Assembly (NCBI GenBank): GCA_046705145.1
Contig: JBJKQO010000033.1
Span: 4,023 to 68,022, forward strand
Source: Candidatus Woesearchaeota archaeon
GTDB taxonomy: Archaea; Nanobdellota; Nanobdellia; Woesearchaeales; JBJKQO01
Length of the DNA stretch: 64,000 nt
Direction of reading: 5' to 3'
Translations under genes and position numbers: made by a program
Notes under the pieces: model-generated
Seen by the model: only the letters and a program-made list of their open reading frames with translations
Told to the model about the DNA's origin: nothing
Database searches by the model: none
Shown here: in pieces, positions 1-64,000 of the stretch
Layout of the letters: every line of letters begins with the position of its first letter
How positions within the stretch are numbered: the stretch's first letter is position 1

Positions 1-635
1 AGGCAGACATAGTTTGTCTTCCTCTCAAATTCTGGAACCTTTATCTTTCCGAAAAGATTCACCATCGCCTCGATGTCTTTTTTTGCGTCTTTTAGCTCCT
101 TTAATATGCCGTTGATCTGCTCCTGCGTCGGAACAGAATAGAATCCGCCTACTTTTGTCGTAAGACTGTGTATCTCCCTTCCTCCGATCACTGCACACAT
201 CTTGTTTGCAAGAGCTTTTAGCTTCAATGCTCTTTTGACCTCAGGAAGGTGCTTCTCTGCCATGTCAAGCGCGTTATCAAATCCAAGATAGTCAGGAAGC
301 GCCAGGAAATATAGGTGCAGAACATGGCTTTGGATCACTGAAGAGTTCATGAGTATCTCCCTAAGCATCCTCGTCTGCTTTGAGACCTTTACGCCAAGCG
401 CATTTTCGATAGCCATAAGGGCCACTATGTTATGGGCCTGGCTGCATATCCCGCATATCCTCTGTGTTATGCCAGGGATCTCGTGGTACATCCTTCCCTT
501 GACTATCCCCTCATAATATCTTGCCCCTTCAAATATCTCAAACTTGACGTCTTCAACCTCTCCTTTGTGTACCTTCACGTACAGCTTTCCGTGGCCTTCA
601 ACCTTTGTTATATGATTTAGCTCTATCGTGCTCAT
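1..635 (-). CDS. [NiFe] hydrogenase large (alpha) subunit, N-terminal part (gene continues beyond window start)
   Basis: Reverse-strand translation from ATG at 635-633 reads MSTIELNHITKVEGHGKLYVKVHKGEVEDVKFEIFEGARYYEGIVKGRMYHEIPGITQRICGICSQAHN..., which contains the N-terminal Ni-binding RxCGxC motif (RICGICS). The start codon overlaps the stop of the upstream small-subunit gene in an ATGA arrangement. It is not in the ORF track because it runs off the window edge. Confidence 0.8.
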   Translation of the reverse strand, partial: MSTIELNHITKVEGHGKLYVKVHKGEVEDVKFEIFEGARYYEGIVKGRMYHEIPGITQRICGICSQAHNIVALMAIENALGVKVSKQTRMLREILMNSSVIQSHVLHLYFLALPDYLGFDNALDMAEKHLPEVKRALKLKALANKMCAVIGGREIHSLTTKVGGFYSVPTQEQINGILKELKDAKKDIEAMVNLFGKIKVPEFERKTNYVC

Positions 636-1576
636 TTTATATCAAACCTGTTACCTGCAAACTTGATGAAAAGCCTGACAAGCTCCTCTTTGTTCATGCC
701 TTTCTCCTCAAACACTTTTATTATCGCCTGTGTCGAGGCATCTTTTAACGGGCCCCTGCATGACTCGCAAGGGCTTCCAAACGAAGTGCATATCGCATCG
801 CAGCCGCCAACAGTTATAGGGCCCATGCAAAGCTCTCCTTTCTGAAGCAGGCAAGGATTCTCCTTTAGCCTGCACTCATTGCACACAGGATGGCTGTATG
901 TCTTTGGCTTCTGTCCTGCAAGCAGCTTCTTCAAAAGGTCTATCAGCTCATGCTTGTTTATAGGGCATCCCCTGACATAATAATCCACCTTTATGTACTT
1001 GTCTATCCCAAATGAGTCTAAGGATGAGGTTGGAGGGTTTTTCCCATAGACATACCTCACTGCAGCCTCCTTGTCGATGAAATTCCTTATCGACTGAAGC
1101 CCTCCCTCGCAGGCGCATGCTCCTATCGCTATCACAACCCCTGCGTTCTCCCTTATCCTGCAGACTTCCTTTTCCTGGGCCTTTGTCGTTATCGATCCTT
1201 CGATTATCGCAACATCGACCTTTGAATCAGGATTGTTCGTTTCTCTGACCATATGGAAACTGACAATGTCTATCTTTCCTGCTATGTCAAGCAGAAGGTC
1301 TTCTGAATGCACGAGCTCAAGCTGGCATCCTGAGCAGGCAGTAAATGAGTAGATCCCTACTGTCGGCACGCCTTTTTTTGGCTTTGGCTTGTATATCTTT
1401 GGCATTGCAGGCACGTTGATCTTTTTTGCCTGTGATACGATCTCCTGAGTGGGCTTGGGTGAAGGTCCTGATTTTTTTTCTTTTGAGACTGGCTTTGCTA
1501 CCTTTTTTGCAGGAGCTTTTGCTAGCGCCTTCTTCTTAACAGCTTTCTTTATCGGTTTATTTACTTTTTTTGCCAT
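632..1576 (-). CDS. [NiFe] hydrogenase small (delta) subunit with a Lys/Ala/Pro-rich N-terminal extension
   Basis: The conserved small-subunit core (MPKIYKPKPKKGVPTVGIYSFTACSGCQ ... GCPINKHELIDLL ... CMGPITVGGCDAIC) has Cys clusters typical of the NuoB-like hydrogenase small subunit. I take the start as ATG 1576-1574 (MAKKVNKPIKK...), which overlaps the gamma stop as ATGA; the ORF-track start at 1636 would overlap gamma by 59 nt. About 75 aa of KKAVKKKALAKAPAKKVAKPVSKEKK precede the conserved core. Confidence 0.8.
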   Translation of the reverse strand: MAKKVNKPIKKAVKKKALAKAPAKKVAKPVSKEKKSGPSPKPTQEIVSQAKKINVPAMPKIYKPKPKKGVPTVGIYSFTACSGCQLELVHSEDLLLDIAGKIDIVSFHMVRETNNPDSKVDVAIIEGSITTKAQEKEVCRIRENAGVVIAIGACACEGGLQSIRNFIDKEAAVRYVYGKNPPTSSLDSFGIDKYIKVDYYVRGCPINKHELIDLLKKLLAGQKPKTYSHPVCNECRLKENPCLLQKGELCMGPITVGGCDAICTSFGSPCESCRGPLKDASTQAIIKVFEEKGMNKEELVRLFIKFAGNRFDIK

Positions 1577-1577
1577 A

Positions 1578-2429
1578 TCAATCAACAAGGTATTTGCTCT
1601 TTCCGTAATTAAACACAGGACCGTCTTTGCAGACATATTCTGACTCGATCATGCAGTGCCCGCATTTTCCTATCCCGCACTTCATGTTCCTCTCAAGTGA
1701 GACATATATCTGATGGTCCCCAAAACCCAGCTTCTTAAGCACTTTTATCACGAATTTTATCATTATGGGCGGGCCGCATGTAAGGACTGTCGTGTTAGCG
1801 ATAGAAACTTGGCTTTTCTCAAGAAGGTCTGTTATCAGGCCGACATTTCCGTTCCATTTCCCTTCTGCCTTGTCAACAGTCACCTTAAGGTTGAACTCTT
1901 TTTTCCATCTTTCCATGTCTTTCCTAAACATTATGAACTCCGGAGACCTGTATCCCATGAAGATGTCGACCTTACCATACCTGTCCTTGTTCTTCTCAAT
2001 GTACTGGATAACCGATCTCAGAGGAGCTATTCCTGTTCCTCCGCCTACAAGCACAAGGTTTTGGCCTTCGATGTCTTTCATAGGATAACCGTTGCCATAA
2101 GGGCCCCTTATCAGGAACTCGTCTTTTGCTTTCATCTTGTGCATCGCATTCGTGACGTTCCCGACATTTCTTACGCAAAGCTCTATAAAGCTGTCTGAGT
2201 AGGAGCACACGGATATTGCGCATTCTCCTATGGATGGCACCATGACCTCGACGAACTGGCCTGGAAGGCATTTTTGGTTAAACTTTACCTTATACGTCTT
2301 TATATCAAATGTTTCCTGTACGACTGAGTCGATCTTAAAGGGAACAGGCATGTAAGGGTTAACGTCCTTTTTCTCCTTTTCCGCCTTCACGTCCTGCTTC
2401 TTTGTTTCTTTTTTCTTCTTCATGATCAT
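1578..2429 (-). CDS. hydrogenase gamma subunit, FAD/NAD(P)-binding oxidoreductase with a C-terminal [2Fe-2S] motif (HydG / PyrK-like)
   Basis: Ferredoxin-NADP reductase-like fold (GPYGNGYP, LVGGGTGIAPL) with a C-terminal CGIGKCGHC 2Fe-2S motif. The likely start is MIMKKKK at 2429, giving an ATGA overlap with the beta stop at 2426-2428. The ORF-track start at 2510 would overlap beta by 85 nt. Confidence 0.75.
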   Translation of the reverse strand: MIMKKKKETKKQDVKAEKEKKDVNPYMPVPFKIDSVVQETFDIKTYKVKFNQKCLPGQFVEVMVPSIGECAISVCSYSDSFIELCVRNVGNVTNAMHKMKAKDEFLIRGPYGNGYPMKDIEGQNLVLVGGGTGIAPLRSVIQYIEKNKDRYGKVDIFMGYRSPEFIMFRKDMERWKKEFNLKVTVDKAEGKWNGNVGLITDLLEKSQVSIANTTVLTCGPPIMIKFVIKVLKKLGFGDHQIYVSLERNMKCGIGKCGHCMIESEYVCKDGPVFNYGKSKYLVD

Positions 2430-3424
2430 TCTGTCCTTATCTTGTTTACTATATCGACAAAGTCTATCCCTGCAGGGCAGACTGTTATGCACCTGCCGCA
2501 GCCGACACACATGTTCCTGCCGTGCCTGTCCCTGTAGTATTTCAGCTTGTGGTATATCCTGTGCTTGAACCTGTGCAGCTTCTCATCCCTAAACACAAAC
2601 CCTCCTGCAACCTCTGTAAAATCAGGCCTCTTGCATGAGTCCCACTCCCTTATCCTGGAACCAGATTCTCCTGACAGGTCAGGAACATCCTTGATGTCAA
2701 AACACATGCAGTTAGGACACGCTATCGTGCAGGCATTGCAGTATAAGCACTTATCAGAACCTTCCTTCCAGACAGAATCCGGAAACTTTGAGTCAAGCTT
2801 TGTTGGCTCAAAAAGCTTCTTTTCACAATTTACCTTTATAAAACCCTCCCGGAGGACTGGGCTGAAGAGCTTGCTCTTTGATGTTATCGCTCTTCCCTTA
2901 TCTGAATTGACACTGACTATGTACTTGTCACCAACATCTATAAAATAAAGATCGTAATTTGTCGTCTCAGAAGTGTTCATTGACGTGCAGAAGCAGTTCT
3001 TATCCGGCTTAAGGCACTTAAATACCACCAGAAGCGTGTTTTTCCTTCTTGCCTCATAATAAGGGTCTGGCATCTCGTCAAGGAAAAGCCGGTCTGTTAT
3101 TAGGAGAGAGTTTGCGTCGCAGGGATGCATTATTATAGCTCTCTTCTCTTTGGATATGTTTGAGATTATGCCTTTTTTGTCATAGCCCATAATAGCCTCT
3201 TTTGGAGGGAGAAAGAACTTTTTTGGGGAATAGTCTGTCTGCTTGTCAAGCACGAGATCTTCAGGAACGTTTATCCTGTCAAAAGTCAGAACTCCGTTTT
3301 TTCTTGTAGGGCCTATGAGCTCATATTCTTTTTTTAGGTCATCAAAAAACTTTGCCAAATCACTCTTTTTAAAGATATTTTTCATTTTTTTGCAGACTGC
3401 CCCACAATATCTTGTTTTCACCAA
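2426..3424 (-). CDS. hydrogenase beta subunit, 4Fe-4S cluster protein (HydB-like)
   Basis: Two CxxCxxCxxxCP ferredoxin motifs (CLYCNACTIACPNC, CVGCGRCITVCP) plus additional Cys-rich segments. The order beta-gamma-delta-alpha matches group-3b sulfhydrogenase-type operons. An alternative start is MKNIF at 3385. Confidence 0.7.
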   Translation of the reverse strand: MVKTRYCGAVCKKMKNIFKKSDLAKFFDDLKKEYELIGPTRKNGVLTFDRINVPEDLVLDKQTDYSPKKFFLPPKEAIMGYDKKGIISNISKEKRAIIMHPCDANSLLITDRLFLDEMPDPYYEARRKNTLLVVFKCLKPDKNCFCTSMNTSETTNYDLYFIDVGDKYIVSVNSDKGRAITSKSKLFSPVLREGFIKVNCEKKLFEPTKLDSKFPDSVWKEGSDKCLYCNACTIACPNCMCFDIKDVPDLSGESGSRIREWDSCKRPDFTEVAGGFVFRDEKLHRFKHRIYHKLKYYRDRHGRNMCVGCGRCITVCPAGIDFVDIVNKIRTE

Positions 3425-3686
3425 ATAAAGCCGTATTATATAAACTTTTCTTAGTTTTCAGACGAAAAAAAAGGAAACTTTATAAGCAAAATTACTTTAA
3501 AATAGTAACGCCAACCGAAGGTTTATTTCACAAAAAAATGTGATTTGCCCTCTCGGTTGGCGGACTCAAAAATTCGCAATAAATAACCTGTCTTCGATTT
3601 CGCGAACTTTTGAGTGAAAAAATTATGCAAAAGCTTTTATATACAAATGGCTTATATATTCCCTTATCGGAACAAAAAAAAGGTGA

Positions 3687-4688
3687 ATGACATTGGTTAG
3701 AGTAGCAATAAACGGATTTGGAAGGATAGGAAGGCTAGTCTTTAGGGCAGGCTACAAAGAACTGGATATAGTTGCAATAAACGATCTTGGGGACGTCAAG
3801 ACGATGGCCCATCTTCTTAAGTATGATTCAACACACGGAAAGCTCAACGCAAATATAGAGGTAAGGGATAAAAACATAGTTGTTGACGGAAAAGAGATAG
3901 TGATGTGTGCCGAGCGCGACCCTGAAAAGCTGCCATGGAAAGAACTAGGCATAGATGTGGTGGTAGAATCGACAGGGTTCTTCACGAAAAAGAAGGATGC
4001 TGAAAAACACATAAAGGCAGGAGCAAAAAAAGTCCTGATATCCGCACCATACTCCGGAGATGATCCTGTTAAGACAATAGTCATGGGAGTGAATGAGCAT
4101 GAGTACAACAAGGAAACAGACCATGTCATAAGCAATGCTTCATGCACCACAAACTGTCTTGCCCCTGTCGTCAAGGTGCTCAATGATAATTTTGGGGTCA
4201 AGCGCGGGCTTATGACAACAGTCCACGCAGTCACAAACGACCAGAACGTACTTGACCTTCCGCACAAGGACCTGAGAAGGGCAAGATCAGCCTATGAGAG
4301 CATCATACCAACAACAACTGGTGCTGCAAAAGCAGTCGCTCTCGTGATACCTCAGCTTAAGGGAAAGCTGCACGGCATGGCCATGAGAGTACCAGTAAAA
4401 GACGCTTCGATAGTCGATTTCACTGCAGAACTTAACAAGGAAGCAAGCGTCGACCAGATAAACAGCCTGTTTAAGTCAGTCACAAACAACGAGCTTAAAG
4501 GTATAATCGAGTACTGTGACGAGCCTCTTGTCTCATTTGACATGATAGGCAACAAGCACTCATCAATATTTGACTCGCAGCTCACCCAGGTCATAGAAGG
4601 AAACCTCATAAAGGTAGTTGCCTGGTACGACAACGAATGGGGCTACTCCAACAGGATGGTAGACGTAGTCAAGCTGATGATGAGGTAA
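3687..4688 (+). CDS. gap: glyceraldehyde-3-phosphate dehydrogenase, type I (bacterial/eukaryotic type)
   Basis: VRVAINGFGRIGR NAD-binding motif, the active-site SNASCTTNCLAPV, and a C-terminal WYDNEWGYSNR. The GGTGA Shine-Dalgarno sequence abuts ATG 3687. A TTG at 3696 (giving MVRVAINGF) with 7-nt spacing is a plausible true start. Confidence 0.85.
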   Translation: MTLVRVAINGFGRIGRLVFRAGYKELDIVAINDLGDVKTMAHLLKYDSTHGKLNANIEVRDKNIVVDGKEIVMCAERDPEKLPWKELGIDVVVESTGFFTKKKDAEKHIKAGAKKVLISAPYSGDDPVKTIVMGVNEHEYNKETDHVISNASCTTNCLAPVVKVLNDNFGVKRGLMTTVHAVTNDQNVLDLPHKDLRRARSAYESIIPTTTGAAKAVALVIPQLKGKLHGMAMRVPVKDASIVDFTAELNKEASVDQINSLFKSVTNNELKGIIEYCDEPLVSFDMIGNKHSSIFDSQLTQVIEGNLIKVVAWYDNEWGYSNRMVDVVKLMMR

Positions 4689-4695
4689 TTTTGGA

Positions 4696-4815
4696 CGCTG
4701 GGGACGGGAGTTTCAGTAAAACTAACCCATAGCTAACACATTTGAACCCGCGTGACACGGGAAAAGTGTCAACCTGATCTTCAGCCAGGCGCCATACCAG
4801 ACTATACCACCCCAG
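4696..4815 (-). tRNA. tRNA-like gene, possibly tRNA-Phe(GAA), carrying non-canonical introns including one in the T-loop
   Basis: Acceptor stem GCTGGGG/CCCCAGC, anticodon arm CCTGG-CTGAAGA-TCAGG with the classic Phe loop, and T-arm GCGGG-TTCAAA[31-nt insert]T-CCCGT. There is also a ~16-nt insert in the variable region. I could not fold the D-arm cleanly by eye. Confidence 0.35.
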
Positions 4816-5044
4816 CTTTGTCCAAAGATTTATATATGAGTATTATAATACTAGTTCATACGGGAAAAGTGTCAGCCTGGTTTTCAGCCAGGTTATTTTC
4901 TTTATTTTTTGCAAAAAGAACTCATTAATAAGCCTATGCTGCTTTTTTTCGGAGGGTTTTCGATTACTCGTATAATATTAACAATATGGGTAATAATGAG
5001 TAAGGTGAGAAAACTTTAAATATCTTGCATTTTTATTATTATGT

Positions 5045-5614
5045 ATGGTTAATTTAGAAACTGTAATTAGTTGGTTTCATACTAATTTTGAAGGAATCTT
5101 ATTCATAGCTTCATTGATTATATTAAGCATTTCCTTCAATAGACTATCTAAAAGTGAATCCTATAAAAAGTTCTTAATAGAATCCAAACCTATATTAACG
5201 AAGATAAAGACTACAGCAGGAAAATTTTTAGCTTTTGCTTTTTTTATTACATTAATTGCATCAATTTTTTTACACATATTACAACCGGAAATTTTCCCAA
5301 ATTTTATTTCTAATCTTGCAATTTCAGCTTTAGCCTTAGGTGCATTTACTGTTGCTATGGCGAATTTAGTAAATAATACAAAAATTGAACAGGAAGCAAT
5401 GAGATATAGACACCTAGCTGAAGATTTTATTTCTTCAGGAGTTTATTTCATTTTTAGTTATTTTTTTTGGATAGTTGTCGTTTATAACGAAAAAAACACA
5501 AGTAATATAATTGAAAGTATAGTTTCGGTGTATTCTGTTTTAACAGTCATTGCCCTTATAGGAGCCATAATATTAATGATTTCTGGTATGTGGAAACTTG
5601 TAAATAGAAATTAA
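5045..5614 (+). CDS. hypothetical membrane protein (AT-rich, 4-5 predicted TM helices)
   Basis: Hydrophobic segments (ILFIASLIILSI, FLAFAFFITLIASIF, AISALALGAFTVAMA, YFIFSYFFWIVVVY). Its composition is much more AT-rich than the flanking genes. Confidence 0.4.
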   Translation: MVNLETVISWFHTNFEGILFIASLIILSISFNRLSKSESYKKFLIESKPILTKIKTTAGKFLAFAFFITLIASIFLHILQPEIFPNFISNLAISALALGAFTVAMANLVNNTKIEQEAMRYRHLAEDFISSGVYFIFSYFFWIVVVYNEKNTSNIIESIVSVYSVLTVIALIGAIILMISGMWKLVNRN

Positions 5615-5689
5615 TTTTCTCACATCTACTTTCTCCTAAATAATCTCTCAAACCACAACACTTAATAACCTCATGACCTAAATGAGTCT

Positions 5690-6895
5690 ATGCCGATCAA
5701 AGTTTCTGTAAAAGAATGTAAGGATTATGATCCTGATAAGGTCTATTTTGAGATAAAAGCTGCGCTTTCTGAGATAGGATATGTGTTTAAGCCAGGGCTT
5801 AACGTCCTTATCAAGCCTAATCTTCTTAGTTCTGAGCCTCCTGAAAAGGCTGTTACCACACATCCTGCAGTCCTTGATGCTGTGTGCAGGATACTAAAGG
5901 AGAACAAATGCCATATCTCTGTCGGAGAATCAAGAGGGTTCTATCGCGATTATGGGACACAAGAAGCATTCAAGGTTTCAGGACTATGGGATATAGCAAA
6001 GAAACACAACGCCAAGATAATAATCTTTGAAAAAGAAAAAGTAAGGGAGATAAAAGATGACAGCTCAGCTGTACTTAAGGAGATGCTTCTTTCAGATTAC
6101 GTGCTTACAGCAGACCTTGTGATCAACCTTCCAAAGCTAAAGACCCACAGCTTCCAGAAATATACGGGGGCTGTAAAGAACCTTTATGGCTGCGTGCCAG
6201 GAGCAGTGAAGCAGAAATACCACATGCATGCAAGAAAGATCGATGATTTTGCAGACCTCCTCCTTGACATTTACCTTCAGATAAAACCAGGGCTTAACAT
6301 CATGGACGCTATAGTCGGGCTTGAAGGCCAGGGCCCTGGCTCGACAGGAAAGCCAAAGGCCACAGGCCTGATAATCGCCTCAGAAAACGCGCTGGCACTT
6401 GACATCGTCGCTTCAAAGATAATAGGCTTTGTCCCAAAAGAGATTCCTGTGATATCACAAGCCATTAAGAGAGGGCTTATTGACATTGATGATGTCTGCG
6501 CCACAGGAAAAGATTTCCATGTAAACTACCGCAAGCCTCTCGTAGCATCGATACCTCCAGTTGTTGATAAGATCGTCTTTAACAGCGTCTACGTATTTCC
6601 ACAGTTTGACAAAGAAAAGTGCGTAAGGTGCGGAATATGCAAGAGCGTGTGCCCTGCGAAAGCAATAAATATGAGTCCGTATCCTGGATTAGACAAAAGC
6701 AGATGCATAAGGTGCTACTGCTGCCATGAGATGTGCCCTCACAGCGCGATAGAGCTGAAAAGGTCCATGATCATAAGGGCGCTTAGCGCCATGCGAAGAG
6801 CAGTGCTTGCTGCTACAAAGCCATTCCATAAAAAACAAAAAAAGGTGTGCCTCAAAGAAAATGAGGGGGCGCGTCCTAAGGTCAAAACTCCTTAA
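5690..6895 (+). CDS. DUF362 domain protein fused to a 2x[4Fe-4S] ferredoxin domain
   Basis: The N-terminal region resembles DUF362 (LIKPNL...THP...). The C-terminus carries CVRCGICKSVCP and CIRCYCCHEMCP ferredoxin motifs. Confidence 0.6.
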   Translation: MPIKVSVKECKDYDPDKVYFEIKAALSEIGYVFKPGLNVLIKPNLLSSEPPEKAVTTHPAVLDAVCRILKENKCHISVGESRGFYRDYGTQEAFKVSGLWDIAKKHNAKIIIFEKEKVREIKDDSSAVLKEMLLSDYVLTADLVINLPKLKTHSFQKYTGAVKNLYGCVPGAVKQKYHMHARKIDDFADLLLDIYLQIKPGLNIMDAIVGLEGQGPGSTGKPKATGLIIASENALALDIVASKIIGFVPKEIPVISQAIKRGLIDIDDVCATGKDFHVNYRKPLVASIPPVVDKIVFNSVYVFPQFDKEKCVRCGICKSVCPAKAINMSPYPGLDKSRCIRCYCCHEMCPHSAIELKRSMIIRALSAMRRAVLAATKPFHKKQKKVCLKENEGARPKVKTP

Positions 6896-7022
6896 CGATT
6901 AAACATTAAGTCCGTCGTGGGGGAGGCCCCATCCGGGGAAGACGGACAATTAAGTGATGAAAATAAGAGTTTTGAAGATGCTCCCCTCATTTAAATGAGT
7001 AACTAAAAAAAGGTGTGCAAAA

Positions 7023-8198
7023 ATGAAGTTTCGAAAGATTGATGAATTTGTTTTTGATGACAAGAAAGTGCTTCTGAGAGCTGATTTCAACGTGCCTGTC
7101 GACGACAAAGGTAACGTATTAAATGACAAGAAGATAAGGGCGACGATCCCCACCATAAAAAAGCTTCTTGACAAGAATGCCAGGCAGATAATCATCATGT
7201 CCCATCTTGGAAGGCCAAAAGGACAGGTAGTTGAAAAATGGAAGATGAACAGTGTTGCGAAGAGGCTTTCTGAACTTTTAGGACAAGAAGTAGTCAAGCT
7301 TGATAACTGCATAGACGTTGTCATACCTAAAGACAAGAAGCTTGTGATGCTTGAAAACCTGAGGTTTCATGCAGAGGAAAAGAGCAATGACATGGCATTT
7401 GCAAGGAAGCTTGCAGGACTCGGCCATGTCTATGTAAATGACGCTTTTGGCGTATCCCACAGGGCAGACGCCTCGCTTGACGCTATCGCGCAGCGCCTTC
7501 CAGGATGCGCAGGGCTTCTCATGCAAAAAGAGATAGAGACCCTCGGAAATGCGATGGAATCTCCTCAAAGGCCTTTTGTCGCGATAATCGGAGGGCTTAA
7601 GGTCTCTGACAAGATACTTTTGATCGAGCACCTCCTGCCAAAAGTTGACACCCTCATAATAGGAGGGGCTATGATGTTTACTTTCTGGAAGGCAAAAGGA
7701 TATGAGATCTCAAACTCCATCGTCGAACAGGACAAGATCGAATTTGCAAAAGGCCTTCTTAAGAACCCAAAGATCGTACTTCCTGTCGATACCCTTGCAG
7801 GAAAGGAGATGAAGCCAGGCACAGAGAAGAAAGAGTTTGATGACAACAAGATGGAGCCGGGCTGGATAGGCCTTGACGTGGGCAGGAAAAGCGTCGATCT
7901 TTTCAAGACCCGGCTGCAGCACGCGTCGACTATACTTTGGAACGGCCCGCTAGGATGGTTTGAGGACCCTCAGTTTGAAAGCGGCACAAAAGAGTTAGCA
8001 AAAGCGCTTGCAGCCTCGACTGCCCTTACGATAGTAGGAGGAGGAGAAAGCGCTACAGCGATCGAGAAATACGGACTTCAGGACAAGATCACCCATGTCT
8101 CGACAGGAGGAGGAGCATGCATAGAGTTTATCGAAGGAAAAGAGCTTCCAGGCATCAAGGCTCTTGAGAAGAATATAAGCCTGTTCCCTCAGGAGTGA
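7023..8198 (+). CDS. pgk: phosphoglycerate kinase
   Basis: RADFNVP, IIIMSHLGRPKG and GGGA...STGGGA motifs. An AGGTG Shine-Dalgarno sequence lies 9 nt upstream. Confidence 0.9.
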   Translation: MKFRKIDEFVFDDKKVLLRADFNVPVDDKGNVLNDKKIRATIPTIKKLLDKNARQIIIMSHLGRPKGQVVEKWKMNSVAKRLSELLGQEVVKLDNCIDVVIPKDKKLVMLENLRFHAEEKSNDMAFARKLAGLGHVYVNDAFGVSHRADASLDAIAQRLPGCAGLLMQKEIETLGNAMESPQRPFVAIIGGLKVSDKILLIEHLLPKVDTLIIGGAMMFTFWKAKGYEISNSIVEQDKIEFAKGLLKNPKIVLPVDTLAGKEMKPGTEKKEFDDNKMEPGWIGLDVGRKSVDLFKTRLQHASTILWNGPLGWFEDPQFESGTKELAKALAASTALTIVGGGESATAIEKYGLQDKITHVSTGGGACIEFIEGKELPGIKALEKNISLFPQE

Positions 8199-8261
8199 TT
8201 CATCATCATACAGAGACAAATACCGATATTTTTATAAATTGATCTTTAATCTCCTTTTTTT

Positions 8262-8735
8262 ATGGGTTGTATAAGCAAGTTAGGATTCGCTCTTGGTAGA
8301 ATTTTTCCTGTAAATGTAACTGGAAGAGTCATTCGTCACCAGGATCTTTTTTTGTATAGCGAACCAAGGCTAGATGAAGCACTTCTAAAGTTATTAGAAT
8401 CTGATGGATCAATTGATGATACAGATAGGGCACTTGCAGCTATATTAGCAAAAAATTTACAGATGAATAGGCAACCAAATGCAGCCAGGATAGCATTTCA
8501 AGATGAAAGAAAGAGATGCCATCATGTTTTAGCCCCAGGAGAGATAGGTATGGCCCTTAAAGATAAGTCCTTATCTGGATTAGTACGCCTTGAACTATAT
8601 GGGCTGCCAGGGGATTTTCATGTTCCTCCTGCCCCCTCTCATTTTCCTGAACCTTATAATCATGGAACCTGGGTAGTAAGAAGATATCAACCTATTAGTC
8701 CACAATCTCGATCTCCACGCCAAACATATCGCTGA
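8262..8735 (+). CDS. hypothetical protein
   Basis: 157-aa ORF with atypical codon usage and no recognisable motif. Its 3' end overlaps the convergent coiled-coil gene. Confidence 0.25.
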   Translation: MGCISKLGFALGRIFPVNVTGRVIRHQDLFLYSEPRLDEALLKLLESDGSIDDTDRALAAILAKNLQMNRQPNAARIAFQDERKRCHHVLAPGEIGMALKDKSLSGLVRLELYGLPGDFHVPPAPSHFPEPYNHGTWVVRRYQPISPQSRSPRQTYR

Positions 8736-9945
8736 TGTTTGCTGTTATCGTCTCTTTTGCCTTAGGTATACCAAGGTTTTCTATCTCATCTTTTCCTGCT
8801 GCAATCTTCCTCTTAAGCGACTCTATATCATCACTAACCCTTGCCAGCTCTTCTTCTGCTAGCCTCTTCTGCTTCAGGACATCTGAAGCATCTATATTCT
8901 CATCTATCTCATTTCTTTGTATCATCATCTTGTTGAATCTTGCAAGGATGCCTGTGAGGTAAGCCTGGTCTATCTCATCAATAGTCCTTACTACCTTTTC
9001 TGCCTGCTTGTCTTTTAGTCCAAGATCACCTTTCTCAACGATAGACCTGACCTTGCTAAGAGCACCTATTATCCTCATGTTAAGGTCATCCTTAAGAGCA
9101 TGAAGCGCATCATTAAGATATTCCTCGACAAGCTTCTCATCCTCAAACGAGATCTTCTGATACTTCCTTAGCGGCCTGTCAAGCACAGAGAACTTTTCCC
9201 TAAGCTCATACTCAAGCGCCCTAACCGACTCAGAAATCTCCTTTTTTTGAGAGACAAGCTGTCTTATCTTAGAATAATCCTCTGATGACCTTATGCTTTC
9301 CAATAATGACTCTGTCTCATTTTTCTTTGACTCTTTTTTCTTCAGGGAAAAAGCGGACTCAGACACCTTCTTTTCGGTCTCTTCCCTTGCATTGTGCTTC
9401 TCGACAAATGAGCTTATAAGCCCTGATGTCTCAGCGATCATGTCTATGTTTCCCTCAGACAACGCTTTTTTTATGCTACCAATCTTAGAATCGATAAGCT
9501 TGATGTTTTGGGCGATAGCGCCAGACTCGTGCGCAAGAAACTCCTGCAGTATCATATACTGCCTATAGGTAGCCTTGCTAAACGAATGTATCTCAGAATC
9601 AAACTTCTCAAGGAATTCCGGGACCTTTTCCAGGTCGTCTGGGATATTTATTGATGATTTTAGAAGTTTTACTCTCTTGATGTAAGCCTCCCTGTTGCCT
9701 ATCATGTACTGGATCGCTTTTGGAGGGATGTTCTCGTTTCTCAGCTTCGCATTCTCAAGCATATCCAGGTTTTCGTCCAGCTTGATTAGCTCTTCTTTGA
9801 TCTCTGAACGCAAAACACCTACCCTTTTACTTGCGCTTGCCTCGTGATCCTTCTTCTTCTCATCGAACCACTGCATCAGATCCTCTTTCCTGACTTCTTC
9901 TTTTTGCTTCTGCTTCTCTTTTCTTCCGAACAGTTTCCAGAACAT
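8695..9945 (-). CDS. coiled-coil protein of unknown function
   Basis: 416 aa, highly charged with heptad-like repeats (EELARVSDDIESLKRKIAAGKDEIENL). Confidence 0.5.
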   Translation of the reverse strand: MFWKLFGRKEKQKQKEEVRKEDLMQWFDEKKKDHEASASKRVGVLRSEIKEELIKLDENLDMLENAKLRNENIPPKAIQYMIGNREAYIKRVKLLKSSINIPDDLEKVPEFLEKFDSEIHSFSKATYRQYMILQEFLAHESGAIAQNIKLIDSKIGSIKKALSEGNIDMIAETSGLISSFVEKHNAREETEKKVSESAFSLKKKESKKNETESLLESIRSSEDYSKIRQLVSQKKEISESVRALEYELREKFSVLDRPLRKYQKISFEDEKLVEEYLNDALHALKDDLNMRIIGALSKVRSIVEKGDLGLKDKQAEKVVRTIDEIDQAYLTGILARFNKMMIQRNEIDENIDASDVLKQKRLAEEELARVSDDIESLKRKIAAGKDEIENLGIPKAKETITANISDMFGVEIEIVD

Positions 9946-9997
9946 GATGATAAGAATAACAAAAAGTTATTAAAAGGTTTTCGTTTATTAACAGGTT

Positions 9998-10315
9998 ATG
10001 GCAGTTAACTTCAAGAAACTCAACTACGATGCCAAGGAAGTGGCAAAAGAAAGGATAAGGCTACTCTTTGACAAGGCAGACCTCATGTTCACATCAGATA
10101 AGGCTCTTGCAAACAGATACGTGACGCTTGCAAGAAAACTTGCCATGAAATACAAGGTACGGCTCCCATCTGAGCTCAAAAGGAGATACTGCAAGCACTG
10201 CTACAGGTACCTAAGGTCAGGAGAGAACCTCAGGATAAGGACAAGAGAAGGAAAGCTCGTCTATTACTGCCTCGAATGCAAGAAGTTCTGGAAGAAACCT
10301 ATAGGGAAGAAATAA
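9998..10315 (+). CDS. rnp4: RNase P protein component 4 (Rpp21/RNP4), zinc ribbon
   Basis: ERIRLLF...A.RYV.LARKL..K..VRLP..LKRRYCKHC...L..G.N.RIR...GKLVYYCLECK pattern with a CxxC...CxxC zinc ribbon. Confidence 0.7.
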   Translation: MAVNFKKLNYDAKEVAKERIRLLFDKADLMFTSDKALANRYVTLARKLAMKYKVRLPSELKRRYCKHCYRYLRSGENLRIRTREGKLVYYCLECKKFWKKPIGKK

Positions 10316-10324
10316 AAAAAATAA

Positions 10325-10530
10325 CAAAAATTGGCTAATTACTAATATTAGCTTGCCTATACTCAAAGCAAAGCTTTTCGTAATAGCAAACATAGTTTGC
10401 TATATCTCCGACCTAAAGGTCGGAGTATTACGGCTCGCTAATTTTGTTAGCCAATTTTTGGGATAGTAAAGTCGAGCCTGTATCTACAACCTAAAGGAAA
10501 TAGTATTAGGCTCGACTTTTCTATAAATAA
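10325..10530. repeat. structured intergenic repeat, family A, copy 1 (putative ncRNA or MITE-like element)
   Basis: The variable 5' module is closed by the stem ttggctaa...ttagccaa and contains internal hairpins. The conserved 3' hairpin is aagtcgagcct-N28-aggctcgactt followed by ttctataaat. A second copy is at 50821-51040. Confidence 0.6.
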
Positions 10531-10540
10531 AAAATTCTGG

Positions 10541-11125
10541 TTACTTAAACAATCCAAATCCTGGAACGTCTGCCTTAAGCGCTACTCCATGATCTCCTGT
10601 GCATTGGTCATTGTAGACATCAAGAGTCTCACAGAATTCGCCCCAGATCTTCACTCCGCCATATGCTGCGCAATCATAATCAGCTGTTGGCATTGCAACG
10701 ATCTTTACAAACTCGTTCCATTTGCAGACCTGTCCGTCATCTCCTATATACTCACCTGACATATGGTTTGTTAACCATGCTCCTGAGCCGATATAGCTTG
10801 GAAGCCCATAGTGCCTGTCAAGAAGCCCGTCTCCGTCGCAGTCCATGTTGCTTAGCCATGCGTCGTTCCATTTCATAGAAAGCTTGTCATCCTTGTATGG
10901 CTGGCACCATGCAGCGTCCCTGTAAGCGTCGCAGTAATATCCGTTGAAAAGATGCGCCTGGTAGTTGTATCCCCAGACGTCATATCCTGTGGTTATCACG
11001 CTTCCGTCGCTTGCAAGCAGAGTTCCGCTCTGTATCGTTGTGCAGCTTGTTTTTTTTGCCATAGCCGTAGCGCTTAGCATCAAAAGCAAAGATACAGCCA
11101 AGGCAAGAAATATCGTTTTCTTCAT
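10541..11125 (-). CDS. secreted cysteine-rich protein, unknown function
   Basis: N-terminal signal peptide MKKTIFLALAVSLLLMLSATAMA followed by about 12 Cys. Confidence 0.5.
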   Translation of the reverse strand: MKKTIFLALAVSLLLMLSATAMAKKTSCTTIQSGTLLASDGSVITTGYDVWGYNYQAHLFNGYYCDAYRDAAWCQPYKDDKLSMKWNDAWLSNMDCDGDGLLDRHYGLPSYIGSGAWLTNHMSGEYIGDDGQVCKWNEFVKIVAMPTADYDCAAYGGVKIWGEFCETLDVYNDQCTGDHGVALKADVPGFGLFK

Positions 11126-11207
11126 GTTTTAGCACCCCCTAAGGTTTATACTGGTTTATAACACAGATAAAACTTGAGATATATAAATTTTTGGTGATAT
11201 AATCAAT

Positions 11208-12182
11208 TTACTCATCAAATAGCTGCCTCACGAACTCTGTCGCGTAGCAGCCCTTGTCAAGGTCAAACTCAAGGATAATCTTTTTCTTTCCCTTGTTTAA
11301 CTCATCTTCTTTTGGCTCTGATACTTTCAGGTTCCTGGCAAGAGCAAGGTACTGCCTGCTGTCACCTTCGCTGCTAAGATCAGGCATGTTTCTTATGATT
11401 AAGTCTCTTTGGGAGATCCCCTCTTCTTTGAGCAGATGCATTATTATCTGAGAAATCTCATCATCTCCAAGCTCTGTCCCAAATCCTACAAGAGGGATCG
11501 CCCTGTTTTCCCTCACACCCTCATTCCAGAGCGCCTCAGCAGCCTGGTTCCACAGCATGCTTTGGTAGCTGTGGACGTACATGGTAAGGATCTTGCGAGG
11601 GATGTTTTTTAGCGCCCCAACATAGTCATTTTTATATTTTTCGAGATGAAAAAACATCGCTTTTCCGTACTGCTTGTCAGTCTCAAGTATGAGCTTTGCT
11701 GCCTCACCAGCCTTTCCCTGTATAAGAAGCTTTCCTATCCTGGCGTTGTTTGTAGAAAACCTCTGCTCTCCAAAGAGGTTCATAAAAGTTGTTTTAGCCA
11801 TAATATCCTTTGGGACAAGATCAAGATTTCTGACTGTTATCCTAAAATAGTTCCCTTTTAGGTCTCCAAGTGATATAGGCTCTTTTCCATAACCCAAAAA
11901 AGCCAACTGGACCTCCTCTGTTCCGAAGTGTTCTATGTCTTTTCCGAGCCTGTTAGCCACTGACACGACCTGGGTGGTTATCGCGTTCTTGTCCTTTGTT
12001 CCTGCAAACGAGAACTTCTTAAAATCTATCCTTGATCTTTCAGCGACCCTCTTTATCGCGTTAAGCGTGGTGTAATTGACTTTTTTAAGCTCAAAGTAGG
12101 TATACCTGCCAGTCTCATCAACAGAATAAGAGGGAATCTCCTCTACGATAAAATCCTCAGGAAGGGTTTTTAGCATGTACAT
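11208..12182 (-). CDS. truD: tRNA pseudouridine synthase TruD/Pus7 family
   Basis: FAGTKDKNAITTQ (the GTKD catalytic motif) with a TruD-like N-terminus. Confidence 0.7.
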   Translation of the reverse strand: MYMLKTLPEDFIVEEIPSYSVDETGRYTYFELKKVNYTTLNAIKRVAERSRIDFKKFSFAGTKDKNAITTQVVSVANRLGKDIEHFGTEEVQLAFLGYGKEPISLGDLKGNYFRITVRNLDLVPKDIMAKTTFMNLFGEQRFSTNNARIGKLLIQGKAGEAAKLILETDKQYGKAMFFHLEKYKNDYVGALKNIPRKILTMYVHSYQSMLWNQAAEALWNEGVRENRAIPLVGFGTELGDDEISQIIMHLLKEEGISQRDLIIRNMPDLSSEGDSRQYLALARNLKVSEPKEDELNKGKKKIILEFDLDKGCYATEFVRQLFDE

Positions 12183-12240
12183 ATCCCTAAGAAAGCTCGA
12201 AAACTATTTAAATGCTTGTCTGATTCGCCTTATGATAAAT

Positions 12241-12374
12241 GAGCCTGTAGCCTAGCCTGGATAGGGCGTCTGCCTCCTACTTCATCAGGAGAAGAGAGCA
12301 GAAGACCGGGGGTTCGAACAGCCTGCGCCTGCAAGACCGCATAAAGCGCGGCTTTGAAAGTCCCCCCAGGCTCA
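12241..12374 (+). tRNA. tRNA-Arg(CCU) with two introns (canonical 37/38 and T-loop 59/60)
   Basis: Acceptor GAGCCTG/CAGGCTC plus A discriminator, D-arm GCCT-AGCCTGGATA-GGGC, anticodon stem TCTGC/GCAGA with loop CTCCTA+17-nt intron, and T-arm GGGGG-TTCGAA[42-nt intron]T-CCCCC. It is followed by a TTTTTTT tract; no CCA is encoded. Confidence 0.55.
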
Positions 12375-12386
12375 TTTTTTTCTAAA

Positions 12387-13589
12387 ATGGCACAGATAAG
12401 ATTCAATGACATCAGATTTTTTGATGAGGGAAAAGACATCAAGGCTATATTTCTCAAGAGATACTATTTCATGATATCTGGAGAGGAGATAGAAAAGATA
12501 GGCAGATACGATGTCAAGGAAGGTGAGATATCGATAGACTGCCCCCAGGCAAAGGCTGAAAGGAGATTCATGTTCCTGATAGAGGAAGGATTTAAGTGCC
12601 TGAAAAACATAATGAGCAAAAAAGAGACAGTCTACGTGCATAAGAATTCAGGGATCCCTCTTTTTGGGTCAGGCTCTTTTGGCATAGTTGACCGCGGAAC
12701 AAACCTTATCGAGATCAAGCCATCTACAGGCTGCAACATAAACTGCATATACTGCTCTGTAGATGAAGATAAGAGGCAGGTCGATTTCGTTGTCGAAGCA
12801 GATTACATGATCGAGGAGACAAGGCGCCTTGTCGATTTCAAGGGTTCAGATGACATCGAGATCCATATAGGCTGCCAGGGAGAACCCCTTCTTTACACCC
12901 CTTTAGCTGAACTCGTCAAGGGGATATCTTCCATAAGAGGGGTCAAGCAGATCTCTATGGACACAAACGCGACACTTCTTACAAAAGAGAAGGTTGACGA
13001 GCTTGTTGATGCTGGAATGACAAGGTTTAACGTATCCATAAACGCATTCGAAGACAGCCTTGCAAAAAAGATCTCTAACTCACCTTATGACATCAAAAAA
13101 GTGAAGGAGATATGCCGCTACATAGCAAAAAAGGCTGATATCATAATAACTCCTGTCCTGGTCCCGACTGTAAATGAAGATGAGATGGAAAAGCTTGTCG
13201 ACTTTGCAAAAGAGATAAGCCCTAATTCCAATATGCCAATAGGGATACAGAACTTCCTTGAGTACAAGCAGGGCAGAAATCCAGTCAAGCAATGGGACTT
13301 TGAAAAGTTCATAGGATTTCTCAAAGACCTCGAGAAAAAGAAAGGTGTAAAGCTCCTTCTCGGGCCAGAAGATTTCAGGATAACCAAGACAAAGACCTTC
13401 CCTAAACAATTTCGCAAAGGAGAGATCATAGAAGCGGAAGTCAAGAGCAAAGGAAGGTTCAAAAAAGAGTATATCGCAGCAGCAAAAGACACCGTCATCA
13501 CATTATCAGGCTGCCCAAAAGACAAGAAAAAGGTCAGGCTTAAGATAACAAGGACCAAGCACGGGATATATTATGGGACTTGTGTTTGA
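12387..13589 (+). CDS. radical SAM domain protein with a C-terminal TRAM-like domain
   Basis: CNINCIYC CxxxCxxC motif. I take ATG 12387 as the start; the ORF-track start at 12354 would overlap the tRNA terminator. Confidence 0.65.
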   Translation: MAQIRFNDIRFFDEGKDIKAIFLKRYYFMISGEEIEKIGRYDVKEGEISIDCPQAKAERRFMFLIEEGFKCLKNIMSKKETVYVHKNSGIPLFGSGSFGIVDRGTNLIEIKPSTGCNINCIYCSVDEDKRQVDFVVEADYMIEETRRLVDFKGSDDIEIHIGCQGEPLLYTPLAELVKGISSIRGVKQISMDTNATLLTKEKVDELVDAGMTRFNVSINAFEDSLAKKISNSPYDIKKVKEICRYIAKKADIIITPVLVPTVNEDEMEKLVDFAKEISPNSNMPIGIQNFLEYKQGRNPVKQWDFEKFIGFLKDLEKKKGVKLLLGPEDFRITKTKTFPKQFRKGEIIEAEVKSKGRFKKEYIAAAKDTVITLSGCPKDKKKVRLKITRTKHGIYYGTCV

Positions 13590-14146
13590 GCTATTCTTGA
13601 CCTTATATGCCCTACAATTGAATCGAGAGTTTCTTGTCCATATGTGGTAGCTACCTCAATAATATGCGAAGAAGGCCCAGGTAATATTATATGAGTTCCT
13701 GAACTTATCATATTAGTCGGATACCAATGTTGATTTTGGCCAAAAGAAACAAATCCATTCGCCTCTAAATATCTTTGTATAGCTTTATATGGCCCTTCTC
13801 CAGTCTTGAAATTCAGTTTTTCAGGCCAAGTCAGCATTTGGCAGAACGCATCTTGATCTTCAATTGAACGTGTAACTTGACTGGGCGATCTGCCTAGAGT
13901 TTCAAATGCCTGTTTTAGATATCTCATTAGTTCAGGATCAAAAGTCAATAGATTAAGAACTAATGTCGGCTGTATGTGAAGTACTGCACATGAACCCTCT
14001 CCAAAATACGCAGGAAACAGGTTATGAGATCCAAAACGGTGGTATCTTAAAGATAGATCCTCATGAAGTATATCTCGTATAGACTGGTTTGCTTCATAAC
14101 CTCCCTGAGGCAAGCTCACAGCGCAATAAGATACCTTAACCATAGC
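13571..14146 (-). CDS. hypothetical protein
   Basis: ORF with start trimmed to MVKVSY at 14146. The longer ORF-track N-terminus runs into repeat family B. Confidence 0.35.
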   Translation of the reverse strand, partial: AMVKVSYCAVSLPQGGYEANQSIRDILHEDLSLRYHRFGSHNLFPAYFGEGSCAVLHIQPTLVLNLLTFDPELMRYLKQAFETLGRSPSQVTRSIEDQDAFCQMLTWPEKLNFKTGEGPYKAIQRYLEANGFVSFGQNQHWYPTNMISSGTHIILPGPSSHIIEVATTYGQETLDSIVGHIRSRIAQTQVP

Positions 14147-14195
14147 ACCAAAAGAAAAAAACCTTTGTTTAAAACAATTTGTTTTTTTCCGGCTC

Positions 14196-14333
14196 TGTTG
14201 AAAAAGTGCGTCTGTGGCAGGATTGGCAGGTATTAGCCTTTGGCTAATCCTGCCATGCCCAGACGGAGCTGACCAAGTCCCCATACAGAGTATAGGGGTT
14301 TTGGTCAGCGAAGTAGGACTTTTTCTACTGAGC
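14196..14333. repeat. structured intergenic repeat, family B, copy 1 (inverted relative to copy 2)
   Basis: About 135 nt, reverse-complement of 28416-28552. The copies differ by compensatory substitutions inside predicted stems. Confidence 0.65.
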
Positions 14334-14383
14334 CGTTTTTTCCGAAACTAATTTATAATACCTACACGATTTTTTTTCTTAAA

Positions 14384-15286
14384 ATGGCAAAAAAGGACTT
14401 GGCACCTGGAGGACAGGCAGTTATCGAAGGAGTAATGATGCGCTATGATGAGAAGCTTGCGATAGCAGTAAGGCTTGAGAACGGCAAGATAAAGGTAAAG
14501 AAAGACAAGCTGAAGAAGAACAAGCATAAGTTTTTGAAATGGCCTTTTATCAGGGGTGTTGTGAACCTTGTGCAGATGCTTGTCGTCGGGATGAAAGCGT
14601 TAATATGGTCAGCAAACCAGTTCTCAGACGAAAAAGAGGAGCTTTCCTCAAAGCACGTGTTCTGGCTTGTCTTTTCCGCGATGCTTCTCGCAGCAGGGAT
14701 ATTTGTAGCGCTTCCTTACATACTGACAAGCCTTACAGGAGTAAAAGAGCTGAAGAATCCTTTGCTTTTCAACCTTATAGACGGGATAATCAAGACTATC
14801 TTCTTCGTAGCATACATCTGGGGCATATCGAGGATGAAAGATGTCAGAAGGCTATTTGAGTATCACGGAGCAGAACACATGGCTGTCCATTGTTACGAAT
14901 CAGGAAAAAAGCTTACTCCTGAAAACTGCATGGCGCACAAGACCATGCATCCGAGATGCGGAACAAGCTTCATAATGTTCGTTTTCGTGGTGAGCATAAT
15001 CGTATTTTCGATACTTCCTCCTGCAGTCCTGGCAATATGGCCTGGATTTGCATCTTTTGGCGTGTTCTTGCAGAAGCTGATCATGCTCCCTCTAAGGATA
15101 CTTTTCATACCTGTAATCGCTGCAATAGGATATGAGCTTCTGAAGCTTACAGCAAGGTTCCAGCATAACCTTATCTTCAAACTTTTCATATTTCCAGGGA
15201 TAGCTATGCAGAAGATCACGACAAAAAAGCCTGACAAGAAGCAGCTTGAGGTCGCGATCAAAGCGCTTAAGGAAGTCGTGGATTAA
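14384..15286 (+). CDS. DUF1385 (YqhQ-like) membrane-associated protein
   Basis: GGQAVIEGVMMR N-terminus and the YHGAEH motif characteristic of DUF1385. Confidence 0.65.
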   Translation: MAKKDLAPGGQAVIEGVMMRYDEKLAIAVRLENGKIKVKKDKLKKNKHKFLKWPFIRGVVNLVQMLVVGMKALIWSANQFSDEKEELSSKHVFWLVFSAMLLAAGIFVALPYILTSLTGVKELKNPLLFNLIDGIIKTIFFVAYIWGISRMKDVRRLFEYHGAEHMAVHCYESGKKLTPENCMAHKTMHPRCGTSFIMFVFVVSIIVFSILPPAVLAIWPGFASFGVFLQKLIMLPLRILFIPVIAAIGYELLKLTARFQHNLIFKLFIFPGIAMQKITTKKPDKKQLEVAIKALKEVVD

Positions 15287-15319
15287 ACAAGATAAAAGAG
15301 AAAAATTAACTGATAGAAT

Positions 15320-16108
15320 TTACTCAACAACTGCCAGCTCTTTGTCTATCTGCTTCTGGGTCATCTTCTTGAGAAGCTCGATCTCTATCTCTCCTGCATG
15401 CTGCTCCTGAAATATGTCGACCTTGCGCTGGTTAGTAAGGTGCAGAAGAGGGATGAAAGTAAGCACTTTTCCTTCCTTCGTGTCTGAGGGTATTATATTC
15501 GTGAATGTTATCCTTGCATTCGAGCCGTTTGCTGAGACAACAGAGATTATCTTTGAGTAGACCTGCTTCATGACGTGCGTCAGGTCAACCCCTTTTTTTG
15601 GGACCATGACCTTTGATGGAGGCATGCTTCTTATAACCCGCCTTTTCTTGACTTCAAGCGCCTGCTCAAGCGCCTCCATCAGGTCAAATATGGATACTTT
15701 TCTCTTCCTGGGCTGTGGAGTCCTAGGAATGAGCTTTGGCTTGTTTGATTCATCCCCGTTCATTCTTCTTGAAAAAAGTTCTGCTTCAAGATCATCATAA
15801 AAAGCCTCATCCTCAGCCTGGTTTATAGAGGATATCAGCCTGTCAAGGTTTCCGAGGTCATCATCTATCAACCTTTTGGATTTTATCTTGAGAAGTATCG
15901 CTGCAGCAAGCAGCACTTTTCCGGAGATCCTGCAGTCCATCTCCTTTAGTTTTTTAAGTATCGAGATATATTGCTTTGTAAGCATGGAAATATCGACGTC
16001 CCATGGGTCCATCTGATGGCTTTTGACAAGGTCATAGATGATAGTCTGCCATGTAATCTCATCTTCCTTAAGCAGCATATCAAATATCTGTTCCTGCATG
16101 TTTAGCAC
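15320..16108 (-). CDS. scpA: segregation and condensation protein A (ScpA, kleisin)
   Basis: ScpA-like N-terminus (FDMLLKEDEITWQTIIYDLV) and a C-terminal winged-helix region (LTFIPLLHL). Confidence 0.65.
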   Translation of the reverse strand: MLNMQEQIFDMLLKEDEITWQTIIYDLVKSHQMDPWDVDISMLTKQYISILKKLKEMDCRISGKVLLAAAILLKIKSKRLIDDDLGNLDRLISSINQAEDEAFYDDLEAELFSRRMNGDESNKPKLIPRTPQPRKRKVSIFDLMEALEQALEVKKRRVIRSMPPSKVMVPKKGVDLTHVMKQVYSKIISVVSANGSNARITFTNIIPSDTKEGKVLTFIPLLHLTNQRKVDIFQEQHAGEIEIELLKKMTQKQIDKELAVVE

Positions 16109-16245
16109 CTGTTTTTTGCGCTTGGCATCTGATATATAAAGCTTTACTATGCTTGACCAGTACCATGCACTGATTCAGTATATGAATCTGTATACTAGTA
16201 TTTAAATGTTATGGTTTTGTGTGTTTTTTGGGTTTTTTGTATCCC

Positions 16246-16420
16246 TCTTGATAATGTCAGCATCAGGCTCGGCTGTGCTCCAGATAATGCTTCTCTCGTT
16301 GAAGCCCCGGATGGGGTGTCGCCAAGAATATCTTGGCGGACTTGCGAACAAGTTCGCAAGCGTCCCCCTCAACTCTGAACACATTCATCAGAATAGCCTC
16401 GCAAATTGATGCTGACATTA
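16246..16420. repeat. structured intergenic repeat, family C, copy 1
   Basis: Perfect 17-bp terminal inverted repeat tgataatgtcagcatca...tgatgctgacattatca encloses conserved modules ggctcggctgtgctcc, tcgccaa-N-ttggcggac, gcgaacaagttcgc, gttgaagccccgg and cccctcaactctga. Confidence 0.65.
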
Positions 16421-16477
16421 TCAAAAAAATGTTTTTTAGAAACTTTTATATAAATAATACGCTCAAGAACAGATTAA

Positions 16478-17022
16478 TGGAAACAATAGTCAAAAATGAC
16501 ATACTAAGCATCCTCAAGAAGACCGAAGACGCGCTAAGGATGCATAACTCATTTGTCCTTTATGAGCTTTCCAACCACACTATACACAACTCATCAGTAT
16601 TTCAGGACGAGGATTCTGTCTCCATAGCAGTTCTTGTATACGCGATATCAAAGATAATCCAAAGAAAAGGCTACATAGACCCAAAGCTGACAAGATACAT
16701 AAGCGATGCTTATTCCTATCTCTCAAAAGAAGACATAGAAGCCTACCGCAACATGATAAAGAAGATATTTCGCATAATCTCAGAACATGACAAGAAGATG
16801 AACCTCTACATACAGGAGGTCATAAACCATGCTGAAGTCAACAAAGGATCAAAGATATATGAGCATGGGATATCATTAAGCCGTGCTGCAGAGATAATGG
16901 GCGTCTCTCAATGGGACATCATGAAATACGCTGGAGCATCCATGAAGATCGACGGGCTTTCCATGAGAGTTGACGTAAAAGACAGGCTCAAGTTCGTAAG
17001 ATCGCTTTTCGGGTTGAGATAG
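16478..17022 (+). CDS. hypothetical protein with a C-terminal helix-turn-helix
   Basis: Start trimmed to METIVKND because the ORF-track N-terminus lies in repeat C. HTH-like ISLSRAAEIMGVSQWDIMKYAG. Its stop abuts the start of the next gene (TAGATG). Confidence 0.4.
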
Positions 17023-17721
17023 ATGAAATCATTGATATTTGATACAGGGCCGATAATAAGCCTCACGATGAACAACCTGATGTGGATACTTGTACCCCTA
17101 AAGAAAAAGTTTGGAGGCGAGTTCTACTGTGCTGAATCAGTCAAAAATGAGCTTGTAGACAAGCCACTTACCACAAAAAAGTTCAAGTTCGAGGCGCTAC
17201 ACACCCTAAGATACATGAAAGACAAGACCCTTATCGTAGACTCCTCAGAAGAAACAAAAGACCTTGCCATTAGGCTGCTGTCTATAGCAAACAGCATATT
17301 TTCTGCCCACTCAAACAATATTCAGATCGTCCATTACGCTGACATGGAGACGCTTGCGCTTGCGATGAAAAAGAAAGCTGAATCTATAGTCACGGACGAA
17401 AGGACTCTTAGGGTGCTGATAGAACGGCCTCAGAGGCTGCATTCCCTTCTTGAGAACAAGCTTCACATGAAAGTAAACCTGGACAAGGAAAAGCTTAACG
17501 AGTTTAAGCAAGAGGTTGGAAAGATAAACGTGATAAGGTCCATCGAGCTTGTAACCATCGCATACGAGATGGGCCTGCTTGACCCCTATCTCCCAGACAT
17601 GAAAGAAAGCCATGAAACCTTGCTTTCAGCACTCCTCTGGGGAGTCAAGTGCAATGGCTGCGCTGTTTCTGTAGACGAGATTGATCGGATAATATATCTT
17701 GAGTCAAAGATGAAAAAGTAA
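17023..17721 (+). CDS. PIN-like domain protein (putative nuclease)
   Basis: MKSLIFDTGPIISL N-terminus with a PIN-type acidic quartet (D7, E~40, D~98, TDE~118). Confidence 0.4.
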   Translation: MKSLIFDTGPIISLTMNNLMWILVPLKKKFGGEFYCAESVKNELVDKPLTTKKFKFEALHTLRYMKDKTLIVDSSEETKDLAIRLLSIANSIFSAHSNNIQIVHYADMETLALAMKKKAESIVTDERTLRVLIERPQRLHSLLENKLHMKVNLDKEKLNEFKQEVGKINVIRSIELVTIAYEMGLLDPYLPDMKESHETLLSALLWGVKCNGCAVSVDEIDRIIYLESKMKK

Positions 17722-17841
17722 GCTATCATGGCTTAAGCATCCAAAACCAGTCGACGTCGACGAAAGATTTATAAATAAGAAAGTTTTGGATTAAGGAATT
17801 AGGGGGTTTTTGATAATCCTATAAAAGGAGGTTGATACAAA

Positions 17842-18075
17842 ATGGCTAAAAAAGTAGCAAAATGTGGAGTTAAAAAAGAGAAAGGATGGCTGTATTTTGT
17901 TGACAAACAAGGCGACGTGTCACGAGCAGAGATGGCTCGCGGCGGAAAGAAGAAAGGAAAGAAGAAGAAGGAAAAAGTCGCAAAAGTTGGTGTCAAGAAA
18001 GAATCAGGATACCTTTACTTCATCGACAAGCAAGGAGATATATCCTGCGCTAAGATGGCAAGAGGAAGAAAGTAA
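17842..18075 (+). CDS. small basic protein with two internal ~33-aa repeats
   Basis: VAKCGVKKEKGWLYFVDKQGDVSRAEMARG repeats as VAKVGVKKESGYLYFIDKQGDISCAKMARG. A strong AAGGAGGT Shine-Dalgarno sequence lies 8 nt upstream. Confidence 0.5.
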   Translation: MAKKVAKCGVKKEKGWLYFVDKQGDVSRAEMARGGKKKGKKKKEKVAKVGVKKESGYLYFIDKQGDISCAKMARGRK

Positions 18076-18100
18076 TTTTTCTATTCTATTTTTTTCTTTT

Positions 18101-18775
18101 TTAGATTTTTATTCTTTTTCTGGTTTCATCATATCTTTTGTTCAAGTCCCGAATCTTTTCAAGATCGTCGTCAGATAGGCCCCTTAACCTTTCAAGGATT
18201 GCCTTCTTGTCAAGTTTTCCTGAAAGCTCAACATAAGCTATATCCCTGACTTTTTCGGCAAGCATCTTCTGGCCGTCCCAGGGCAGATCTTTCCTTAACG
18301 CATCCATGTACTCGCGTATGACCTGATTGTTGTGCTGCATCTGCTCCAAGTCGACAAATACAGGCTTATCACCTAACAACATAATCATATCATCATCTTC
18401 ACGACATATTGCCTGGTCCAAAAGCAAGGTCTCCTTTTCAAAAATATCCTCATCCTTACAAGGATATGCCTCAAATGACCTTAATTTACCCTCTAAAAAA
18501 GCCCTTGCAGGAAACGCAAGGCAAGCCAAAGGCTTTATATCATGGATCTCACACTGCCCCTTAAGGAAAGGACAGGGTTGTTTCAGGCAGATCCTTGCCT
18601 GATAAAATAGAGGAGGGACAACAAGCATGGGGATTATGTCACAATATCTTTCAAAGAACTTCTCAGGAGCTATTTCCAGGCGGCTTGCAGCCCTAAATAT
18701 GAAGCCAGCCTCTACTGCAACAGGCATGAGCTTCTCCTTGCAGCAGGGCTTTTCCTTGCAGTTCTTGCAGTCCAT
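18101..18775 (-). CDS. YkgJ/UPF0153 family zinc/iron-chelating domain protein
   Basis: CKNCKEKPCC (CxxCxxxCC) with additional conserved Cys. Confidence 0.55.
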   Translation of the reverse strand: MDCKNCKEKPCCKEKLMPVAVEAGFIFRAASRLEIAPEKFFERYCDIIPMLVVPPLFYQARICLKQPCPFLKGQCEIHDIKPLACLAFPARAFLEGKLRSFEAYPCKDEDIFEKETLLLDQAICREDDDMIMLLGDKPVFVDLEQMQHNNQVIREYMDALRKDLPWDGQKMLAEKVRDIAYVELSGKLDKKAILERLRGLSDDDLEKIRDLNKRYDETRKRIKI

Positions 18776-18904
18776 GATATGGCTTTAAAACAGCAAAGTA
18801 TATATTATTTAGCATGATCCTTTGTTGTTACTACTTTAGAATGCTATAAAAACGAAAAGTTTAAATACTAGTTATACTACTCTATAGTGATATAATCAAA
18901 AAAC

Positions 18905-19045
18905 CAAAGGCGATCATGATCACCTCTTTTTCCCAGCAGAACGCTTTTCCTCGGAAAAGCGTTTTGCCGGGTTTTATAATCCTAATCACCTCTTTTCCCC
19001 AGCAAGAATCTCCTCGTGAGATTCTTGCCAGGGTTTTAACAATAG
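18905..19045. repeat. two tandem ~65-nt hairpin-containing repeat units
   Basis: tcacctctttt(t)cccagca + hairpin + tgccgggttttaWaat occurs twice. The hairpin arms differ but stay complementary (aacgcttttcc/ggaaaagcgtt versus aagaatctcc/ggagattctt). Confidence 0.5.
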
Positions 19046-19129
19046 ACTTCTTTAGAACCATTAAACAAACTGTTATTTCAAGAAAGAAAAAGAAAAGATA
19101 GAAAGATAATATAAAAAAAATTATGAGAC

Positions 19130-20785
19130 CTAATACATGTCTCCGCCCATACCGCCAGGCATTCCAGGAGGCATCCTTGGCTCAGGACCTTTTCCTCCTG
19201 CAATCACATCATCTATCCTAAGTATCATCTCTGCAACTTCTGATGCTGACGAGATTGCCTGGGTCTTGATCTTCAGAGGCTCTATAACGCCTGCTTTCCA
19301 GGCGTCAGTGACCTTTCCTTTAAAGACATCTATCCCTGCCCATTTCTGGCCCTTGTCATGCGCAGCCTTAAGCTCCGTCACTACATCGATAGGGTCAAGA
19401 CCTGAGTTTTCTGCAAGTGTCCTTGGCACGATCTCAACTGCCTCTGCAAAAGCCATAGCAGCAAGCTGCTCCCTTCCAGAAAGCGACTCTGCAAACTTCC
19501 TAAGCCCTCTTGAAAGCTCGATCTCAGGTGCGCCTGCGCCTGCAACAACTCCCTTGCTGTTGAGCGCTGCGACAATATCCCCTATTGCATCTTCCATCGC
19601 CCTCTTGATCTCGTCAATAACATGGGTTGTGGCCCCCTTAAGGAGGATAGTCACAGATTTAGGGTTCTTGCAGTCAGTGACATAAGTAAAAGAATCGTCT
19701 CCAACTCTTTTCTCATAGACCTCTCCTGCTGCTCCAAGGTCATCCTTTGACATGGTCTTTATTGAGTTGACCACTTTTGCGCCAGTAGCCCTTGCAAGAG
19801 CGTCCATATCTGATTTCTTGACCCTTCTAGCGACATATATGCCTTTTTTTGAGAAGAAATGCTGTGCGATGTCATCAACCCCCTTCTGGCAGAAGACGAC
19901 GTTTGCGCCTGTTGCAGTGATCATCTCAACCATGTTTTTAAGGGTCTTCTCCTCCTGGTCTATGAATGCCTGAAGCTGCGAAGGATCTGTTATCTGGATC
20001 TTTGCGTCTGTCTCAGGACCTTTTATCTCGATAGCTGAATCAACCAGCGCAATCTTTGCGCTCTTGACTGATTTGGGCATCCCTGAATGTACCCTTTCCT
20101 TGTCAAGAACGATCCCTGAGACCATCTCTGAATCCTCAACGCTTCCCCCGACGTTCTTCTCAAGCTTGACATTGTCCCTGTCTATCACTATCCTGTCGCC
20201 TTCCTTCTCAAGGACGTTCTTTATAGCCTTGACAGCAAGATCTGCAAGCCTCTCCTTTGATGATTCAGCACCTTTTCCGATCATAGCTGTCATTGCTATC
20301 TTCTTTAAGGTAGCCTCGTCTTTTTCAGAGACAGTCTCAGCTATCTTCATAAGTATCTCATGAGCCTTTTCAGCTGCCCTCCTATAACCTTTTACGATGA
20401 CAGTAGGGTGTATATCCTTGTCTATGAGCGCTTCAGCGTTCTTAAGAAGCTCTCCTGCGATTATGACCGCTGTCGTAGTACCGTCGCCTACCTCGTCTTC
20501 CTGCGTCTTAGCGACCTCAACTATCATCTTAGCAGAAGGATGCTCAATGTTTATCTCCTTTAGTATCGTGACGCCGTCGTTTGTAACTATGACATCTCCG
20601 AGAGCATCAACTATCATCTTATCCATGCCTTTAGGGCCAAGAGTTGTCCTTACTGTCTCGGCTACAGCCTTAGCTGCAAGAATGTTGTTGTGCTGGGCAT
20701 TTCTGCCAGTGGTCCTCTGAGTACCCTCAGGAAGTATAAAAATAGGTTGTATGTTATTTGACATCCGTATCACCCCGTTATTCAT
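19130..20785 (-). CDS. ths: thermosome subunit (group II chaperonin)
   Basis: [27 protein letters not shown] and a GGMGG C-terminal tail. The likely start is MSNNIQ at 20764, preceded by GGGGTGA. Confidence 0.9.
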
Positions 20786-20875
20786 ATTTAGATTTTTTTG
20801 AAAATTGTCGTCTATACTACCATAATCAGCGAATTATAAGAGGTTTATAAAGGTATCTGTTTACTGATGATATTA

Positions 20876-22273
20876 TCATTTTTTTCCAACTTTAAAATAA
20901 ATCTGTACCCTTGTGTATCCCCCTTTTTTGCTTTGGGGATCCTCTTTTTTGCTTTGGAAATGGACTTCCCCCCCGCATGCACGGACTGATTGATATAATA
21001 TAAATCCCCCCAGGCCTAGATGGCCTGTTGAGTTTGATTTTACAATCCTGCTAAATGGGAAAGATAATATTTTTTGTTCTTCAGGATCCAGTCCTTTGCC
21101 ACTATCTTTGATCTCAACAACTAATGTTTCACTATCACACTGCATTGCAGATAGGGTTACTTTTCCAGGAGCACCGCCATATGATTCAACTGCATTGATA
21201 ACTGTTTCATTTAATGCAGTCTGGATTACTTCCTCTACTCCTTTTACAAAAGGCATTTCATTTATGCTTAACCCTGTAGAGGGATCATATTCTATTGTTA
21301 TGTTTTCTGGAATGGGTAATACGGTCCCGTTGTATCTTTTGATCCCTTTATTGCTTGTGAAGCCAGTTATAAGGCTGCCAATATCAGTATTACCCACACT
21401 TTCCATCTGGTGAGGCACATAATTTGAGTATTTTTTATATGTATCAACAGACTCTCTCAGTGACTTGATTATATCATCTATTTTTTGGGTCTTATCTAAA
21501 ATTTGTTCGGTAGTTTTTTGGTATGAGCTTATTTGTTGGTATACCCTTAATTTTGCAGCCTGTATTTTTTGTTGGTGCGATGGCAGAATTTGACGGATAT
21601 TCCTTATTAATGAGAAAATTCCTTTTGTATGGCCTAAAAGCTGGTCTAGTTCTGCTTGGGAATCTGAAAGGCGGGCACTTGTTTTTCTTAATTCTTCAAA
21701 ATAAGAATTAGAAAAGTATAGGTGTCCAAGAATCGCCCCGATTTTATTATTGAATGCTTCACCTATAAACTCTTTTAATATTGTATTTAAGAGACTGTAA
21801 GAGGCTGTGTTTTGAGCTTTTTTTTCTAATTCTTTTTTTTGAGTAATATCTATTCCATAAGCAACAACGCTTACGACTTTTCCCTCTTCTATAATTGGGA
21901 TCATAGAGCATTCTAGAATTAGTTTATCATGTAACTCTAATTCGGAATTTACGCAGGCTTTTGTCTCTATAACCCTTTCAAGTTCTGATCTGCATTGATC
22001 AGTAAGCCTATTTGGCAGTCCCGTTTTTTCAACAGAAAATCCTATTATATCTTCTGGTTTAAACCCAAAATAGGTTGTGACTGCGTCGTTTGCAAATTGG
22101 ACTATGCCGTTTTGATCATATACTATAATGGAAAATGGTAATTTGTTTAATATTTTCCTAAGATTCTCTTCTCTTTTTGTAATACTGGCTAATATAGTTT
22201 CTAAATCCATTATTCCTGCTTCTGGTCCTGATTGGTCCGGTGTTTCAGAATCACTCATATTATCCTCGGCCAT
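20876..22273 (-). CDS. PAS domain sensor histidine kinase-like protein
   Basis: PAS-like N-terminal half (IIVYDQNGIVQFANDA...) and a HATPase_c G-box (GHLGLGGFILYQSVRACGGEVHF). Confidence 0.55.
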   Translation of the reverse strand: MAEDNMSDSETPDQSGPEAGIMDLETILASITKREENLRKILNKLPFSIIVYDQNGIVQFANDAVTTYFGFKPEDIIGFSVEKTGLPNRLTDQCRSELERVIETKACVNSELELHDKLILECSMIPIIEEGKVVSVVAYGIDITQKKELEKKAQNTASYSLLNTILKEFIGEAFNNKIGAILGHLYFSNSYFEELRKTSARLSDSQAELDQLLGHTKGIFSLIRNIRQILPSHQQKIQAAKLRVYQQISSYQKTTEQILDKTQKIDDIIKSLRESVDTYKKYSNYVPHQMESVGNTDIGSLITGFTSNKGIKRYNGTVLPIPENITIEYDPSTGLSINEMPFVKGVEEVIQTALNETVINAVESYGGAPGKVTLSAMQCDSETLVVEIKDSGKGLDPEEQKILSFPFSRIVKSNSTGHLGLGGFILYQSVRACGGEVHFQSKKEDPQSKKGGYTRVQIYFKVGKK

Positions 22274-22512
22274 ATGGTTATCCTCTAAATTATTTAGAGA
22301 TTCTTGGTTAGCTCCCCCCTAATATACAAGAATAAAGGACCCATATTAAACATTTCGGAATCAGTGATGTTTTAAGGAAAGGATGATCAATTTAATATAC
22401 AAAAAAGTATACTAATATCTGTTTTAGGTTAATCAGAAGGTATTAGAAACATTTATATATTCCCGTTTCTAAAGACTTCATATAAACAAATTTCCAAAAA
22501 AGGGGGGTGGAA

Positions 22513-22653
22513 ATGGCAACTGCTAAAAGGAGACGGGTCTACGTAAAAGTCCGCGAGAAGTTCGACCTTGTCTCAGAGATCGAGAACTTGTGCCCGTGCG
22601 GGTCAAACCGCCCGTTTGACAGGTGCTGCGGCAGCGACATTCCGATGTATTAA
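22513..22653 (+). CDS. small SEC-C motif metal-binding protein
   Basis: 46 aa with CPCGSNRPFDRCCGS, which matches the SEC-C motif. A GGGGGGTGG Shine-Dalgarno sequence lies 4 nt upstream. Not in the ORF track because it is under 60 aa. Confidence 0.4.
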   Translation: MATAKRRRVYVKVREKFDLVSEIENLCPCGSNRPFDRCCGSDIPMY

Positions 22654-22711
22654 GGCAACTTAATCAGAAATTGTTATGCTTGTTCTTGTAGGTATAATTA
22701 TATAAGGCCAA

Positions 22712-22975
22712 ATAGGTTTTCGGCTGTGTCTCAAATCTTACTCTGCAAGGTCCGCATCAGCCTTTTAAGAAAAGTCTGGCGAAAACATAACGGGCGTGAA
22801 GCCCGTTGTCGCGGCTTTCTTATAAATCAGATAGCCGCGATGCATGACTTTATGTCATGCTTCTTTTGGTCCAGCTTTTGTAAAAGGTGGGGCTCGGCTG
22901 TGCTCCTGAAGTTACAAGTATCGTTGAAGCCCCGTAGGGGCCAACCCCCTCAACTCTGAGCACATTCATCAGAAG
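22712..22975. repeat. structured intergenic repeat, family C, copy 2
   Basis: Outer inverted repeat cggctgtgtctc...gagacacagcc. The internal ~110 nt is near-identical to copy 1 (ggctcggctgtgctcc...gttgaagccccg...cccctcaactctga...tgatgctgac). Confidence 0.6.
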
Positions 22976-23063
22976 AGCCTCGCAAATTGATGCTGACTAC
23001 ATTCGAGACACAGCCCAAGTTTTCAAAAACCTTTTATACTTATTCTGAATCAGTCATGTCAAC

Positions 23064-23735
23064 ATGAGTGACCAGCCCGACATAAGCAATATGAGCCCTG
23101 AGCAGATAGCTGAGATGCAGAAGCAGCAGTGCATATTCTGCCATATCGCAAGCGGGAGGGTCCCTGCAAAAAAGATTTTTGAGGATGACAAGTGCGTAGC
23201 AATTCTTGACATAAATCCTGCTGTCAAAGGACATGTCATACTCATACCAAAAGAGCATTATCCAGTAATGGCCCTAGCTCCTTCTGAGATCGTCAAGCAC
23301 ATATTCACGATAGCAAAAGCTGTCTCAAACACCCAGCTTAAGGCATTCAAGGAAGACGGAGTGGACGGTACAACTATCTTTGTCGCAAACGGAGCTTCTG
23401 CAGGCCAGAAAGCGCCGCACTTCATGGTCCACATAATACCAAGAAGGGAAGGTGACAAGCTGGAGATAAAGATACCTGAATACAAGGCGAACCAGGAACT
23501 CATGATGCAGGTAAGGACCAAGATGATCGATGCAGTGAGGAAAAAGCTGGGCTCAGCATACGAGATAAAAGAGATTGACAAGCCAAAGAAGGAAAGCAAA
23601 GCTGAAGAAGAAAAAGAGGAAGAACCAGAAGAAGATGAAACAGAGGATGCCATAGAATCCAAAGAAAACGAAGATAACGAAGAAAAAGAGGATGACGAGG
23701 TATCCCTTGATGACATCACAAAGCTGTTGAGATAA
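23064..23735 (+). CDS. HIT-like protein with a degenerate histidine triad (HxMxH) and a polyacidic C-terminal tail
   Basis: HIT fold motifs (CIFCHIASGR, NPAVKGHVILIPKEH); the triad reads GQKAPHFMVHIIPR. C-terminal tail EEKEEEPEEDETEDAIESKENEDNEEKEDDE. Confidence 0.55.
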   Translation: MSDQPDISNMSPEQIAEMQKQQCIFCHIASGRVPAKKIFEDDKCVAILDINPAVKGHVILIPKEHYPVMALAPSEIVKHIFTIAKAVSNTQLKAFKEDGVDGTTIFVANGASAGQKAPHFMVHIIPRREGDKLEIKIPEYKANQELMMQVRTKMIDAVRKKLGSAYEIKEIDKPKKESKAEEEKEEEPEEDETEDAIESKENEDNEEKEDDEVSLDDITKLLR

Positions 23736-23927
23736 ATTTTGCTGACAGCATCATAAGGTTTAGGCTTTTAATGTTTGTCAGCACAGAGGTCAGGGGTTGT
23801 CCCTTAAAAAAGCTGAGGCTTTTTTAAGTCCGCCACACTTATTTGGCGACACTTACGGGGCTTGACCGACACTGTCTGAAAAATACTCACAAGCCTAAAA
23901 GATGCTGACAGCAAAAAAAGAATAAAA

Positions 23928-24464
23928 ATGGCAGAATGCGAAATATGCGAGATCGCGTCTCATGACACCGCACTGAAACTTTATGAGGATGACAAGGCGA
24001 TAGCCATGCTTCATCCCCTGCCTTGCGCCTTAGGGCATATCATAGTCTTCACCAAGAAGCATTACCCTATAATAGAACAGATACCTGATTATGAGATAGG
24101 ACATATTGCAGACATCGCAAACAAGCTCTCAGTCATACTGTTTGAGAACCTTGGAAGTTCCGGAACAAACATAATTATCAACAACGGACTATCAGCAGGC
24201 CAGAAGTTCCCGCATGCAGTGATCGATGTAATACCCAGAAACGAAAATGACAAGCTAAAGCTGGACTGGGTTCCAAAAAAAGCAGAGGAAGCTGAGCTTG
24301 CAGATGTTGAGTTCATCCTCAAGGAGAACGGCAAGAAGATAGGCATAGTCGAAAGAGAGCCTGAAGTCCCTCTTGATATCGACAGCAAGCCGACAAAGCT
24401 AAATGACGAGACTGATGATCCTGAGAAGAACTACCTCATAAGGCAGCTAAGAAGGATTCCTTAA
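23928..24464 (+). CDS. HIT-like protein with a degenerate triad (HxVxD)
   Basis: CEICEIASH...GHIIVFTKKH...GQKFPHAVIDVIPR; only the first His of the triad is retained. Confidence 0.5.
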   Translation: MAECEICEIASHDTALKLYEDDKAIAMLHPLPCALGHIIVFTKKHYPIIEQIPDYEIGHIADIANKLSVILFENLGSSGTNIIINNGLSAGQKFPHAVIDVIPRNENDKLKLDWVPKKAEEAELADVEFILKENGKKIGIVEREPEVPLDIDSKPTKLNDETDDPEKNYLIRQLRRIP

Positions 24465-24488
24465 GCTAACCTACATGATACTCATTTT

Positions 24489-25208
24489 TCACCTTCTCCT
24501 AAACCCTGATATCCTTGAAGAAAGCCTGGAAAATGGGCTGTTTTGCTTTCTTGCCTGCTCCCTCAGCTTGTGATGCATATCTATCTTCTCTGCAAGATCG
24601 TTTAATGAAAGAAAGCCTTCATGGCCCGTCTCTTTTTTGTACAGGGTATTTTCGTTTTTTGAAACTGTAGCAGTATGACCCAGATGGGCTCTTAATCTCT
24701 CTTCTGATATTTTTTTGTTCTCAACTATCATATCTCTTTTCAGCCCATGGGCATCGTAATGATCGTTATGATGCACTATCTTGTCTGCTGCGTGGTGCAG
24801 GACCGAAAAAGAGTGTGGCAGCGGACCGACACTATGCTTCTTAACTATCTGATCCCTGACAATTTTAGGCGTATTGTCTTCATCTTCATTTTTTGCTTTT
24901 CTCCTAAAAACACTAAAACCTGATCTTTTTATCTTCAGAAATAATATCAATACGCCTATGATCGCTAATGGTATCCCTAATACTATCGCAATGAACCCTG
25001 CAAGAGGTCTTGACTCTGGATTATGATACGATGTCCCAAGCATAACCTCAAAATAATCCGGGACAAGGTCGTTATCGTCATCAAGATCCTTATAGTCAGG
25101 AGTGCCATCCTTATCAAAATCAGAGGCAGGACTATATGCGCAAAGCGAGATAGCTGAACATATCAAGAATATGACAGCGATAATCATTACAAGCCTTACT
25201 GATCTCAA
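24489..25208 (-). CDS. membrane protein with an acidic DxD-rich extracellular segment and a His-rich cytoplasmic domain
   Basis: Signal/TM helix, then DKDGTPDYKDLDDDNDLVPDY, a second TM helix, and His-rich HHAADKIVHHNDHYDAH. Confidence 0.45.
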   Translation of the reverse strand: MRSVRLVMIIAVIFLICSAISLCAYSPASDFDKDGTPDYKDLDDDNDLVPDYFEVMLGTSYHNPESRPLAGFIAIVLGIPLAIIGVLILFLKIKRSGFSVFRRKAKNEDEDNTPKIVRDQIVKKHSVGPLPHSFSVLHHAADKIVHHNDHYDAHGLKRDMIVENKKISEERLRAHLGHTATVSKNENTLYKKETGHEGFLSLNDLAEKIDMHHKLREQARKQNSPFSRLSSRISGFRRR

Positions 25209-25229
25209 CTGCTCACCTCCTCTAAACTA

Positions 25230-26120
25230 TCACAAAGTCCCTAAGATATAAAATATTATATTACCGAACCAGTAGCTAAAGATAAAACTGAGAAGTATGG
25301 CCGGGACAAAAGGTATGCCCTCTTTTACTTTCACAAACCTGATCTTGCCCCTAAGTCTCATCCCCTCCAGCAGCTTGATCTGCTCCTTTGTCAGCCCAAG
25401 GTCTTTTGGTCCGCATATCCTTTTCTTCCCATCTTTAACCTCTTCTGCCACCCAGTCCCCTTCAGTAAGCCTGTCTATGCCTACAGGCTTTATCATGCAT
25501 GACTTTTCAACTGCTTTTGCCGCAAGTACAGAATAGAAAAGGAAGATTGCGATAAGAAGCAAAGAAATGACTGAAAACCTCAAAAACCCGTCTATAAGAG
25601 TCCATGAAAGTATGATTACACACAGCGACAATACCGCAAGTGCTGCCCTTGCAATCTTCACATATTTCTTTGAGGCGACAGCGTTAAAGGCCTTTGAAAA
25701 ATCCTTCCAGTGCCTTACGGCAAGCACGATATTCCAGATTATCCCAAATCCGGCACCGATGAAGAGCAGGTTTACCACAAGAAGGGCTATCCCATGATCA
25801 AGAGACAGCCTAAATCCCATAATTGCGCCAAGCCCCATAAGAATCTTTGAGTCCCCTCCGCCCCACTGCCCTGAATAATACATGGCATATCCGAACGCAA
25901 CCATTATGGCAAGGCCTATCAGGCCTTCAAGAATTATGTGATAATCAGACAGGCTTATCGAAAATATAGCCCTTATCCCAAGCCCTGCTGCAATAAGGGC
26001 AAAGCTTAGCCAGTCAGGAACCTCCCTTGCCTTAATGTCATTTATGCTTGCTGCAACAAGTGCTGCAAGGCCTGCCAAAAACAGTATTATCCATTCCATC
26101 AATCGTGTCTTGACGAGCAA
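25230..26120 (-). CDS. A24-family prepilin/preflagellin peptidase (PibD/FlaK-like)
   Basis: Polytopic membrane protein with the first catalytic Asp region (SINDIKAREVPDW) and a GxGD motif (QWGGGDSKILMGLG). Confidence 0.65.
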   Translation of the reverse strand: MLVKTRLMEWIILFLAGLAALVAASINDIKAREVPDWLSFALIAAGLGIRAIFSISLSDYHIILEGLIGLAIMVAFGYAMYYSGQWGGGDSKILMGLGAIMGFRLSLDHGIALLVVNLLFIGAGFGIIWNIVLAVRHWKDFSKAFNAVASKKYVKIARAALAVLSLCVIILSWTLIDGFLRFSVISLLLIAIFLFYSVLAAKAVEKSCMIKPVGIDRLTEGDWVAEEVKDGKKRICGPKDLGLTKEQIKLLEGMRLRGKIRFVKVKEGIPFVPAILLSFIFSYWFGNIIFYILGTL

Positions 26121-26157
26121 ACCTTATAAACTTTGTCATATTTCTTCAGGTGCAAGA

Positions 26158-26895
26158 ATGAACATAAAAGACCTTTTCAAGTCAGTCCCTGAGATAAAGC
26201 TTAGAAAGACCAATATGCCAAACCATGTTGCAATCTTGATGAAAGGGACTCACAGCTACGCTTCTGAGAACAATATGACCTTAAAAGAGGCATTTGAAAA
26301 AGAGGTTTCAGGGCTTAAGAGATTTGTCGCTTCAACAGTAAAGCTTGACATACCCATAGTCACGTTTGGCATACAATCTTACCGTAAGGGCATGGAAAAC
26401 TTCTCAGAAGCGACAGACCTTATGGAATCCTACTTTGAGACCCTGCTGAGATGGGACTTCCTTCATGAGAACAAGATAAAGGTATACGTGATAGGCAAGT
26501 GGTATGACCTTCCCGGAAGGGTGGTTGACAAGATAAAAAAATTGATCTCAGACACAAAGGATTACGACTCTTTTTTCATGAACCTGTGCGTCAACTACAA
26601 CGGCCAGGAGGAGATATTAGACTCATGCAGGCTGATAGCAAGGAGTATCAGGGCAGAAAGGCTCGATCCCGAATCAGTGTCTCTTGAAACCATAAAAGAG
26701 AACATCTACACCTCCTATTTTATCCCACCAGACCTCATGATAATAACAGGGAAAGAACAAAAGCTTGACGGATTCATGCTTTGGGACTGCTCTTCCTCAA
26801 CGATCTACTTTGCTGACTCTCTTTGGCCTGATTTCGGAAAGAACGAGTTTCTTGCAGCAGTAGACTTCTTCCAGAAAAAAAGGGCAGGAATATAG
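26158..26895 (+). CDS. undecaprenyl diphosphate synthase (cis-prenyltransferase) family protein with a divergent catalytic motif
   Basis: UPPS family signatures CVNYNGQEE and ITGKEQKLDGFMLWD, but the N-terminal motif reads HVAILMKGTHSYAS instead of HVAIIMDGNxRWA. Start trimmed to MNIKDLF; the ORF-track start at 26035 would overlap the peptidase. Confidence 0.5.
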   Translation: MNIKDLFKSVPEIKLRKTNMPNHVAILMKGTHSYASENNMTLKEAFEKEVSGLKRFVASTVKLDIPIVTFGIQSYRKGMENFSEATDLMESYFETLLRWDFLHENKIKVYVIGKWYDLPGRVVDKIKKLISDTKDYDSFFMNLCVNYNGQEEILDSCRLIARSIRAERLDPESVSLETIKENIYTSYFIPPDLMIITGKEQKLDGFMLWDCSSSTIYFADSLWPDFGKNEFLAAVDFFQKKRAGI

Positions 26896-26976
26896 CTGAC
26901 TTGAGAATATATATAGTCATTAATTAGTAATAACAATATAGTAAGATTTATAAAAGACTTAAGAGCCACATAAAAC

Positions 26977-27669
26977 ATGTCAAATTCACAAAAAGCGATA
27001 AAAATAATATTAGATCGTTATGATAGTGATGATTACAAAGCGGGTATAGCATCAATAGCTTCAGAACAACAAAGAGTGTACGGTGAAAGCGACAAACCCC
27101 ATGTTCTTGCAGTTTTAAGTTGGATAGAAAGGTTATGGCCCAACCCGCCTGAAGCACTTCAGATTGCGGCTGTAGGCCATGACTGGGAAAGGGCTTTTGA
27201 AAATGAAAGGCATAGGCTAGAAGATTACCTCTCTGGAGATGGGGCCCCTTTGCAAGGAACATACAAACCTCACAAAGCAGCGCACTCCCAAAATTCTGCA
27301 AGAATCCTGGCAAGGGAACTAAAAGGCATACTCCCTCCGACTATGTTGCTTGACGTGTATTTCCTTGTATGCAACCATGAAACAGGGGGGATAGTCGGAA
27401 CTGACGGTCCCTTAACCATGCTCCTTGACTCACATACAAGAAGCTATAACCTCAACCTGGCAGCAGACATCCTACAGCAGGCAGACGCATTATCTTTTTT
27501 TGATATCCTGGACATATTCGCGAAGTGGAACCCTACTGAAAGAACTCTGCATAAGATCAGATATACTTTTGAAAAGATAAGAGACCCGATAATAAAACAA
27601 GAAATCATAGATAGAAAGTATGGGGATAAAGCGTTAGAAGAAATGATCAAGAGAGCTATCCCACTATAA
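26977..27669 (+). CDS. hypothetical protein
   Basis: 230-aa ORF with no confident motif (AAVGHDWER). Confidence 0.4.
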   Translation: MSNSQKAIKIILDRYDSDDYKAGIASIASEQQRVYGESDKPHVLAVLSWIERLWPNPPEALQIAAVGHDWERAFENERHRLEDYLSGDGAPLQGTYKPHKAAHSQNSARILARELKGILPPTMLLDVYFLVCNHETGGIVGTDGPLTMLLDSHTRSYNLNLAADILQQADALSFFDILDIFAKWNPTERTLHKIRYTFEKIRDPIIKQEIIDRKYGDKALEEMIKRAIPL

Positions 27670-27715
27670 CCTTTCTTAAGATATATTTAAATAATCCCTC
27701 CTCATTCTGTATTTT

Positions 27716-28399
27716 ATGGGGGAAAATCAACCTGATGGAAAGTCGGTCAACATAACTTTTGAGACGCTTTTTGAGATCGCAACAAGAGAGAAGACAAGAG
27801 AAGAGCTGCAGGATATTCCTGAATATTTCTATAACGACGTAAAAAAGTATATAGAAGGGAAAAAACAGATAATGGACTCTTCTGACAGCTCAAACCCTTT
27901 TGCAGCATCAGAGATAGAAAAGGCAAGATCACAGCTTATGAGCGTAAGACGCGTGCTTAAGGACATATATGAAAGGAGAGAAAGGAAGATAATCACTCTC
28001 GCACTAAACAAGTCACGTACAGGATCTGACATAATAGACACTTCAAAGCTACTTCCTGAAGAGCAAAAGATGTTTGAAAGCCTGGTAAACGAGTTTGACG
28101 GGTTCAGAAAATGCATCCTGAGCAACCTTGTAGAAGGAAAACAGATAATAGTACCCAAACCGAAACAAAATGAACCTGTAAAGCCTGAGACTCCTGCAAA
28201 AGATGAGGGTGAGGAAGAAGAAGATCAGGCTCCTGAAGCTGACTCAAAGACAAAACTCATCAGGTTCATAAGCCCTGTTCCAAAGTTTGTGGGAAAAGAG
28301 CTTGAGGTGTACGGCCCATTCGAAGAAGAGGACATCGCAAACCTGCCAAAAGAGATAGCTGACGTGCTCATATCAAAAGGAAGGGCTGAAGAGGTCTAA
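27716..28399 (+). CDS. GINS-like replication factor (Gins51/Gins23-type), tentative
   Basis: N-terminal pattern LFEIATREKTREELQDIPEYFYNDVKKYI and ...YERRERKIITLAL resemble the archaeal Gins51 A-domain. An acidic linker is followed by a C-terminal beta-rich domain. Confidence 0.4.
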   Translation: MGENQPDGKSVNITFETLFEIATREKTREELQDIPEYFYNDVKKYIEGKKQIMDSSDSSNPFAASEIEKARSQLMSVRRVLKDIYERRERKIITLALNKSRTGSDIIDTSKLLPEEQKMFESLVNEFDGFRKCILSNLVEGKQIIVPKPKQNEPVKPETPAKDEGEEEEDQAPEADSKTKLIRFISPVPKFVGKELEVYGPFEEEDIANLPKEIADVLISKGRAEEV

Positions 28400-28415
28400 A
28401 ATTCCTAAAATAGTT

Positions 28416-28552
28416 CAGTAGAAAAAGCACTACTTCGCTGACTTCAACCCTATACTAGGGGTATAGGGACAAAGTCAGCTTAGTCTGGGTATGGCAGGAT
28501 TAGCCAAAGCTAATCCGTGCCAATCCTGCCACAGACGCACTTTTTCTACTGA
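28416..28552. repeat. structured intergenic repeat, family B, copy 2
   Basis: cagtagaaaaag...gctgacttcaaccctatactaggggtatagggacaaagtcagc...ggcaggattagccaaagctaatccgtgcc...ctttttctactg. Confidence 0.65.
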
Positions 28553-28622
28553 ACCTTTAAAACAACAAGTTTTAAATATCAAAAACCATCTCGCTTCTCA
28601 GATCAGAAAAAAAGGTTATTTA

Positions 28623-29003
28623 ATGATGAGAGACAGTATCAGGATAGGGTTTGTAGAAAAAGTCACGATATATGGGGCCAGCAAGAAAAAGAAAGCCCTG
28701 GCAAGGATCGATACAGGAGCGCAGAACAGCTCAATCGACATGGCTCTCGTTAAAGAGCTTAATCTTGGTCCTACAGTAAGAGAGGCTCGGATCAAGTCAG
28801 CAAACGGCATAAAGATAAGGCCTGTCATCATGGTGGAGTTTGAGATCGAGGGAAAAAAGATGAAATCCCAGTTCACGATCGCTGACAGGACCCACCTCAA
28901 GTACAACGTCCTCATAGGAAGGAACGTGATAAGAGAAGGCTTCATCATCGACCCTTCACTTAGTCCGGTAGATGATTCAGATGATGAGCCTGAAGAGGAT
29001 TAA
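28623..29003 (+). CDS. retropepsin-like aspartyl protease (RimK-associated, COG4067-type)
   Basis: ARIDTGAQNSSID (the DTG motif). Start trimmed to MMRDS because the ORF-track N-terminus overlaps repeat B. Immediately upstream of the RimK-like ATP-grasp gene. Confidence 0.55.
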   Translation: MMRDSIRIGFVEKVTIYGASKKKKALARIDTGAQNSSIDMALVKELNLGPTVREARIKSANGIKIRPVIMVEFEIEGKKMKSQFTIADRTHLKYNVLIGRNVIREGFIIDPSLSPVDDSDDEPEED

Positions 29004-29006
29004 AAC

Positions 29007-30086
29007 ATGAAAGCAGCACTTATAAGCCTTGGAAGCACAAGCTCAAAATGGATTGCTGAAGCTATGCAGAAATATTTTGACCAGGTGGATAGCATCCAGA
29101 TTAAGTTTATAGAGCTCAACCTAGCATCAAAAGGCACTGAGATCCTGTATAAAGGAGAAAGGCTGCCAAAATATGACTGCGTGTACGTGAGAGGTTCATA
29201 CAGGTATGCTAACCTTCTAGGATCGATCACAAGCGCGCTTAAGAAAGAGACGTTCGTGCCATTTGAAAGCAGCTCATTTCAGCTTGGCCATGACAAGATA
29301 ATGACACATATCAAGCTTCAGGAAGCAAAAGTGCCTATGCCTGCAACCTACCTTTCTTCAAGCATCACTGCAGCAAAAAAGATACTTGAAAGGCTCAATT
29401 ACCCTATAATAATGAAGCTTCCTTCAGGAACACAAGGCAAAGGAGTCTTGTATGCAGACTCATTCGCATCAGCATCATCTATCCTTGACACCCTTGAGAC
29501 ACTAAAACAGCCATTCCTTATACAGGAATATGTTGATACAGGCGGCGTAGACATAAGAGCTATAGTTGTAGGAGACAAGGTTGTCGGGTGCATGAAAAGG
29601 ATAGCGACAAACGGCGAGCAGAGGGCAAACATCCATGCAGGAGGAAAAGGAGAGCCCCACCAGCTGGATTATTACGGGAAGAAGATAGCTGTTGAAGCAG
29701 CAAAAGCAGTAGGTGCTGAGATATGCGCAGTGGATCTTCTTGATAGCCCTAAAGGGCCTTTGGTCATAGAGGTAAACCTCTCACCAGGGATACAAGGCAT
29801 TACCCAATATACCAAGATAGACATCGCGGACTACATCGCAAAATACCTGCACAAGCGCACAAAAGAGATATGTGAGAAAGGTAAAGAAGGCACAGCAACA
29901 AAGATCCTTCAGGAAGTCGGGATCCAAAACGGGAACAAGCAGCAGATAATAACAAATGTTGATTTCAGAGGCAAGAGGATACTACTTCCAGAAGTCGTGA
30001 CAAGAGCTGCTAAGTTCACAGAGACCAACGAGGTTGTCATCAAGTATGAAGATGGAAAGGTCATAATCGAAAAATTCGATATGTGA
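29007..30086 (+). CDS. rimK: RimK-family ATP-grasp ligase (alpha-L-glutamate ligase-like)
   Basis: ATP-grasp motifs (IIMKLPSGTQGKGV, IQEYVDTGGVDIRAIVVGDKVVG, LVIEVNLSPG) with a C-terminal extension. Confidence 0.7.
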   Translation: MKAALISLGSTSSKWIAEAMQKYFDQVDSIQIKFIELNLASKGTEILYKGERLPKYDCVYVRGSYRYANLLGSITSALKKETFVPFESSSFQLGHDKIMTHIKLQEAKVPMPATYLSSSITAAKKILERLNYPIIMKLPSGTQGKGVLYADSFASASSILDTLETLKQPFLIQEYVDTGGVDIRAIVVGDKVVGCMKRIATNGEQRANIHAGGKGEPHQLDYYGKKIAVEAAKAVGAEICAVDLLDSPKGPLVIEVNLSPGIQGITQYTKIDIADYIAKYLHKRTKEICEKGKEGTATKILQEVGIQNGNKQQIITNVDFRGKRILLPEVVTRAAKFTETNEVVIKYEDGKVIIEKFDM

Positions 30087-30090
30087 TCTT

Positions 30091-31614
30091 TTAAAAGCCG
30101 TTTATGTTAAGCATCTTGACTGTCGCTTCTATCGCAGCAACAAGCTGGTCTGAATCTATACCCCTTGTCTTGTATGTCATGTTATTATGGTTTCTCCAGG
30201 TTATCGTCGTCTCAACTATAGCTGATGTTTCTCCGCCAGGAGGGATCCTTGACTGGTAATCCACAAGCAGCGGAAGCGACTTCTTTTGCAGCCCAAATAT
30301 CCTTATCAGTGCATTCATAAAAGCGTCATACTGCCCGCTACCATATCCTTCTTCCAGATATTCGTCCCTTCCTATCTTTAGCCTTACAACCGCCCTTGGC
30401 CTGCTACCTTTCTTAAGCACGAACTCGTAGGACATCATCTCAACCTTCCTTTCAGGAGGCGTGCCTATGATGTCCAGGATTATGTAAGGCAGGTCCTCTT
30501 TTGTTATCTTCTGCTTTTTTTCACCTATCTCCTTTATCTTCTTAAGGACAGCTTTTTTCTGTTCAGGACTCAGGTTAAATGAAAGCTGGAGTGCCTTAAG
30601 ATTCTCTTCAATCGAGGCTATGCCTGAAGTCTTTCCAAGGCTGTATCCTGTTTTAGTCCTTCCAAACCTCTCTGGAGTCAGGCTTGACCTGTATATACCC
30701 CCTTTTCTGTCTCCATCTGCATGCACCCCGCAGTTCTGGGTGAATGCGTTCCTTCCGGTGATAGGCGTGTTAGGTGAAATCCTGATACCGCTAAGCCCTT
30801 CAACTATGTTGCTAATCCTTGCAAGGGTGTTTTCCTTTATGTTAAGCTTAAACCCTGTCATGTCGTTTAGTGCTGCTGCAAAAGGGGCAAGCTTTGTGTT
30901 TCCTGCCCTCTCACCAAGCCCATTCACTGTCGTGTGGACAGTTGTCGCTCCTGCTTTTACTGCAGCGATAGAGTTTGATACTGCCTGCTCATAATCATTA
31001 TGGCCATGAAAGTCAAACCTGCAGCCTGGAAAACCTTCTTTCATCTGCTTCACGAAAACATATGTTTTCTCGTAGTCAAGCACACCTAACGTGTCTGCAA
31101 GCATTATCCTACTGACCCCCATCTCCTGAAGCTGTCTTGTGATGTAAAAGACGTATTCTTTTGAGTCTTTCATGCCGTTTGACCAGTCCTCAAGATAGCA
31201 GTTAACCCTCATGCCCTTGTGCTTTGCAAGAGCTATCACCTCCCCTATGTCTCTTGCGTGCTCTTTAGGGGATTTCTTCAGCTGGACTTTCAGGTGATTT
31301 AGCGATCCCTTCACAAGAAGGTTCATGGTCCTTGCGCCAGACTCGTATATCCATTCTACAGACTTGCCACCATCAACAAACCCCAGAACCTCTATCCGGC
31401 CAAGATACCCTCTTGTCTTTGCCCACTGCGTGATCTTCCTGACAGTCTCAAGGTCTGAGTCTGATATCCTTGCTGATGTAAGCTCCACATAATCAACATT
31501 CACCTTCTCAAGAAGGTATCTTGCTATCGTGAACTTCTCCTGCCACCTAAACGAGACACCTTCTGTCTGCTCCCCATCACGAAGAGTCGTGTCAAGTATT
31601 TCTATTTTGCTCAT
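30091..31614 (-). CDS. leuA: 2-isopropylmalate synthase / (R)-citramalate synthase family (LeuA/CimA)
   Basis: ILDTTLRDGEQ and HGHNDYEQAVSNSIAAVKAGA motifs with a C-terminal LeuA-dimer regulatory domain. Confidence 0.8.
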   Translation of the reverse strand: MSKIEILDTTLRDGEQTEGVSFRWQEKFTIARYLLEKVNVDYVELTSARISDSDLETVRKITQWAKTRGYLGRIEVLGFVDGGKSVEWIYESGARTMNLLVKGSLNHLKVQLKKSPKEHARDIGEVIALAKHKGMRVNCYLEDWSNGMKDSKEYVFYITRQLQEMGVSRIMLADTLGVLDYEKTYVFVKQMKEGFPGCRFDFHGHNDYEQAVSNSIAAVKAGATTVHTTVNGLGERAGNTKLAPFAAALNDMTGFKLNIKENTLARISNIVEGLSGIRISPNTPITGRNAFTQNCGVHADGDRKGGIYRSSLTPERFGRTKTGYSLGKTSGIASIEENLKALQLSFNLSPEQKKAVLKKIKEIGEKKQKITKEDLPYIILDIIGTPPERKVEMMSYEFVLKKGSRPRAVVRLKIGRDEYLEEGYGSGQYDAFMNALIRIFGLQKKSLPLLVDYQSRIPPGGETSAIVETTITWRNHNNMTYKTRGIDSDQLVAAIEATVKMLNINGF

Positions 31615-31837
31615 GTTTGGATCCCTTTAAATTTTTTAGATACAGCCCTGACTATAATCTTCCTGCGCAGCTTTTAGAAAATAACAAAAGCTGCGATTAC
31701 ATAATGATGATTATCAGAATCAGAGCTAGCAAAATCGCGTTTCTTAAAGTATCAAATCCTGATTTTGCTTCCATTGCACAAAAGGTAATGAACCAGGGTT
31801 TTAATAGTTTTCGGTGAGATCATCTAAATCATTGGTT

Positions 31838-32401
31838 CTAATGGTACAAATCGAATTGGAGTTCTAACTGAGCTGTTCTGGCTGCACCCTCTGCGGCTCT
31901 TCTTGCATATATTTCTTCTTGCCATCTTCTTACAGTCGCTGGAGATAATGTTGAATGGGGCTCACCTGTTAAAGAGAACGGAATTCCTGGGCTATGAGCT
32001 AAAACTCTTTTCTCAAAGGCTTCCATTCCATAGACCTCTTCTACTCTTGCTTCTATATTTTTATCCCTTCTGACTTGTTCTGCAGTTACCATATAAGGGA
32101 CAAACGGAGGGAAAGCCATCTGACTACTATCTGGGTCATATACTCCTACCCTCATCTCCCCTTGATAAACAGGTTTGTCTTTCTTGTCACCTTTGTATTT
32201 CTTGTCACCCCGTTCAGTCCTTTCAGCACCATATAGATAAGTTCTGCCAAAAAAGGGATCTACTATTTTTAACTTCACTCCTGAAGGATTAACTGGCTCA
32301 TCCCCCCTTCTAGAAGGGGCGGGACTAAAAGTTCTTCCTTGGGGTTCTGTTGGCCTCACATAAGTTCTATCATCTCCAACATCCCATACCATTATTATCA
32401 C
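31838..32401 (-). CDS. hypothetical protein
   Basis: 187 aa, no recognisable motif. Confidence 0.35.
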   Translation of the reverse strand: MIIMVWDVGDDRTYVRPTEPQGRTFSPAPSRRGDEPVNPSGVKLKIVDPFFGRTYLYGAERTERGDKKYKGDKKDKPVYQGEMRVGVYDPDSSQMAFPPFVPYMVTAEQVRRDKNIEARVEEVYGMEAFEKRVLAHSPGIPFSLTGEPHSTLSPATVRRWQEEIYARRAAEGAARTAQLELQFDLYH

Positions 32402-32408
32402 CCCAACA

Positions 32409-33407
32409 TTAATATTTTGATTTTATCATTTCCATAAGCCTGATTGCACTTGATAAGTAAGACTGCATCGCCTTGAAGTCTGTTTTAGGATCTATTGTAA
32501 GGTTAAAATCAAAAGGTTGAGGATTTGAGCCTCCCCTTATTGAGATCCCCCTTAGCCCATATTTTTGACATAATTCAAAAAAAGGCCCATCCTCCATCTG
32601 AACGAGGAAAGGTAACTGTTGCCCGGGTTTAGGGCTTTGATCAGCTAAGTAAGTGAACCTTTTTGCGCAATCAAGCATCCTTCCATCTGAAATCTTAGCT
32701 AATTTAACTGCTTTTTCTACACCTTCAGGAATTTTTCCATTAACCAAAGGCCTTGCCGCATATATTATACTTCCTGTGTTAGGGTTCACAGTTTGAGCAA
32801 CCGGCTTTTGGTCTTCTGATGATCTTAAACATCCGAACTCATAAAAAACATCACTTGTTATTGAAACCGCAGAAGGAAGGCCTAATTGCTGTGCTAAAAT
32901 TATTAATTCAGGAGACGCATGCCATATGTCTCCTTCTTTCCTTCCGATTATTTGTGCTATCTCAGAAGCGATAGGAGTCGGAGTACCGGAGCTTATTATA
33001 TCTTGCCCAACATTAGATGAAATCGCTGCACCGTTTATTATTGATTCGGCAACCAAGTATGACTCTCCAAGCTTGAAATGATCAGATGCTCCACAGCTGC
33101 CAGCCAAAACAAGATTTTTTGCCCCCCATACTCCAAGCTCATAAACCACCATGCTAACTGATGATGAGCCTATGCCTCCTGTAACAAGCTTAAAAGAAGT
33201 ACCCTTGCCAGAAACGCTATAAGTGATAAACTCCCTGTTATAAGCTTCTTCTTTTGGGTGAAAACCTAAAGACTTCAAAGCTTCGCATAAGGCTGGCCTG
33301 TGCTCTCCAAATATGACCATCATTGTCGGCTCAACAAAATCAGGGGTCAACTGCAATAAAAGTGATCTATCCCTCATATTCTCATCCATCCTCTCCTCCA
33401 GACTCAT
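32409..33407 (-). CDS. nucleoside phosphorylase family-1 (PNP/UDP-like) protein with a C-terminal extension
   Basis: GGIGSSSVSMVVYEL...NLVLAGSCGA aligns with the DeoD HGMGIPS...IIRVGSCGA core. Confidence 0.45.
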   Translation of the reverse strand: MSLEERMDENMRDRSLLLQLTPDFVEPTMMVIFGEHRPALCEALKSLGFHPKEEAYNREFITYSVSGKGTSFKLVTGGIGSSSVSMVVYELGVWGAKNLVLAGSCGASDHFKLGESYLVAESIINGAAISSNVGQDIISSGTPTPIASEIAQIIGRKEGDIWHASPELIILAQQLGLPSAVSITSDVFYEFGCLRSSEDQKPVAQTVNPNTGSIIYAARPLVNGKIPEGVEKAVKLAKISDGRMLDCAKRFTYLADQSPKPGQQLPFLVQMEDGPFFELCQKYGLRGISIRGGSNPQPFDFNLTIDPKTDFKAMQSYLSSAIRLMEMIKSKY

Positions 33408-33896
33408 TTACATCACCGGGATAAACTCCTGCTGTGTCATAAATGCTTCTCTTTTCATATCCTCGATGATATAGTAGGATTGTTTCCTTACTATTTTAAA
33501 CTTTTCCTCTATCTTCTCTATGAACTCCTCTAAGGATATGATGTCTTTGAAAAGCACTTCAACCATGAAGTCATAATCCTGGTTTACCCTGAAACAAGAA
33601 TTGACGTTTTGGTGGGCCATAAGATATTTTCTTAATTCATCCTTATCATTCTTGTTCACCTTAAGAAAAACTGTCGACCTTATTGAGTACCCCAGCTTTG
33701 CAAAGTCAAAAAGAGAAGTATGTTTTATAATTATATTTTTTTCATGCATCTTTAGCCTGTCAAAAAGTGTTGAGACTGGCATGTTTATCTTTTTGCTCAG
33801 TTTTGTCAACTGGACCCTGGCATTCTGCCTTAGGCATGATAAAAACATCAAATCCTCTTCTTTTGCTAGCATCATCATCACCTCCATTGATGCCAT
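33408..33896 (-). CDS. Lrp/AsnC family transcriptional regulator (single HTH + RAM)
   Basis: HTH_AsnC-like N-terminus and a RAM-like C-terminus. Confidence 0.7.
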   Translation of the reverse strand: MASMEVMMMLAKEEDLMFLSCLRQNARVQLTKLSKKINMPVSTLFDRLKMHEKNIIIKHTSLFDFAKLGYSIRSTVFLKVNKNDKDELRKYLMAHQNVNSCFRVNQDYDFMVEVLFKDIISLEEFIEKIEEKFKIVRKQSYYIIEDMKREAFMTQQEFIPVM

Positions 33897-33983
33897 TTCG
33901 GATAATCCGGAATGTTTCCTTCTTATTCCAATTTATTACAATATTATCGGAATTTATATATTTAAAATTATCTGCATATAATT

Positions 33984-35000
33984 TTGTATATTAGTAAAAT
34001 ATATAAAGCAAAAATATTTAATGTACAAAAAAATAACTCAAATGATAAAATGGACAATACTGACAGAAAGATCATGGCAGTGCTCGATAAGAATCCGAGA
34101 GCAACACAATCTGAGATATCAAAACAGCTTAAGATATCCCAACAGGTAGCAAATTACAGGATAAAAAAGCTTTTTAGCTCAGGCACGATCAACAAAGCAA
34201 GCGCATTGATAGACTTCATGGGCCTGGGATACTCAAAATATATCCTTTTTTTCAGGCTAAACCAATATGTAAAAGTAGAAAAAGACCTCTTTGATTTTTT
34301 CTCAAAGAACCCAAATATATGGTGGGCTGCAAAAGTGGGCTCATTCTATGATGTGATGGTGATGACCTTACAGAAGGACTTTGTCAAGTTCGAATCGTTT
34401 GTAGAGAGCATAAGCGACAAGTTCCCAAACTGCCTGGGAGAACATGTATTCCTCCACGTGATACATCACGAGCTCTATGACCACCTTATATTTGACAGGG
34501 AAGGTGAACTGAAAAGGAGGATGGGTTACTGTATAAGGTCTGACCCTGTAAAGATCAAAAAAGAGGATTATGCTCTTCTTGACATTCTCGCAAATGACTG
34601 CAGAAGATCGTCTCTAGCCATAGGAAATGAGCTAGGACTATCCTATAAGACTGTGCAAAACAAGATCAAGTCTCTTGAAAAGGATAATATTATTGTGGGC
34701 TACAGGCTGTTTCATAACGTAAAACCCCACAAAGCCTATCTAATCCTGATATCCTACTCCCAATTTTCAAAAGAAAAAGAACAGAAGCTCCTTAGCGAAG
34801 CATATCAGGTCTCACAGATAACCATGTGGTGGAAAGTATTCGGAAGGTATAACCTTATACTTCATGCAAGATGCCATTCATATGAAGAACTTCAAGACAT
34901 GTTCACTAAGATAAGAGAAAAACACGGTATAATCAAGACCTACAGGCTTATTCCTGTATTCAAAGATATCCTCATAAACGCATTCCCCCATGCAGACTAA
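33984..35000 (+). CDS. double-domain ('tandem') Lrp/AsnC-like regulator
   Basis: Two HTH_AsnC-like segments (RKIMAVLDKNPRATQSEISKQLKISQQVANYRIKKL and ALLDILANDCRRSSLAIGNELGLSYKTVQNKIKSL), each followed by a RAM-like domain. The likely start is MDNTDRK at 34050. Confidence 0.6.
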   Translation: MYISKIYKAKIFNVQKNNSNDKMDNTDRKIMAVLDKNPRATQSEISKQLKISQQVANYRIKKLFSSGTINKASALIDFMGLGYSKYILFFRLNQYVKVEKDLFDFFSKNPNIWWAAKVGSFYDVMVMTLQKDFVKFESFVESISDKFPNCLGEHVFLHVIHHELYDHLIFDREGELKRRMGYCIRSDPVKIKKEDYALLDILANDCRRSSLAIGNELGLSYKTVQNKIKSLEKDNIIVGYRLFHNVKPHKAYLILISYSQFSKEKEQKLLSEAYQVSQITMWWKVFGRYNLILHARCHSYEELQDMFTKIREKHGIIKTYRLIPVFKDILINAFPHAD

Positions 35001-35467
35001 CCAAAAAAGGGATGTTCCTGACCCATCATAAACGCTTCTCTTTTAAGCTCTTCCACTATGAAAAAGGTCTTGATCTTCTTTACCTTAAACCTTGACTCCA
35101 GCTCTTCAATAAAATTATCCACCTCCCCCACATTATCAAATATCCCCTCTACCATGAAATCAAACCCGTTATTGATCTTAAAGACCGAGTTTAAGGAGGT
35201 GCTCCTAATTAGAAACTCTCTTAGATTCTCCTTGTGAGCTAAATCTGATTTGAGGAGTATCTTAACAAGAGTGTTATACCCTGCTTTCGCAAAGTCAATA
35301 AGACAGGTATGCCTTTTTATTATCTGACCCTCATTCCTTTGTAGCTTCTCAAAGATTGTTGATATAGGTATCCCTGTCTCATGGCTTAGCCTTGTCAATG
35401 ATAATCTTGAATTTGACCTAAGATGGGTTATTATCTGTTGATCTCTTGTCTGCATCGTTCTCCCCAA
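34997..35467 (-). CDS. Lrp/AsnC family transcriptional regulator
   Basis: IITHLRSNSRLSLTRLSHETGIPISTIFEKL HTH plus a RAM domain. Confidence 0.7.
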   Translation of the reverse strand: MGRTMQTRDQQIITHLRSNSRLSLTRLSHETGIPISTIFEKLQRNEGQIIKRHTCLIDFAKAGYNTLVKILLKSDLAHKENLREFLIRSTSLNSVFKINNGFDFMVEGIFDNVGEVDNFIEELESRFKVKKIKTFFIVEELKREAFMMGQEHPFFG

Positions 35468-35543
35468 AACATTGTATTGACTCTAAAGTAGTGTCTTGAT
35501 TTTTCAAAATATTTAAATATATATCTGTATTTATTAGTAAAAA

Positions 35544-36500
35544 ATGAATAAAAAAATATATGAAACCAAAATAAATTACCAAAATATAGATATAATCAGT
35601 AAAAATATTATTTTTCTCCTCTCATTAGATTCCAGGATATCTGTTTCAGAGCTTGCAAAAAAGCTGAAGATAACGAGAAAGATGGCAGAGACAAGGATGA
35701 ACAATCTTTACAAGAACAGGATAATCAACCCCCTGCTCATATACAATTACAGGGGGCTTGTAAAATCCACAATACTCATAAAGCTTCTCAAGTTCAACAA
35801 AAAGGTCATAAACTCATTGCTCAAAGTGGATAACCTGGTAAAGCTAAAAGAGACTCTCGGACAATACGACCTTGCTTTGCTGTTTATAACAGAAAACAGG
35901 GAGGAACTAAACCTTGCGCTGACCAAGATAAGCTCCGCTCTCCACGGACAGATACAGAACATGGATGTGATGATCCACGAATATGAGGACACACTAGGCT
36001 ACAAGTCTTTCTGTGATAACCCTGAACTGCTAAAAGAGTACAACCTCCTTGAACCAGATCAGGATTATATCCTATCAAAAGATGATATGGTCCTAATAAA
36101 AAATCTCATATCAGATCCGGTGCAGCCATACAAAAACATTGTCAGCAGCACTGGATGGACATACACCAAAATTAGATCTATGATGTCCGACCTTTCCAAG
36201 AAAAACATAATCCGATTTTCTGTAGACCCAGATTATAAGCTTATGGGCCTTGAATACCACAACATACTTGTCAAGATCGACCTTGGGATGTACAAGCAAT
36301 TTGAAGCGAACATACAAAAAGAGGCAAGGATACACTGGATGAAAAAAGGCATCGGCACATGGGACTATATCCTTTCTGTATGCGCAGAGAGCATAAGCGA
36401 GTTCATACAGGTAACAAGAGAGATTCGCGAACAAAATGAGGATATAATCCTAGATCTTTCAACTCTTATATCCAATGTGCATATGACAAGAAAAAACTGA
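35544..36500 (+). CDS. double-domain Lrp/AsnC-like regulator (divergent paralog)
   Basis: Two HTH-like segments (FLLSLDSRISVSELAKKLKITRKMAETRMNNL and VLIKNLISDPVQPYKNIVSSTGWTYTKIRSMMSDL) with RAM-like regions. Confidence 0.5.
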   Translation: MNKKIYETKINYQNIDIISKNIIFLLSLDSRISVSELAKKLKITRKMAETRMNNLYKNRIINPLLIYNYRGLVKSTILIKLLKFNKKVINSLLKVDNLVKLKETLGQYDLALLFITENREELNLALTKISSALHGQIQNMDVMIHEYEDTLGYKSFCDNPELLKEYNLLEPDQDYILSKDDMVLIKNLISDPVQPYKNIVSSTGWTYTKIRSMMSDLSKKNIIRFSVDPDYKLMGLEYHNILVKIDLGMYKQFEANIQKEARIHWMKKGIGTWDYILSVCAESISEFIQVTREIREQNEDIILDLSTLISNVHMTRKN

Positions 36501-37097
36501 TCATTTCTCGATATAGCCTATGAAACTCAGGTCCCTGTCCTTACCGTTATAATCCAGCCCATAGCCTACAACAAACATGTTAGGTATGTCAAACCCTATA
36601 TAATCCAGGTCTACAGGCGACTTTCTCCTCTCTTTCTTGTCCAAAAGCACGCATATCCTGACTTCAGAAGCTCCTTTTTTTAGCAGGTGAGCCTTAAGGA
36701 AGTTCAGTGTGTTTCCAGAATCTATTATGTCATCGACAATCAACACATGCTTCCCCTTAAGATCCTCCTTAACGTCAAGATCGACTCTTATCACGCCAGT
36801 GCTTTCTGTGCCCTTGTAGCTTGTCACTTTCACAGGAGCATACTCAACATTCATCCCGGCAGAATTAAGCCCCCTCATTAGGTCCGCAAAAAATACGAAT
36901 GCGCCTGTAAGGACGACAACACAGAATATGTTGTTATCATCCCCGCAAAAATCCTTTTTTATCTCAGCAGATAACGTCTTTATCCTTTCCCTGATCTTTT
37001 CTTCGCTGATAAGCTCTTTTATTTCCAATATATCACCCTGAAAAAAGCTGACTCCAAATGGTATATAAATGTTTACTTTATCTGAGGTTTGTCTCAA
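36501..37097 (-). CDS. hpt: hypoxanthine/guanine phosphoribosyltransferase
   Basis: Type I PRTase PRPP-binding motif VLIVDDIIDSGNTL. Confidence 0.7.
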   Translation of the reverse strand: MRQTSDKVNIYIPFGVSFFQGDILEIKELISEEKIRERIKTLSAEIKKDFCGDDNNIFCVVVLTGAFVFFADLMRGLNSAGMNVEYAPVKVTSYKGTESTGVIRVDLDVKEDLKGKHVLIVDDIIDSGNTLNFLKAHLLKKGASEVRICVLLDKKERRKSPVDLDYIGFDIPNMFVVGYGLDYNGKDRDLSFIGYIEK

Positions 37098-37380
37098 GAC
37101 TCGCTTACGCTTCGGTTAGCATCAAACTCGGCTTTACTTCTTATTTTAATTCTATCGCCAAGCAAGTTTGGCGGACTTAAAATTGGAGATTTTAAGCTTG
37201 ACGGACTCACGAACAAGTTCGTGAGAATCGTTGAAGCCCCGGAAGTGTCGCCAATTATGATTGGCGGACTTTGAAAAGTTGCACTTTTCAAAGGGACAAC
37301 CCCCTCAACTCAGGAATACTAATCAGAGCAGAGCCTCGTATTACTGATGCTAACACACTTGAGACACACCCCCCAACTAT
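37085..37380. repeat. structured intergenic repeat, family C, copy 3
   Basis: Closing inverted repeat gttagcatca...tgatgctaac. Contains two tcgccaa-N-ttggcggac hairpins, cacgaacaagttcgtg, gttgaagccccgg and cccctcaactc modules. Confidence 0.55.
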
Positions 37381-37431
37381 GCCTGCCAATACAAAAGATT
37401 TAAATACTTAAAATAATAAGTTAAATCTTCA

Positions 37432-37584
37432 TGGCTTTTGATCCTATGCACTCGTTTTTGACACGGCCCAAGTGCCCGACATGCGGCACACCTATACACT
37501 GGGGCATAACGACCAGGTTTGACAAAGGCAACGAATGCGAGATCTGTAACATCTGTGAGACTATCCTTGGCAACAAGGAATGAA
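37432..37584 (+). CDS. small zinc-ribbon protein (tentative)
   Basis: 50-aa ORF with CPTCGT...CEICNICE. No clear Shine-Dalgarno sequence. Confidence 0.3.
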
Positions 37585-37595
37585 CTGATAAGATC

Positions 37596-38021
37596 TTAAT
37601 TCTTAGAACGCTTAATCGCTTTTACTATGTTTTCCTTGACTTTCTCCATCTCCCCTTCCGCATACTTTGAGCCTGGCCAAAGCCTTAGCCCATCTCCCTC
37701 AAACCTTGTCATTATGTGAAGGTGCGCGTGAGGGACAACCTGCCCTGCCTTAGGCCCGTTGTTAAGGCCGAGGTTATACGCATCAGCACCTACAGCTTCT
37801 ATCACTTCTGGAACGATCTTCTTAGCGACAATGATAAGATCTGAAAGAACATTGTCAGGGATGTCTTCAAAGTTCTCGTAATGCTCTTTTGGGACAATAA
37901 GCGTATGACCCTTGTTTATGGGATTTATGTCAAGAAAGGCTATGCAGCTTTCTGACTCATAAACCTTTGCTGAAGGTATCTCTCCCTTTATTATCTTGCA
38001 AAATATGCAATTACCAGTCAT
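37596..38021 (-). CDS. HIT family protein with a canonical histidine triad
   Basis: GQVVPHAHLHIM (HxHxHxx). Confidence 0.75.
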   Translation of the reverse strand: MTGNCIFCKIIKGEIPSAKVYESESCIAFLDINPINKGHTLIVPKEHYENFEDIPDNVLSDLIIVAKKIVPEVIEAVGADAYNLGLNNGPKAGQVVPHAHLHIMTRFEGDGLRLWPGSKYAEGEMEKVKENIVKAIKRSKN

Positions 38022-38665
38022 TTTTCATCTATGTGCTTCTCGATCTCAGAAAGGCTCATTATCTTAGGCTCATACTCTCTCTTGTCCCTCCTGTCGATAA
38101 GAATCCCCTTGATACCAGCTTTTGCTGCACCCTCAATGTCTGATTCCATGGAATCCCCGACCATTATAACATCCTCAGGCTTTGCCTTTATCTTCTTAAG
38201 GGCTATCTTGAAAAGCTCAGGGTCTGTCTTAAGCGATTTTTCCTTATAAGAGAATATCATCTCATCAAAATAATCAGCAAGCTTGTACTTCTCGATCACT
38301 GGCTCTACAGAGAACTGGTCTGTATTGGATATAAGTACCAGCTTATAGTCCTTCTTAAGCTTCTTTAAGGTTGCAACAGTGTCAGGAAAAGGCTTTGCAA
38401 GAAGCATGTTCTTGTTCCACATGCCTACAAGCTTTTCAACGACAAATCCTGGAGGGTTAAGGTCAAATTCCTTTATCACGTTATTAAAAGCATCTGTAAG
38501 GTTGCCGTACTCATCAAGCATGAAAGATTCCTCAAATTTCTTGATGAACTCGCCAAAAGGCATCCTTTGAAGCCTTAGTATGTATTTGACCTGCCTTACT
38601 GGAGAGGGAACAACCCCATTTTCAACTATGGTCCCCCAAAAATCAAAAAATATCGCTTTCACCAT
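38018..38665 (-). CDS. HAD superfamily hydrolase
   Basis: Motif I FFDFWGTIV, plus LISNT and GDSMESDIEGAAKAGI. Confidence 0.65.
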   Translation of the reverse strand: MVKAIFFDFWGTIVENGVVPSPVRQVKYILRLQRMPFGEFIKKFEESFMLDEYGNLTDAFNNVIKEFDLNPPGFVVEKLVGMWNKNMLLAKPFPDTVATLKKLKKDYKLVLISNTDQFSVEPVIEKYKLADYFDEMIFSYKEKSLKTDPELFKIALKKIKAKPEDVIMVGDSMESDIEGAAKAGIKGILIDRRDKREYEPKIMSLSEIEKHIDEK

Positions 38666-38667
38666 TT

Positions 38668-39159
38668 TCAGTTTACCTTCACAAAATCAACTTTTTTGTC
38701 TCTCATATCAAGAAAGGCTACAGTGCCTTCAGTATGATAATAATGCGCGCCAGGATTGATCACCCTGGTACCCCCTACATCGTCATCCCTCTTCTGGTGG
38801 GTATGACCTGTCAATACGTAATCATATTTCCCAGAATTTATTAATCTTTCTAAAATCTCCCTGTCTACCCCATGATAAGCTGCAAATCTTGCGCCCTCAT
38901 GCTCAAATTCACCTATCTCACCTAAAAACTCAGAACCTGCTTCCTCAGCAAACTTCTTTATGAGGCCTATGTCACCGTCACAGTTTCCCTTGACAAACTT
39001 CACCTTGATTCCTGCAAAGAACTTGACTGTCGAAGGCGCCACAATGTCTCCGCAATGGACAACAAGATCCACCTTTCTCTCCTTAAAGAGCTTAACTGCC
39101 CTTATGACATTCTCAACATTGTCATGCGTGTCAGATATTATACCTATCATAAGCATCAC
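38668..39159 (-). CDS. metallophosphoesterase, MJ0936/YfcE family
   Basis: ISDTHDN...VHCGDIV...GHTH motifs. Confidence 0.7.
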   Translation of the reverse strand: MMLMIGIISDTHDNVENVIRAVKLFKERKVDLVVHCGDIVAPSTVKFFAGIKVKFVKGNCDGDIGLIKKFAEEAGSEFLGEIGEFEHEGARFAAYHGVDREILERLINSGKYDYVLTGHTHQKRDDDVGGTRVINPGAHYYHTEGTVAFLDMRDKKVDFVKVN

Positions 39160-39174
39160 CCCTTACAAAAAAAG

Positions 39175-39280
39175 TGGACCCGGCGGGATTTTCACAATCC
39201 AAAGTATTGAACCCGCTGCCTTCCGCGTTCCGGTCTCAAGAAAAGCCAGGCGGACACTCTACCGATGAGCTACGGGCCCA
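39175..39280 (-). tRNA. tRNA-Ala(GGC) with two introns (anticodon loop and T-loop)
   Basis: Acceptor GGGCCCG/CGGGTCC with the G3:U70 Ala identity pair, D-arm GCTC-ATCGGTA-GAGT, anticodon stem TCCGC/GCGGA with loop CTGGC[16-nt intron]AC, and T-arm GCGGG-TTCAA[17-nt intron]AT-CCCGC. The A discriminator is followed by CTTTTTTT. Confidence 0.6.
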
Positions 39281-39316
39281 CTATCTAAAAGCGTGAAACA
39301 GTAGTCATATAAGAAA

Positions 39317-39544
39317 TTATTGCTTTGCAGCAAACTTGATATCAGAAGAATTGACAGTCTTCCTGCCTGAGTGCCTCGCAACCTTGATCGCTTTTGTGCA
39401 TATGCCTTCTGCTACCTCTTCAAGGACTTCAGTAAAAGCATCCATAGCGCCAGCACTTACCCTTTTAGCGCCAGCATTCATGAGAATCCTTGCAACAGGA
39501 GCTTTAGGAATCAGCGTATCTCTCTTAGGCATTTCCACCACCAT
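39317..39544 (-). CDS. archaeal histone (HMf family)
   Basis: IPKAPVARILMNAGAKRVS...LEEVAEGI...AIKVARHSGRKTVNSSDIKFAAK matches the HMfB histone fold. Confidence 0.8.
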   Translation of the reverse strand: MVVEMPKRDTLIPKAPVARILMNAGAKRVSAGAMDAFTEVLEEVAEGICTKAIKVARHSGRKTVNSSDIKFAAKQ

Positions 39545-39662
39545 TCTAAAAACAAAAGAAAGGGGTTTAAAGAACCCCTTTAAAGTCTTTGTGTATGATA
39601 TAAATTTTCGTGTAATACTTATATTTAAATGTTACGATTTTGGTTATCTAACCGACACCTTC

Positions 39663-40129
39663 TTAAACATAAGAAGGTGGGACTCTGTCAGGTCTTGTTG
39701 GGACCCTCCTAACCCAATACTCCCTATACTTATGCACCGGTCTTCCACCATTCCCTGTTTGCACTAATCCTGATTTAAACAACCTATATGCCTTTTTATT
39801 TCCTGTGATAGGGTCATATATAACTAATTCCTGATTTGCTACCATCTCCAAAAATATTCTATGCCCACATCACAAGCACGTTGAGAGCAAGCATTGCTCT
39901 GTGATTGCTCCCCCATATACCCATACCAGTCTATATGAGGGATCTTACGAAATAATCTTTCTGCGATTCTTGATTTAGGTATAGCTGGACCATGTAGGAA
40001 CATCATCCTTTCAAGAGCTGAAGCGCCTAAAATCCATAATATCTGCCTATCCGTAAGACTGCCTATTGCCCGATTTATTTCTTCACGTCTGCTCATAAAT
40101 CCTCCCTTGTTTAGTCCTGCAAGATCCAT
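39663..40129 (-). pseudogene. two overlapping out-of-frame ORFs, possibly a frameshifted gene remnant
   Basis: ORFs 39839-40129 and 39663-39851 overlap by 13 nt in different frames. No recognisable domain. Local composition differs from the flanks. Confidence 0.25.
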
Positions 40130-40170
40130 TAATGATATTTAAGAATTCCTATCCATAGGTTTTGTTATCT

Positions 40171-40911
40171 CTAACCAAACACTCTCTGGTAATTCATGAA
40201 CATGGCTTTCTTTGCCTCTTCAGCTGTTATCCCTTTTATCTTCGCTATCATGTTCAGGGATTCCACGACAAATGCAGGCTCATTTGGCTTTTCCTTGAAT
40301 GGGCTTAGGAAAGGGGAATCTGTCTCGCAAAAGAGCCTTGATAAAGGGATGTCTTTTGCAAGATCCTGAAACTGCTCGCTCCTCACTATGCTTGTCGGAA
40401 TAGTGAAATAGCAGCCGAGCTCATAAGCTCTTGCTGCCTGCTTCTTCTTCCCTGAAAAGCAATGCATGACCTTTTTTATGCCAGGATAGCTTTCAATGAC
40501 ATCGATAACCTCAGCTTCTGCTTTTCTCGTATGAAGGATCACCGGCTTTTTCAGCCTGCAGGCAAGCTCAAGCATGCTATGAAATGTCTTATACTGGTTG
40601 TCCTTGCTTTCAACATTCTTAAAATCAAGGCCTATCTCCCCTACTGCAACAATCTTATCCTTGTTCTTCTCGATAAAACCTATCTCCTTCTCTACATTAG
40701 CCTTTCTTCCAGTATCAAGGTGAACGTCAGGATAAACCCCAAGAGAAGCCTCTACCATAGCATAGGTTTCAGAAAGCTCAATGACCTTCCTGTTAGACGC
40801 TTCATCAATCCCTGAAGCGACTATCTTAGTAACTCCTGCCTGCTCTGCACGTTTTATAGCTCCATCTATATCCTTTAGTATGTCAAGGTGGCAGTGAAGG
40901 TCTATTATCAT
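40171..40911 (-). CDS. tatD: TatD family metal-dependent DNase/hydrolase
   Basis: MIIDLHCHLD...VGEIGLD...ILHTR...HCFSG motifs. Start trimmed to 40911; the ORF-track N-terminal 108 aa looks spurious. Confidence 0.7.
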   Translation of the reverse strand: MIIDLHCHLDILKDIDGAIKRAEQAGVTKIVASGIDEASNRKVIELSETYAMVEASLGVYPDVHLDTGRKANVEKEIGFIEKNKDKIVAVGEIGLDFKNVESKDNQYKTFHSMLELACRLKKPVILHTRKAEAEVIDVIESYPGIKKVMHCFSGKKKQAARAYELGCYFTIPTSIVRSEQFQDLAKDIPLSRLFCETDSPFLSPFKEKPNEPAFVVESLNMIAKIKGITAEEAKKAMFMNYQRVFG

Positions 40912-40966
40912 TTTCCATATGGAAAAACCAAAATTAATATAAATCTTTAGTGTTAGAGCCGTAGTA

Positions 40967-42076
40967 ATGCTAAAACCAATACATCTTTCGGCAAGCACAA
41001 GGATGTTTAGAAGGGCCCGCATCGTAAAGAAAAAAGGCCTAAACAGGTACCCTGGAAGCCCTGAGCAGATATTAAGGCTAATCGTAACGGACTGCTGGAA
41101 CGGTAAGTATTTCATGACAAGTGCAGGCCATTTCTGCGAGTTCTGGATGAGGGATTTTGCATGGTGTATCGAGCCACTGATAAGGATGGGATACAAGAAG
41201 GAATGCGACCAGACCATAAGGTACGCGCTTAACATATACTCAAAGAAAAAGGCTATAACAACAACTATATCCCCAAGAGGGATCCCTTCTGACTTCCCAT
41301 ACTACTCTCCGGATTCCCTGGCATACATGATAAGATGCTTAAGGATACTTAATGATAAGTCTCTTGTGACACACTATAAGGATTTCCTGAACAAAGAGAT
41401 AAAAAAGTTTTCTGACATTGTCATGGATAAGGATAAGGGCATAGTGAAGGAAGGGTTAAAGCTGTCCTCAATAAAAGACTATGCCCTAAGGAGCAGCAGC
41501 TGCTACAATAACACCATGGCTGCCATGCTTGCAAAAGAGATCGAGTACTATCCCGAACTGGAAAACCCCTTATCAAGCTACGACATCAAGAAAAACATAA
41601 AAAAACACTTCTGGAAGGAAGATCACTTCGTGGATGATCTTTCAGGACTTGGCCTGATAAGCGGGGATGCAAACATTTTCCCTTTCTGGACAGGAGTGTT
41701 CAAAGAAAAAGCTATGATAAAGCAATCCTTAAGCAGGATACAAAAGGAAGGCCTTGACAAGCCATTCCCTCTTAAGTACAACAATAAGAGGTCAAAAGAT
41801 GACAAGATGTTTTGGATGGAAATATTTGTCAAAGGATACGAACGCGATTCTATATGGGCGCACACAGGCATGATATACCTCCAGCTGCTTAAAGACGCAG
41901 ACAACAAGAAAGCTGTTCTACAGATCGAGGAATACAAGAAGAAGGTGGCAGAACACGGCACTTTTCTTGAGGTCTACACAAGCGACGGAAGGCCTTTTGA
42001 GACATTCTTCTATTACTCTGACGAAGCAATGCTCTGGTCAGCTATGCTTCTTGACATGATCAGGGAGACCAAGTGA
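40967..42076 (+). CDS. six-hairpin glycosidase-like protein (tentative)
   Basis: FWMRDFAW and an overall (alpha/alpha)6-like pattern. Low-confidence call. Confidence 0.3.
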   Translation: MLKPIHLSASTRMFRRARIVKKKGLNRYPGSPEQILRLIVTDCWNGKYFMTSAGHFCEFWMRDFAWCIEPLIRMGYKKECDQTIRYALNIYSKKKAITTTISPRGIPSDFPYYSPDSLAYMIRCLRILNDKSLVTHYKDFLNKEIKKFSDIVMDKDKGIVKEGLKLSSIKDYALRSSSCYNNTMAAMLAKEIEYYPELENPLSSYDIKKNIKKHFWKEDHFVDDLSGLGLISGDANIFPFWTGVFKEKAMIKQSLSRIQKEGLDKPFPLKYNNKRSKDDKMFWMEIFVKGYERDSIWAHTGMIYLQLLKDADNKKAVLQIEEYKKKVAEHGTFLEVYTSDGRPFETFFYYSDEAMLWSAMLLDMIRETK

Positions 42077-43087
42077 TCACTCAAATATTCCTGCTATCTT
42101 CTCGCCACAAGACTTACACTTTCCTTTCCTGATGTTGTTTTCAGAGACAAAGAAACCCTCTCTTGATATCAGCTCCTTGCCGCATCTAGGGCACAGTGTA
42201 GATCTCTTAAGATCAGTTGGAACATTTCCAGGATAGACATATCTTAATCCTGCTTCTTTTCCTAGCTTTTGCGCAAGCCTGATCTTTTCAATAGGGGTGG
42301 GGGGGACATCGCCATATTTGTAGTGCGGATAGAACCTTGATATGTGCCAGGGGATATTTTTGTCATTTCCTGCTATAAACTCAGCGATCTTCCTAAGCTC
42401 ATCTTCTGAATCGTTCTTTTCAGGTATGATAAGGGTAGTTATCTCAACCCATATGCCCATGTCATGCATCCTTTTGATATTCTCAAGGACCGGCTTAAGC
42501 CTTCCGCCTATCACTTTTTTGTAGAACCCATCATCAAACGATTTAAGATCGACATTTGCAGCATCAACAAGGCCTTCTGCAAGACCTAAAGCCTGTTCTG
42601 ACATGAAACCGTTTGTCACTATCACATTTCTTATGCCCTCTTTTTTTGCTATCCTAGCAATATCAAGCATATACTCCCAAAAGACTGTAGGCTCAGTATA
42701 AGTGTAAGATATGCTTTCACAGCCATTTTCAACTGCCTCTTTCACTGCTGCCTCGGGAGGTATATTATCCCCCCTTATGATTCTCCCTGAAGCCTGAGAG
42801 ATATCGCTGTTCTGGCAGAATTCACATGAAAAATTGCATCCTACTGTAGCGATTGAATAAGACCTTGATCCAGGAAGGAAATGATAGAGGGGTTTCTTCT
42901 CGATAGGGTCTATTGCTCTTGAGACTGGCTTGCCATAAACGAGGCTGTAGAGCCTTCCCCCTTTGTTTTCCCTGACTGAACACCTGCCTATTTTCCCTTC
43001 TGGGATAAGACAAAAATGGCTGCAAAGCTCGCATTGTACAGAACTATCATTCAATTTCTTATATAGTATTGCTTCTTTCATAAGCAT
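42077..43087 (-). CDS. AmmeMemoRadiSam system radical SAM enzyme
   Basis: CELCSHFCLIPEGKIGRCSVREN...YG...DPIEKKPLYHF...GCNFSCEFCQN fits the PflA-like family. Confidence 0.7.
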   Translation of the reverse strand: MLMKEAILYKKLNDSSVQCELCSHFCLIPEGKIGRCSVRENKGGRLYSLVYGKPVSRAIDPIEKKPLYHFLPGSRSYSIATVGCNFSCEFCQNSDISQASGRIIRGDNIPPEAAVKEAVENGCESISYTYTEPTVFWEYMLDIARIAKKEGIRNVIVTNGFMSEQALGLAEGLVDAANVDLKSFDDGFYKKVIGGRLKPVLENIKRMHDMGIWVEITTLIIPEKNDSEDELRKIAEFIAGNDKNIPWHISRFYPHYKYGDVPPTPIEKIRLAQKLGKEAGLRYVYPGNVPTDLKRSTLCPRCGKELISREGFFVSENNIRKGKCKSCGEKIAGIFE

Positions 43088-43090
43088 GGA

Positions 43091-43339
43091 TCAGAGTATA
43101 TGCCTCATCGTGCCCTTATCAAGGATGTGTATTACCTTCATGCCGCAGGCATTTGCTGCTTTCTTATGTGATTCAAGGTCTGAATCACTTATGTCAACCT
43201 TAAATATGCTGCCTGACTTCTGCGAGCCTTTAAGGATAGCCTTACCTCCAGGTTCCATCTCCCAGAGTGTTGGGGCTGCTTCAGCGCATTTCTTGCAGCA
43301 GATGCAAAGCGTAGGATCATACTCGATAGTATAAGTCAT
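43091..43339 (-). CDS. small Cys-containing ferredoxin-like protein
   Basis: DPTLCICCKKCAEAAP...ANACG. Confidence 0.35.
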   Translation of the reverse strand: MTYTIEYDPTLCICCKKCAEAAPTLWEMEPGGKAILKGSQKSGSIFKVDISDSDLESHKKAANACGMKVIHILDKGTMRHIL

Positions 43340-43390
43340 AGCAGAAAGAGTTCTTAATATTAATATTTAAAATATTCGGTTTTAATAAGG

Positions 43391-43529
43391 CGCCGGGGCT
43401 GGGACTTTCATAAGCCAGCTTTTTGCTGCGCTCCTTTTGAACCCAGATATCCTTTCGGAAACGAGATATCTACACTTTCATAAAGAAAGTGTTCCAGTCT
43501 CGCGCGGTACCGAGTTGCGCCACCCCGGC
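43391..43529 (-). tRNA. tRNA-Ser(GGA), type II, with two introns (37/38 and T-loop 59/60)
   Basis: Acceptor GCCGGGG/CCCCGGC plus G, D-arm GCG-loop11-CGC, anticodon stem CGAGA/TCTCG with loop CTGGAA[24-nt intron]A, long variable arm TTTCCGAAAGGATAT, and T-arm CTGGG-TTCAAA[31-nt intron]T-CCCAG. Confidence 0.55.
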
Positions 43530-43651
43530 AGATAAAATCAAAGAAACTTGTGGAGTATTTAAAAGTTTTTGGGTTATGCAAAAATTTGTTTCAAAAGGTT
43601 TAAATATGAAACAATAATCAGCATAACCTAAAAGGTGATTAGGGGAAATAA

Positions 43652-46117
43652 ATGTTAGCGACTTTAAGGGCAGCAAGTATTAATTCTTTAGGTAGAAGGT
43701 CTGATGACCATCTCAGCCTTATTTTCAGCCTTACAAGAGGGCAGGAATCTGGAGGATCACTTGCTTCAGGAACACCAGGGATGAGGCGGCCGCAAGAGCA
43801 GACAATGCCTAAATTTGAAGAACCTTTAGATAACAAGGGTGTTTCGCACACAGTTGATGCAACTGAGATATCAGACCTTGTGATCCCTGAATTTTCAGGT
43901 ATTGCGGCAAAGGCCTATGACCTTAGCACAACAGCTATAAGCAAAAGCAAGACAAATGCTGTATCCTCAGACTACACATCAAATATCGTAAGGCAAGCTG
44001 TTTCTGACACTTTTGCCCCCTATGCCGGATTTGTTTCACTCGCTAGGCAGATGAACCTAGTTTTAGCATACACAAGCCTGCATGGTTACTCAGCTGTATT
44101 AGCAAACCCTTTAGAACTTAGCTATTCATCAAGCACAGCATATGCTCAAGCCTATGTGTATAATAAAATCTCCTATGAAACCGGATATCATACTCAATAT
44201 GAAGCAAGAACTGATATTCTTGCGCTTGCAATGGCAGAATATAGGCCTTATGTTATGGTTACAGGGCTAAATGAAGGGCTAGTTTCTGAAATGGCTTTTG
44301 AAAGCACATTCCAAAATGCATACGCAAGACCAATAGCCCAGAATTTTGAAGAGCTGGTTTCTGAGACAATTGATATAATAAGAGAAGGATTTCAGCCTGA
44401 ACAAGAGTACATCCCAGAATATGCCAGATCATATGCTGCTGAACTGGAACTGATGGTCGATGCTTTCGCAAGGCCAGAAGCCTTGGTCAGGGCAAGAGAA
44501 GCAGAACTCCTTTTGACTATCGAGTATGCTATGGGCAGGGTATTTGACAAAGCAATTGAGACTTTCACCCATGATGAATACACTCTTATCGAATCACTTG
44601 CGTACGAAAGCACAAAAGAGAACATCCAGGTTAATATTTTCCCAATAACTGAATTAAGTATTTTGGATAGGGTCATTCTTACGAACTTAGCTGCAACTGA
44701 TGATTACAGCCAGAATGATACTGAAACTGAATTAAGCCCTGATGTTCAGGAATTATCAAAAATATCATCTGATGCTGGTACTGCTTCAATAAACCTTACA
44801 TATTCAAATCCCTTATCTGAAGCAGCTGTAAAATTTAGGCACGCTGACTTTAAGCACAATGTTAGGAACGTCCCTATTAAGCTTGCTGAAAGGAAATACG
44901 ATAAACCACCAGAAAGGCTTGATGTGCCTTACTTCAAAAGAGAAGACTGCGACTGCGGCGTAAACGCCATATTGTTAAGCATGACTCAGATCAAAGAAAG
45001 GGAAGACTGCGACTGTGGAGTTACCCCTCAGCTAATAAGCTATTCCAAACTAAGGAATAAAGAAAATACTATTCCACTGTTCAACCGTAACCAACGAGAG
45101 GACTGCGACTGCGGCGTAACTGCACATTTTGAAAGGGGGCTTTTGCAGATCGATTATTCTGTCAACAAGCAGATGAAACATGCTATCAAGGCAAAGGATA
45201 AAAATGGGAATATCATAGATATAACTGGGCGAGCTAAAGGCACAGTTCTTGAAGAGATCGAACGGGTTCTTAGCGGGATGGGGTTAAGACCTGATTATCA
45301 TGAGTCCCAAGATGGAAATGGATTTTATATCAAAAGGATAAAGGGAGTCAATAACGTCGGTTACAGGGTCATCATCAGAAACAAGAATACCGGCGAACTC
45401 AGATATATCAAGCAGGGCATAGATTCTGAAAGATTCAATAAGGGACTTGAAGAAGTTATGATAGAATATGTTGGAAAGGGGGATATCAGGAAAGTTGACG
45501 ATTCTGTTTTAGACGGAAAGTATTTCAGGAAAGTAAGAGGGTGGCAGGGGAGCTATGCCCATGGCATCCGAGAGTTCGGATCATTTAAGGTGACGGCGGA
45601 GCAGGCTGCCGATAGTTCAGTGTATATCCTAGATATCCAGACAAAAGAAGGTGTAAAGAAACATTCTTTTATTGGAAACACCGCCGAAGCTTTAGTGCAC
45701 AAATACCTCGTAGAAAACGGATTTACTCCTGAATATAAAATACACCTAATTGAAGGCAAGCTTAAGCTCGAACTAAAAGACATCAAGGATGCAGCAGGAA
45801 ACAGCATAGCAAGAGATCATGATGATGCAGGATACATAATAGGCAAGATTGACGCATCAGGCCAAAGGTCTGAATTGCTTGATAATAATGGTATTAAGTC
45901 TTTAAGCGCCTGTGAATACCAAACAAAACAAGGGGATATCATATCATTGACTAGGATACTCCAGGGATTATTTGATATGGTGGATGTCAATGAAACATGT
46001 TACAAGCAAAGATATGGGGCTCCTATTCAGCAAAATAAGACTAATATTGTCAGGATGCCTTCCAGGACACAATCAAAACCTGTAGAAACAAGATATGATA
46101 TGGCTGTCGGATATTAA
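43652..46117 (+). CDS. large hypothetical protein with three REDCDCGV repeats
   Basis: 821 aa. KREDCDCGVNA, REDCDCGVTPQ and REDCDCGVTAH recur at intervals of about 22-35 aa. The N-terminal half is alpha-helical and Ala/Tyr/Glu-rich. Start uncertain. Confidence 0.5.
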   Translation: MLATLRAASINSLGRRSDDHLSLIFSLTRGQESGGSLASGTPGMRRPQEQTMPKFEEPLDNKGVSHTVDATEISDLVIPEFSGIAAKAYDLSTTAISKSKTNAVSSDYTSNIVRQAVSDTFAPYAGFVSLARQMNLVLAYTSLHGYSAVLANPLELSYSSSTAYAQAYVYNKISYETGYHTQYEARTDILALAMAEYRPYVMVTGLNEGLVSEMAFESTFQNAYARPIAQNFEELVSETIDIIREGFQPEQEYIPEYARSYAAELELMVDAFARPEALVRAREAELLLTIEYAMGRVFDKAIETFTHDEYTLIESLAYESTKENIQVNIFPITELSILDRVILTNLAATDDYSQNDTETELSPDVQELSKISSDAGTASINLTYSNPLSEAAVKFRHADFKHNVRNVPIKLAERKYDKPPERLDVPYFKREDCDCGVNAILLSMTQIKEREDCDCGVTPQLISYSKLRNKENTIPLFNRNQREDCDCGVTAHFERGLLQIDYSVNKQMKHAIKAKDKNGNIIDITGRAKGTVLEEIERVLSGMGLRPDYHESQDGNGFYIKRIKGVNNVGYRVIIRNKNTGELRYIKQGIDSERFNKGLEEVMIEYVGKGDIRKVDDSVLDGKYFRKVRGWQGSYAHGIREFGSFKVTAEQAADSSVYILDIQTKEGVKKHSFIGNTAEALVHKYLVENGFTPEYKIHLIEGKLKLELKDIKDAAGNSIARDHDDAGYIIGKIDASGQRSELLDNNGIKSLSACEYQTKQGDIISLTRILQGLFDMVDVNETCYKQRYGAPIQQNKTNIVRMPSRTQSKPVETRYDMAVGY

Positions 46118-46140
46118 AAGTAAAAAAAGTAAAAAAAAAC

Positions 46141-47046
46141 TTATTCTTCCTTCTTCTGGATGTCTACGACTTCTAAGTCAAACACTAGGGTCTTTCCTGC
46201 CATAGGATGATTAGTGTCTATGTAGAAGTTCTCATCATCGACAGAAGTCACCTTGACCACTTTTCCGTTTATGTTTACAGAGTCTCCAGGCCTTACTAAG
46301 AGTGTCAGCTTAACATCGTCTCCCTCTATACTCACATTAGAAGGCCCCATGTCAGTGCTTATGACTCCTCCAACAATCGGCATGTATCTTATCGTGAAAT
46401 GGGTGTCGTTTATGGCAGTTACCTCAGAAGGCCATGGCATCCCTGGCATTACAAATGTATCCCCTAGTTCAACTCTTGCTTTTACGACCACCCTTCCAGA
46501 TTCTACTTTCTCAACATCGTAAGACCATGGTGCTATCCCGCTTTTGACGATGCTCCCCTGTTTAGGCGTGGTATTAAACCCCTGCTCGAATGTAGCCTCA
46601 TCAAGATCTACTACAAAAGGTATGTACTTGTCCATCTTCGCGTATCTCACAAGAGGGAAGCTTCCTACCTTGTTCAGATCATATTCACCATAAGCTTCCT
46701 CAGGCGGTATCTCAACAGTCTTTTTCTGGCCTTTTTTCATGCCTAAGACCGCATCTGAAACCCCTTTGATTATGCCTGTGGACCCTGCAGTGAACTCAAG
46801 AGGTTCTGTCTTGAAGTTATGAAGCCCTGCATTTTGCCCGACATCAAGGTAATTGGTATCAAAGATTGTCCCGTTCTGGTACTTTCCGACATATTTTATG
46901 CTTACCTTATCCCCTTCTTCCACCTTTACGAAAGCAGAAGTGTTTGCCTTGACTATAAAAAAAGCGATGGCAATTATTATGACAACTGCTAAGAGTATGC
47001 CCAAGCCCACAAAAAGGCTTTTTTGCTTATTGTTTTCCTTGATCAT
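46141..47046 (-). CDS. membrane-anchored FKBP-type peptidyl-prolyl isomerase
   Basis: N-terminal TM helix, an FKBP domain (GDKVSIKYVGKYQNGTIFD...) and a SlyD-like C-terminal module (HPMAGKTLVFDLEVVDI). Confidence 0.7.
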   Translation of the reverse strand: MIKENNKQKSLFVGLGILLAVVIIIAIAFFIVKANTSAFVKVEEGDKVSIKYVGKYQNGTIFDTNYLDVGQNAGLHNFKTEPLEFTAGSTGIIKGVSDAVLGMKKGQKKTVEIPPEEAYGEYDLNKVGSFPLVRYAKMDKYIPFVVDLDEATFEQGFNTTPKQGSIVKSGIAPWSYDVEKVESGRVVVKARVELGDTFVMPGMPWPSEVTAINDTHFTIRYMPIVGGVISTDMGPSNVSIEGDDVKLTLLVRPGDSVNINGKVVKVTSVDDENFYIDTNHPMAGKTLVFDLEVVDIQKKEE

Positions 47047-47080
47047 ATTTACACCCCTTATTTTTTTATGAAGAACAAGC

Positions 47081-47353
47081 CTAAAGACCGAAGGTCTCCT
47101 GGAATTGCTTCATCTTCCGAAACTCACTGATAAAATTAAGCCCTTTCTCCTTTATTATCAGGTACTTGCTGTGCTTGCCTTCAACTTCAGCGACAAGCTC
47201 ATTTTTCATCAGGTCTTCAAGATATGTGTTCATAAGCTTATGAGAGAGATTGGCCTTGTACATCAGGTGGGTCGGCTTGATCTTCCCTCCTTTTTCCTGA
47301 ATGGAAGTAAGCATGTCCATTACTATCTCCATCCTCCCGCGTCTCTGGCTCAT
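47081..47353 (-). CDS. winged-helix DNA-binding protein
   Basis: 90 aa with a wHTH-like pattern. Overlaps the upstream membrane-protein gene by 4 nt. Confidence 0.45.
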   Translation of the reverse strand: MSQRRGRMEIVMDMLTSIQEKGGKIKPTHLMYKANLSHKLMNTYLEDLMKNELVAEVEGKHSKYLIIKEKGLNFISEFRKMKQFQETFGL

Positions 47354-48066
47354 GTTTTTGCCACCATCTTATAATAGACCACAGCAAGCGTGCTAAAACC
47401 TACAAGCTGGACTATCTCTGAGACCACATAAAGCATCTCAGGGTCGAAAACAGTGAAAATGAAAAGCACTTGGCTTAGGGTAAGGGCTGCAAATGAGAAC
47501 GCTACAAAAAGCGTGTTTGCATTCTTAAGCTTGGTGTAATTGTTTATCGAATGCCATGTGATAAGCAAGAGGAAAAGCGCTGAAGTCATGTAAAACAGGA
47601 AGTACATCTGGAAGGCAAGGAAGTACTGTGCTGTAGAAGCTGCCGCTATAAGCCCGCAAAAGTATGCGAAAAAGATTATCTTGTCCTTGTCTTTCGATTG
47701 GCTGACTATGTAGTATATGCCTGCAAGGCCCATCAGCATGACAAACCTGTAAAGGATAAGCCCTATAAGAGAGAATATGGGGTAAGGATAAAACGTCCTT
47801 ATCGCGTGCGATACAGTCCCCATGTCTACCTTCTCAAACACATGATAATACAGGTTTATGTTCATGGCTATCCTGATAAGGAAAGAGAATGACAGTGCTG
47901 CAAATGATATCCCGAAATACTTGTATTTTGCCTGTTTTGAGAACTTGTAGACCCTAAAGCTCAGGAAAGCCAAAAGAAGGGTCACTATAACTGAAACTGT
48001 CTCAAATCCGATCTCCAAACTAGAGAACCACCCCGGGCTAAAAGCTAGCTTAAGCATAATTGTCAA
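47350..48066 (-). CDS. polytopic membrane protein
   Basis: About 7 hydrophobic helices. Confidence 0.5.
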   Translation of the reverse strand: MTIMLKLAFSPGWFSSLEIGFETVSVIVTLLLAFLSFRVYKFSKQAKYKYFGISFAALSFSFLIRIAMNINLYYHVFEKVDMGTVSHAIRTFYPYPIFSLIGLILYRFVMLMGLAGIYYIVSQSKDKDKIIFFAYFCGLIAAASTAQYFLAFQMYFLFYMTSALFLLLITWHSINNYTKLKNANTLFVAFSFAALTLSQVLFIFTVFDPEMLYVVSEIVQLVGFSTLAVVYYKMVAKT

Positions 48067-48384
48067 CTACTGTTTTGTCCTTTATAAGCTTTGTGGAAAA
48101 TTAATCAGATTCGGCTTCTTTAACCTCTGTTCATAATGTATTTATAAAGGTTTTATCATAATAATGTGTATCAAGATCAAACACCTCAAACCTAACCTTG
48201 CTTTCCCGGAGCCTTCCGGGAGGCAATTATAATCAATCAAACACCTCAAACCCAAAAAAATGCATACTTGGCCTTCACCAAGCCAAGATGCAGTTTTTTA
48301 TTATACTCACCAAAACACCTCTTTGAACACACACCTTGCGTTTTTCCGCAATCCTTTAGGGGTTGCGGAAGGTTTTTCTTATCC

Positions 48385-48993
48385 TTATATATCCAAAAGG
48401 TTTGTACTATCATGAGTAACATATAGATCAAGTTTTTTTCCACTCTCTGAATTTTCTAGATTGACCCTTGTCCCGCCTAAACCTGCTGAGACACTTGCAA
48501 CAGAAACTTCCCTCCCGATATCACTCATATAAAGACCTGAATGCCTATCAAAAGTAAGGGTTACCTTTCCTTTTTCTCTTTCTGGAATCTTAGGTTTGAC
48601 CCTAAATCCCTGCTTGTACCCATCATATCCCTGACTGGCACCACACAACACTGTCCTATTCTGTAAGACTACACCCCAATTATCAAATAAGTACCCAAGA
48701 ATATCTTGTGCCACAACAGCACATCTTCTTACTTCATCAAACCCATGTTTTATCTGTCCAAGCGATGCTGAAAGATTTGTTATTGCATCTGGGTAAGCTC
48801 TCCATAGCAGATTATTTTTTGTTGTTACAACAGCAGATTCAGATTCCTTGGTATGTTTTAATAACTCTTCTAAGGGGTAAAGGCTACCATCAATCCTCAC
48901 CCTTATAGAGATATCAGTTATAGTATCATAACCTTCTCCATCCCCCCTATAAGGAAATGACAAACATTGTTCTATTATCATTTTTTCCCCCAT
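48385..48993 (-). CDS. hypothetical protein (third gene of a three-gene cluster)
   Basis: 202 aa, no known motif. Confidence 0.4.
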   Translation of the reverse strand: MGEKMIIEQCLSFPYRGDGEGYDTITDISIRVRIDGSLYPLEELLKHTKESESAVVTTKNNLLWRAYPDAITNLSASLGQIKHGFDEVRRCAVVAQDILGYLFDNWGVVLQNRTVLCGASQGYDGYKQGFRVKPKIPEREKGKVTLTFDRHSGLYMSDIGREVSVASVSAGLGGTRVNLENSESGKKLDLYVTHDSTNLLDI

Positions 48994-49041
48994 TTAAGCA
49001 TTTCATTATGCTGTGGAATCATTTTTTTATCAAAAATAAAC

Positions 49042-50088
49042 TTATTGGATCATTATTTCAATCCCATCCTGATGACGCTGAGGGTGATCATGTTTCACTC
49101 CCTTTTCATCTAATACTTTATAAGCCGGTTTAAGCAGGCCATCTAGAACAGATCCGATCTGGGCGGCAATACATTTCATATTTGCAAGAATTGTGGCTTT
49201 GTTTTTAGGTGATGAGTCCCTTAATGTATTTGCAGTTGAAAGATAGGTGGCATATAACCCCCACAGTTTTTCAAAACATGATGTATCAAGCTTAACTTCA
49301 ATTCTGGTTGGATCGGTATATATCTCATCAAGGTCATATCCTTGTTCAGGTCTTGCAAAACAGATTACTCTTCTGTTAGGCTCAACCCCATAAATATCCA
49401 TAACCCTCCTTTCTGAATCTGGATCAAATACCCTCAAGATGAATCTAGGTTGAGATCCTTCTTCAGCAGAATAAGACATTAGATATGTTGAGTTTAAGTT
49501 TCTTCTTATCATTTTTCCTCTTGTTACAAAGGGGTATGATATATGATGATCCTCTTTAGCCATTTTGTTTATTGCTCCTATCAAAGAGTCTAACATCTCT
49601 GAACCTGAATTCGCAATCACTATAGTGCCATCTAGTCTATGATATCCTATTAGATCTGGAGAAAGAAATTGACCTGTACTGATATCCACATTACAGGGAA
49701 CATCTTTAAAAGCTTCGGTGAGTTCATCGATTGTAGTTTCAGGACGCAGAAAAGACGCAGTAACAATGCCTGCATGAGAAGGATGTGTTCTTTGTTGCAC
49801 AATATAGGAACTTAGTTTTTCTGCGAGTCCGCCTTTAATATGAGATTTAGGCATCATATTTAGGAGGGAAGGATTTTTAAAATCAACATGCCAAACATCA
49901 ACAATTTCAGGATTGGGAGTGTCAACTAAAGGCAAACCATCTACCACCCTTACCTCCTGAATAATGTCTCCAAATTGATCCCAAAAGGTTCTAAAAACCC
50001 CATCTTCACACTTTAACAGTTTTCTCCTTAGTGTTGAATCATCAAAAAAAAATCCCGGCATGTATATTCTTGCTTGTCCTTCACTCAT
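49042..50088 (-). CDS. hypothetical protein (second gene of the cluster)
   Basis: 348 aa, no known motif. Confidence 0.4.
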   Translation of the reverse strand: MSEGQARIYMPGFFFDDSTLRRKLLKCEDGVFRTFWDQFGDIIQEVRVVDGLPLVDTPNPEIVDVWHVDFKNPSLLNMMPKSHIKGGLAEKLSSYIVQQRTHPSHAGIVTASFLRPETTIDELTEAFKDVPCNVDISTGQFLSPDLIGYHRLDGTIVIANSGSEMLDSLIGAINKMAKEDHHISYPFVTRGKMIRRNLNSTYLMSYSAEEGSQPRFILRVFDPDSERRVMDIYGVEPNRRVICFARPEQGYDLDEIYTDPTRIEVKLDTSCFEKLWGLYATYLSTANTLRDSSPKNKATILANMKCIAAQIGSVLDGLLKPAYKVLDEKGVKHDHPQRHQDGIEIMIQ

Positions 50089-50139
50089 GCTTATCCCCTC
50101 TCATAAGATATTTCTCTGAATGTGTCTCTTCTAACTAAT

Positions 50140-50706
50140 TTATCTGCCACATTTTGCTTCATCTAAAGTTATGGTTATAAGATTGGACTTTTGATTGTAG
50201 GGTAGATCAAGCGCTAGTACCGTAGGATGTATTCTTGAGTCAAATGCTTCAGCAATAAGCTGAGCTCCAGTATAAGGATCTAATTCTCCCTCTAGACCAA
50301 ACTCTCTTAATGCTTGATTTACTATAGCTGGGGAAGCAATGTAAATTTGTGCTTTTCTTGGTACAAACAAACTTCCGGGTTTTCTGACAATGGATTCTAT
50401 TTCAGAAGTCGCTAAATCGTTGGGTTTAGGCTTTGCAGTCACCAGCCCATTATAAACCGCCAATAAACACGCAAGATATTCCACAACTGCACCTTGACGA
50501 ACATTTAGTTCAGATCCTTCTTTTTCATAGGTAGTAGAGCATGTTTCGCAGTTGAACTCCAGAAGAGACAGACCCTGTATCAACCTTGTGCAACGTGCTA
50601 TCTCTAAAAATGTTTCACGCAATTCATCTTTAGGGATAGTAGTATCGGGTACTGCTATCATCCCAACATAAGCATTGATATTTGGCATTTCTGGTTCGCT
50701 CATTTT
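50140..50706 (-). CDS. hypothetical protein (first gene of the cluster)
   Basis: The likely start is MKMSEPEM at 50706. Confidence 0.4.
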   Translation of the reverse strand, partial: KMSEPEMPNINAYVGMIAVPDTTIPKDELRETFLEIARCTRLIQGLSLLEFNCETCSTTYEKEGSELNVRQGAVVEYLACLLAVYNGLVTAKPKPNDLATSEIESIVRKPGSLFVPRKAQIYIASPAIVNQALREFGLEGELDPYTGAQLIAEAFDSRIHPTVLALDLPYNQKSNLITITLDEAKCGR

Positions 50707-50820
50707 CATATCCCCCCAAAACCATTTCAAGATTATTATTTTAAAGTAGAAACACTTTTTCATATTTAAAGCCGCATTTGAAGATTTTTTGTAAAAAAGA
50801 ACTATTTAGGGGAGAAATAG

Positions 50821-51040
50821 GAATAACGCAAAGTCGCTAATTACCAATATGCTCGCCCTATCCCTTGCCTGAAGGTAGGGGTATTAGGGCTCGCACTAGT
50901 GTTAGCGACTTTGCGGAACAACAAAAATCGAAGATTTTTGTGTTCAATTAAAGCTTCGCTTTAATTTGAATAGGAAAGTCGAGCCTGTATCTACAACCTA
51001 AAGGAACTAGTATTAGGCTCGACTTTTCTATAAATCAAGA
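50821..51040. repeat. structured intergenic repeat, family A, copy 2
   Basis: The 5' module is closed by gtcgctaa...ttagcgac (compensatory relative to copy 1). The 3' hairpin aagtcgagcctgtatctacaacctaaaggaactagtattaggctcgactt is about 97% identical to copy 1. Confidence 0.6.
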
Positions 51041-51064
51041 AGATTTAAGTAAATTTAAATAGGA

Positions 51065-51718
51065 TCAGAGTCGATAACTCAATTCACACCAGTATGCAAT
51101 ATCTGCTAATGGCTTGATAACGGCGTTTATTCCGAATGTTTTAGCTATATTCTCCAGTTTGGTTATATTAAACTTTTCTGATTTCAGTCCAGCACTTAGT
51201 ACCCTGAAATTTTTATCACTACTGACAACTTCCATCCCATTAGCCTTGATGAAATCAACATATTCTCGCTCGCAAGAATCTGATAATACGCTTAAAATAA
51301 TCTTTCCAGAGGGATTAATCACCCTTAATGCTTCTGCCAAGATAGGATCCCTGTCGTCACCAAGGTTTGCAAAAAAGTTCCATAACATGACTACATAATC
51401 AAATGAACCATTGTCAAAAGGAAGGCTTAATGCGTTTCCACAAACATAATGGACAGATGGAATTTCATCTAAATTTTCTCTTGCCACAACCATCTTTTCA
51501 AGTAGGTAATCAACTCCTACTATCATATCTGGTGGATACGGGCATCCTAAGATGATGCCACCACTTCTTCCTGGCCCGCATCCCATGTCCAATACTTTCT
51601 TTCCTCTTAAATCATATGATTGTACGCGCTCTGCCTCAGCCCCTAAATACCTCTCAAATGGATGTGTCAAGATAAACTTCTCTTGGTCAGTACCCTGAAA
51701 AAATGATTTAATTGCCAT
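51065..51718 (-). CDS. class I SAM-dependent methyltransferase
   Basis: VLDMGCGPGRSGGII motif I. Confidence 0.7.
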   Translation of the reverse strand: MAIKSFFQGTDQEKFILTHPFERYLGAEAERVQSYDLRGKKVLDMGCGPGRSGGIILGCPYPPDMIVGVDYLLEKMVVARENLDEIPSVHYVCGNALSLPFDNGSFDYVVMLWNFFANLGDDRDPILAEALRVINPSGKIILSVLSDSCEREYVDFIKANGMEVVSSDKNFRVLSAGLKSEKFNITKLENIAKTFGINAVIKPLADIAYWCELSYRL

Positions 51719-52020
51719 TTAAAAGTGGTAAAATATGAAAAAATATTTAAAATATCCCCTTAATAAATTTGTAAAAAATCAAAAATTCAAGCTATTTTAG
51801 GAAAAATTGACACCATCATAGCAAGATCCTTAATGCAAAAACTCCAGAAAATAATTTAACCATTTCAAGCTTGTTTGATTTACTATTCCCCAAAATATAA
51901 GAAATCCCAATTTAATGTGATAGATCATACAAAACGCCTGAATAAATAAGGGGGACCAGCATATAATCTTCTTGGTCATATGTGTGCCCCACACTTGCCC
52001 CTTTGAAATCCCTGTTGACA

Positions 52021-52098
52021 CTATTCACAACGACATTCGCAATCTGCAGGGACCAACTCTTTTAGATCATATTGTTCCCTTGTTTTTTTCTTTTCCAT
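52021..52098 (-). CDS. micro-ORF P8 of the CECRxE family (MEKKKTREQYDLKELVPADCECRCE)
   Basis: 25 aa. GGAGGG Shine-Dalgarno sequence 6 nt upstream of ATG. The C-terminus DCECRCE-stop matches the family consensus. Confidence 0.4.
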   Translation of the reverse strand: MEKKKTREQYDLKELVPADCECRCE

Positions 52099-52647
52099 GA
52101 TTATCCCTCCTTGATTTTTATTAAAATCAGGATATTCCTATAATTATCCTATTTAGATAATAGTTTATTGAAATATTTAAAATAATATTATTAAAATTTT
52201 TGTACTTCCTAAAATATTTAACTAAATATTAAAAAAATTGAAATGAATCTAAAAAAAATATGGAAAAACTCAAAATATTGGTTATAAATTATAATATATA
52301 AAATATATTTCTCTCAATTTTTTTATAAAATCACTTATTAATAAATTTATAGGAAAAATACAAAATATATCTCAGTTTACACCCGTATATTTCACTAGTA
52401 ACTTTCAGCCTAAACATTAATCCATCCGAAAAAGAGAAAAGAAAAACCGAACCAAGCCCTGAGGGCAAGCATACTCGTTAACTTATTAGAAGGTTAAATA
52501 CATAAAATTATGTGTTTAATAAGTGTATTTTACTTTGCGAAAAGTAATGCTTTTATTATAAACAAGCAAACCCCTGGTTTGTACTATCTCTAGTTTAGTA
52601 ATTATGAGATTGAATTTTATTAAAATCCCACTATAACTTTGAAGGAT

Positions 52648-53514
52648 TTATTGTGCTGTAATCCTAGTTAATAAAACTGCTGAAACTAAGATTAAAATTA
52701 TTCCCCCTATCTGTAAAATATTAAATTTTTCATCTAAAACAAAGAATTCAAATAATGCGGTTATTGCAGGAACAGCAGATATCATTAAAGCAGCAATAGA
52801 CGGGCCCTCTAATTCAATTCCTTTGTAAAAAGTTATTACCCTCAATCCACTAAATATGCCTGAAAGTAATACCCATATAAAACCATATTTTATAGTAGAT
52901 AAACCCTCCATCCCTAAAAATGGGATTAAAAGCAGAAGAAATAATGCTCCAAATATATATCTTCCAACTACCATTGTCAAAGAATCCATCTTTTCCATGC
53001 CTTTTTTTGCATAAGAATTGCAGAACCCGCTTATAGGCACAGTCAGGAAAATAAGCCAATCTCCATTATTAGGCATCTGCATGAATCCTTTAGTTGTTAA
53101 CATAATCAAACCAAGTATCATCGTTACCATAACAGGATAAAAAATTTTAGGCATCTTTTCTCCCATAATTGAATATGCAAAAATAAGTGTAAACACAGGA
53201 TATAAACTCATAATAGCCCCTTTATTTGTTGCAGTAGTGTATTTTAATGCAGATATCATCAACACAACTCCTAATCCTGAAGCAAGTACACCTATAACTG
53301 CTATATACTTCACATGTTTCATATCAAATCTCAATGATGATTTTTTCCCTAAAGCTAGCCATACTGCCACAACAAAACATAAACTGAAAAATACTCTTAA
53401 GAACGAAAAGAGTGAAGGATCCACCCCTTTGCCTATACCAATTTTATCAAAGAGGTTAACAGAAGCAAAAGCAAAAATAGATATTAATAGATAGACTATT
53501 CCTTTTGTTTTCAT
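52648..53514 (-). CDS. EamA/DMT superfamily transporter
   Basis: Ten predicted TM helices arranged as two EamA-like repeats. Confidence 0.65.
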   Translation of the reverse strand: MKTKGIVYLLISIFAFASVNLFDKIGIGKGVDPSLFSFLRVFFSLCFVVAVWLALGKKSSLRFDMKHVKYIAVIGVLASGLGVVLMISALKYTTATNKGAIMSLYPVFTLIFAYSIMGEKMPKIFYPVMVTMILGLIMLTTKGFMQMPNNGDWLIFLTVPISGFCNSYAKKGMEKMDSLTMVVGRYIFGALFLLLLIPFLGMEGLSTIKYGFIWVLLSGIFSGLRVITFYKGIELEGPSIAALMISAVPAITALFEFFVLDEKFNILQIGGIILILVSAVLLTRITAQ

Positions 53515-53592
53515 TTTATTCAGGTTAAGGTTTATTACTTTTAGCTTAGTGAAGAGATAAGCTAGCCAAACAAAATTTATTAAGACAATAAC

Positions 53593-55641
53593 TCAACTGC
53601 ACAACCCATATTTCTTGCATGCAGTGTAGATACTTCCGACGGTGGACTCTGCCTCTGTTAAGGTTGAAAAATTTTTATCTCCTTTGAACAAAGAATATAA
53701 TTTTTCTGATATCTGCCCGAGAGAATAATACCCTTTAAAGAAGATAAGAAACTCAAAAAACTCTTTTGGAAGGTCTCTGAAAAAACAGGTATTTACCTTT
53801 ATAGCTTCACTTTTGTTTGGGGCATAAACATATCGATTTTCTTTTCCATTATAAAAAAGCATGATCTCCTTTTTTCTACTTGGATGGGCAGTTTTTTCTT
53901 TGTATTTCTCTTCTTTAGCATAAGAGATTGACGGACTCCCAAAAGAATCCACTAACCCCTCATCTTTTAGCTTCTGGATACAACGATCAACTTCAAGGTC
54001 AACAATCTCTTTATTACCATATAATCTTAGCAGTTTTTCTTTTATTTCACTTAATTCATAAGCCCCATCAAGATAATGTGCTATATCCGCCCTTAATGAC
54101 CTTATTAAAACCTTATCATCAACATCCGACGGCAGACTACCTAAAATTTCAATTGCATTGAGAATACTTTTTGGGTCGTTAAAAAAAGGGCTGTCACTAA
54201 CTGCTTGTTCCTGAAGCCCTACATCTCTCTGCCCCCTACCAAACTCTGTGCTTGGATATGCCAGGATCAGATAGCACATCGCTCTTAGCGCCCTTTCATT
54301 ATCCCACCCATACTTCCTGCAATCCTGCCTGAAATCAAGCTGGTTTAAAGTCCCTCTCATTATGATGCCTGTTTCTTCCCTCTCCTTAAACCTTTCTTGA
54401 GTGGGTATGATGTCTCTGCTAAGCGCTGGCTGGATGATAAAATCATGATTTTTTGATCCGATATCATTTAGCAGACAAAAGGTCTTCCTGCTTGATCTTG
54501 CCGATGATCCCGGATAACCCTCAATAAGGAAAAGCCTGCATGATATCCCTTCATTACCGATTATGTTCAGCGCATTGGCAGCCTTGTTTTCCGTACCTAT
54601 CTTATTCATGTTTTCAAGCACTACATCGTCGCTGCACTCAACTCCTATCCCTACCTCCTGACATCCTGCCTTTGCAAGGTACTCTGCAAACCTTTTTGTT
54701 ACCCTGTCAGACCGGGTATAGCACCTGAACCCGAATTCAGGATAGTCTTTTTTAAAAATTGAGACTTCAGAAAGAAAATCTTCTGTTTTCCCCATATTTA
54801 TCCCAAACGTTAGGTCTATTATATAGAATTTAGGAATACCCATGCTAAACATGTAACGGATCTCATTTAGAGTATTGCCAAAATCCCTTTCAACGTATGT
54901 TTTCTTTGCTGCACAAAACTCACACTGAAACGGGCATCCTTTAGCCAGCTCAACAAGTCCTAAAACGAACATATTTTTAGTTGAGCAATGTTCAATAATA
55001 TCCTTTATCAGGCCTGTCCTCTTGCCATATATCTGCTCAGGAGCCAAGTTGATTACTTCCTGTTTTTTTACTATTTCATTAACCTTAACTCCCTGTTTAT
55101 CCCTTAATAGTAAGCCTGGCATGGCTAGATCCTTTTTTCCTGCCTTTAAAGCATTTATAAAACCTGCCAGGTGATGATTTGATTCCCCTATCCAGGCATA
55201 GTCTATATTAGGGCAAAACTTGAAAATTCTATCCCTTAAATGAGTTATTGCCTGACCCCCAACGATTATCCTGCAATTTGGAAGCTTTTCCTTTATCTTA
55301 GTTGTCAAAAAATCTATGCTGTCTGTGTTTGCCTGCGCGATCAGGGTAGTCATCACAATATCAGGGCGCTCTTTCGCAATAAGGTCTATCAGTTCCATAT
55401 TTGACATTGAAGGATCTTTAAACCATTCATAATCAAGCAGTAGTAGATCAGATTGGATACCATAATGGTCAAGTATTGCTGTCACCTCAAATGGTATCCT
55501 TGGGAGAATGAAGTATCTATTTCCGATATTCTCTTTGACGTACCTGCCCTTTTCAGTGTGTTCAAGGGAGGTAGTGTTTGGCGGGTTTACAAAGATGACC
55601 TTCATTTTATCCTCTTGTATCATGATACCTACACATATCAC
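53593..55641 (-). CDS. B12-binding domain radical SAM protein (class B) with a ~250-aa C-terminal extension
   Basis: The N-terminal Rossmann-like region (MKVIFVNPP...IIVGGQAITH) resembles a cobalamin-binding domain. Radical SAM motif GCPFQCEFC. The likely start is 55605. Confidence 0.7.
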   Translation of the reverse strand: MICVGIMIQEDKMKVIFVNPPNTTSLEHTEKGRYVKENIGNRYFILPRIPFEVTAILDHYGIQSDLLLLDYEWFKDPSMSNMELIDLIAKERPDIVMTTLIAQANTDSIDFLTTKIKEKLPNCRIIVGGQAITHLRDRIFKFCPNIDYAWIGESNHHLAGFINALKAGKKDLAMPGLLLRDKQGVKVNEIVKKQEVINLAPEQIYGKRTGLIKDIIEHCSTKNMFVLGLVELAKGCPFQCEFCAAKKTYVERDFGNTLNEIRYMFSMGIPKFYIIDLTFGINMGKTEDFLSEVSIFKKDYPEFGFRCYTRSDRVTKRFAEYLAKAGCQEVGIGVECSDDVVLENMNKIGTENKAANALNIIGNEGISCRLFLIEGYPGSSARSSRKTFCLLNDIGSKNHDFIIQPALSRDIIPTQERFKEREETGIIMRGTLNQLDFRQDCRKYGWDNERALRAMCYLILAYPSTEFGRGQRDVGLQEQAVSDSPFFNDPKSILNAIEILGSLPSDVDDKVLIRSLRADIAHYLDGAYELSEIKEKLLRLYGNKEIVDLEVDRCIQKLKDEGLVDSFGSPSISYAKEEKYKEKTAHPSRKKEIMLFYNGKENRYVYAPNKSEAIKVNTCFFRDLPKEFFEFLIFFKGYYSLGQISEKLYSLFKGDKNFSTLTEAESTVGSIYTACKKYGLCS

Positions 55642-55726
55642 ACGAAATATTCATCCTACAGAAATCACCCCTTCTGAATCAAAAAAAATCCAAATTCAAT
55701 CAAACAATTTCGTTCATCATCTGATC

Positions 55727-55792
55727 CTACTCACATTTAGTCTCAAAATCAAACGATGCAATCTTCAAAATGCACCATTCATTATTACCCAT
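55727..55792 (-). CDS. micro-ORF P1 (MGNNEWCILKIASFDFETKCE), a truncated family member
   Basis: Shares NEWCIL-IAS with P2. A TAG replaces the Cys codon of the CEC motif. Its ATG lies 1 nt after the P2 stop. Confidence 0.3.
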   Translation of the reverse strand: MGNNEWCILKIASFDFETKCE

Positions 55793-55793
55793 A

Positions 55794-55862
55794 TTATTCC
55801 ATCCTGCACTCACAATTAAGCGATGCTATCCCTAAAATACACCATTCATTAATATTAACCAT
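55794..55862 (-). CDS. micro-ORF P2 (MVNINEWCILGIASLNCECRME)
   Basis: 22 aa with the conserved C-terminus NCECRME-stop. Tightly packed with P3 and P1 through GAATAAtATGG junctions. Confidence 0.4.
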   Translation of the reverse strand: MVNINEWCILGIASLNCECRME

Positions 55863-55863
55863 A

Positions 55864-55923
55864 TTATTCAATCCTGCACTCGCAATTGATTGTTTCAAGT
55901 TTTAACAGTTTTATTTCATCCAT
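55864..55923 (-). CDS. micro-ORF P3 (MDEIKLLKLETINCECRIE)
   Basis: 19 aa. GAGGTGG Shine-Dalgarno sequence 5 nt upstream. Conserved NCECRIE-stop. Confidence 0.4.
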   Translation of the reverse strand: MDEIKLLKLETINCECRIE

Positions 55924-55973
55924 TATTCCACCTCGGATATATTGGATTGTCAAAGACTCTATAGTCTTGTTTC

Positions 55974-56027
55974 TCATTCGAGCCTGCATTCACAGATGAC
56001 ATCTATTTTAGTTAGAGTTTGTTCCAT
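55974..56027 (-). CDS. micro-ORF P4 (MEQTLTKIDVICECRLE)
   Basis: 17 aa. AGGAG Shine-Dalgarno sequence 4 nt upstream. Conserved ICECRLE-stop. A hairpin aagactctatagtctt follows downstream. Confidence 0.4.
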   Translation of the reverse strand: MEQTLTKIDVICECRLE

Positions 56028-56156
56028 AGTCTCCTACCTCAACAGTATAGTTGCATTTAGATAGTCCTATAAGTGAATGATATATAATAAACTTGTTCCA
56101 TAAATTTTTGTAAAAACGCAAAATTTATATATCGAATAGGAATATCTTATATAATA

Positions 56157-57164
56157 ATGGCAGATCTAGATAAGATTGATATTAAACTACTGGCAATCCT
56201 GGAAGAAGATGGCAGACAATCCTTATCGCAGATAGCAAAAAAGCTCAATACTTCTCAACAGGTTGTCAGCTACAGGATCAAATCTCTTGAAAAAAGGAAT
56301 ATCATAGGAGGATATTATACATTCATAAATTTTCTAAGGCTAGGCTATACCAGTTTCAGGACGATGATATCATTCAGCAACATAAATAAAACCAAACATA
56401 AGGAGATCATCTCTTTTCTTATGGATCATCCGAACGTCCTTTGGCTTGTTGACTGCAGCGGAAGGTGGGACCTGATAATTAACTTTCTGGCAAAAAACAT
56501 CATCCAGTACGAATCGATGTTCAATGAGTTCAGAAAAATGTTTCCAGACCAGATCCAAAACTATGACATACTCCCAACAGTTGAAGTGTCTTATTTCGGA
56601 AGAGATTACATAATGAAAAAACATAGGGACCTCAGAAAGAGTTCACTTCTCGGAAAAGAGTACGGGACAGACAGCCTGGACTTACTAAACTATAACATCC
56701 TTAAGATGATCTCAAAAAATGCAAGAATCCCTGCAGTTGAGATAGCAAATAAGCTTAAAGTTAGCCCTAACACTGTAATCCTTCGGCTTAATGAGCTAAA
56801 AAGAACCGGCATGATACAAGGTTATACCACGCTACTTCATCTGGATTATACAGGTTATAGCAGTTACAAGGCATTAATAAAGATATTTAATACGACCGAA
56901 GAAAAGGAAAATGCAATAATCAATAACCTGAGGTCTAACGTGAATGTAGTTGGATTCGTGAAACTTGTAGGATCCTGGAACTTTGAGATAGAATTTGAAG
57001 TAGAAACAAATGAGCAGATGATTGAACTCACAAGAGATATTAGAGACCGGTTCAGGGACAATATCAAGGAATTTGAGATAATCCAACTGCTTCACGAGTA
57101 TAAGTATGACTTCTTTCCTGGAGACCTGCTGGAAGACAACCCTAAAAAAAGCAATAAAAAATAA
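56157..57164 (+). CDS. double-domain Lrp/AsnC-like regulator, array paralog 1
   Basis: DIKLLAILEEDGRQSLSQIAKKLNTSQQVVSYRIKSL and NILKMISKNARIPAVEIANKLKVSPNTVILRLNEL HTHs, each followed by a RAM-like domain. C-terminus LHEYKYDFFPGDLLE. Confidence 0.65.
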   Translation: MADLDKIDIKLLAILEEDGRQSLSQIAKKLNTSQQVVSYRIKSLEKRNIIGGYYTFINFLRLGYTSFRTMISFSNINKTKHKEIISFLMDHPNVLWLVDCSGRWDLIINFLAKNIIQYESMFNEFRKMFPDQIQNYDILPTVEVSYFGRDYIMKKHRDLRKSSLLGKEYGTDSLDLLNYNILKMISKNARIPAVEIANKLKVSPNTVILRLNELKRTGMIQGYTTLLHLDYTGYSSYKALIKIFNTTEEKENAIINNLRSNVNVVGFVKLVGSWNFEIEFEVETNEQMIELTRDIRDRFRDNIKEFEIIQLLHEYKYDFFPGDLLEDNPKKSNKK

Positions 57165-57174
57165 CAAGGATCAA

Positions 57175-57243
57175 TCATTCAACCCTGCATTCACAATTAT
57201 CAGTTTCGACAGGTTTTAACTCATAATAGTGTTCTTCGACCAT
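57175..57243 (-). CDS. micro-ORF P5 (MVEEHYYELKPVETDNCECRVE)
   Basis: 22 aa. GGAGGG Shine-Dalgarno sequence 8 nt upstream. Divergent from Lrp paralog 2; its stop lies 10 nt past the stop of paralog 1. Confidence 0.45.
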   Translation of the reverse strand: MVEEHYYELKPVETDNCECRVE

Positions 57244-57357
57244 TTTAGTTCCCTCCTAAGTTATAATAATGTATAACTTCGAGATTAATTAAAGTATACG
57301 CCATATTTTTTTGTTAAATCGAAATATTTATATATAATTATTATATACCACAAAAAT

Positions 57358-58365
57358 ATGGTAATACTTGATAAAACCGATTTAAAGTTATTGTCGGAAT
57401 TAGATGATGATGCAAGACAGACCGTTTCAAAGATAGCAAAAACCCTAAACACCTCACAACAGGTCATCAGTTTCCGAATTAACTCCCTAAAGAGGAAAGA
57501 GATCATAAGCGAATACTACTCAATAATTAATTTTACAAAGCTGGGTTACACAAGTTACAGGACAATGATACGCTTCAGCAACATAAACAAGCAAAAACAC
57601 CAAGAGATCATAAAATATTTAACAGATCATCCAAACGTGCTATGGCTCGTCGACTGTGGTGGAAGATGGGATCTCCTCGTTAACTTTTTGGCAAAAGATA
57701 TAAAACAATACAGCATCATGTTCAATTCTTTTAAGAGCAGATTCCCGCAGCAGATAAGAAATTATGATGTCTTGACCACAATCGATTTTGTCTATCCTGG
57801 AAGAGCCTATTTATTTGGGCGAAAACCTGATAAGCCTAACAGGCCTTATGTAGGGATAGAAAGAGAGAAAGTAACCCTAGACAACACAGACTTAAACATC
57901 CTAAAAATGATATCTGAGGATGCGAGGCTAAGTAGTGTGATAATAGGCAATCACTTGGGGATAAGCTCTAATACTGTTATGACCCGGATAAAAGAGATGG
58001 GGAAAAAAGGGGTTCTTCTTGGAGCAAAGCCCCTAATCCATCTCGAAAACACCCCTTACAGGGGATATAAGGCACTTATTAAGTTTCAGGACATAACAGA
58101 AGAAAAAGAAAAAAGCATCATAAGCTTCCTGATGGAATTCGAGAATATAGTCGGCATAATAAGGATGGTGGGGATGTGGGATTTTGAGTTAGAGATCGAG
58201 TCAGAAAAACAGGAGGATGTGGTCGATATGATGAGATCCCTTCGGGACAGGTTCCATGATGTGATAAAAGAGTTTGAGATGTTCCCTTTGTTTCACGAAT
58301 ATAAGTACAACTTCTTTCCCAGAGATCTGCTGGAAGAGCATTCTGGCGAAAATATAACAAAGTAA
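57358..58365 (+). CDS. double-domain Lrp/AsnC-like regulator, array paralog 2
   Basis: Same architecture as paralog 1, about 50% identical. C-terminus FHEYKYNFFPRDLLE. Confidence 0.65.
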   Translation: MVILDKTDLKLLSELDDDARQTVSKIAKTLNTSQQVISFRINSLKRKEIISEYYSIINFTKLGYTSYRTMIRFSNINKQKHQEIIKYLTDHPNVLWLVDCGGRWDLLVNFLAKDIKQYSIMFNSFKSRFPQQIRNYDVLTTIDFVYPGRAYLFGRKPDKPNRPYVGIEREKVTLDNTDLNILKMISEDARLSSVIIGNHLGISSNTVMTRIKEMGKKGVLLGAKPLIHLENTPYRGYKALIKFQDITEEKEKSIISFLMEFENIVGIIRMVGMWDFELEIESEKQEDVVDMMRSLRDRFHDVIKEFEMFPLFHEYKYNFFPRDLLEEHSGENITK

Positions 58366-58443
58366 CAAAAATAATAAGCCCTGATGTTTCTATCCGGGTT
58401 ATTGCGCAAAATATAATTCGTGTTCAAGCTGATTTAGGCAATA

Positions 58444-58512
58444 TCACTCCATCCTAGCTTCGCAATCATCAGGGTCTAATTCTTCCAATTTGAATTTTGT
58501 TTCTTCCTCCAT
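58444..58512 (-). CDS. micro-ORF P6 (MEEETKFKLEELDPDDCEARME)
   Basis: 22 aa. GGAGGT Shine-Dalgarno sequence 6 nt upstream. Variant C-terminus DCEARME-stop. Confidence 0.4.
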   Translation of the reverse strand: MEEETKFKLEELDPDDCEARME

Positions 58513-58637
58513 TTTATACCTCCAAGCAGGTTATACTGCTCATAGTATATAGTGACATGAAAAATAATAAAACCTGTATGTTATAATATTTGTAAAATAG
58601 GAAAATTTATATAATAAAAGAAAATATAACAAAAATT

Positions 58638-59636
58638 ATGAAAAAAATTGATAAGATAGATCTCAAGATCATGTCTGCTTTAGACGATGATGCACATTGT
58701 TCGCTGTCTAGGTTAGCTAAAAAATTACAAACCTCCCAACAGGTCATAAGCTTTAGGCTGCAGTCCCTTAAAAAAAGGGGCATAATCAGCTCATTCTTTA
58801 CAGTTATTGATTTTACAAAGTTGGGATATACCAATTACAGGACAATGATCCGCTTTAGTAATATTGATGAAAAACGACATAAAGAAATAATTTATTTCCT
58901 AAGGGATCATCCCAGTGTGCTTTGGATCGTTGACTGCAGCGGAAGGTGGGACATTATAGTAAACTTTATGGCAAAGGACATAAGAAGGTATAACCTAATC
59001 ATAAGGGAATTTATCAATAGGTTTCCTGACCAGATCCAAAACTATGATGTTCTCACGACAGTTGAGCTATTGTATTTCAAAAGGGATTACTTTGACAAGA
59101 ATCATAGAAAAATAGATATCCTGCCCTATTTTGCTGATAACACTGAAATAATGAGTTTGGATGATATGAATATCAAAATCCTTGACCTTATATCAGAAGA
59201 TGCTAGACTTAGCTCAGTCGTAATAGCAAATAAGCTAAAACTAACTCCAAAGACCGTCCTTGCCAGGATAAAAGAGATGAAAAAAGAAGGTATCATCTGG
59301 GGATTTAAGCCGCTTATACATCTCGAAAACACCCCTTACCGCAGCTTTAAGGCTTTTGTGAAATTCCAAAACATAACTGAACAAAAAGAAAAACAGATCA
59401 TAGCCTTTTTTTCAGATAAGGCTAATGTGGTAGGTGTGATCCGTATGATAGGTCTTTGGGATTTTGAGGTGGAAATCGAGTCAGAAAGCCAGGAATATGT
59501 GATAAAACTCACAAGGGATTTCAGGGATAGATTTAAAGACATAATCAAAGAATTTGAGATAGTCCCCCTATTTCATGAGTACAAGTATAACTTCTTCCCA
59601 AGAGAACTAGTTAAAAAGAATGATACAAATACATAG
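58638..59636 (+). CDS. double-domain Lrp/AsnC-like regulator, array paralog 3
   Basis: Same architecture. C-terminus FHEYKYNFFPRELVK. Confidence 0.65.
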   Translation: MKKIDKIDLKIMSALDDDAHCSLSRLAKKLQTSQQVISFRLQSLKKRGIISSFFTVIDFTKLGYTNYRTMIRFSNIDEKRHKEIIYFLRDHPSVLWIVDCSGRWDIIVNFMAKDIRRYNLIIREFINRFPDQIQNYDVLTTVELLYFKRDYFDKNHRKIDILPYFADNTEIMSLDDMNIKILDLISEDARLSSVVIANKLKLTPKTVLARIKEMKKEGIIWGFKPLIHLENTPYRSFKAFVKFQNITEQKEKQIIAFFSDKANVVGVIRMIGLWDFEVEIESESQEYVIKLTRDFRDRFKDIIKEFEIVPLFHEYKYNFFPRELVKKNDTNT

Positions 59637-59642
59637 TCTCAT

Positions 59643-59705
59643 TTTATTCTGCCCTAGTCTCACAGGCATCAGGTTCTATTTTTTCGAATTCTTTGTTTTT
59701 TATCA
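59643..59705 (-). CDS. micro-ORF P7 (MIKNKEFEKIEPDACETRAE)
   Basis: 20 aa. GGAGGT Shine-Dalgarno sequence 7 nt upstream. Variant C-terminus ACETRAE-stop. Confidence 0.4.
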
Positions 59706-59826
59706 TTTTATAACCTCCTTATACATCTTCATCATAGTAAGTACTTTCAAAATTTATATAATTAATCACCATAATATTTTGTAAAATAACAAAATTTATA
59801 TAATATATCATCATAACACAATAAAT

Positions 59827-60822
59827 ATGACTAAAATGGATAAGTTTGATATGAAACTGCTTGCAGTGCTTGAGGAGGATGCAAGGCAAACCTCATCAAA
59901 AATAGCCAAAAGATTAAACACGTCACAACAGGTAGTCAGTTACAGGATCAAATCTCTGGAAAAAAGGAAGGTCATCATAGGATATTATCCTATCATTAAC
60001 ATCACAAAATTGGGTTACACAAGTTACAGGACAATGTTTCGGTTGAATGACACTGACAAGAAGACCCATTCAGAGATTGTCAAATACCTGAAAGAGAATT
60101 CCAATGTTTTGTGGTTTGTTGACTGCGGCGGAAGATGGGACCTAATAGTCAATTTTATAGCAAGGAATATCCTCCATTATAGCGCCCTATTAAGAGATTT
60201 CAGAAATTCCTTTAAGGGCCTGGTACAAAACCCTGATGTTCTTACGACTATTGAAATGATCCATCTGGGAAGAGAATACCTTACCAAAAAAAAGAGAGAA
60301 ATCATGGAACCCCCTCATTTCGGAAGAGAAGAAGAAAAAATTCTGCCTGACTTGACTAACCTGAAAATACTCAAAATCCTCTCAAAAGACGCCAGAACTA
60401 ATTCGGTACAGATTTCACAGGAACTAGGGATAAGGCCGAGTACAGTTATGCTAAGGATAAAAGACATGAAAAAGTCTGGAATTATCCAAGGGTTTAGGGC
60501 GCAGCTCAACTTAGAAAATACACCTTACAAAGGGTATAAGGCAGTCGTGAAATTCCAGAACATAACTGAAGAAGTAGAGCATGATATCATAGGTTACCTA
60601 AATCAGGACGTAAGGGTTTACGCAATAATAAGGATTATAGGCCTCTGGGACTTTGAGATAGAATTTGAGGTCGAGAATAATGAGCAGATGCTTGAGCTGA
60701 CAAGGTCTTTTAGGGACAAGTTCAAGGAACATATCAAAGAATTTGAGGTAATACCCCTATTCCATGAGTACCGCTACAACTTCTTTCCTGGAGACCTGCT
60801 GGAAAACAACGCAAAACTATAA
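59827..60822 (+). CDS. double-domain Lrp/AsnC-like regulator, array paralog 4
   Basis: Same architecture. C-terminus FHEYRYNFFPGDLLE. Confidence 0.65.
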   Translation: MTKMDKFDMKLLAVLEEDARQTSSKIAKRLNTSQQVVSYRIKSLEKRKVIIGYYPIINITKLGYTSYRTMFRLNDTDKKTHSEIVKYLKENSNVLWFVDCGGRWDLIVNFIARNILHYSALLRDFRNSFKGLVQNPDVLTTIEMIHLGREYLTKKKREIMEPPHFGREEEKILPDLTNLKILKILSKDARTNSVQISQELGIRPSTVMLRIKDMKKSGIIQGFRAQLNLENTPYKGYKAVVKFQNITEEVEHDIIGYLNQDVRVYAIIRIIGLWDFEIEFEVENNEQMLELTRSFRDKFKEHIKEFEVIPLFHEYRYNFFPGDLLENNAKL

Positions 60823-60848
60823 AAATCGAATCAACTTCTCTTTTTTGG

Positions 60849-60959
60849 ATGGACAACAAACCTGACGAATGGATCGATATGACAAAAGACCTTGAAAAGG
60901 GTTATTCTGAAGATCTTGACGAAGAAGAGGAATCAGAGACCTTTGAAGAAGAGGAATGA
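60849..60959 (+). CDS. small acidic ORF (MDNKPDEWIDMTKDLEKGYSEDLDEEEESETFEEEE), tentative
   Basis: 36 aa directly after the last Lrp paralog. No Shine-Dalgarno sequence. Could be spurious. Confidence 0.2.
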   Translation: MDNKPDEWIDMTKDLEKGYSEDLDEEEESETFEEEE

Positions 60960-60962
60960 ATC

Positions 60963-61220
60963 CTATTTCTCCTTTATCATCCTACCTATCCTGCGCTTGT
61001 GGGCATCAGCAGATTCTATCCTGGATATCTCGTGGATAACCTTTATAACAGCGACAAGGGAAAGCGCCATCAAAAACAGCGCCTGAGCTTTCGCAGGAAA
61101 ACCGATGTCAAAAAGCGCCTTACCTGTACTATAGCCATACAAAGAGCTAATAAAAACTGCAGAGAATACGACCAAAAGAGCCATAAGGGCATATAGTGCT
61201 TTCTTCCTGTACCGGTCCAT
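60963..61220 (-). CDS. small membrane protein (2 TM helices)
   Basis: LYALMALLVVFSAVFISSLY and AQALFLMALSLVAVIKVI hydrophobic helices. Confidence 0.4.
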   Translation of the reverse strand: MDRYRKKALYALMALLVVFSAVFISSLYGYSTGKALFDIGFPAKAQALFLMALSLVAVIKVIHEISRIESADAHKRRIGRMIKEK

Positions 61221-61275
61221 GCCATGCAGGATATTTTTGATGTTTATAAGGTTTGTTCTTAAAGAGAAGATTCAA

Positions 61276-61482
61276 TTATCCCTGCTTAGATTTTTCCATA
61301 GGTTTATTGGGATAATCAAGTATAGTCTTAAACTTTGATGTGTCTATCCCCCCCTTAGAAAGAAGCGCTAAAAGCCCTTCTTTTTCTGAATCTAAGCATG
61401 TTTCTGCATAATTCTTGTTCCTAAATGAAGCAATCTCCCTACCCCCACATGCTTGAGCAACTGGTACCCCTTTTATCAACAC
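61276..61482 (-). CDS. small hypothetical protein (possibly longer with a non-ATG start)
   Basis: The reading frame stays open upstream to about 61596 with no in-frame ATG, so a GTG/TTG start is possible. Confidence 0.3.
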   Translation of the reverse strand: MLIKGVPVAQACGGREIASFRNKNYAETCLDSEKEGLLALLSKGGIDTSKFKTILDYPNKPMEKSKQG

Positions 61483-61812
61483 AGATTTTCCACCTTCAAA
61501 AGTGATCCTTGCTTCAACAAAAGCTTCATTTACACGTCCATGACATTCAAAATGATAATCTAACTCTATTGATATAATTGAACTTTCAACTAAATAGCCA
61601 TTTAATTCACGTACCCCCTATCAAAATCGTTATTTGCTTTAATCCTTTCTGATATAGTGTTTGAGTATGATGGAGATGATACGAAATATTCTATCGAAGG
61701 CATATATCCAGGATATTTTCAATCTTTATAAGGTTTTTGTGACGAAGATAGTTGGATAAAGTATATAAATGAAAATCCAGCTAGTTCTGAATAGAAGGTG
61801 AATTAGCCCAAA

Positions 61813-62832
61813 GTGAATGATCCTGAATCAATCAGCAAGATAGTGCAATCAGTAAATAACCTTAGAACGACATTTCATCTTCTTAATCCTGGTCAGGAAG
61901 TCGTTCTCCCTGTCGGATTGTGCGAGTTAGGCACAAATACAATTGTTCTGATTGATATCCTTAAAAGACTCGACCTCGACCCGCCTTTACGCATAACCCC
62001 TTTTGTAGTACATCAAAACCCTGATGGAGATCCTAGTTTTCAGGATGTCAGAAACTACCTCTCGCAATTAGTAGGCACATCTCATGCGAGAGGGTTTGAT
62101 ATCAGCTCAAGATGCCCTCCACTTAATCCAGCCTATTGGGGAAATGCAAGAGAAGATATTTCTAAGATGATTGATCTTGAAGGCAACCCTGGATCACAGG
62201 ATGAAGTAGGGATATGCAGATTATGTACCCAAGCAAGAGAAAATGTTTTGAGTACTGTGCTCCCAAGAGAACAAAAGCCCATTTTGGTTTCTGGAGACAC
62301 GATGACTCATATAATATCATCTCTTCTCGAGCATTACTGGGCAAAACTGTACCATAAGGAATATGGGGATAACTCTTATGACACAAACCAAATAAGAGGA
62401 TTTATATCAAGCCAGAATCTTGACCTAAATGATGTCGTAAGAGAACTCAAAGAAGGGGCTATAAGGACTGATCTTGAAGTTTTTGAGATGATCCCAGCAA
62501 GATTTAGAGGAAAATTAAGTGTCATCAGGCCTTTTGGCTTTGCCACTCAAAATAAAATTGATGAGGCCTATCCTACAATCATGCCTATATACCAAAACTG
62601 CCCATATGGTGGGCCTAAACAGACGTATAGGCTTATCGTGCTAGAAGACTTGTTGGATCGTCTAAAAACTGACCCTCAGATCGAGAAGATGCTTATGAAT
62701 GAGCTTGTAACTCTATTTTCTGCTCCTTCTCTAGCTGACAGGCCCGGAGGTTACCTCCCTATAATGAAGTTTCGTAAAGCTAATTATCCTTGTAGGATAG
62801 GGGTTAATAGCATATTAAATACTACCATATAG
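61813..62832 (+). CDS. hypothetical protein
   Basis: 339 aa with no known motif. Immediately upstream of the HDAC-family gene. Confidence 0.4.
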   Translation: MNDPESISKIVQSVNNLRTTFHLLNPGQEVVLPVGLCELGTNTIVLIDILKRLDLDPPLRITPFVVHQNPDGDPSFQDVRNYLSQLVGTSHARGFDISSRCPPLNPAYWGNAREDISKMIDLEGNPGSQDEVGICRLCTQARENVLSTVLPREQKPILVSGDTMTHIISSLLEHYWAKLYHKEYGDNSYDTNQIRGFISSQNLDLNDVVRELKEGAIRTDLEVFEMIPARFRGKLSVIRPFGFATQNKIDEAYPTIMPIYQNCPYGGPKQTYRLIVLEDLLDRLKTDPQIEKMLMNELVTLFSAPSLADRPGGYLPIMKFRKANYPCRIGVNSILNTTI

Positions 62833-62876
62833 TAGTCAATAATACAAACATTTATAAATCTCAAAAGATACCTTTT

Positions 62877-63878
62877 TTGTGTGATAATATGCGAATAATT
62901 GATAATATGCTAATAATATATGCCCCATATCATAGACTCCATAAACCTACAAAAGAGATTCATAATGGAACCCCTCAGGATCATGGAGACCAGCCTGGCA
63001 GGATAGAAGCTATAGTTTCTGCTCTTAAACTCGAAGGCCATGAGATAATAGAGGAAACCTTGGATAAGACCGGACAAATAAAAGCTGTCCATTCTCCTGA
63101 ATATGTTGATTTCCTCTTAAGGCTAAAAAAGGAACCCTGGTCTGGAAGGGGATTTAACCATGATGATCTAAAAAACAGGATGACTCCTTTTTCATCAGGT
63201 GCTGCTATCGCTGCCATCGCCTCTGCATCAGCAGCGATAAAAGGTGCAGAAGAAGCTTTCTTAGGTAGAGATTGCTTTGTCCTGACAAGACCTCCAGGAC
63301 ACCATGCAGGATATGATTATGCCCAGGGCATATGCTACCTTAACAATGCAGCGATCGCTGCATATTTCATTGCAGGGTTAGGGGAGTTAGGGTTTAGCGT
63401 CGCAATACTTGATTTTGATATACATCACGGAAACGGGACCCAGGAACTTGTGGCTAGGGCAATGCTAAATAAGAATATAAGATATGTGTCTGTCCATGGG
63501 GATCCTGACAACCCCAGATTATACGTGCCAAACAGAGAGATAGTAAAAGATTATGTTCCAGAAAGGATACTAAATCTGCCAGTACCCGGCTTATCTAGTA
63601 ATGATGAGTACCTAAGAATATTTCAAAGAGCTATCGATTTTTGTTCTGACGCACAATACCTTGTTATTTCAGCAGGATTTGATATCTCCTCTCAAGACCG
63701 CCACTCCGTATTCAGTCTTGAACAAAGCATATTTGCTGAGATGGGAAGGATGCTTGGGGGACTATCTCAAAGAAAGCTCATATTGCTGGAAGGAGGATAT
63801 TATGGCAGAGAAGAAAAGTATGCTCCTCTCGCAAAAGATGTTAATAGTTTTATTATAGGTCTTGAGAACAAAGTGTAA
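62877..63878 (+). CDS. histone deacetylase / acetoin-utilization AcuC / acetylpolyamine amidohydrolase family protein
   Basis: Arginase/deacetylase-fold motifs TRPPGHHA, DFDIHHGNGTQ and ISAGFD. Confidence 0.75.
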   Translation: MCDNMRIIDNMLIIYAPYHRLHKPTKEIHNGTPQDHGDQPGRIEAIVSALKLEGHEIIEETLDKTGQIKAVHSPEYVDFLLRLKKEPWSGRGFNHDDLKNRMTPFSSGAAIAAIASASAAIKGAEEAFLGRDCFVLTRPPGHHAGYDYAQGICYLNNAAIAAYFIAGLGELGFSVAILDFDIHHGNGTQELVARAMLNKNIRYVSVHGDPDNPRLYVPNREIVKDYVPERILNLPVPGLSSNDEYLRIFQRAIDFCSDAQYLVISAGFDISSQDRHSVFSLEQSIFAEMGRMLGGLSQRKLILLEGGYYGREEKYAPLAKDVNSFIIGLENKV

Positions 63879-63901
63879 TATAAAACCAAAAAACTAATGA
63901 T

Positions 63902-64000
63902 CTATTCCTCAGGCCCATCATCGCCTGGATCATCAGAATCTTCTTCCGGATCATCACCAAAAAGTCCGTCCTGATCCATCTTCTGAAGCACTAACAGGTC
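63902..64000 (-). CDS. C-terminal end of a gene with a polyacidic tail (continues beyond window end)
   Basis: Minus-strand frame reads ...QKMDQDGLFGDDPEEDSDDPGDDGPEE-stop, with the stop at 63902-63904. Confidence 0.3.
   Translation of the reverse strand, partial: DLLVLQKMDQDGLFGDDPEEDSDDPGDDGPEE

Follow-up and report, generated by a model that had tools for sequence, protein, structure and literature searches.

IS608 of Helicobacter pylori and ISDra2 of Deinococcus radiodurans transpose as single strands by "peel and paste", a process carried out by the Y1 transposase TnpA. Both elements have sub-terminal imperfect hairpins that lie in direct orientation on one strand. They insert beside a specific sequence of 4-5 nt and encode the cleavage motif of the right end themselves. 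In IS608 the left cleavage site is 19 nt from the foot of the hairpin, and the right hairpin is about 10 nt from the terminus. The cleavage site of IS200/IS605 elements is selected by an internal guide sequence. Single-strand transposition that is coupled to replication would predict a correlation between element orientation and GC skew.

Closest to the elements described here are the HqIRS56-type palindrome-associated transposable elements (PATEs) of Haloquadratum walsbyi, with the related IS1341-type (TnpB-only) elements of the IS605 type in haloarchaea. They too are gene-less, multi-copy and intergenic, with near-terminal palindromes (PMC3119063). The 5′ end of HqIRS56 is given as TTATA TGCTGAGCAGGCGCAATACCACGATCTTCAGGCCGTGGATACGCGCC, in which TTATA is the targeting sequence, and the same table records no ITR and a dash in the target-duplication (TD) field (Dyall-Smith et al., 2011, Table S9; PMC3119063). 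PATEs cause no target duplications according to both the text and Table 4 of that study. Strain-specific insertions are recorded for the HqIRS56 family, deletions of the PATE core between the palindromes are described, and SMR-A repeats of ~110 bp insert within the near-terminal palindromes (PMC3119063).

PATEs often encode omega-RNAs that are acted on in trans (Meers et al., 2023; PMC10055086). TnpB omega-RNA (reRNA) genes are structured, non-coding sequences of ~150-250 nt that end exactly at the right end of the element and can read into the flank. In bacteria, REP sequences are short, multi-copy extragenic palindromes that are presumably handled by an HUH/Y1 enzyme encoded elsewhere (RAYT, REP-associated Y1 transposase). 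REPINs are inverted pairs of REPs with a GTAG-type head. Here we describe two structured elements of a DPANN-type archaeon and their relatives, which most likely form a new DPANN family of PATEs (IS200/IS605 lineage), a kind of element already known, and not a new RNA gene.

Two elements in the window

The window (the whole 64-kb stretch of DNA that was analyzed) contains two non-coding elements of ~205 nt, E1 (202 nt) and E2 (207 nt). A 77-nt direct repeat with 92% identity is common to both (10458-10534 and 50965-51041). Within it lies aagtcgagcct...aggctcgactt, followed by ttctataaat, which is the near-identical hairpin module that an earlier note on this DNA had reported from both copies. 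The same note held that the 5′ modules differ yet keep a closing stem (ttggctaa/ttagccaa in one copy, gtcgctaa/ttagcgac in the other) and a gctaatta box, and both are seen in the sequence. ATAA directly follows both refined boundaries (10522 and 51029). The features are as follows, with the strand being the presumed working strand.

10321-10522, minus strand: E1, whole element, left end (LE) to right end (RE) on the minus strand; boundaries by family consensus (plus strand ATAAC...CT, then ATAA)
10523-10526, minus strand: presumed target tetranucleotide of E1, TTAT on the minus strand and ATAA on the plus strand; TTATA when 10522 is included
10462-10522, minus strand: putative left-end module of E1 (the conserved hairpin module of the earlier note), enclosing the motif copy at 10481-10508
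10321-10461, minus strand: putative right-end module of E1 (the covarying 5′ module of the earlier note), with the motif copy at 10403-10430
10358-10402, no strand assigned: accessory insert of E1, 45 nt, two small hairpins beside TA|TC; not in E2, from comparison of E1 with E2 and relatives
50823-51029, minus strand: E2, whole element, from the R1 model match (see below) and folding
51030-51033, minus strand: presumed target tetranucleotide of E2, TTAT on the minus strand
50967-51029, minus strand: putative left-end module of E2, with the motif copy at 50988-51015
50823-50916, minus strand: putative right-end module of E2, with the motif copy at 50859-50886; R1 match
50916-50966, no strand assigned: accessory hairpin pair of E2 between the modules; not in E1

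The long stem of the E1 left-end module pairs ATAG.AAAGTCGAGCC with GGCTCGACTTT.CTAT. The right-end modules are closed by AAAAATTGGCTAA / TTAGCCAATTTTT in E1 and by GCAAAGTCGCTAA / TTAGCGACTTTGC in E2, and the right-end terminus of E1 is GTTAT on the minus strand, i.e., ATAAC at 10321-10325. The accessory insert of E1 and one of the accessory hairpins of E2 have the stem AAAGC/GCTTT in common. The optional position of the E2 hairpins is also filled in relatives from other genomes (L005, L027, L054 and several copies in the MAG JAHJQL01). Coding content is limited to a spurious 58-aa ORF that overlaps E1, and both elements are too short for a transposase.

Hairpin motif, folding and covariation

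Each element contains two copies of the sub-motif TATC-N5-CCTRAAGG-N5-GTATTA, a hairpin of 7-8 bp set in a conserved internal loop. The window has four copies (at 10403, 10481, 50859 and 50988), compared with a chance expectation of 0.1 even when 3 mismatches are tolerated. All four are on the plus strand and are therefore direct repeats. Both ends show the same succession in the same orientation: lower stem, AAUAC, a 7-8 bp stem with a CC-UUNA-GG tip, GAUA(C), and lower stem. Hairpins that point the same way at both ends are the IS200/IS605 arrangement. On the plus strand of the window, the general plan of the family begins with a module A, in which a closing stem (with an A-run and a T-run) and an inner stem accompany the motif. 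It continues with a junction of the form TTTTTGG-(G or two optional hairpins)-ATTGAAAAT and a module B (a second long stem and a second, often degenerate motif copy), followed by AATAA.

Both strands fold far better than their shuffles, with z-scores of -10.4 (E1) and -11.6 (E2) for plus-strand RNA and -10.4 (E1) and -8.8 (E2) for minus-strand DNA. Base pairing is within the modules and not end to end. In 15 diverse copies, 89.9% of the cells in the closing stem and hairpin are paired, and 12 of 18 pairs have changed on both sides. None of 500 shuffles matched this covariation, and slid controls gave 31-60%. The variable stem of the hairpin is 79% Watson-Crick in 56 distinct archaeal motifs, compared with 33% in bacterial matches to the motif. 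A covariance model built from relatives of the elements (R1) matches 10365-10461 in E1 (58.9 bits) and 50823-50916 in E2 (87 bits, E = 5e-17). The R1 search of the 64-kb window returned no element besides E1 and E2.

Relatives in other archaea

A scan with the motif, at one genome per species, matched at least 109 loci. About 100 of these are archaeal and belong to Woesearchaeota, Nanoarchaeota, Micrarchaeota, Methanosarcinales MAGs and haloarchaea, the last with four among the matches listed. Nine bacterial matches among those listed are likely due to chance, as their stems pair at only 33%. A scan of viral contigs for the motif gave no match. The window-type left end GTCGAGCCTGTATCTACAA had seven matches in a metagenome scan, with no hairpin motif in any. 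All seven are within unrelated, apparently coding ORF-like sequence and look like chance.

Relatives are about 150-300 nt in length and can be numerous. One MAG (JAHJQL01) has more than 20 near-identical copies and another (JALWQS01) more than 15, and many copies are at contig ends. The DPANN relatives also have two direct copies of the motif, the second more degenerate. Short forms are explained by deletions between the two motif copies (L044, L059, L063 and L078, compared with L010 and L040), and small hairpins are inserted beside the palindromes at fixed spots. One relative (L027) has a left-end module (module B) like that of the window, and another (L035) has the closing stem of E1, ATAACAAAAATTGGCTAAT...GTTAGCCAATTTTTGG.

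The proposal of a repeat family with conserved and covarying modules thus stands, with at least about 100 archaeal loci and 12 of 18 stem pairs changed on both sides. A covariance-model search of the window and a motif scan of other genomes gave, respectively, two elements in 64 kb and the archaeal loci just described. The earlier note had also allowed for two copies within a recent segmental duplication. The flanks of E1 and E2 are unrelated and relatives are present in other genomes, so the pair is not a local duplication. Chance similarity or a segmental duplication in this genome would fit the detection of just two copies in the window. This reading is already refuted, and its probability is practically nil. 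In addition to the unrelated flanks, the modules that are not shared have diverged but kept their pairing, close relatives of both modules are found in other MAGs (L027, L035), and the motif is strongly enriched.

Ends and insertion sites

Near-identical copies have sharp and constant edges. They pass from a variable flank into ATAAC-AAAAA... and end at ...(C/T)AATAA, followed again by a variable flank. In 79 of 82 distinct contexts ATAA[CT] is found no more than 80 nt upstream of the motif, compared with 27% of control windows. Read on the other strand, TTAT(A/T) always adjoins the left end and the right terminus is always GTTAT, so that TTAT/ATAA is found at both ends. The TAA within ATAAC is often the stop codon of the adjoining gene. 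Such stop codons are expected if an element lands at ATAA and brings an ATAA of its own.

The left cleavage site, as presumed from these edges, is 19-20 nt from the foot of the hairpin. At the right end the hairpin is 29-40 nt from the terminus, inside the long closing stem. The termini have partial inverted similarity (~11 of 15-18 nt) because the two modules have similar palindromic stems. We compared joined flanks with all loci to search for empty sites, and this yielded only an artefact. As no empty site was recovered, the sequence alone is compatible with a target duplication of 3-4 bp, (A)TAA.

Similarity to haloarchaeal transposon ends

In the haloarchaeal loci the motif is ~20 nt from a sharp end, ...GTATTAcgcctgttcagcNTATAA. 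At one of these (L002) the sharp end is 110 nt upstream of, and antisense to, a gene for a 418-aa IS1341-type TnpB with the Pfam domains OrfB_IS605 and Cas12f1-like_TNB. A second locus (L042) has the same end and, at the edge of the locus, the N-terminal part of a homologous TnpB. The published 5′ end of HqIRS56 is the reverse complement of the motif. The minus strand of the window reads TTATA GAAAAGTCGAGCC TAATAC-hairpin-GATAC AGGCTC, and its left end agrees with HqIRS56, and with the ends beside the TnpB genes of L002 and L042, in an identical target, a 13-nt spacer, the unpaired loop residues and a short lower stem.

This reverse-complement match identifies the conserved module as the left end and the minus strand as the functional strand. 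The covarying module would then be the right end, whose minus-strand terminus reads GTTAT in the sequence. The haloarchaeal match is confined to the left-end module, and the right end has no such match. The 28-nt hairpin motif is conserved across archaeal phyla and ties the DPANN repeats to haloarchaeal IS200/IS605-type elements. This suggests that one module for recognition by a transposase is shared among very distant archaea.

Host, neighboring genes and assembly breaks

The host is marked as a DPANN-type archaeon by its Rpr2/Rpp21 gene, by promoters that resemble TATA boxes and by a PGK of the bacterial type. The closest non-self match to its PGK is 64% identical, and a relative in the Woesearchaeota is 49% identical. 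E1 is between the Rpr2/Rpp21 gene (plus strand, ends at 10315) and an ORF with a signal peptide and eight cysteines (minus strand, ends at 10541), which are convergent. E2 is between a methyltransferase gene and a cluster of three ORFs without Pfam hits, and is antisense to both. The secreted Cys-rich protein and the hypothetical three-gene cluster are the neighbors that the earlier note had named. In a relative that preserves the PGK-x-Rpr2 synteny (L120), no element follows Rpr2.

The elements coincide with breaks in short-read assembly. A Logan contig of the source sample breaks at 10344, inside E1, and another starts at 50977, inside E2. Two further Logan contigs have ends that were inferred and not mapped. 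One has an estimated end ~43 nt past the stop codon at 10541, near 10498 in module B, and the other has an estimated start near 50956, 193 nt upstream of a gene that starts at 50763. Exact-protein look-ups of the neighboring genes returned only short contigs of one sample, broken in the elements.

Orientation, strand tests and searches for partner genes

Copies are almost always intergenic. Between tandem genes they are sense in 14 cases and antisense in 16. Relative to the upstream gene, the orientation is the same in 50 cases and opposite in 30, and convergent intergenic regions are over-represented (20/60). Orientation has no significant link to local GC skew (50 vs. 36, p = 0.19). Mismatches in the plus-strand hairpins are G-U in 13 cases, A-C in 22 and other in 23, and therefore have no excess of G-U. 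In 54 elements the minus strand has the better predicted fold by a mean of 1.6 kcal/mol (p = 0.04), and the G-U pairs in these folds are equal by strand (130 vs. 129). The equal counts and the mismatch tally mean that there is no wobble signature of the RNA type. As to the working strand, neither the mismatches nor the folding energies decide.

When 400 flanking ORFs were compared all against all by BLAST, no protein family was tied to the element. For 132 ORFs of the MAG with the most copies, a Pfam scan had no transposase among the 25 commonest of 209 families, each with at least two hits, and no DDE transposase recurs near the copies. Searches for TnpB (phmmer with the TnpB of L002 and a zinc-finger regular expression) covered the window and ~800 kb of DPANN loci and matched only haloarchaeal sequences, their sensitivity being low on such genome fragments. 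A search for TnpA by regular expression and an approximate IS608 TnpA query, a weak test, found none in the 64-kb window and in pieces of up to 8 kb from other genomes.

Rfam at gathering thresholds identified only a tRNA elsewhere in the window, Rfam at E ≤ 10 gave only sub-threshold noise for both elements, and ARAGORN found nothing. The element family is real, widespread and absent from Rfam. Group II intron domain V, H/ACA and C/D box sRNAs, k-turns, hammerhead-like cores and the IS110 bridge RNA were considered by eye and rejected, as their defining boxes or partner genes are missing.

A probable PATE-like mobile element and its alternatives

The evidence points to a mobile DNA element and not to an RNA gene. 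E1 and E2 are probably non-autonomous IS200/IS605-type elements (PATEs) that move as hairpin-folded single-stranded DNA by means of a transposase supplied in trans. In favor of this are the left-end homology to HqIRS56 and to the end beside TnpB, the sharp ends, the stem covariation, the folding of the minus strand as DNA, the gene-less, multi-copy and dispersed nature of the elements, the copies at contig ends, the deletion derivatives, the contig breaks, and the absence of an element at the syntenic site of L120. The homology to HqIRS56 and the published mechanism of IS608 and ISDra2 would by analogy imply the enzyme, a single-strand chemistry and no duplication of the target. The working strand would be the minus strand of the window, in the order 5′-TTAT(A), left end, right end, GTTAT-3′. 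The two ends would fold when the DNA is transiently single-stranded, and a Y1 (HUH) transposase of the TnpA type, encoded elsewhere, would bind both hairpins. Its cuts, after TTAT in the left flank and after the terminal GTTAT of the right end, would release a single-stranded circle, which would be pasted 3′ of another TTAT without duplication of the target. The residues 5′ of the hairpin are the same at the two ends, as is the presumed cleavage tetranucleotide, and this would agree with the guide-sequence rule for cleavage.

Several points are counted against a PATE. The distance from hairpin to terminus at the right end (29-40 nt) is longer than expected from IS608. The long closing stems and conserved optional hairpins exceed the known needs of a TnpA substrate. 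No transposase, empty site or link to GC skew was found by the searches above, and the haloarchaeal homology is to the left end only. The elements could also be self-contained mobile RNA genes instead of passive PATEs, in which a minus-strand RNA across both hairpin modules runs past GTTAT and takes a guide from the flank for an RNA-guided nuclease acting in trans, or they could move by a hairpin-dependent route without an IS200/IS605 transposase in these reduced genomes; we consider either to be rather improbable. On a related reading, the accessory hairpins of 22-30 nt that recur beside an internal (G)TA would be an ultra-small mobile unit of their own. A mobile guide-RNA gene, with an omega-RNA-like scaffold on the minus strand that ends at GTTAT and continues into the flank for a TnpB-type nuclease encoded elsewhere, is unlikely. 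The guide-RNA and PATE readings are compatible and can coexist. In favor of a guide RNA, omega-RNAs are frequent on PATEs (PMC10055086), and conservation of structure extends through the entire element, with the long closing stems and the fixed-site optional hairpins included. The minus strand also has the slightly better fold, and by eye the TTTATAG that the window copies have at their left end resembles an archaeal TATA box. Against these stand the lack of a TnpB-like ORF in the window or the DPANN loci, a right end whose left-end-type hairpin is unlike the TnpB-proximal right end in haloarchaea, equal G-U counts on the two strands with hairpin mismatches that are A-C as often as G-U, and the lack of either a promoter conserved across the family or an Rfam hit.

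A classical MITE would instead carry terminal inverted repeats. A DDE transposase (e.g., IS5/Harbinger-like or IS630-like) would move it in double-stranded form, with duplication of TAA or ATAA. Every copy is indeed flanked by ATAA on either side, the search above showed no Y1 transposase, and the termini are partly inverted repeats, e.g., TAACAAAAA-CTCG and TATTGAAAATCTCG, or in E2 ATAACGCAAAGTCGC and ATAGAAAAGTCGAG. We nevertheless judge a MITE to be quite unlikely. In its target, spacing and hairpin, the conserved module agrees with an IS605-type left end that is listed without an ITR, and PATEs cause no target duplication (PMC3119063). The two motif copies are direct and not inverted, pairing is inside the modules rather than of end with end, and DDE transposases do not recur near the copies. 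Both a MITE with ATAA duplication and an omega-RNA-like function are possible but less supported than a PATE.

The earlier note implied a plus-strand RNA gene tied to its neighbors, i.e., a structured RNA or regulator that serves the host, e.g., as a 3′-UTR, terminator module or small RNA family. Each module does end in a plus-strand T-run (TTTTTGG, CGACTTTTCT), upstream genes are more often co-oriented (50 vs. 30), convergent regions are over-represented (20/60), and the folding z-scores are very strong. This reading was not supported, and a host RNA is very unlikely. There is no Rfam match and no plus-strand excess of G-U over A-C. Orientation follows no fixed rule, as tandem pairs are nearly evenly split (14 sense, 16 antisense) and E2 is antisense to both of its neighbors, and the neighboring genes are unrelated among loci. 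Copy number, contig-end position and deletion derivatives are traits of transposons, as are the sharp ends and the minus-strand homology to a transposon end.

Comparison with known systems

As a PATE, the DPANN family resembles the HqIRS56 type in many respects. HqIRS56 is listed without inverted terminal repeats, and the termini of the DPANN elements have partial inverted similarity. TTATA is beside the left end in both. The left end of HqIRS56 has the same layout of TTATA, 13-nt spacer, (C/T)AATAC, hairpin with a CC-TTNA-GG tip, GATAC and a lower stem of 5-6 bp. Core deletions and inserts next to the palindromes occur in both, although the DPANN inserts are much smaller than SMR-A. The DPANN elements differ in their length (170-300 nt, compared with 530-570 nt), in having a left-end-type hairpin at both ends, and in ending in GTTAT where the HqIRS56 type ends in GGATGTCAA. 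Only they have a long covarying closing stem around each hairpin and optional hairpins at fixed sites, and no linked TnpB element was seen at the DPANN loci.

The DPANN elements share with IS608 and ISDra2 the sub-terminal hairpins in direct orientation on one strand and, presumably, the insertion beside a short specific sequence and the element-encoded cleavage motif at the right end. The 19-20 nt from left cut to hairpin agree with IS608, while the 29-40 nt of the right end differ from ~10 nt. Unlike IS608 and ISDra2, they have no tnpA or tnpB within the element, and the target and right-end motif are identical (TTAT). They are similar to TnpB omega-RNA genes in being structured, non-coding and of like size, in ending exactly at the right end, and in that a transcript could read into the flank. 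They differ from these genes in that tnpB was neither adjacent nor detected and no pseudoknot or remnant of TnpB-coding sequence was identified, and their right end is dissimilar to the one beside TnpB in the haloarchaeal relatives. Like REPs and REPINs, they are short, multi-copy and extragenic palindromes and presumably depend on an HUH/Y1 enzyme whose gene is elsewhere in the genome. In place of inverted pairs with a GTAG-type head, they have direct repeats of the motif, defined left and right ends and archaeal hosts, and no RAYT was seen.

A PATE-like family explains conspicuous structured intergenic repeats of DPANN archaea. Such repeats interrupt short-read assemblies and could be taken for genes of small RNAs, and the motif pattern and covariance model can be used to mask or annotate them. 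The elements would be of greater interest if their hosts lack the expected transposase or if they are transcribed as guides.

Accessory Hairpins and the Module Junction

Beyond their main motif, the two non-coding hairpin elements of the window, E1 and E2, carry small accessory hairpins of 22-30 nt, which also occur at four motif-bearing loci of other genomes (L005, L062, L065, and L091):

10358-10402, accessory hairpins of E1
50916-50966, accessory hairpins of E2

The accessory hairpins occupy fixed positions adjoining (G)TA, and those of one genome have common stems even where their positions differ. The stem AAAGC/GCTTT is common to E1 and E2, those of JAHJQL01, a MAG with >20 motif copies, have GAGAAATG/CATTTCTC, and those of L005 have CAAGAAAT[C/G]T/A[G/C]ATTTCTTTGTA, a compensatory change included. 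The accessory hairpins may be duplicated or mobile mini-units. Between the two modules of the DPANN loci (e.g., L012 and L010), the minus strand of the junction reads TTTTAATCCCAAAAA or ATTTTCAATCCCAAAAA. This sequence appears similar to the termini of certain archaeal CRISPR repeats, a likeness that may be coincidence.

The Three-ORF Cluster and its Surroundings

E2 flanks a cluster of three ORFs in the same direction (202, 348, and 207 aa), none of which had a match in Pfam, and a stretch with three repeat-like features lies downstream of the cluster:

48385-50763, minus strand, three ORFs
48170-48385, minus strand, three-feature stretch

The downstream stretch contains the hairpin tip CCUAAAGG, as in the motif of E1 and E2, but without the UAUC/GUAUUA loop, a pair resembling the closing stem (ATAATAAAAAACTGCAT...ATGCATTTTTTTGG; 19.6 bits and E = 0.26 with R1, the covariance model built from relatives), and two exact copies of GTTTGAGGTGTTTGAT. 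This stretch may represent a repeat, either degenerate or of another kind, with the cluster enclosed between it and E2. From the 2,650-nt length of the short-read contig bearing the cluster, the far end of this contig is calculated to lie at ~48307. The cluster is located at the beginning of a region of lower GC (~48-60 kb, GC 0.30-0.39) that may be a genomic island.

Other Genes and Repeats in the Window

7023-8198, plus strand, phosphoglycerate kinase, bacterial type
12239-12372, plus strand, tRNA-like gene (Rfam tRNA, only 16.9 bits)
39175-39279, minus strand, tRNA with an intron (Rfam, 45.5 bits)
44937-45119, plus strand, 27-nt repeat AAAGAGAAGACTGCGACTGCGGCGTAA, three copies at spacings of 60 and 96 nt
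56100-61000, plus strand, four tandem paralogous units of ~1.2 kb each

The best named relatives of the phosphoglycerate kinase are from bacteria or Woesearchaeota (~50% identity). Its closest non-self homologue is only 64% identical, and the source lineage is thus poorly sampled. Neither the tRNA-like gene nor the tRNA was detected by ARAGORN. The tRNA-like gene has two insertions, one of ~19 nt on the 3′ side of the anticodon and one of ~42 nt within the T-loop (context GGGGGTTCGAA[...]TCCCCC), and is probably a multi-intron archaeal tRNA. The four tandem units are 65-77% identical to one another, and each has a similar AT-rich, TATA-like 34-mer on its 5′ side.

Follow-up and report, generated by a model that had tools for sequence, protein, structure and literature searches.

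The segment at 12241-12374 reads as a tRNA-Arg(CCU) only when two internal stretches are taken out, one of them from the T loop, which raises the question of whether it is a working gene and how its transcript could be matured. Considering the whole 64-kb stretch of DNA that was analysed (the window), we conclude with a probability of roughly 90% that it is one of four functional tRNA genes interrupted by introns of the bulge-helix-bulge (BHB) type and spliced by proteins in a Woesearchaeota-like DPANN host.

ARAGORN called zero tRNAs in the raw 64-kb window, and the Rfam tRNA model at its gathering threshold returned a single match, a tRNA-Ala at 39175-39279 on the minus strand (45.5 bits), aligned with 16 surplus nucleotides in the anticodon loop and 17 in the T loop. 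The same model gave a weak, sub-threshold and mis-aligned match on the unspliced 5' part of the Arg locus and no match at the Ser locus. Following deletion of the introns in silico, ARAGORN recognized tRNA-Arg(CCU) (12241-12374, plus strand; precursor 134 nt, spliced 75 nt), tRNA-Ala(GGC) with the G3:U70 pair (39175-39279, minus strand; 105 nt and 72 nt) and a class II tRNA-Ser(GGA) (43391-43529, minus strand; 139 nt and 84 nt). When the T-loop insert alone was deleted, each of the three was reported as a tRNA with an anticodon-loop intron. The identity marks are correct after splicing, namely G3:U70 for Ala and the class II arm together with G73 for Ser.

Our own scan of the window, based on a T arm with an interrupted loop and a matching acceptor stem, returned these three genes and a fourth one at 4696-4816 on the minus strand, which carries a GAA anticodon, a variable arm at 4752-4772 and G73, and has no 37/38 intron. 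All four spliced sequences were called by ARAGORN, removal of the inserts restoring the cloverleaf and the 7-nt loop in each case. The pattern GGGTTCRAW N{8,38} TGAAAN TCCC had four matches in the window where 0.01 would be expected, and the 59/60 intron was present in 4/4 of the tRNAs found there. No further hidden tRNAs were detected in the GC-rich, ORF-free intergenic stretches of the window.

An earlier reading, made from the letters alone (the sequence-only reading), had proposed tRNA-Arg(CCU), tRNA-Ala(GGC) and tRNA-Ser(GGA) at these loci, with a cloverleaf that forms only after splicing and two introns per gene, one of 16-24 nt at 37/38 and one of 17-42 nt in the T loop. The ARAGORN calls on the spliced sequences and the intron coordinates re-read from the sequence agree with it on these points. 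Its Ala locus was right and its boundaries, 39175-39280, were not, as G1 lies at 39279; both Ala and Ser are located on the minus strand, a correction to that reading. The three tRNAs that it listed do carry a 59/60 intron, but it overlooked the gene at 4696-4816.

The T-loop introns have a common anatomy. In tRNA-Arg the intron measures 42 nt (12319-12360, plus strand), with a UUCG/UGAA central helix paired at 4/4 positions, an inner helix of 4+4 bp and the bulges AA^C and AG^U. The central helix is UUCA/UGAA, again 4/4, in the 31-nt intron of tRNA-Ser (43405-43435, minus strand; inner helix 4+4 bp), in the 31-nt intron of the GAA tRNA (4710-4740, minus strand; inner helix 3+5 bp) and in the 17-nt intron of tRNA-Ala (39189-39205, minus strand), where the inner helix is nearly absent and the motif belongs to the hBH, or bulge-helix-loop, type. 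Throughout the four genes the T stem supplies a 5/5 outer helix, the central helix is complete (4/4) and both 3-nt bulges are present. U54-U55-C56-R57 pairs at 4/4 positions with a UGAA that occupies intron positions -6 to -3; the 5' bulge consists of A58-N59 and the first intron base, the 3' bulge of the last two intron bases and U60. Folds constrained to the BHB lay 0.3-1.8 kcal/mol from the local minimum free energy. By the BHB rule the endonuclease cleaves each bulge after its second base, and the first base of the loop (32 or 54) pairs with intron base -3; the introns are assigned to 59/60 because this cut rule was applied to the T-arm motif. The sequence-only reading had described the loop as split in the form TTCRAA-intron-T; the 59/60 site stands, although in Ala the motif reads TTCAAT-intron-T.

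The anticodon-loop introns fit the same scheme more loosely. Those of Arg (17 nt at 37/38, 12280-12296, plus strand; central helix CUCC/GAAG) and Ser (24 nt at 37/38, 43468-43491, minus strand; inner helix 6 bp) each have one mismatch in the central helix (3/4), i.e., a relaxed BHB, and that of Ala (16 nt, 39228-39243, minus strand) shows a CUGG/CCGG helix paired at 4/4 positions. For all three, the unconstrained fold favours another pairing by 4-6.5 kcal/mol. The motif check thus agrees with the earlier expectation of BHB motifs at the junctions, in relaxed form at the Arg and Ser anticodon loops.

Both the T arm and the anticodon arm consist of a 5-bp stem and a 7-nt loop, in which the cut follows the sixth base. 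Position 59/60 is thus the structural counterpart of 37/38, and therefore its recurrence across isoacceptors is expected and constitutes no anomaly. The T-loop introns resemble canonical 37/38 introns in their enzyme logic, in the 5-bp stem and 7-nt loop and in the pairing of the first four loop bases to the intron, and differ from them in having the T arm as the scaffold of the motif. As this motif uses the conserved T-loop UUCR, a T-loop intron must end in YGAA-NN. Pairing with invariant T-loop bases imposes the TGAAA conserved at the intron ends, which is therefore no evidence of intron kinship.

The register of the cuts is the point at which a rival account fares best. A purine at position 37 is nearly universal in tRNAs. 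In tRNA-Ala a strict BHB cut leaves U37, both in the window (39228-39243) and in the Ala(GGC) gene of another genome, L124 (5806-5890), and shifting both Ala cuts by one base replaces it with A37 in the window and in L124 alike. The T-loop introns might then be real but cut at 58/59, or elsewhere off the strict rule, in which case the exon boundaries and Ala position 37 would differ; a one-base shift of both cuts still gives 7-nt loops. Against this, the known BHB geometry fits 59/60 with a perfect 4-bp helix in 4/4 genes, and we consider a shifted register unlikely.

The arrangement is also widespread. One genome per GTDB species was scanned with a query that combined the Phe anticodon loop and a downstream T arm bearing the intron signature, an anchor adopted because a general T-loop-intron pattern had given chance matches only, and no tRNA, on viral contigs. 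Of the 63 loci obtained, about 58 are archaeal and about 5 are bacterial chance matches, the latter number having been estimated beforehand. The archaeal loci belong to Woesearchaeota (about 25), Nanoarchaeia, Aenigmatarchaeota, Micrarchaeota, Asgard, Thaumarchaeota, Brockarchaeota and Bathyarchaeia, and removal of their 59/60 inserts gave isotypes including Phe, Asp, Tyr, Lys, Trp, Leu, Cys and Gly, other tRNAs lacking this intron. The T-loop intron is present or absent depending on the genome, since the Ala(GGC) gene of L124 has the anticodon-loop intron and an intact T loop. Several metagenome-assembled genomes (MAGs) labelled Methanosarcinales contain tRNA genes nearly identical to those of Nanoarchaeia/Woesearchaeota, and as their sequences match DPANN ones these labels look unreliable. 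In addition, a tRNA-Phe with both a 59/60 intron and a long insert in the D-loop region was observed in Asgard MAGs (L102, L112, L118, L145, L155 and L157).

Such conservation bears on the idea that these are pseudogenes, i.e., tRNA genes killed by short insertions and never spliced. The failure of standard finders and the imperfection of three of the six or seven BHB motifs would suit this idea, but every insertion sits exactly at a BHB-forming site and its removal restores perfect stems; every one of the four tRNAs found in 64 kb would need to be inactive, and the arrangement is kept in dozens of genomes with compensatory stem changes. We regard it as very improbable. Retention of the inserts in the mature tRNA as extra T-loop arms appears less probable still: the inserts of Arg, Ser and the GAA tRNA do form stable hairpins, but the contact between T loop and D loop would break, and the inserts of orthologues vary freely in length and sequence while the BHB-forming UGAA is kept. 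Finally, self-splicing group I or II introns (group I introns being known from archaea and, in other lineages, from tRNA genes) and split or permuted tRNA genes can practically be dismissed, as the inserts of 16-42 nt are too short for a ribozyme core of about 200 nt or more and matched no Rfam intron family, and the exons are contiguous, collinear and in normal order.

The sequences flanking the genes are those of ordinary archaeal transcription units. TATA-like boxes were found 25-27 nt upstream of Arg, Ala and Ser; that of Arg (TATTTAAAT, 12205-12213, plus strand) lies 27 nt upstream of +1 and, judging by its sequence, is a putative promoter. A T7 tract (12375-12381, plus strand) directly follows A73 of Arg, and another one (39167-39173, minus strand) follows A73 of Ala after one C; both are probable terminators, going by archaeal biology. 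Oligo-T is the usual archaeal transcription terminator and many archaea leave CCA unencoded, so that neither the T tracts nor the missing CCA is out of the ordinary. The sequence-only reading had described T6-T7 tracts directly after Arg and Ala and had taken them for poly-T tails of the tRNAs. The tracts exist, immediately adjacent in Arg and one base removed in Ala, but as terminators in the DNA rather than as tails; its statement that no CCA is encoded was correct for all genes.

We infer the enzymes, the splicing itself and the order of the steps from these features. A TATA-type promoter would drive each gene and the oligo-T tract would end the Arg and Ala transcripts. In the precursor, U54-U55-C56-R57 would pair with the UGAA near the intron 3' end, forming a 4-bp helix that stacks on the T stem, and A58-N59-i1 on one side and the last two intron bases with U60 on the other would remain as 3-nt bulges in the same geometry as at 37/38. 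The archaeal splicing endonuclease EndA would then cut each bulge between its second and third base, RtcB would ligate the exons and the CCA-adding enzyme would finish the 3' end; the anticodon-loop introns would be excised likewise by way of their more relaxed motifs. The introns need no function of their own, and most simply they are tolerated insertions under an endonuclease of broad specificity.

Introns of this kind were already documented and conceptually they are nothing new. Position 59/60 is among the listed non-canonical intron positions (PMC4090602), and the EndA of ARMAN-2 (Candidatus Micrarchaeum acidiphilum) cleaved in vitro the 59/60 intron of its tRNA-Cys, its tRNA-Pro also having a 59/60 intron (PMC3239211). 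The recurrence of the site across unrelated isoacceptors, which had been singled out as noteworthy, was thus overrated in its novelty, as the site was already listed and had been cleaved experimentally in a DPANN archaeon. ARMAN-2 pre-tRNA-Cys(GCA) and pre-tRNA-Pro(GGG) are the closest parallel, sharing with our genes the DPANN host, the 59/60 site, strict or relaxed BHB motifs and a disrupted tRNA set; the Cys intron cut by the host EndA has 13 nt and is of the hBH type (PMC3239211). In contrast, the window host is Woesearchaeota-like and not a member of Micrarchaeota, its T-loop introns are longer (17-42 nt) and near the strict hBHBh' form in three of the four cases, and 3/4 of its genes have a 37/38 intron as well. 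The multi-intron tRNA genes of Thermoproteales coexist with a broad-specificity EndA, but these are TACK hyperthermophiles with very diverse intron positions, whereas the non-canonical site of the window is always 59/60 (PMC4090602). DPANN EndAs with an L3 loop go together with heavily disrupted and partly undetected tRNA sets, including that of one Woesearchaeota genome (PMC5829648).

The host was placed with Woesearchaeota/Nanoarchaeota on the basis of the thermosome encoded in the window, which is 73-81% identical to proteins so labelled. By this placement the window DNA is that of an uncultured Woesearchaeota-like DPANN archaeon, in line with the DPANN attribution made earlier. Other genes of the window are ordinary housekeeping ones, GAPDH, PGK, TruD and LeuA among others. 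The nearest thermosome homologue (P0002, 81% identity) was encoded on a contig with other neighbours and without a tRNA-Arg, so that synteny was of no help; exact-protein look-ups with window proteins returned no match, and no endA, rtcB or cca was present among the approximately 40 window ORFs scanned, which are part of its ORFs. The genetic code of the window is the standard one, since positions that read as Phe in the thermosome are occupied by Phe, Tyr, Leu or Met in the alignment with a solved homologue, an alignment that also rules out recoding of UUY.

Several other elements were observed in the window. A structured-looking element of about 165-190 nt occurs in three diverged copies (16255-16440, 22878-23040 and 37195-37385), which share the motifs TCGTTGAAGCCCCG and ACCCCCTCAACTC, a variable internal hairpin, complementary ends and some compensatory pairs; invariant G-U pairs favour the minus strand, no Rfam match was obtained, and it may be a small mobile element (MITE). 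In ORF-free gaps adjoining two of these copies there are short ORFs (22514-22654 and 37432-37584, both plus strand; about 45-50 aa) that are rich in cysteine and contain CxxC or SEC-C-like motifs. Four paralogous genes lie in tandem in an AT-rich stretch at 56157-60822 (plus strand); their products, about 332-335 aa long, each contain a pair of Lrp/AsnC-type winged-helix units (NirD/L-like).

The fourth tRNA deserves separate consideration. The gene at 4696-4816 has the anticodon loop CUGAAGA, G73, U20, a class II D arm, the stem of which is weak in the window copy, and a 21-nt variable-arm hairpin. Canonical Woesearchaeota tRNA-Phe genes from the genome scan (for instance L103, L107 and L135) are of class I, with A73, G20 and the D arm TAGCTCAG...GGGAGAGC, and the window gene departs from them in class and at both positions. 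The same design was found in four genome loci (L130, L144, L152 and L153), and a metagenome scan without an anticodon constraint added nine more (L165-L173, L165 and L171 being the same in sequence); the 12 complete-gene loci correspond to 11 distinct complete sequences. In these 11 members the variable stem has 5-8 bp and G73 is invariant, 218/220 stem cells are paired and compensatory changes occur in 13/20 stem pairs. Since the stems pair and covary, the alignment marks the family as a maintained and, by this token, functional RNA.

We considered whether the variable-arm hairpin could be an intron of the 45/46 type, and rejected it: inspection by hand found no splice register that would give a central helix of 4 bp, the D arm belongs to the class II type, and the covariation in the hairpin stem is that of a genuine variable arm. 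Pairing of a variable-loop CCC with a GGG of the T-loop intron was seen in 9/12 members, too inconsistently to be claimed.

The anticodon is mostly GAA, with CAA in L169, CAG in L173 and UAA in L167, and no family member has a Ser anticodon. The family nevertheless displays the long variable arm, G73 and 3-bp D stem of serine-type class II tRNAs. Leucine identity needs A73, and G73 with a long arm specifies Ser whatever the anticodon (PMC9976931); these identity rules predict that the class II GAA tRNA would be charged with serine. Bacterial allo-tRNAs resemble this fourth tRNA, and it alone among the window genes, in combining a long variable arm and G73 with non-Ser anticodons; they differ in being bacterial and in having 8/4 or 9/3 acceptor/T stems, the family being archaeal with 7/5 (PMC7609411), and in that the window family has a T-loop intron and an upstream partial self-copy.

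This self-copy is a partial direct repeat of the gene, located in the window at 4860-4892 (minus strand), 44-76 nt upstream of it, identical at 30/33 nt and covering the anticodon arm and the 5' strand and loop of the variable arm. It was present in every complete member (L130, L144, L152, L153, L165, L166, L168-L170, L172 and L173), where it spans from about position 6-8 to the variable loop, i.e., the D arm, the anticodon arm and the 5' half of the variable arm, starting about 70-120 nt and ending about 40-65 nt upstream of the gene. Copies are 75-94% identical to their own gene (mean 83%), whereas the median identity among genes from different loci is 68%; the closest match of each copy is its own gene or a near-identical relative. 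Alignment scores of the self-copies range from 54 to 76 in the family, against at most 34 in 43 other T-loop-intron tRNAs, none of which has a comparable upstream copy. The interval separating copy from gene contains a strongly conserved TATA-like box. L167 has just one unit, which at its 5' end resembles a copy and lacks the 5' acceptor strand, as expected from a deletion between the repeats. Across the family there was no conserved neighbouring gene, and no consensus structure was predicted for the leader. An origin as an integration (att) remnant is unlikely, as the spacing is constant and short in the 12 complete-gene loci and the flanking genes are housekeeping ones.

Three hypotheses can be put forward for the self-copy: a tandem duplication that became trapped and whose units are kept alike by gene conversion, a leader that is transcribed and would compete for the 3' strand of the variable arm, or a regulatory site acting at the DNA level. 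Tentatively, and with the balance of odds against it, we suggest that the gene at 4696-4816 belongs to an undescribed archaeal tRNA family with class II structure, serine-type signals, Phe/Leu anticodons and a co-evolving upstream self-copy, the latter possibly being a regulatory or processing element and not a frozen duplication.

For annotation, the interrupted T loops mean that genomes of this lineage look tRNA-poor to standard finders lacking a 59/60 model. The occurrence of the T-loop site in DPANN, Asgard and TACK archaea supports the notion that any stem-loop resembling the anticodon arm can host an intron under a permissive endonuclease. As for the class II GAA tRNA, charging with Ser or Leu would imply either misreading of UUY codons or a role outside the ribosome, and a cell with this as its only tRNA-Phe would provide the first example of a class II tRNA-Phe. 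The combination of a class II, G73-bearing GAA tRNA with its self-copy thus bears on tRNA identity and decoding fidelity in DPANN archaea, and is more interesting than the introns.

Follow-up and report, generated by a model that had tools for sequence, protein, structure and literature searches.

Two inverted copies of a structured, possibly MITE-like fold-back repeat in a woesearchaeal genome

The 64-kb stretch of DNA analysed here (hereafter, the window), from an uncultured Candidatus Woesearchaeota archaeon (DPANN), contains two related, strongly folding intergenic sequences of 144 nt each, which lie among housekeeping genes, 14 kb apart and in opposite orientations. We give about even chances to the reading that they represent a lineage-specific MITE-like fold-back repeat, the single-stranded fold of which has been maintained; at any rate, the element looks more like a small mobile fold-back repeat than like a proven RNA gene. 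Under this scenario, the two sequences would be copies of a non-coding 144-bp repeat with terminal inverted repeats of 15-19 bp enclosing two GC-rich hairpins. Its spread would be due to transposition, with the transposase presumably supplied in trans from another locus of the genome, and it would have survived only where this compact Woesearchaeota genome offers one of its few gaps devoid of promoters. The fold of one strand (plus in copy A and minus in copy B; hereafter, the sense strand) would be kept by structure-preserving substitutions, in which case it is the folded single strand that should matter, most likely as a transcript and possibly as a single-stranded DNA intermediate of transposition or replication.

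Extent and anatomy of the two copies

A model which had inspected only the letters and the open reading frames of this DNA (the sequence-only reading) described a structured element of ~135 nt in two inverted copies, 14196-14333 and 28416-28552. The existence of two such copies was confirmed by blastn, MAFFT alignment and a covariance model, and the homologous unit proved to be slightly longer, 144 nt in each copy. Copy A and the reverse complement of copy B, aligned by MAFFT, are 84% identical over 140-143 nt (blastn E ~1e-37). Both blastn and the covariance model (CM), built from the pair and run with filters off, found these two copies only in the 64 kb of the window. The features of the two copies are listed below, with the strand being that of the sense orientation.

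14191-14334, plus strand: copy A, 144 nt, in sense orientation; CM score 172.6 bits
14191-14209 / 14316-14334, plus strand: terminal stem of copy A
14210-14264, plus strand: hairpin 1 of copy A
14268-14309, plus strand: hairpin 2 of copy A
14310-14316, plus strand: conserved linker GAAGTAG of copy A
28412-28555, minus strand: copy B, 144 nt, with the sense on the minus strand; CM score 167.5 bits
28537-28555 / 28412-28430, minus strand: terminal stem of copy B, of which the core 15 bp pairs perfectly
28483-28536, minus strand: hairpin 1 of copy B
28437-28479, minus strand: hairpin 2 of copy B

The ends of the unit are well defined. The terminal sequence of the element is GGTTCAGTAGAAAAAGTGC plus its inverted copy; the terminal inverted repeat comprises 18 nt at 89% in copy A (I19) and 15 nt at 100% complementarity in copy B (I24), where it can be extended to 19 bp with G-T pairs. 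In both copies it reaches the last homologous base, homology between A and B stops at the stem ends, and the flanks of the copies are unrelated to each other, promoter-consensus sequence excepted. When the terminal-repeat pattern was searched for in the window with up to three mismatches, the four element ends were retrieved together with chance matches only. One isolated third match to the core of the terminal repeat (GTAGAAAAAGT) is found at 28646-28663, within the sequence coding for the RimB-like protein and 89 nt from copy B; this match is likely to be due to chance (blast E ~1).

Coding capacity is absent from the 144 nt, with stop codons in 11 of the 12 reading frames over both copies. 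A length of about 50-500 bp, lack of coding capacity and terminal inverted repeats located at the very ends of the unit are all properties of MITEs. The GC content is 0.51 in copy A and 0.47-0.51 for the element, compared with 0.37 in intergenic DNA and 0.41 in the window. Conservation between the copies is uneven: alignment columns 10-38 and 48-66 are invariant, and the remainder differs at 29%. An invariant motif, TGGCAGGATT, is present three times per copy (two direct and one inverted), and the 9-mer GGCAGGATT has five exact occurrences in the window, four of which are within the two copies.

The fold, its covariation and its strand polarity

All four strands (both of each copy) fold at -71 to -83 kcal/mol (z -8 to -12), and none of 200 shuffles folds as well as either strand of either copy. 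RNAalifold yields a three-armed fold with 47 consensus pairs, in which a terminal stem of 17-19 bp is formed around two hairpins. This three-armed fold is kept in both copies, in agreement with the sequence-only reading, which had proposed a structured element with a conserved fold; the hairpin sequences which it had quoted are present as well, read from the minus strand of A and from the plus strand of B. The parts of the consensus are as follows.

Terminal stem, 17-19 bp: GGYTCWGTWGAAAAAGTGC and its complement
Hairpin 1, stacked directly on the terminal stem: GTCTG-TGGCAGGATTGGC...GCTAATCCTGCCA-URCC-CAGAC
Linker of 3 nt between hairpin 1 and hairpin 2
Hairpin 2: GCTGACNNN-GU-CCCYATAC...GTATAGGG-UU-NNNGTCAGC
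Conserved linker after hairpin 2: GAAGTAG

The 5' arm of hairpin 1 (14210-14264 and 28483-28536) is duplicated (GGCAGGATT / GGCAGGTATT or GGCACGGATT), so that two mutually exclusive helices can be formed. The two are separated by 2.4-3.1 kcal/mol in both copies; the preferred state is not the same in A and B, and the bulge migrates between the copies.

The copies differ at 28 alignment columns, including 16 of the 51 unpaired and 12 of the 94 paired ones. All 12 differences which fall in consensus pairs keep pairing, and no consensus pair is broken. Five pairs have changed on both sides, namely, (3,143) C-G>U-A, (84,114) C-G>U-A, (85,113) A-U>U-A, (86,112) A-U>U-G and (92,106) C-G>U-A, while two further pairs show one-sided G-U changes. 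When an equal number of substitutions is placed at random, at least five double changes are obtained with P ~1e-4 to 3e-4 and equally few broken pairs with P <=1e-3, and both ranges hold when the structure is taken from one copy alone. However, three of the five double-changed pairs are adjacent, which leaves about three events (P ~0.02), and in a within-pair shuffle control two sequences impose a floor of 16/500 (p ~0.03). The observation that differences between the copies preserve base-pairing, also made in the sequence-only reading, is right, and its statistical weight is modest. Three mismatches in the closing stem of copy A are uncompensated: U-U (6,140), U-U (9,137) and G-G (18,128). 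Since substitutions are concentrated in the loops, it is the pairing that is conserved, and not the sequence of loops or junctions.

The two strands of the element are not equivalent. The sense strand has the better minimum free energy in both copies, and the consensus fold reaches -67.2 kcal/mol on the sense versus -59.8 kcal/mol on the antisense strand. In copy B, seven G-U pairs are formed on the sense strand versus two on the other. Moreover, both copies retain the G-U pair (35,55) as well as two internal loops, GU/UU in hairpin 2 and URCC in hairpin 1, while the neighbouring pairs covary. Taken together, the G-U asymmetry and these retained features point to a single strand of fixed polarity as the form that matters. 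Such features are not needed for transposase recognition of double-stranded ends, and they fit a selected RNA. In the MITE-like reading, the single-stranded form, probably RNA, would be under structural constraint.

The retained G-U pair and internal loops also argue against simple arm-to-arm correction of a DNA palindrome, and thereby bear on an improbable alternative in which the element is an inert relic, its fold being kept by template switching, intrastrand quasi-palindrome correction or gene conversion, with neither selection nor ongoing mobility. The adjacency of three of the five compensated pairs would be accounted for by one multi-nucleotide event copied from arm to arm, and the long invariant blocks could reflect conversion between the copies. 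Yet arm-to-arm correction should erase mismatches, whereas both copies retain, beside covarying pairs, the GU/UU internal loop, a 4-nt asymmetric loop and a G-T mismatch. Furthermore, one of the corrected pairs is a wobble (T-G) rather than a perfect complement.

A more serious rival, to which we attach some probability while considering it rather unlikely, is that A and B form a pair of paralogues, each encoding a structured small RNA of ~140 nt that contains a three-way junction and in which hairpin 1 is bistable. Such an RNA would be produced from the sense strand, possibly through divergent firing of the TATA region of the neighbouring gene, would end at the T-run, and would act in trans or bind a protein. 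This proposal is consistent with the five pairs changed on both sides with none broken, the occurrence of 5-6 G-U versus 0 A-C pairs together with the better folding energy of the sense strand in both copies, and a GC content well above the intergenic level. The conserved G35-U55 wobble, the internal loops and the GAAGUAG linker agree with it too, as do the two exclusive helices of hairpin 1, which are kept in both copies 2.4-3.1 kcal/mol apart with a migrating bulge. On the other hand, the loops and the J2/3 junction vary freely, only pairing being kept; the closing stem of copy A contains two U-U and one G-G mismatch; and the covariation amounts to ~3 events in two sequences (p ~0.02-0.03). 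The sequence-only reading had taken covariation as the signature of a functional RNA as opposed to a selfish DNA repeat, but this step does not hold, because compensatory changes have also been described for bcr1, which is MITE-like (PMC3184786).

Placement of the copies relative to genes and promoters

Both copies are located in gaps next to promoters, which they leave intact. The surroundings of copy A are arranged as follows.

13571-14143, minus strand: orphan gene Y, 190 aa
14166-14173, minus strand: TATA-like box TTTAAACA of orphan gene Y, 22 nt before the ATG and 17 nt outside the 5' end of copy A
14182-14190: TTTTTTTCC, which abuts copy A and may be the left half of a 9-bp target-site duplication
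14335-14343: GTTTTTTCC, right half of the possible target-site duplication, which supplies the T6 run directly 3' of copy A
14352-14359, plus strand: TATA box TTTATAAT that serves the DUF1385 gene, 17 nt beyond the 3' end of copy A
14384-15286, plus strand: DUF1385 gene, downstream of the TATA box at 14352-14359

Thus, copy A occupies the gap between two divergent promoters, those of gene Y and of the DUF1385 gene. The 9-mers TTTTTTTCC and GTTTTTTCC, which both directly abut the copy, are identical at 8 of 9 positions; in intergenic DNA of the window such a flank match arises by chance at a rate of 4.5e-4 per test. Removal of copy A along with one 9-mer leaves a normal 23-nt spacing between both TATA boxes and a compact divergent promoter region, the putative empty site reading ...CAATTTGTTTTTTTCCGAAACTAATTT.... 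Gene Y and copy A together account for ~800 bp between the radical-SAM and DUF1385 genes. In the nearest relative (L014, a Logan contig), which is only 66% identical in protein, the two genes overlap by 4 nt, and both gene Y and the element are absent from the site. Because the relatives are distant (66-81% amino-acid identity), the empty site constitutes weak evidence of a recent insertion.

Gene Y has no homologue among 1.84e9 representative proteins save its own public entry, P0241, and no match in Pfam or NCBIfam, and its AlphaFold model (pLDDT ~37.5) is uninformative. We considered gene Y as a transposase or partner of the element and rejected it on these grounds. The first 47 residues of P0241 (237 aa, ORF 13571-14284) are translated copy A. 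The sequence-only reading had regarded this N-terminal extension as probably spurious, and we concur, since 22 nt after the TATA-like box, at the spacing usual for leaderless genes here, there is an in-frame ATG at 14143, the likely true start; despite this ATG, the 237-aa version was retained in the public annotation.

Copy B is flanked by two features.

27716-28399, plus strand: Gins51 gene, with its stop codon 12 nt from the 3' end of copy B
28571-28578, plus strand: strong BRE/TATA promoter TTTAAATA (16.1 bits) of the RimB-like/RimK operon, at a distance of 15 nt from the 5' end of copy B

Copy B thus sits between the Gins51 stop codon and the promoter of the RimB-like/RimK operon. Considered as a target-site duplication, its flanks match at 4-5 of 9 positions only, and T4 runs are all that is present on its 3' side. 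Given that the Gins51 stop codon lies 12 nt from the 3' end of the copy, transcription of B in the sense direction would continue, in antisense orientation, into the end of Gins51. The N-terminal extension of the RimB-like ORF through this copy is spurious, as had been suspected from the sequence, because the homologue in a relative starts at window residue ~43-45, which corresponds to the ATG at 28623. The site of copy B in L014 is cut by the contig end; within the 79 nt available upstream of RimB, L014 has a similar promoter (AAACAA, a short spacer and TTTAAATA) and no element. The sequence-only reading had named a MITE with target-site duplications and no expression as an outcome that would speak against an RNA: the terminal inverted repeats and the duplication-like 9-mer at copy A agree in part with such an outcome.

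In this genome, the typical promoter consists of a TTTAWATA box after an A-rich BRE, 22-25 nt before most start codons, and the mRNAs are therefore largely leaderless; the RimB-like gene, with a leader of ~20 nt, is an exception. The strong boxes near both copies are promoters of the divergent neighbours. Using a position weight matrix trained on 15 promoters of the window, we obtained sense-direction scores of 5.7 bits for A and 5.5 bits for B, compared with 10-22 bits for real promoters. Both matches are in the top 0.2% of positions, and a start site set by them would fall near the first stem bases. With this matrix, no convincing BRE/TATA of its own was found in sense orientation for A or B. 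An element-borne promoter, made of the TTTAAAAC box and the T-rich stretch shared on the 5' side, was also considered and rejected, since both are explained by the BRE/TATA consensus of the neighbours; a similar RimB promoter is present in the L014 stretch, which shows no element. In the same window, four paralogous genes of ~1.2 kb lie in tandem (56157-60822, plus strand; DNA 65-77% identical); their products, of 331-335 aa, contain two AsnC/Lrp-type HTH domains each, and a separate TTTATATA promoter precedes the ATG of every gene by 23-25 nt.

These data cut both ways for the proposed small RNA genes. The weak sense matches (5.5-5.7 bits) place a start near the first stem bases in both copies, a T6 run is present 1 nt after the stem of A, and T4 runs are present after B. 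Nevertheless, the scores fall far short of the 10-22 bits of real promoters in this genome, the BRE/TATA of the neighbours accounts for both the TTTAAA box and the T-rich 5' flank which the copies share, and the T6 run may itself be the duplicated target. The more specific version of this proposal appears to us a shade less probable still: it holds that the element is a hitherto undescribed, lineage-specific three-way-junction RNA of ~140 nt, bistable in its first hairpin, with paralogous genes that are transcribed divergently from the neighbouring promoters.

The placement next to promoters lends itself to yet another explanation, namely, that the element acts in cis at the DNA level, be it as a protein-binding palindrome with a regulatory role upstream of genes, as an insulator separating promoters or as a site of recombination. 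Both copies are positioned 15-17 bp upstream of a TATA box, with the gene transcribed away from the same end of the element. The invariant blocks within an otherwise 29% different sequence, the presence of TGGCAGGATT three times per copy and the concentration of GGCAGGATT within the copies (four of the five exact occurrences in the window) would also suit a binding site. We nevertheless consider this explanation improbable, at the level of the inert relic. The orphan ORF and the RimB-like protease have no evident common regulation, the strand asymmetry of G-U pairs and the compensated changes in hairpin 2 are not explained by a double-stranded site, and no candidate binding protein is linked to the element. 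In addition, with 144 bp and about -80 kcal/mol, the element would greatly exceed in size the operator and activator sites known from archaea.

Distribution, nature and comparison with known systems

Searches with Infernal against Rfam 15, one of the checks proposed in the sequence-only reading, identified no RNA family for either copy at gathering thresholds; permissive scans returned only chance-level matches, which are not the same in A and B. The sole feature of the window to pass the thresholds is a tRNA gene at 39175-39279 (minus strand; 45.5 bits). This gene, missed by ARAGORN, has insertions of 20 nt in the anticodon loop and of 19 nt in the T-loop region, and is typical of intron-bearing archaeal tRNAs.

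The surrounding genes are archaeal (e.g. Gins51, ScpA, thermosome and the tRNA with two insertions). Apart from singleton NCBI proteins matched by the DUF1385 protein and the thermosome, all protein matches come from Woesearchaeota or Nanoarchaeota MAGs, the nearest being at 66% and 81% identity, and the protein collection contains no strain within 90% protein identity of the source organism. The covariance model detected no copy in 95 kb from five Woesearchaeota relatives. An inverted-repeat unit of 154 nt upstream of the thermosome gene in one of them (L056) is AT-rich and unrelated. The 18-mer of the invariant core, GTCTGTGGCAGGATTGGC, is absent from 185,579 species genomes save 13 unrelated bacterial chance matches, and a 23-mer searched for in JGI metagenomes matched a single locus, which is bacterial, high in GC and unrelated; it was seen in five samples and shares no more than 23-24 nt. 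Four scans of viral contigs gave chance matches or none, with the covariance model negative in those loci, and blastn against phage and plasmid collections gave nothing. For the proposed small RNA genes, the lack of an Rfam match and of a homologue in the 95 kb of relatives or at the syntenic site counts as contrary evidence. No transposase and no longer element with matching ends was found in the window, and a literature search combining Woesearchaeota and MITE matched only papers on arthropod mites.

Two further families of GC-rich structured repeats were observed in the window. The second family is represented by 16266-16416 (within a unit spanning 16248-16424) and 22891-22997 (plus strand), which share blocks 96% and 78% identical; both copies are just upstream of a BRE/TATA promoter, and Rfam yielded no match for this family. 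The first of these copies carries an extra insert of ~48 nt made up of two perfect hairpins (16316-16363); its terminal inverted repeat, 18 bp long, is likewise perfect (16248-16265 / 16407-16424). The nested long-range helices of this family (GGCTC...GAGCC, TGTGCTC...GAGCACA and GTTGA...TCAAC) suggest an RNA-like fold. The third family is a 77-nt hairpin (AAAGTCGAGCC...GGCTCGACTTT) found at 10458-10534 and 50965-51041, 92% identical, each copy being directly after the stop codon of a minus-strand gene; it looks like a 3'-end/terminator element or part of a duplicated gene end. GC-rich structured repeats may be a general feature of this genome, and a small RNA specified by A and B, if there is one, could be one of several GC-rich structured RNA families here, alongside 16266-16416/22891-22997 and 10458-10534/50965-51041.

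Several known classes of elements were considered for A and B and rejected. PATEs are defined by similar subterminal hairpins at both ends and have no terminal inverted repeats. An IS200/IS605-derived PATE does not fit, since hairpin 1 (GGCAGGATT...) and hairpin 2 (GCTGAC...CCCTATAC) are unrelated and terminal inverted repeats are present. H/ACA or C/D sRNAs were dismissed because a weak snoR2 match in A has no counterpart in B, an ACA box is missing, and the terminal stem forms an ordinary helix with no K-turn. A hammerhead-like junction is incompatible with the strand lengths and sequences, 5S, SRP and RNase P RNAs give no Rfam signal, and no RYYYAAC/GTTRRRY cores of an integron attC site were apparent by eye. 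The resemblance to origin-recognition boxes is only vague, and the interior of the element is GC-rich. Finally, inversion of the 14-kb segment between the copies was discarded because synteny breakpoints relative to L014 do not coincide with the copies.

Returning to the MITE-like repeat, this reading is favoured by dispersed copies in opposite orientations, the 9-bp repeat at A, absence from the relatives sampled and loops which are free to vary, as well as by the presence in the same 64 kb of another short repeat with a perfect 18-bp terminal inverted repeat (16248-16424). The points against it are that only two copies are known, copy B is without a convincing target-site duplication, the element is GC-rich, the window contains neither a transposase nor a longer element with matching ends, the G-U pairs favour one strand, and internal loops and one G-U pair are conserved beside covarying pairs. 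With two copies, the finding is modest as it stands.

DPANN genomes are very small and dense, and selfish repeats are expected to be purged from them. Archaeal MITEs are known from several groups, such as the SM elements of Sulfolobus and those of Halobacterium and Haloquadratum, with no DPANN or Woesearchaeota example in a review of MITEs (PMC10969869). If confirmed, the element would indicate that DPANN genomes still carry mobile non-coding DNA, lodged exactly in the gaps between promoters. If it is an expressed RNA instead, it would add a new structured RNA to a lineage in which hardly any non-coding RNAs have been characterised. Recognition of the repeat also corrects gene starts, as in the public annotation at least one ORF (P0241, 237 aa) has been drawn out across the element.

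Like archaeal structured sRNA genes, which form GC-rich islands in AT-rich genomes, the element is GC-rich, strongly folded, intergenic and, in copy A, followed by a T6 run, but it has no Rfam 15 match and no convincing BRE/TATA of its own, and is absent from the sampled relatives. ERIC- and Correia-type repeats of bacteria are imperfect palindromes of 100-150 bp which are found between genes in either orientation and can fold on both strands; they are sometimes co-transcribed, affecting neighbouring genes, and Correia elements are flanked by TA duplications. Our element shares with them the imperfect palindrome located between genes, either orientation and the folding of both strands, and differs in sequence, no similarity being found as judged by Rfam.

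Prokaryotic MITEs have terminal inverted repeats, no ORF and a length below 300 bp, and are inserted in AT-rich intergenic DNA; their transcripts are typically stable stem-loops, and their direct repeats decay with time (PMC10969869). The woesearchaeal element resembles them in its terminal inverted repeats, lack of an ORF, length of 144 nt and intergenic location. In contrast to MITEs, which are usually AT-rich, it is GC-rich, and no parent insertion sequence with matching ends was identified. Among such elements, bcr1 of the Bacillus cereus group, MITE-like and ~155 bp long, is transcribed, and its cruciform-like RNA fold is kept by compensatory changes; it is present in many copies with 5-bp direct repeats, and its genomic distribution is not conserved between relatives (PMC3184786). 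The element described here has no sequence similarity to bcr1, is archaeal, is known from sequence and in two copies, and shows a possible 9-bp duplication at one of these only. It is nevertheless similar to bcr1 in size and, like bcr1, is intergenic and non-coding, with a fold kept by compensatory changes.

Follow-up and report, generated by a model that had tools for sequence, protein, structure and literature searches.

Genes and features of the window

By the window we mean the whole 64-kb stretch of DNA that was analysed. It is archaeal and of DPANN type (Woesearchaeota-like); DPANN archaea have tiny genomes and are mostly uncultivated, and to our knowledge almost nothing is known of their non-coding RNAs. 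For the thermosome gene (19130-20785(-)), the best-matching named relatives belong to Candidatus Woesearchaeota and Nanoarchaeota, and Pfam searches on about 58 ORFs of the window returned ordinary chromosomal genes, including gap, pgk, thermosome, Rpp21, TruD, GINS, ScpA, three HIT proteins and many AsnC-type regulators. TATA-like boxes lie upstream of the genes, often together with G-run Shine-Dalgarno sequences such as GGGGGUG, GGGGUGAU and GAGGGGA. The sole Rfam match at the gathering threshold in the whole window is a tRNA gene with two introns, 39175-39279(-), which ARAGORN missed. Units of AUCACCUC occur at 18915-19040.

Between these genes lies a previously undescribed family of intergenic elements, family C, present as five scaffold copies (c1-c5) and one stand-alone hairpin module termed HP1-HP2. 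The copies are small (134-294 nt, n=5 in 64 kb), non-coding and homologous, and are flanked, in mixed orientations, by scpA, an unknown gene, the three HIT genes, a PRTase gene, pgk, DUF362 and the thermosome gene. HIT genes adjoin three of the five copies; we take this association to be coincidence, as the orientations are inconsistent and there are HIT-bearing relatives that have no element.

A preliminary description of this DNA had noted three full copies, c1 to c3, and these do lie where it placed them: they share exact blocks (TCGTTGAAGCCCCG and CCCCCTCAACTC, three occurrences each) and exact 12-14-mers found nowhere else in the window, nhmmer with the family profile returns E = 2e-23 to 9e-43 per copy, and their folding z-scores run from -6.5 to -9. 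Their extents had to be redrawn, to 16248-16424 for c1, 22722-23015 for c2 and 37086-37370 for c3, all on the + strand, and the tally of three was too low. Motif searches revealed c4 at 23737-23916(-), which occupies the entire 192-nt spacer between HIT1 and HIT2, and a diverged copy without insertions, c5, lies at 6859-6992(-). The latter was first detected by a covariance model, R1, built from c1-c4 only, at E = 0.022; covariance-model E-values of this kind are rough. The whole family is supported by seven sequences. Scaffold identity is 86% between c1 and c2, 59-67% among c1-c4, and 34-41% to c5.

Nested helices enclosing a C-run/G-run/C-run apex

All five copies have in common three nested helices, P1, P2 and P3, that enclose an apex of C-run, G-run and C-run. 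The outermost, P1, takes the form GUCAGCAUCA/UGAUGCUGAC in c1-c4. In c1 it is a perfect 18-bp stem (16248-16265/16407-16424), in c2 it lies at 22750-22759/22988-22997, in c3 it is GUUAGCAUCA (37115-37124) paired with UGAUGCUAAC (37345-37354), and in c4 it is UUUUGCUGUCAGCAUC (23901-23916) paired with GAUGCUGUCAGCAAAA (23737-23752). In c5 an inner P1, GCAUC (6977-6981) with GACGC (6871-6875), is closed by an outer stem, AAAUGAGGGG (6983-6992) with CCCCUCAUUU (6859-6868). An additional outer stem is also present in c2 (22722-22732/23005-23015) and c3 (37086-37098/37358-37370), with UGUCUC/GAGACA common to both. The closing stems (UUGAUAAUGUCAGCAUCA in c1, GGCUGUGUCUC in c2, GGUUUGUCUCAAG in c3, UUUUGCUGUCAGCAUC in c4, AAAUGAGGGG in c5, and AAAAAUCCAUCC in a copy from a related locus, L019, described below) have in common only their complementarity and a short CAUC. 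It had been proposed that each copy is closed by a different terminal inverted repeat; the repeats are instead the same helices bearing compensatory changes, the 18-bp closing repeat of c1 being P1 extended, and the gttagcatca/tgatgctaac repeat of c3 being P1 with a compensatory change of C-G to U-A.

P2 in c1-c3 is GC-UC-GGCU/AGCC-UC-GC, with a symmetric UC/UC internal loop (c1, 16267-16274/16395-16402; c2, 22892-22899/22976-22983; c3, 37126-37133/37332-37339). Its counterpart in c4 is UUUAGGCUU (23891-23899) with AAGCCUAAA (23759-23767), and in c5 it is swapped for CAAAACUC (6967-6974) with GAGUUUUG (6883-6890). A further helix, P2b (GUGCUC/GARCAC), holds in c1-c3 and fails in c4 and c5, and because it is absent from these two it was omitted from the consensus. 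P3 has the consensus GUUGA/UCAAC, seen in c1 at 16298-16302/16369-16373, and lies at 22923-22927/22950-22954 in c2 and from 37230-37234 onwards in c3; c4 has GGUCA (23863-23867) with UGACC (within 23788-23803), compensatory with respect to GUUGA/UCAAC, and c5 has GUCCGUC (6941-6947) with GACGGAC (6910-6916).

The apex, with consensus (A/U)(G/U)-CCCC-G(G/U)A(U)-GGGG-N3-4-CCCCC, is retained even in c5. It comprises the hairpin CCCCGGAUGGGG (16305-16316) and a C-run (16364-16368) in c1, CCCCGUAGGGG-CCAA-CCCCC (22930-22949) in c2, and CCCCGGAUGGGG-CCUCCCCC (6919-6938) in c5, the 12-mer CCCCGGAUGGGG being identical in c5 and c1; in c3, GGGACAACCCCCUCAAC occupies 37293-37309. The pattern CCCC-N3-5-GGGG-N2-6-CCCC matches twice in the window, where 0.05 matches would be expected. 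Conservation among the copies extends to the complementarity of the helices and to the apex only.

MFE z-scores of the copies are about -6 to -9 against shuffled controls. In an automatic alignment of four copies 91% of the cells pair, against about 38% with slid partners, and 5 pairs change on both sides. The corresponding figures for a curated alignment of six sequences, which was made by hand with N for gaps and whose register MAFFT preserved, are 86.8% against 26-42%, with both sides changed in 20 of the 29 pairs and none of 500 shuffles reaching the observed values; because it was adjusted manually to the structure, its covariation figures lean towards that structure. RNAalifold, given the six-sequence alignment with no structure imposed, finds P1, P3 and the two parts of P2 again, and at the apex prefers the other option, GGGG paired to the C-run on the 3' side. 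The apex thus has two mutually exclusive hairpins: as modelled, its G-run can pair with either C-run, one C-run being always unpaired. Compensating mutations preserve the nested hairpin structure, its helices covarying among paralogs and orthologs alike.

Insertions confined to loops and junctions

The length of the scaffold is varied by insertions, most of which consist of one module. Its first hairpin, HP1, is U-CGCCAA-loop-UUGGCG-GAC-U; the second, HP2, is variable and A/U-rich, and starts UU(U/A)(G/A)AAAA. HP1-HP2 occurs five times in the window, the number of HP1 per scaffold being 0, 1 or 2, with one copy standing alone. In c1 the module (16319-16359) follows GGGG and precedes GCGU-CCCCC, and so occupies the second of the apex loops. 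In c4 (23804-23849) and in the second module of c3 (37248-37292, within the apex) it sits in the first apex loop, since its removal from either restores CCCC-G(G/U)AA-GGGG-ACAA-CCCC(C). The other c3 module, accompanied by an extra hairpin, is found in J2 (37155-37224). Copy c2 lacks HP1-HP2 and has instead a branched domain of 129 nt between P1 and P2 (~22760-22888), in J1. The partial relative that had been reported upstream of gap, at about 3495-3625, is also real; it is a stand-alone module rather than a truncated scaffold, located at 3509-3613(+) upstream of the gap promoter, with HP1 (CGCCAACCGA.../...UCGGUUGGCG-GAC, with an inner hairpin) at 3509-3565 and HP2 (UCAAAAAUUCGC...GCGAACUUUUGA) at 3566-3613.

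The insertion sites are thus both apex loops, J2 and J1, and an RNA that depends on its helices would be expected to show such confinement to loops and junctions. A protein-coding function was rejected: the overlapping ORFs are of 54-77 aa and their frame is not conserved, and c1 and c2 differ by 44 nt within otherwise conserved sequence, which excludes a conserved reading frame. Two readings of the module itself were likewise set aside. The hallmark of a K-turn is a 3-nt bulge followed by tandem sheared G.A/A.G pairs; HP1 has GA after the 3' UUGGCG, but the UGU, UAU or UAA that precedes CGCCAA on the 5' side provides no GA, and an L7Ae site of this kind is therefore not present. Bulge-helix-bulge intron boundaries flanking HP1-HP2 would show a 3-4-3 motif, and none was found.

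Strand and transcription signals

Both strands of the elements fold with equal z-scores, so that folding energy is uninformative as to which is functional. Several signals point to the C-rich strand, which we judge somewhat more probably than not to be the functional RNA. At a criterion of no more than 2 mismatches to TTTAWATA, for which the background is 12.7%, c2, c3 and the L019 copy have a TATA-like box on this strand, 22-31 nt upstream, as does c5 when the distance is taken to its inner stem. That of c2, TATAATTATATAA (22693-22706(+)), is centred ~22-26 nt upstream of the first base of the outer stem and has a single mismatch (background for ≤1 mismatch, 1.9%); that of c3, TATATAAA (37062-37069(+)), is ~25 nt upstream of the outer stem and probably also serves the divergent PRTase gene. 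The intron-containing tRNA gene, taken as a control, has the same TATA spacing and a T7 terminator. T-runs of at least 5 follow the c1, c5 and L019/L058 copies only, again on the C-rich strand (L058 being a second related locus); the T6 run of c1, at 16432-16437(+), begins 8 nt past P1 and is terminator-like for archaeal RNA polymerase. The signals are not uniform. Copy c1 has a perfect TATA box at -27 on the opposite strand and on the C-rich strand only a distant one (-44), and the own TATA boxes of c4 and c5 are weak, that of c4 being an ATATTT inside the HIT2 coding sequence. From the promoter and terminator-like signals we infer that the elements would be transcribed off the C-rich strand as separate small RNAs.

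Read in the same direction, the c4, c5 and L019 elements adjoin the start of a divergent gene, c4 and c5 lying 11-30 nt from the HIT2 and pgk start codons. This proximity bears on another reading, in which the G-rich strand forms a 5' leader or intercistronic element acting in cis to regulate the gene downstream (scpA, PRTase, HIT2, pgk or thermosome). A same-strand gene does follow directly in five of six copies, with gaps of 11 nt (c4), 30 nt (c5) and 36 nt (L019); c3, c4 and c5 are flanked by co-directional genes, folding is no worse on the reverse strand than on the C-rich one, and a few A.C mismatches (in P4 of L058 and P2b of c1 and c3) become G.U pairs there. The downstream genes, however, have no functional theme, c2 has no same-strand gene downstream in that orientation, and the T-runs follow the element on the C-rich and not the G-rich strand. 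The own TATA boxes of scpA, PRTase and pgk, moreover, lie between the c1, c3 or c5 element and the gene, or at the element's edge, which places the element outside the mRNA: c1, c3 and c5 are not the 5' leaders of these genes. We consider a G-rich leader very improbable. A riboswitch or other cis-regulatory leader in general was rejected on similar grounds, the position not being constant, the neighbours functionally unrelated and the orientations mixed.

Occurrence in related genomes

Relatives of the elements were sought at first by pattern. A scan for AAGCCCCG..TCGCCAA..GGCGGAC gave only chance matches, on high-GC contigs (17 in GTDB genomes, 18 in JGI metagenomes and 1 in IMG/VR), a stricter three-block pattern had 0 matches in metagenomes, and CCCCGGATGGGG..CCCCC gave 14 high-GC chance matches in IMG/VR, all lacking the flanking helices. 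Because these scans of public collections yielded chance matches only, the thermosome loci of relatives were fetched instead. The nearest relative of the window thermosome is in L018 (81% identity); the others are L019 (75%, GCA_964354685.1), L058, L039-L043 and L059-L062.

A single element is present in L019, at a distance of 36 nt from the start of the thermosome gene, with the sequence AAAAAUCCAUCC / UGGCG(G)CAG / hairpin / GC-UC-GCC / A-CCCC-GGAU-GGGG-CGU-CCCCC / GGC-UC-GC / CUGCGCCA / GGAUGGAUUUU; it was a motif search, not R1, that detected it, and it is probably a member of the family. The thermosome of L058 is 91% identical to that of L019 as protein and 84.7% as DNA. Across their elements the flanks are ~97% identical and P1 is the same, while the interiors are only ~50% identical, the same helices being built of swapped sequence (CAAAGC/GCUUUG, for example, against CUUUUGC/GCAAAAG). 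The apex of L058 also differs: it is CCUACAC-UUC-GUAUAGG, and the C-run is absent. No thermosome-adjacent element is present in L059, L060 or L062, no family member was found in the L039-L043 and L061 loci, and the ~190 kb covered from related loci contained no HP1-HP2 module. L018 retains the gene order thermosome - 48-aa gene - HIT - HIT, and both c2 and c4 are absent from this syntenic block; its HIT genes overlap, whereas their counterparts in the window are separated by c4. The family is thus sporadic in occurrence and its turnover is rapid, with structure preserved in preference to sequence.

A distribution of this kind raises the possibility that family C is an archaeal counterpart of the ERIC, BOX and REP type of element: a non-autonomous, modular, imperfectly palindromic intergenic repeat, spread by insertion or recombination and for the most part co-transcribed with its neighbours, its hairpin affecting mRNA stability, processing or termination. 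Copy density is high (five in 64 kb), both orientations relative to neighbouring genes occur, and the copies behave as insertions, in that c2 and c4 are missing from the L018 block and c4 sits exactly between HIT genes that overlap there; a thermosome-adjacent copy is likewise present in L019 and L058 and not in L059, L060 and L062. The elements are imperfect palindromes, intergenic or within operons, whose length varies, as in ERIC, through insertions at fixed internal positions and whose architecture, as in BOX, is modular. Transcripts of MITEs typically form stable stem-loops (PMC10969869), and a second repeat family in the window has the same GC-UC-G.C/G.C-UC-GC helix motif. On the other side, consistent target-site duplications were not found, the terminal stem differs in sequence from copy to copy, so that no common transposase binding site is evident, and no transposase or integrase was found in the window. 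A scaffold identity of 34-86% with helices nonetheless compensated argues for long-term structural selection rather than recent copying, and c2 and c3 are each preceded by their own, well-placed TATA box. We hold a spreading repeat of this type to be the main alternative, though the less likely reading. Were it correct, family C would be the first structured repeat of ERIC/BOX type to be described from DPANN archaea, of relevance to genome plasticity and to the assembly and binning of DPANN genomes.

The second family, of the same style, is represented at 10325-10460 and 50826-50918, with long covarying closing stems and, in one copy, extra hairpins. It carries a GC-U(C/U)-GCC...GGC-UC-GC helix that equals P2 of c1-c3 and P3 of L019, and each of its copies is followed by a near-identical 62-nt hairpin. 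The apex of L058 (CCUA..UAGG) resembles this second family, whereas L019 has a C-run apex. This resemblance is the source of a wider conjecture, that family C, the second family and the L019/L058 elements form a superfamily of modular archaeal RNAs, with scaffold and GC-UC-G.C helix motif in common, in which HP1-HP2 cassettes insert independently into different loops and apical modules are exchanged between orthologous loci. We think it improbable; if true, it would amount to a system of mobile or recombining cassettes targeted to RNA structure, not described in archaea.

The difference in interior between orthologous L019 and L058 sites could also be accommodated by an element acting as DNA, such as a recombination site resembling integron attC, a cruciform or a protein-binding palindrome: the structure is strand-symmetric, and, as in attC sites, it is conserved while its sequence varies. 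But the attC R''/R' consensus (RYYYAAC...GTTRRRY) is absent, the order of GTT and AAC being reversed in P3, neither an integrase nor a cassette array was found, the neighbours are housekeeping genes, and a conserved unpaired apex and loop insertions are typical of RNA. We regard action at the DNA level as extremely unlikely. An integron attC site as such was rejected, the GTTGA...TCAAC of P3 being in reverse order and varying in c4, c5 and L019, and the window having yielded no integrase.

A probable family of sibling small RNA genes

The reading we favour, by a modest preference, is that family C is a set of small non-coding RNA genes, lineage-restricted and siblings of one another, which a Woesearchaeota-like (DPANN) archaeon transcribes from the C-rich strand. 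Each RNA would form one long irregular hairpin of nested P1, P2 and P3, at whose apex, C-run - loop - G-run - loop - C-run (CCCC-GGAU-GGGG-N3-4-CCCCC), one C-run would be left single-stranded; extra hairpins would be tolerated in the loops, as HP1-HP2 in either apex loop or J2 and as the 129-nt domain in c2. By analogy with the C-rich sibling sRNAs of Firmicutes, the free C-run might pair with G-run Shine-Dalgarno sequences and so modulate translation, and HP1, the stem sequence of which is conserved and not the loop, might be an accessory protein-binding site; we put this forward as the likeliest mechanism but a doubtful one, and the L058 element, having no C-run apex, speaks against the C-run seed as universal. 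Against sibling RNA genes altogether stands the repeat-like character of the family, namely five copies in 64 kb and presence or absence with respect to close relatives in conserved gene order. The two readings, sRNA genes and ERIC/BOX-like repeats, are not exclusive.

A multi-copy RNA under structural selection would open a way into post-transcriptional regulation in a DPANN lineage. Its bistable C-G-C apex, its insertable hairpin modules and its rapid turnover between close relatives set it apart, and it would bear on how structured RNAs grow through loop insertions.

Comparison with known elements and RNAs

The earlier statement that no described family matches these elements held against Rfam 15, which was negative at gathering and at lax thresholds: none of its families, among them hammerhead, twister, C/D and H/ACA sRNAs, Pyrobac-HINT and RsaE, reaches, by covariance model, a score at or close to the gathering threshold, and scans of the copies at lax E-values produced chance matches only, of ≤27 bits. 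A literature search on structured RNAs in DPANN archaea found nothing relevant. Particular resemblances were rejected in turn. The hammerhead CUGAUGA occurs in c1 and c2 only when these are read as their reverse complement; a twister-like AAGCCCGGAU has no Rfam match; the boxes of a C/D or H/ACA guide are in the wrong order or the ACA is missing; and a C+.G-C triplex would require a strand polarity, for Py-Pu-Py order, other than that found.

Of the two possibilities originally raised, a MITE-like element or a structured non-coding RNA, the second fits, given the covarying helices, loop insertions, TATA boxes and T-runs, while an ordinary MITE is unsupported. By the definitions of PMC10969869, MITEs have conserved terminal inverted repeats and target-site duplications. 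The flanks of c1-c5, where such duplications had been proposed as a check, have no adjacent direct repeats and only offset AT-rich similarities (GTTTTC at c2, offset by 3 nt; ATAAA at c4, offset by 5 nt); no terminal sequence is shared, Pfam detected neither a transposase nor an integrase or reverse transcriptase among the ~58 ORFs, and the large divergence is accompanied by compensatory change. Family C is nonetheless like prokaryotic MITEs, such as SM1-SM4 of Sulfolobus, in being small, non-coding, multicopy and located in AT-rich intergenic DNA, with inverted repeats that fold as RNA stem-loops (PMC10969869); it is unlike them in the absence of conserved terminal repeats and target-site duplications, and of a parent IS in the window.

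The likeness to ERIC (IRU) and BOX is one of function and not of homology. These too are imperfect palindromes of ~100-300 nt, intergenic and intra-operon, in either orientation, whose presence varies between relatives, whose longer variants come from internal insertions at fixed sites and whose composition is modular. Family C differs in being far more diverged (34-86%) with its helices compensated, in that several copies have their own TATA box and T-run, and in that no duplication of TA or any other target was seen.

Among regulatory RNAs, the C-rich sRNAs of Firmicutes (RsaE/RoxS, LhrC1-7) offer the parallel of several paralogous structured RNAs per genome with a conserved unpaired C-run next to a hairpin; for them pairing to G-rich ribosome-binding sites is proposed, and G-run Shine-Dalgarno sequences exist in the window. 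Family C shares no sequence or covariance-model similarity with them, has an archaeal host, and would form much longer nested hairpins, with a terminal stem of 10-18 bp and modular inserted hairpins. With sponge sRNAs of the CsrB/RsmZ type, which sequester protein, the comparison concerns HP1: unlike theirs, this module conserves its stem (CGCCAA/UUGGCG + GAC) and not a loop motif, and occurs at most twice per RNA, but as in those RNAs the number of conserved hairpin modules varies between paralogs.

A second family of structured repeats

Separate from family C, the structured repeats with nested helices P1-P2-P3, a second structured family is present in the window in two copies, at 10325-10460(+) and 50826-50918(+), whose minimum free energy z-scores are -8.3 and -9.0. 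The long closing stems covary (CAAAAAUUGGCUAA/UUAGCCAAUUUUUG vs CGCAAAGUCGCUAA/UUAGCGACUUUGCG), CCU(A/G)AAGG hairpins form the apices, and the copy at 10325-10460 has two additional hairpins. The inner helix, GC-U(C/U)-GCC...GGC-UC-GC with a UC/UC loop, is identical in motif to P2 of family C and to P3 of L019, a relative's locus with a probable family C member beside its thermosome gene.

Immediately 3' of each second-family copy lies a 62-nt hairpin, at 10463-10524(+) and 50970-51031(+); the two are near-identical, AUAG(U/G)AAAGUCGAGCCU...AGGCUCGACUUUUCUAU. The intergenic region 48066-48385 contains a further hairpin, UUCCGCAACC-CCUAAAGG-AUUGCGGAA at 48335-48375(-), and its loop, CCUAAAGG, is also present in the second family.

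Family C copies beside HIT-family genes

Two HIT-family genes that overlap in the nearest relative, L018 (7854-9105), are separated in the window (23064-24464) by a gap of 192 nt, all of it filled by family C copy c4 (23737-23916(-)). A third HIT gene, at 37596-38021, adjoins copy c3 (37086-37370(+)).

Other features of the window

Rfam detects a tRNA gene with two introns at 39175-39279(-) (45.5 bits), for which ARAGORN makes no call; one intron, of 20 nt, sits in the region of the anticodon loop, and the T-loop holds the other, which is 19 nt long. A TATA box lies about 26-31 nt upstream of the gene and a T7 run past its 3' end. Six tandem paralogous genes at 56157-63878(+) encode double winged-helix AsnC/Lrp-type regulators of about 333 aa, all six with a TTTATATA box about 30 nt upstream of the ATG; three further AsnC-type genes lie at 33408-36500.

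Downstream of the thermosome gene are two tandem hairpin units (18915-19040(+)), each starting with an anti-Shine-Dalgarno-like (G)AUCACCUCUUUU and continuing as CCC(C)AGCA-stem-CCUCG-stem-UGCC(R)GGGUUUUA.

Non-coding elements in relatives

Adjoining the thermosome locus, L019 (~9770-9860), L058 (~1975-2055), which carries the ortholog of the L019 element, and L062 (~575-635) have in common a conserved non-coding stretch, GAAAAGGUAAAU...UAUUUAAGG..UUUGGUUUGGUGGG, on the minus strand in all three, across which L019 and L058 are about 97% identical. An intergenic element in another relative, L039 (14623-14750(-)), has a 17-bp closing stem, AAAACCACCAACAUAGG/CCUAUGUUGUUGGUGGUUUU, with two long hairpins within; its core is unlike that of family C.
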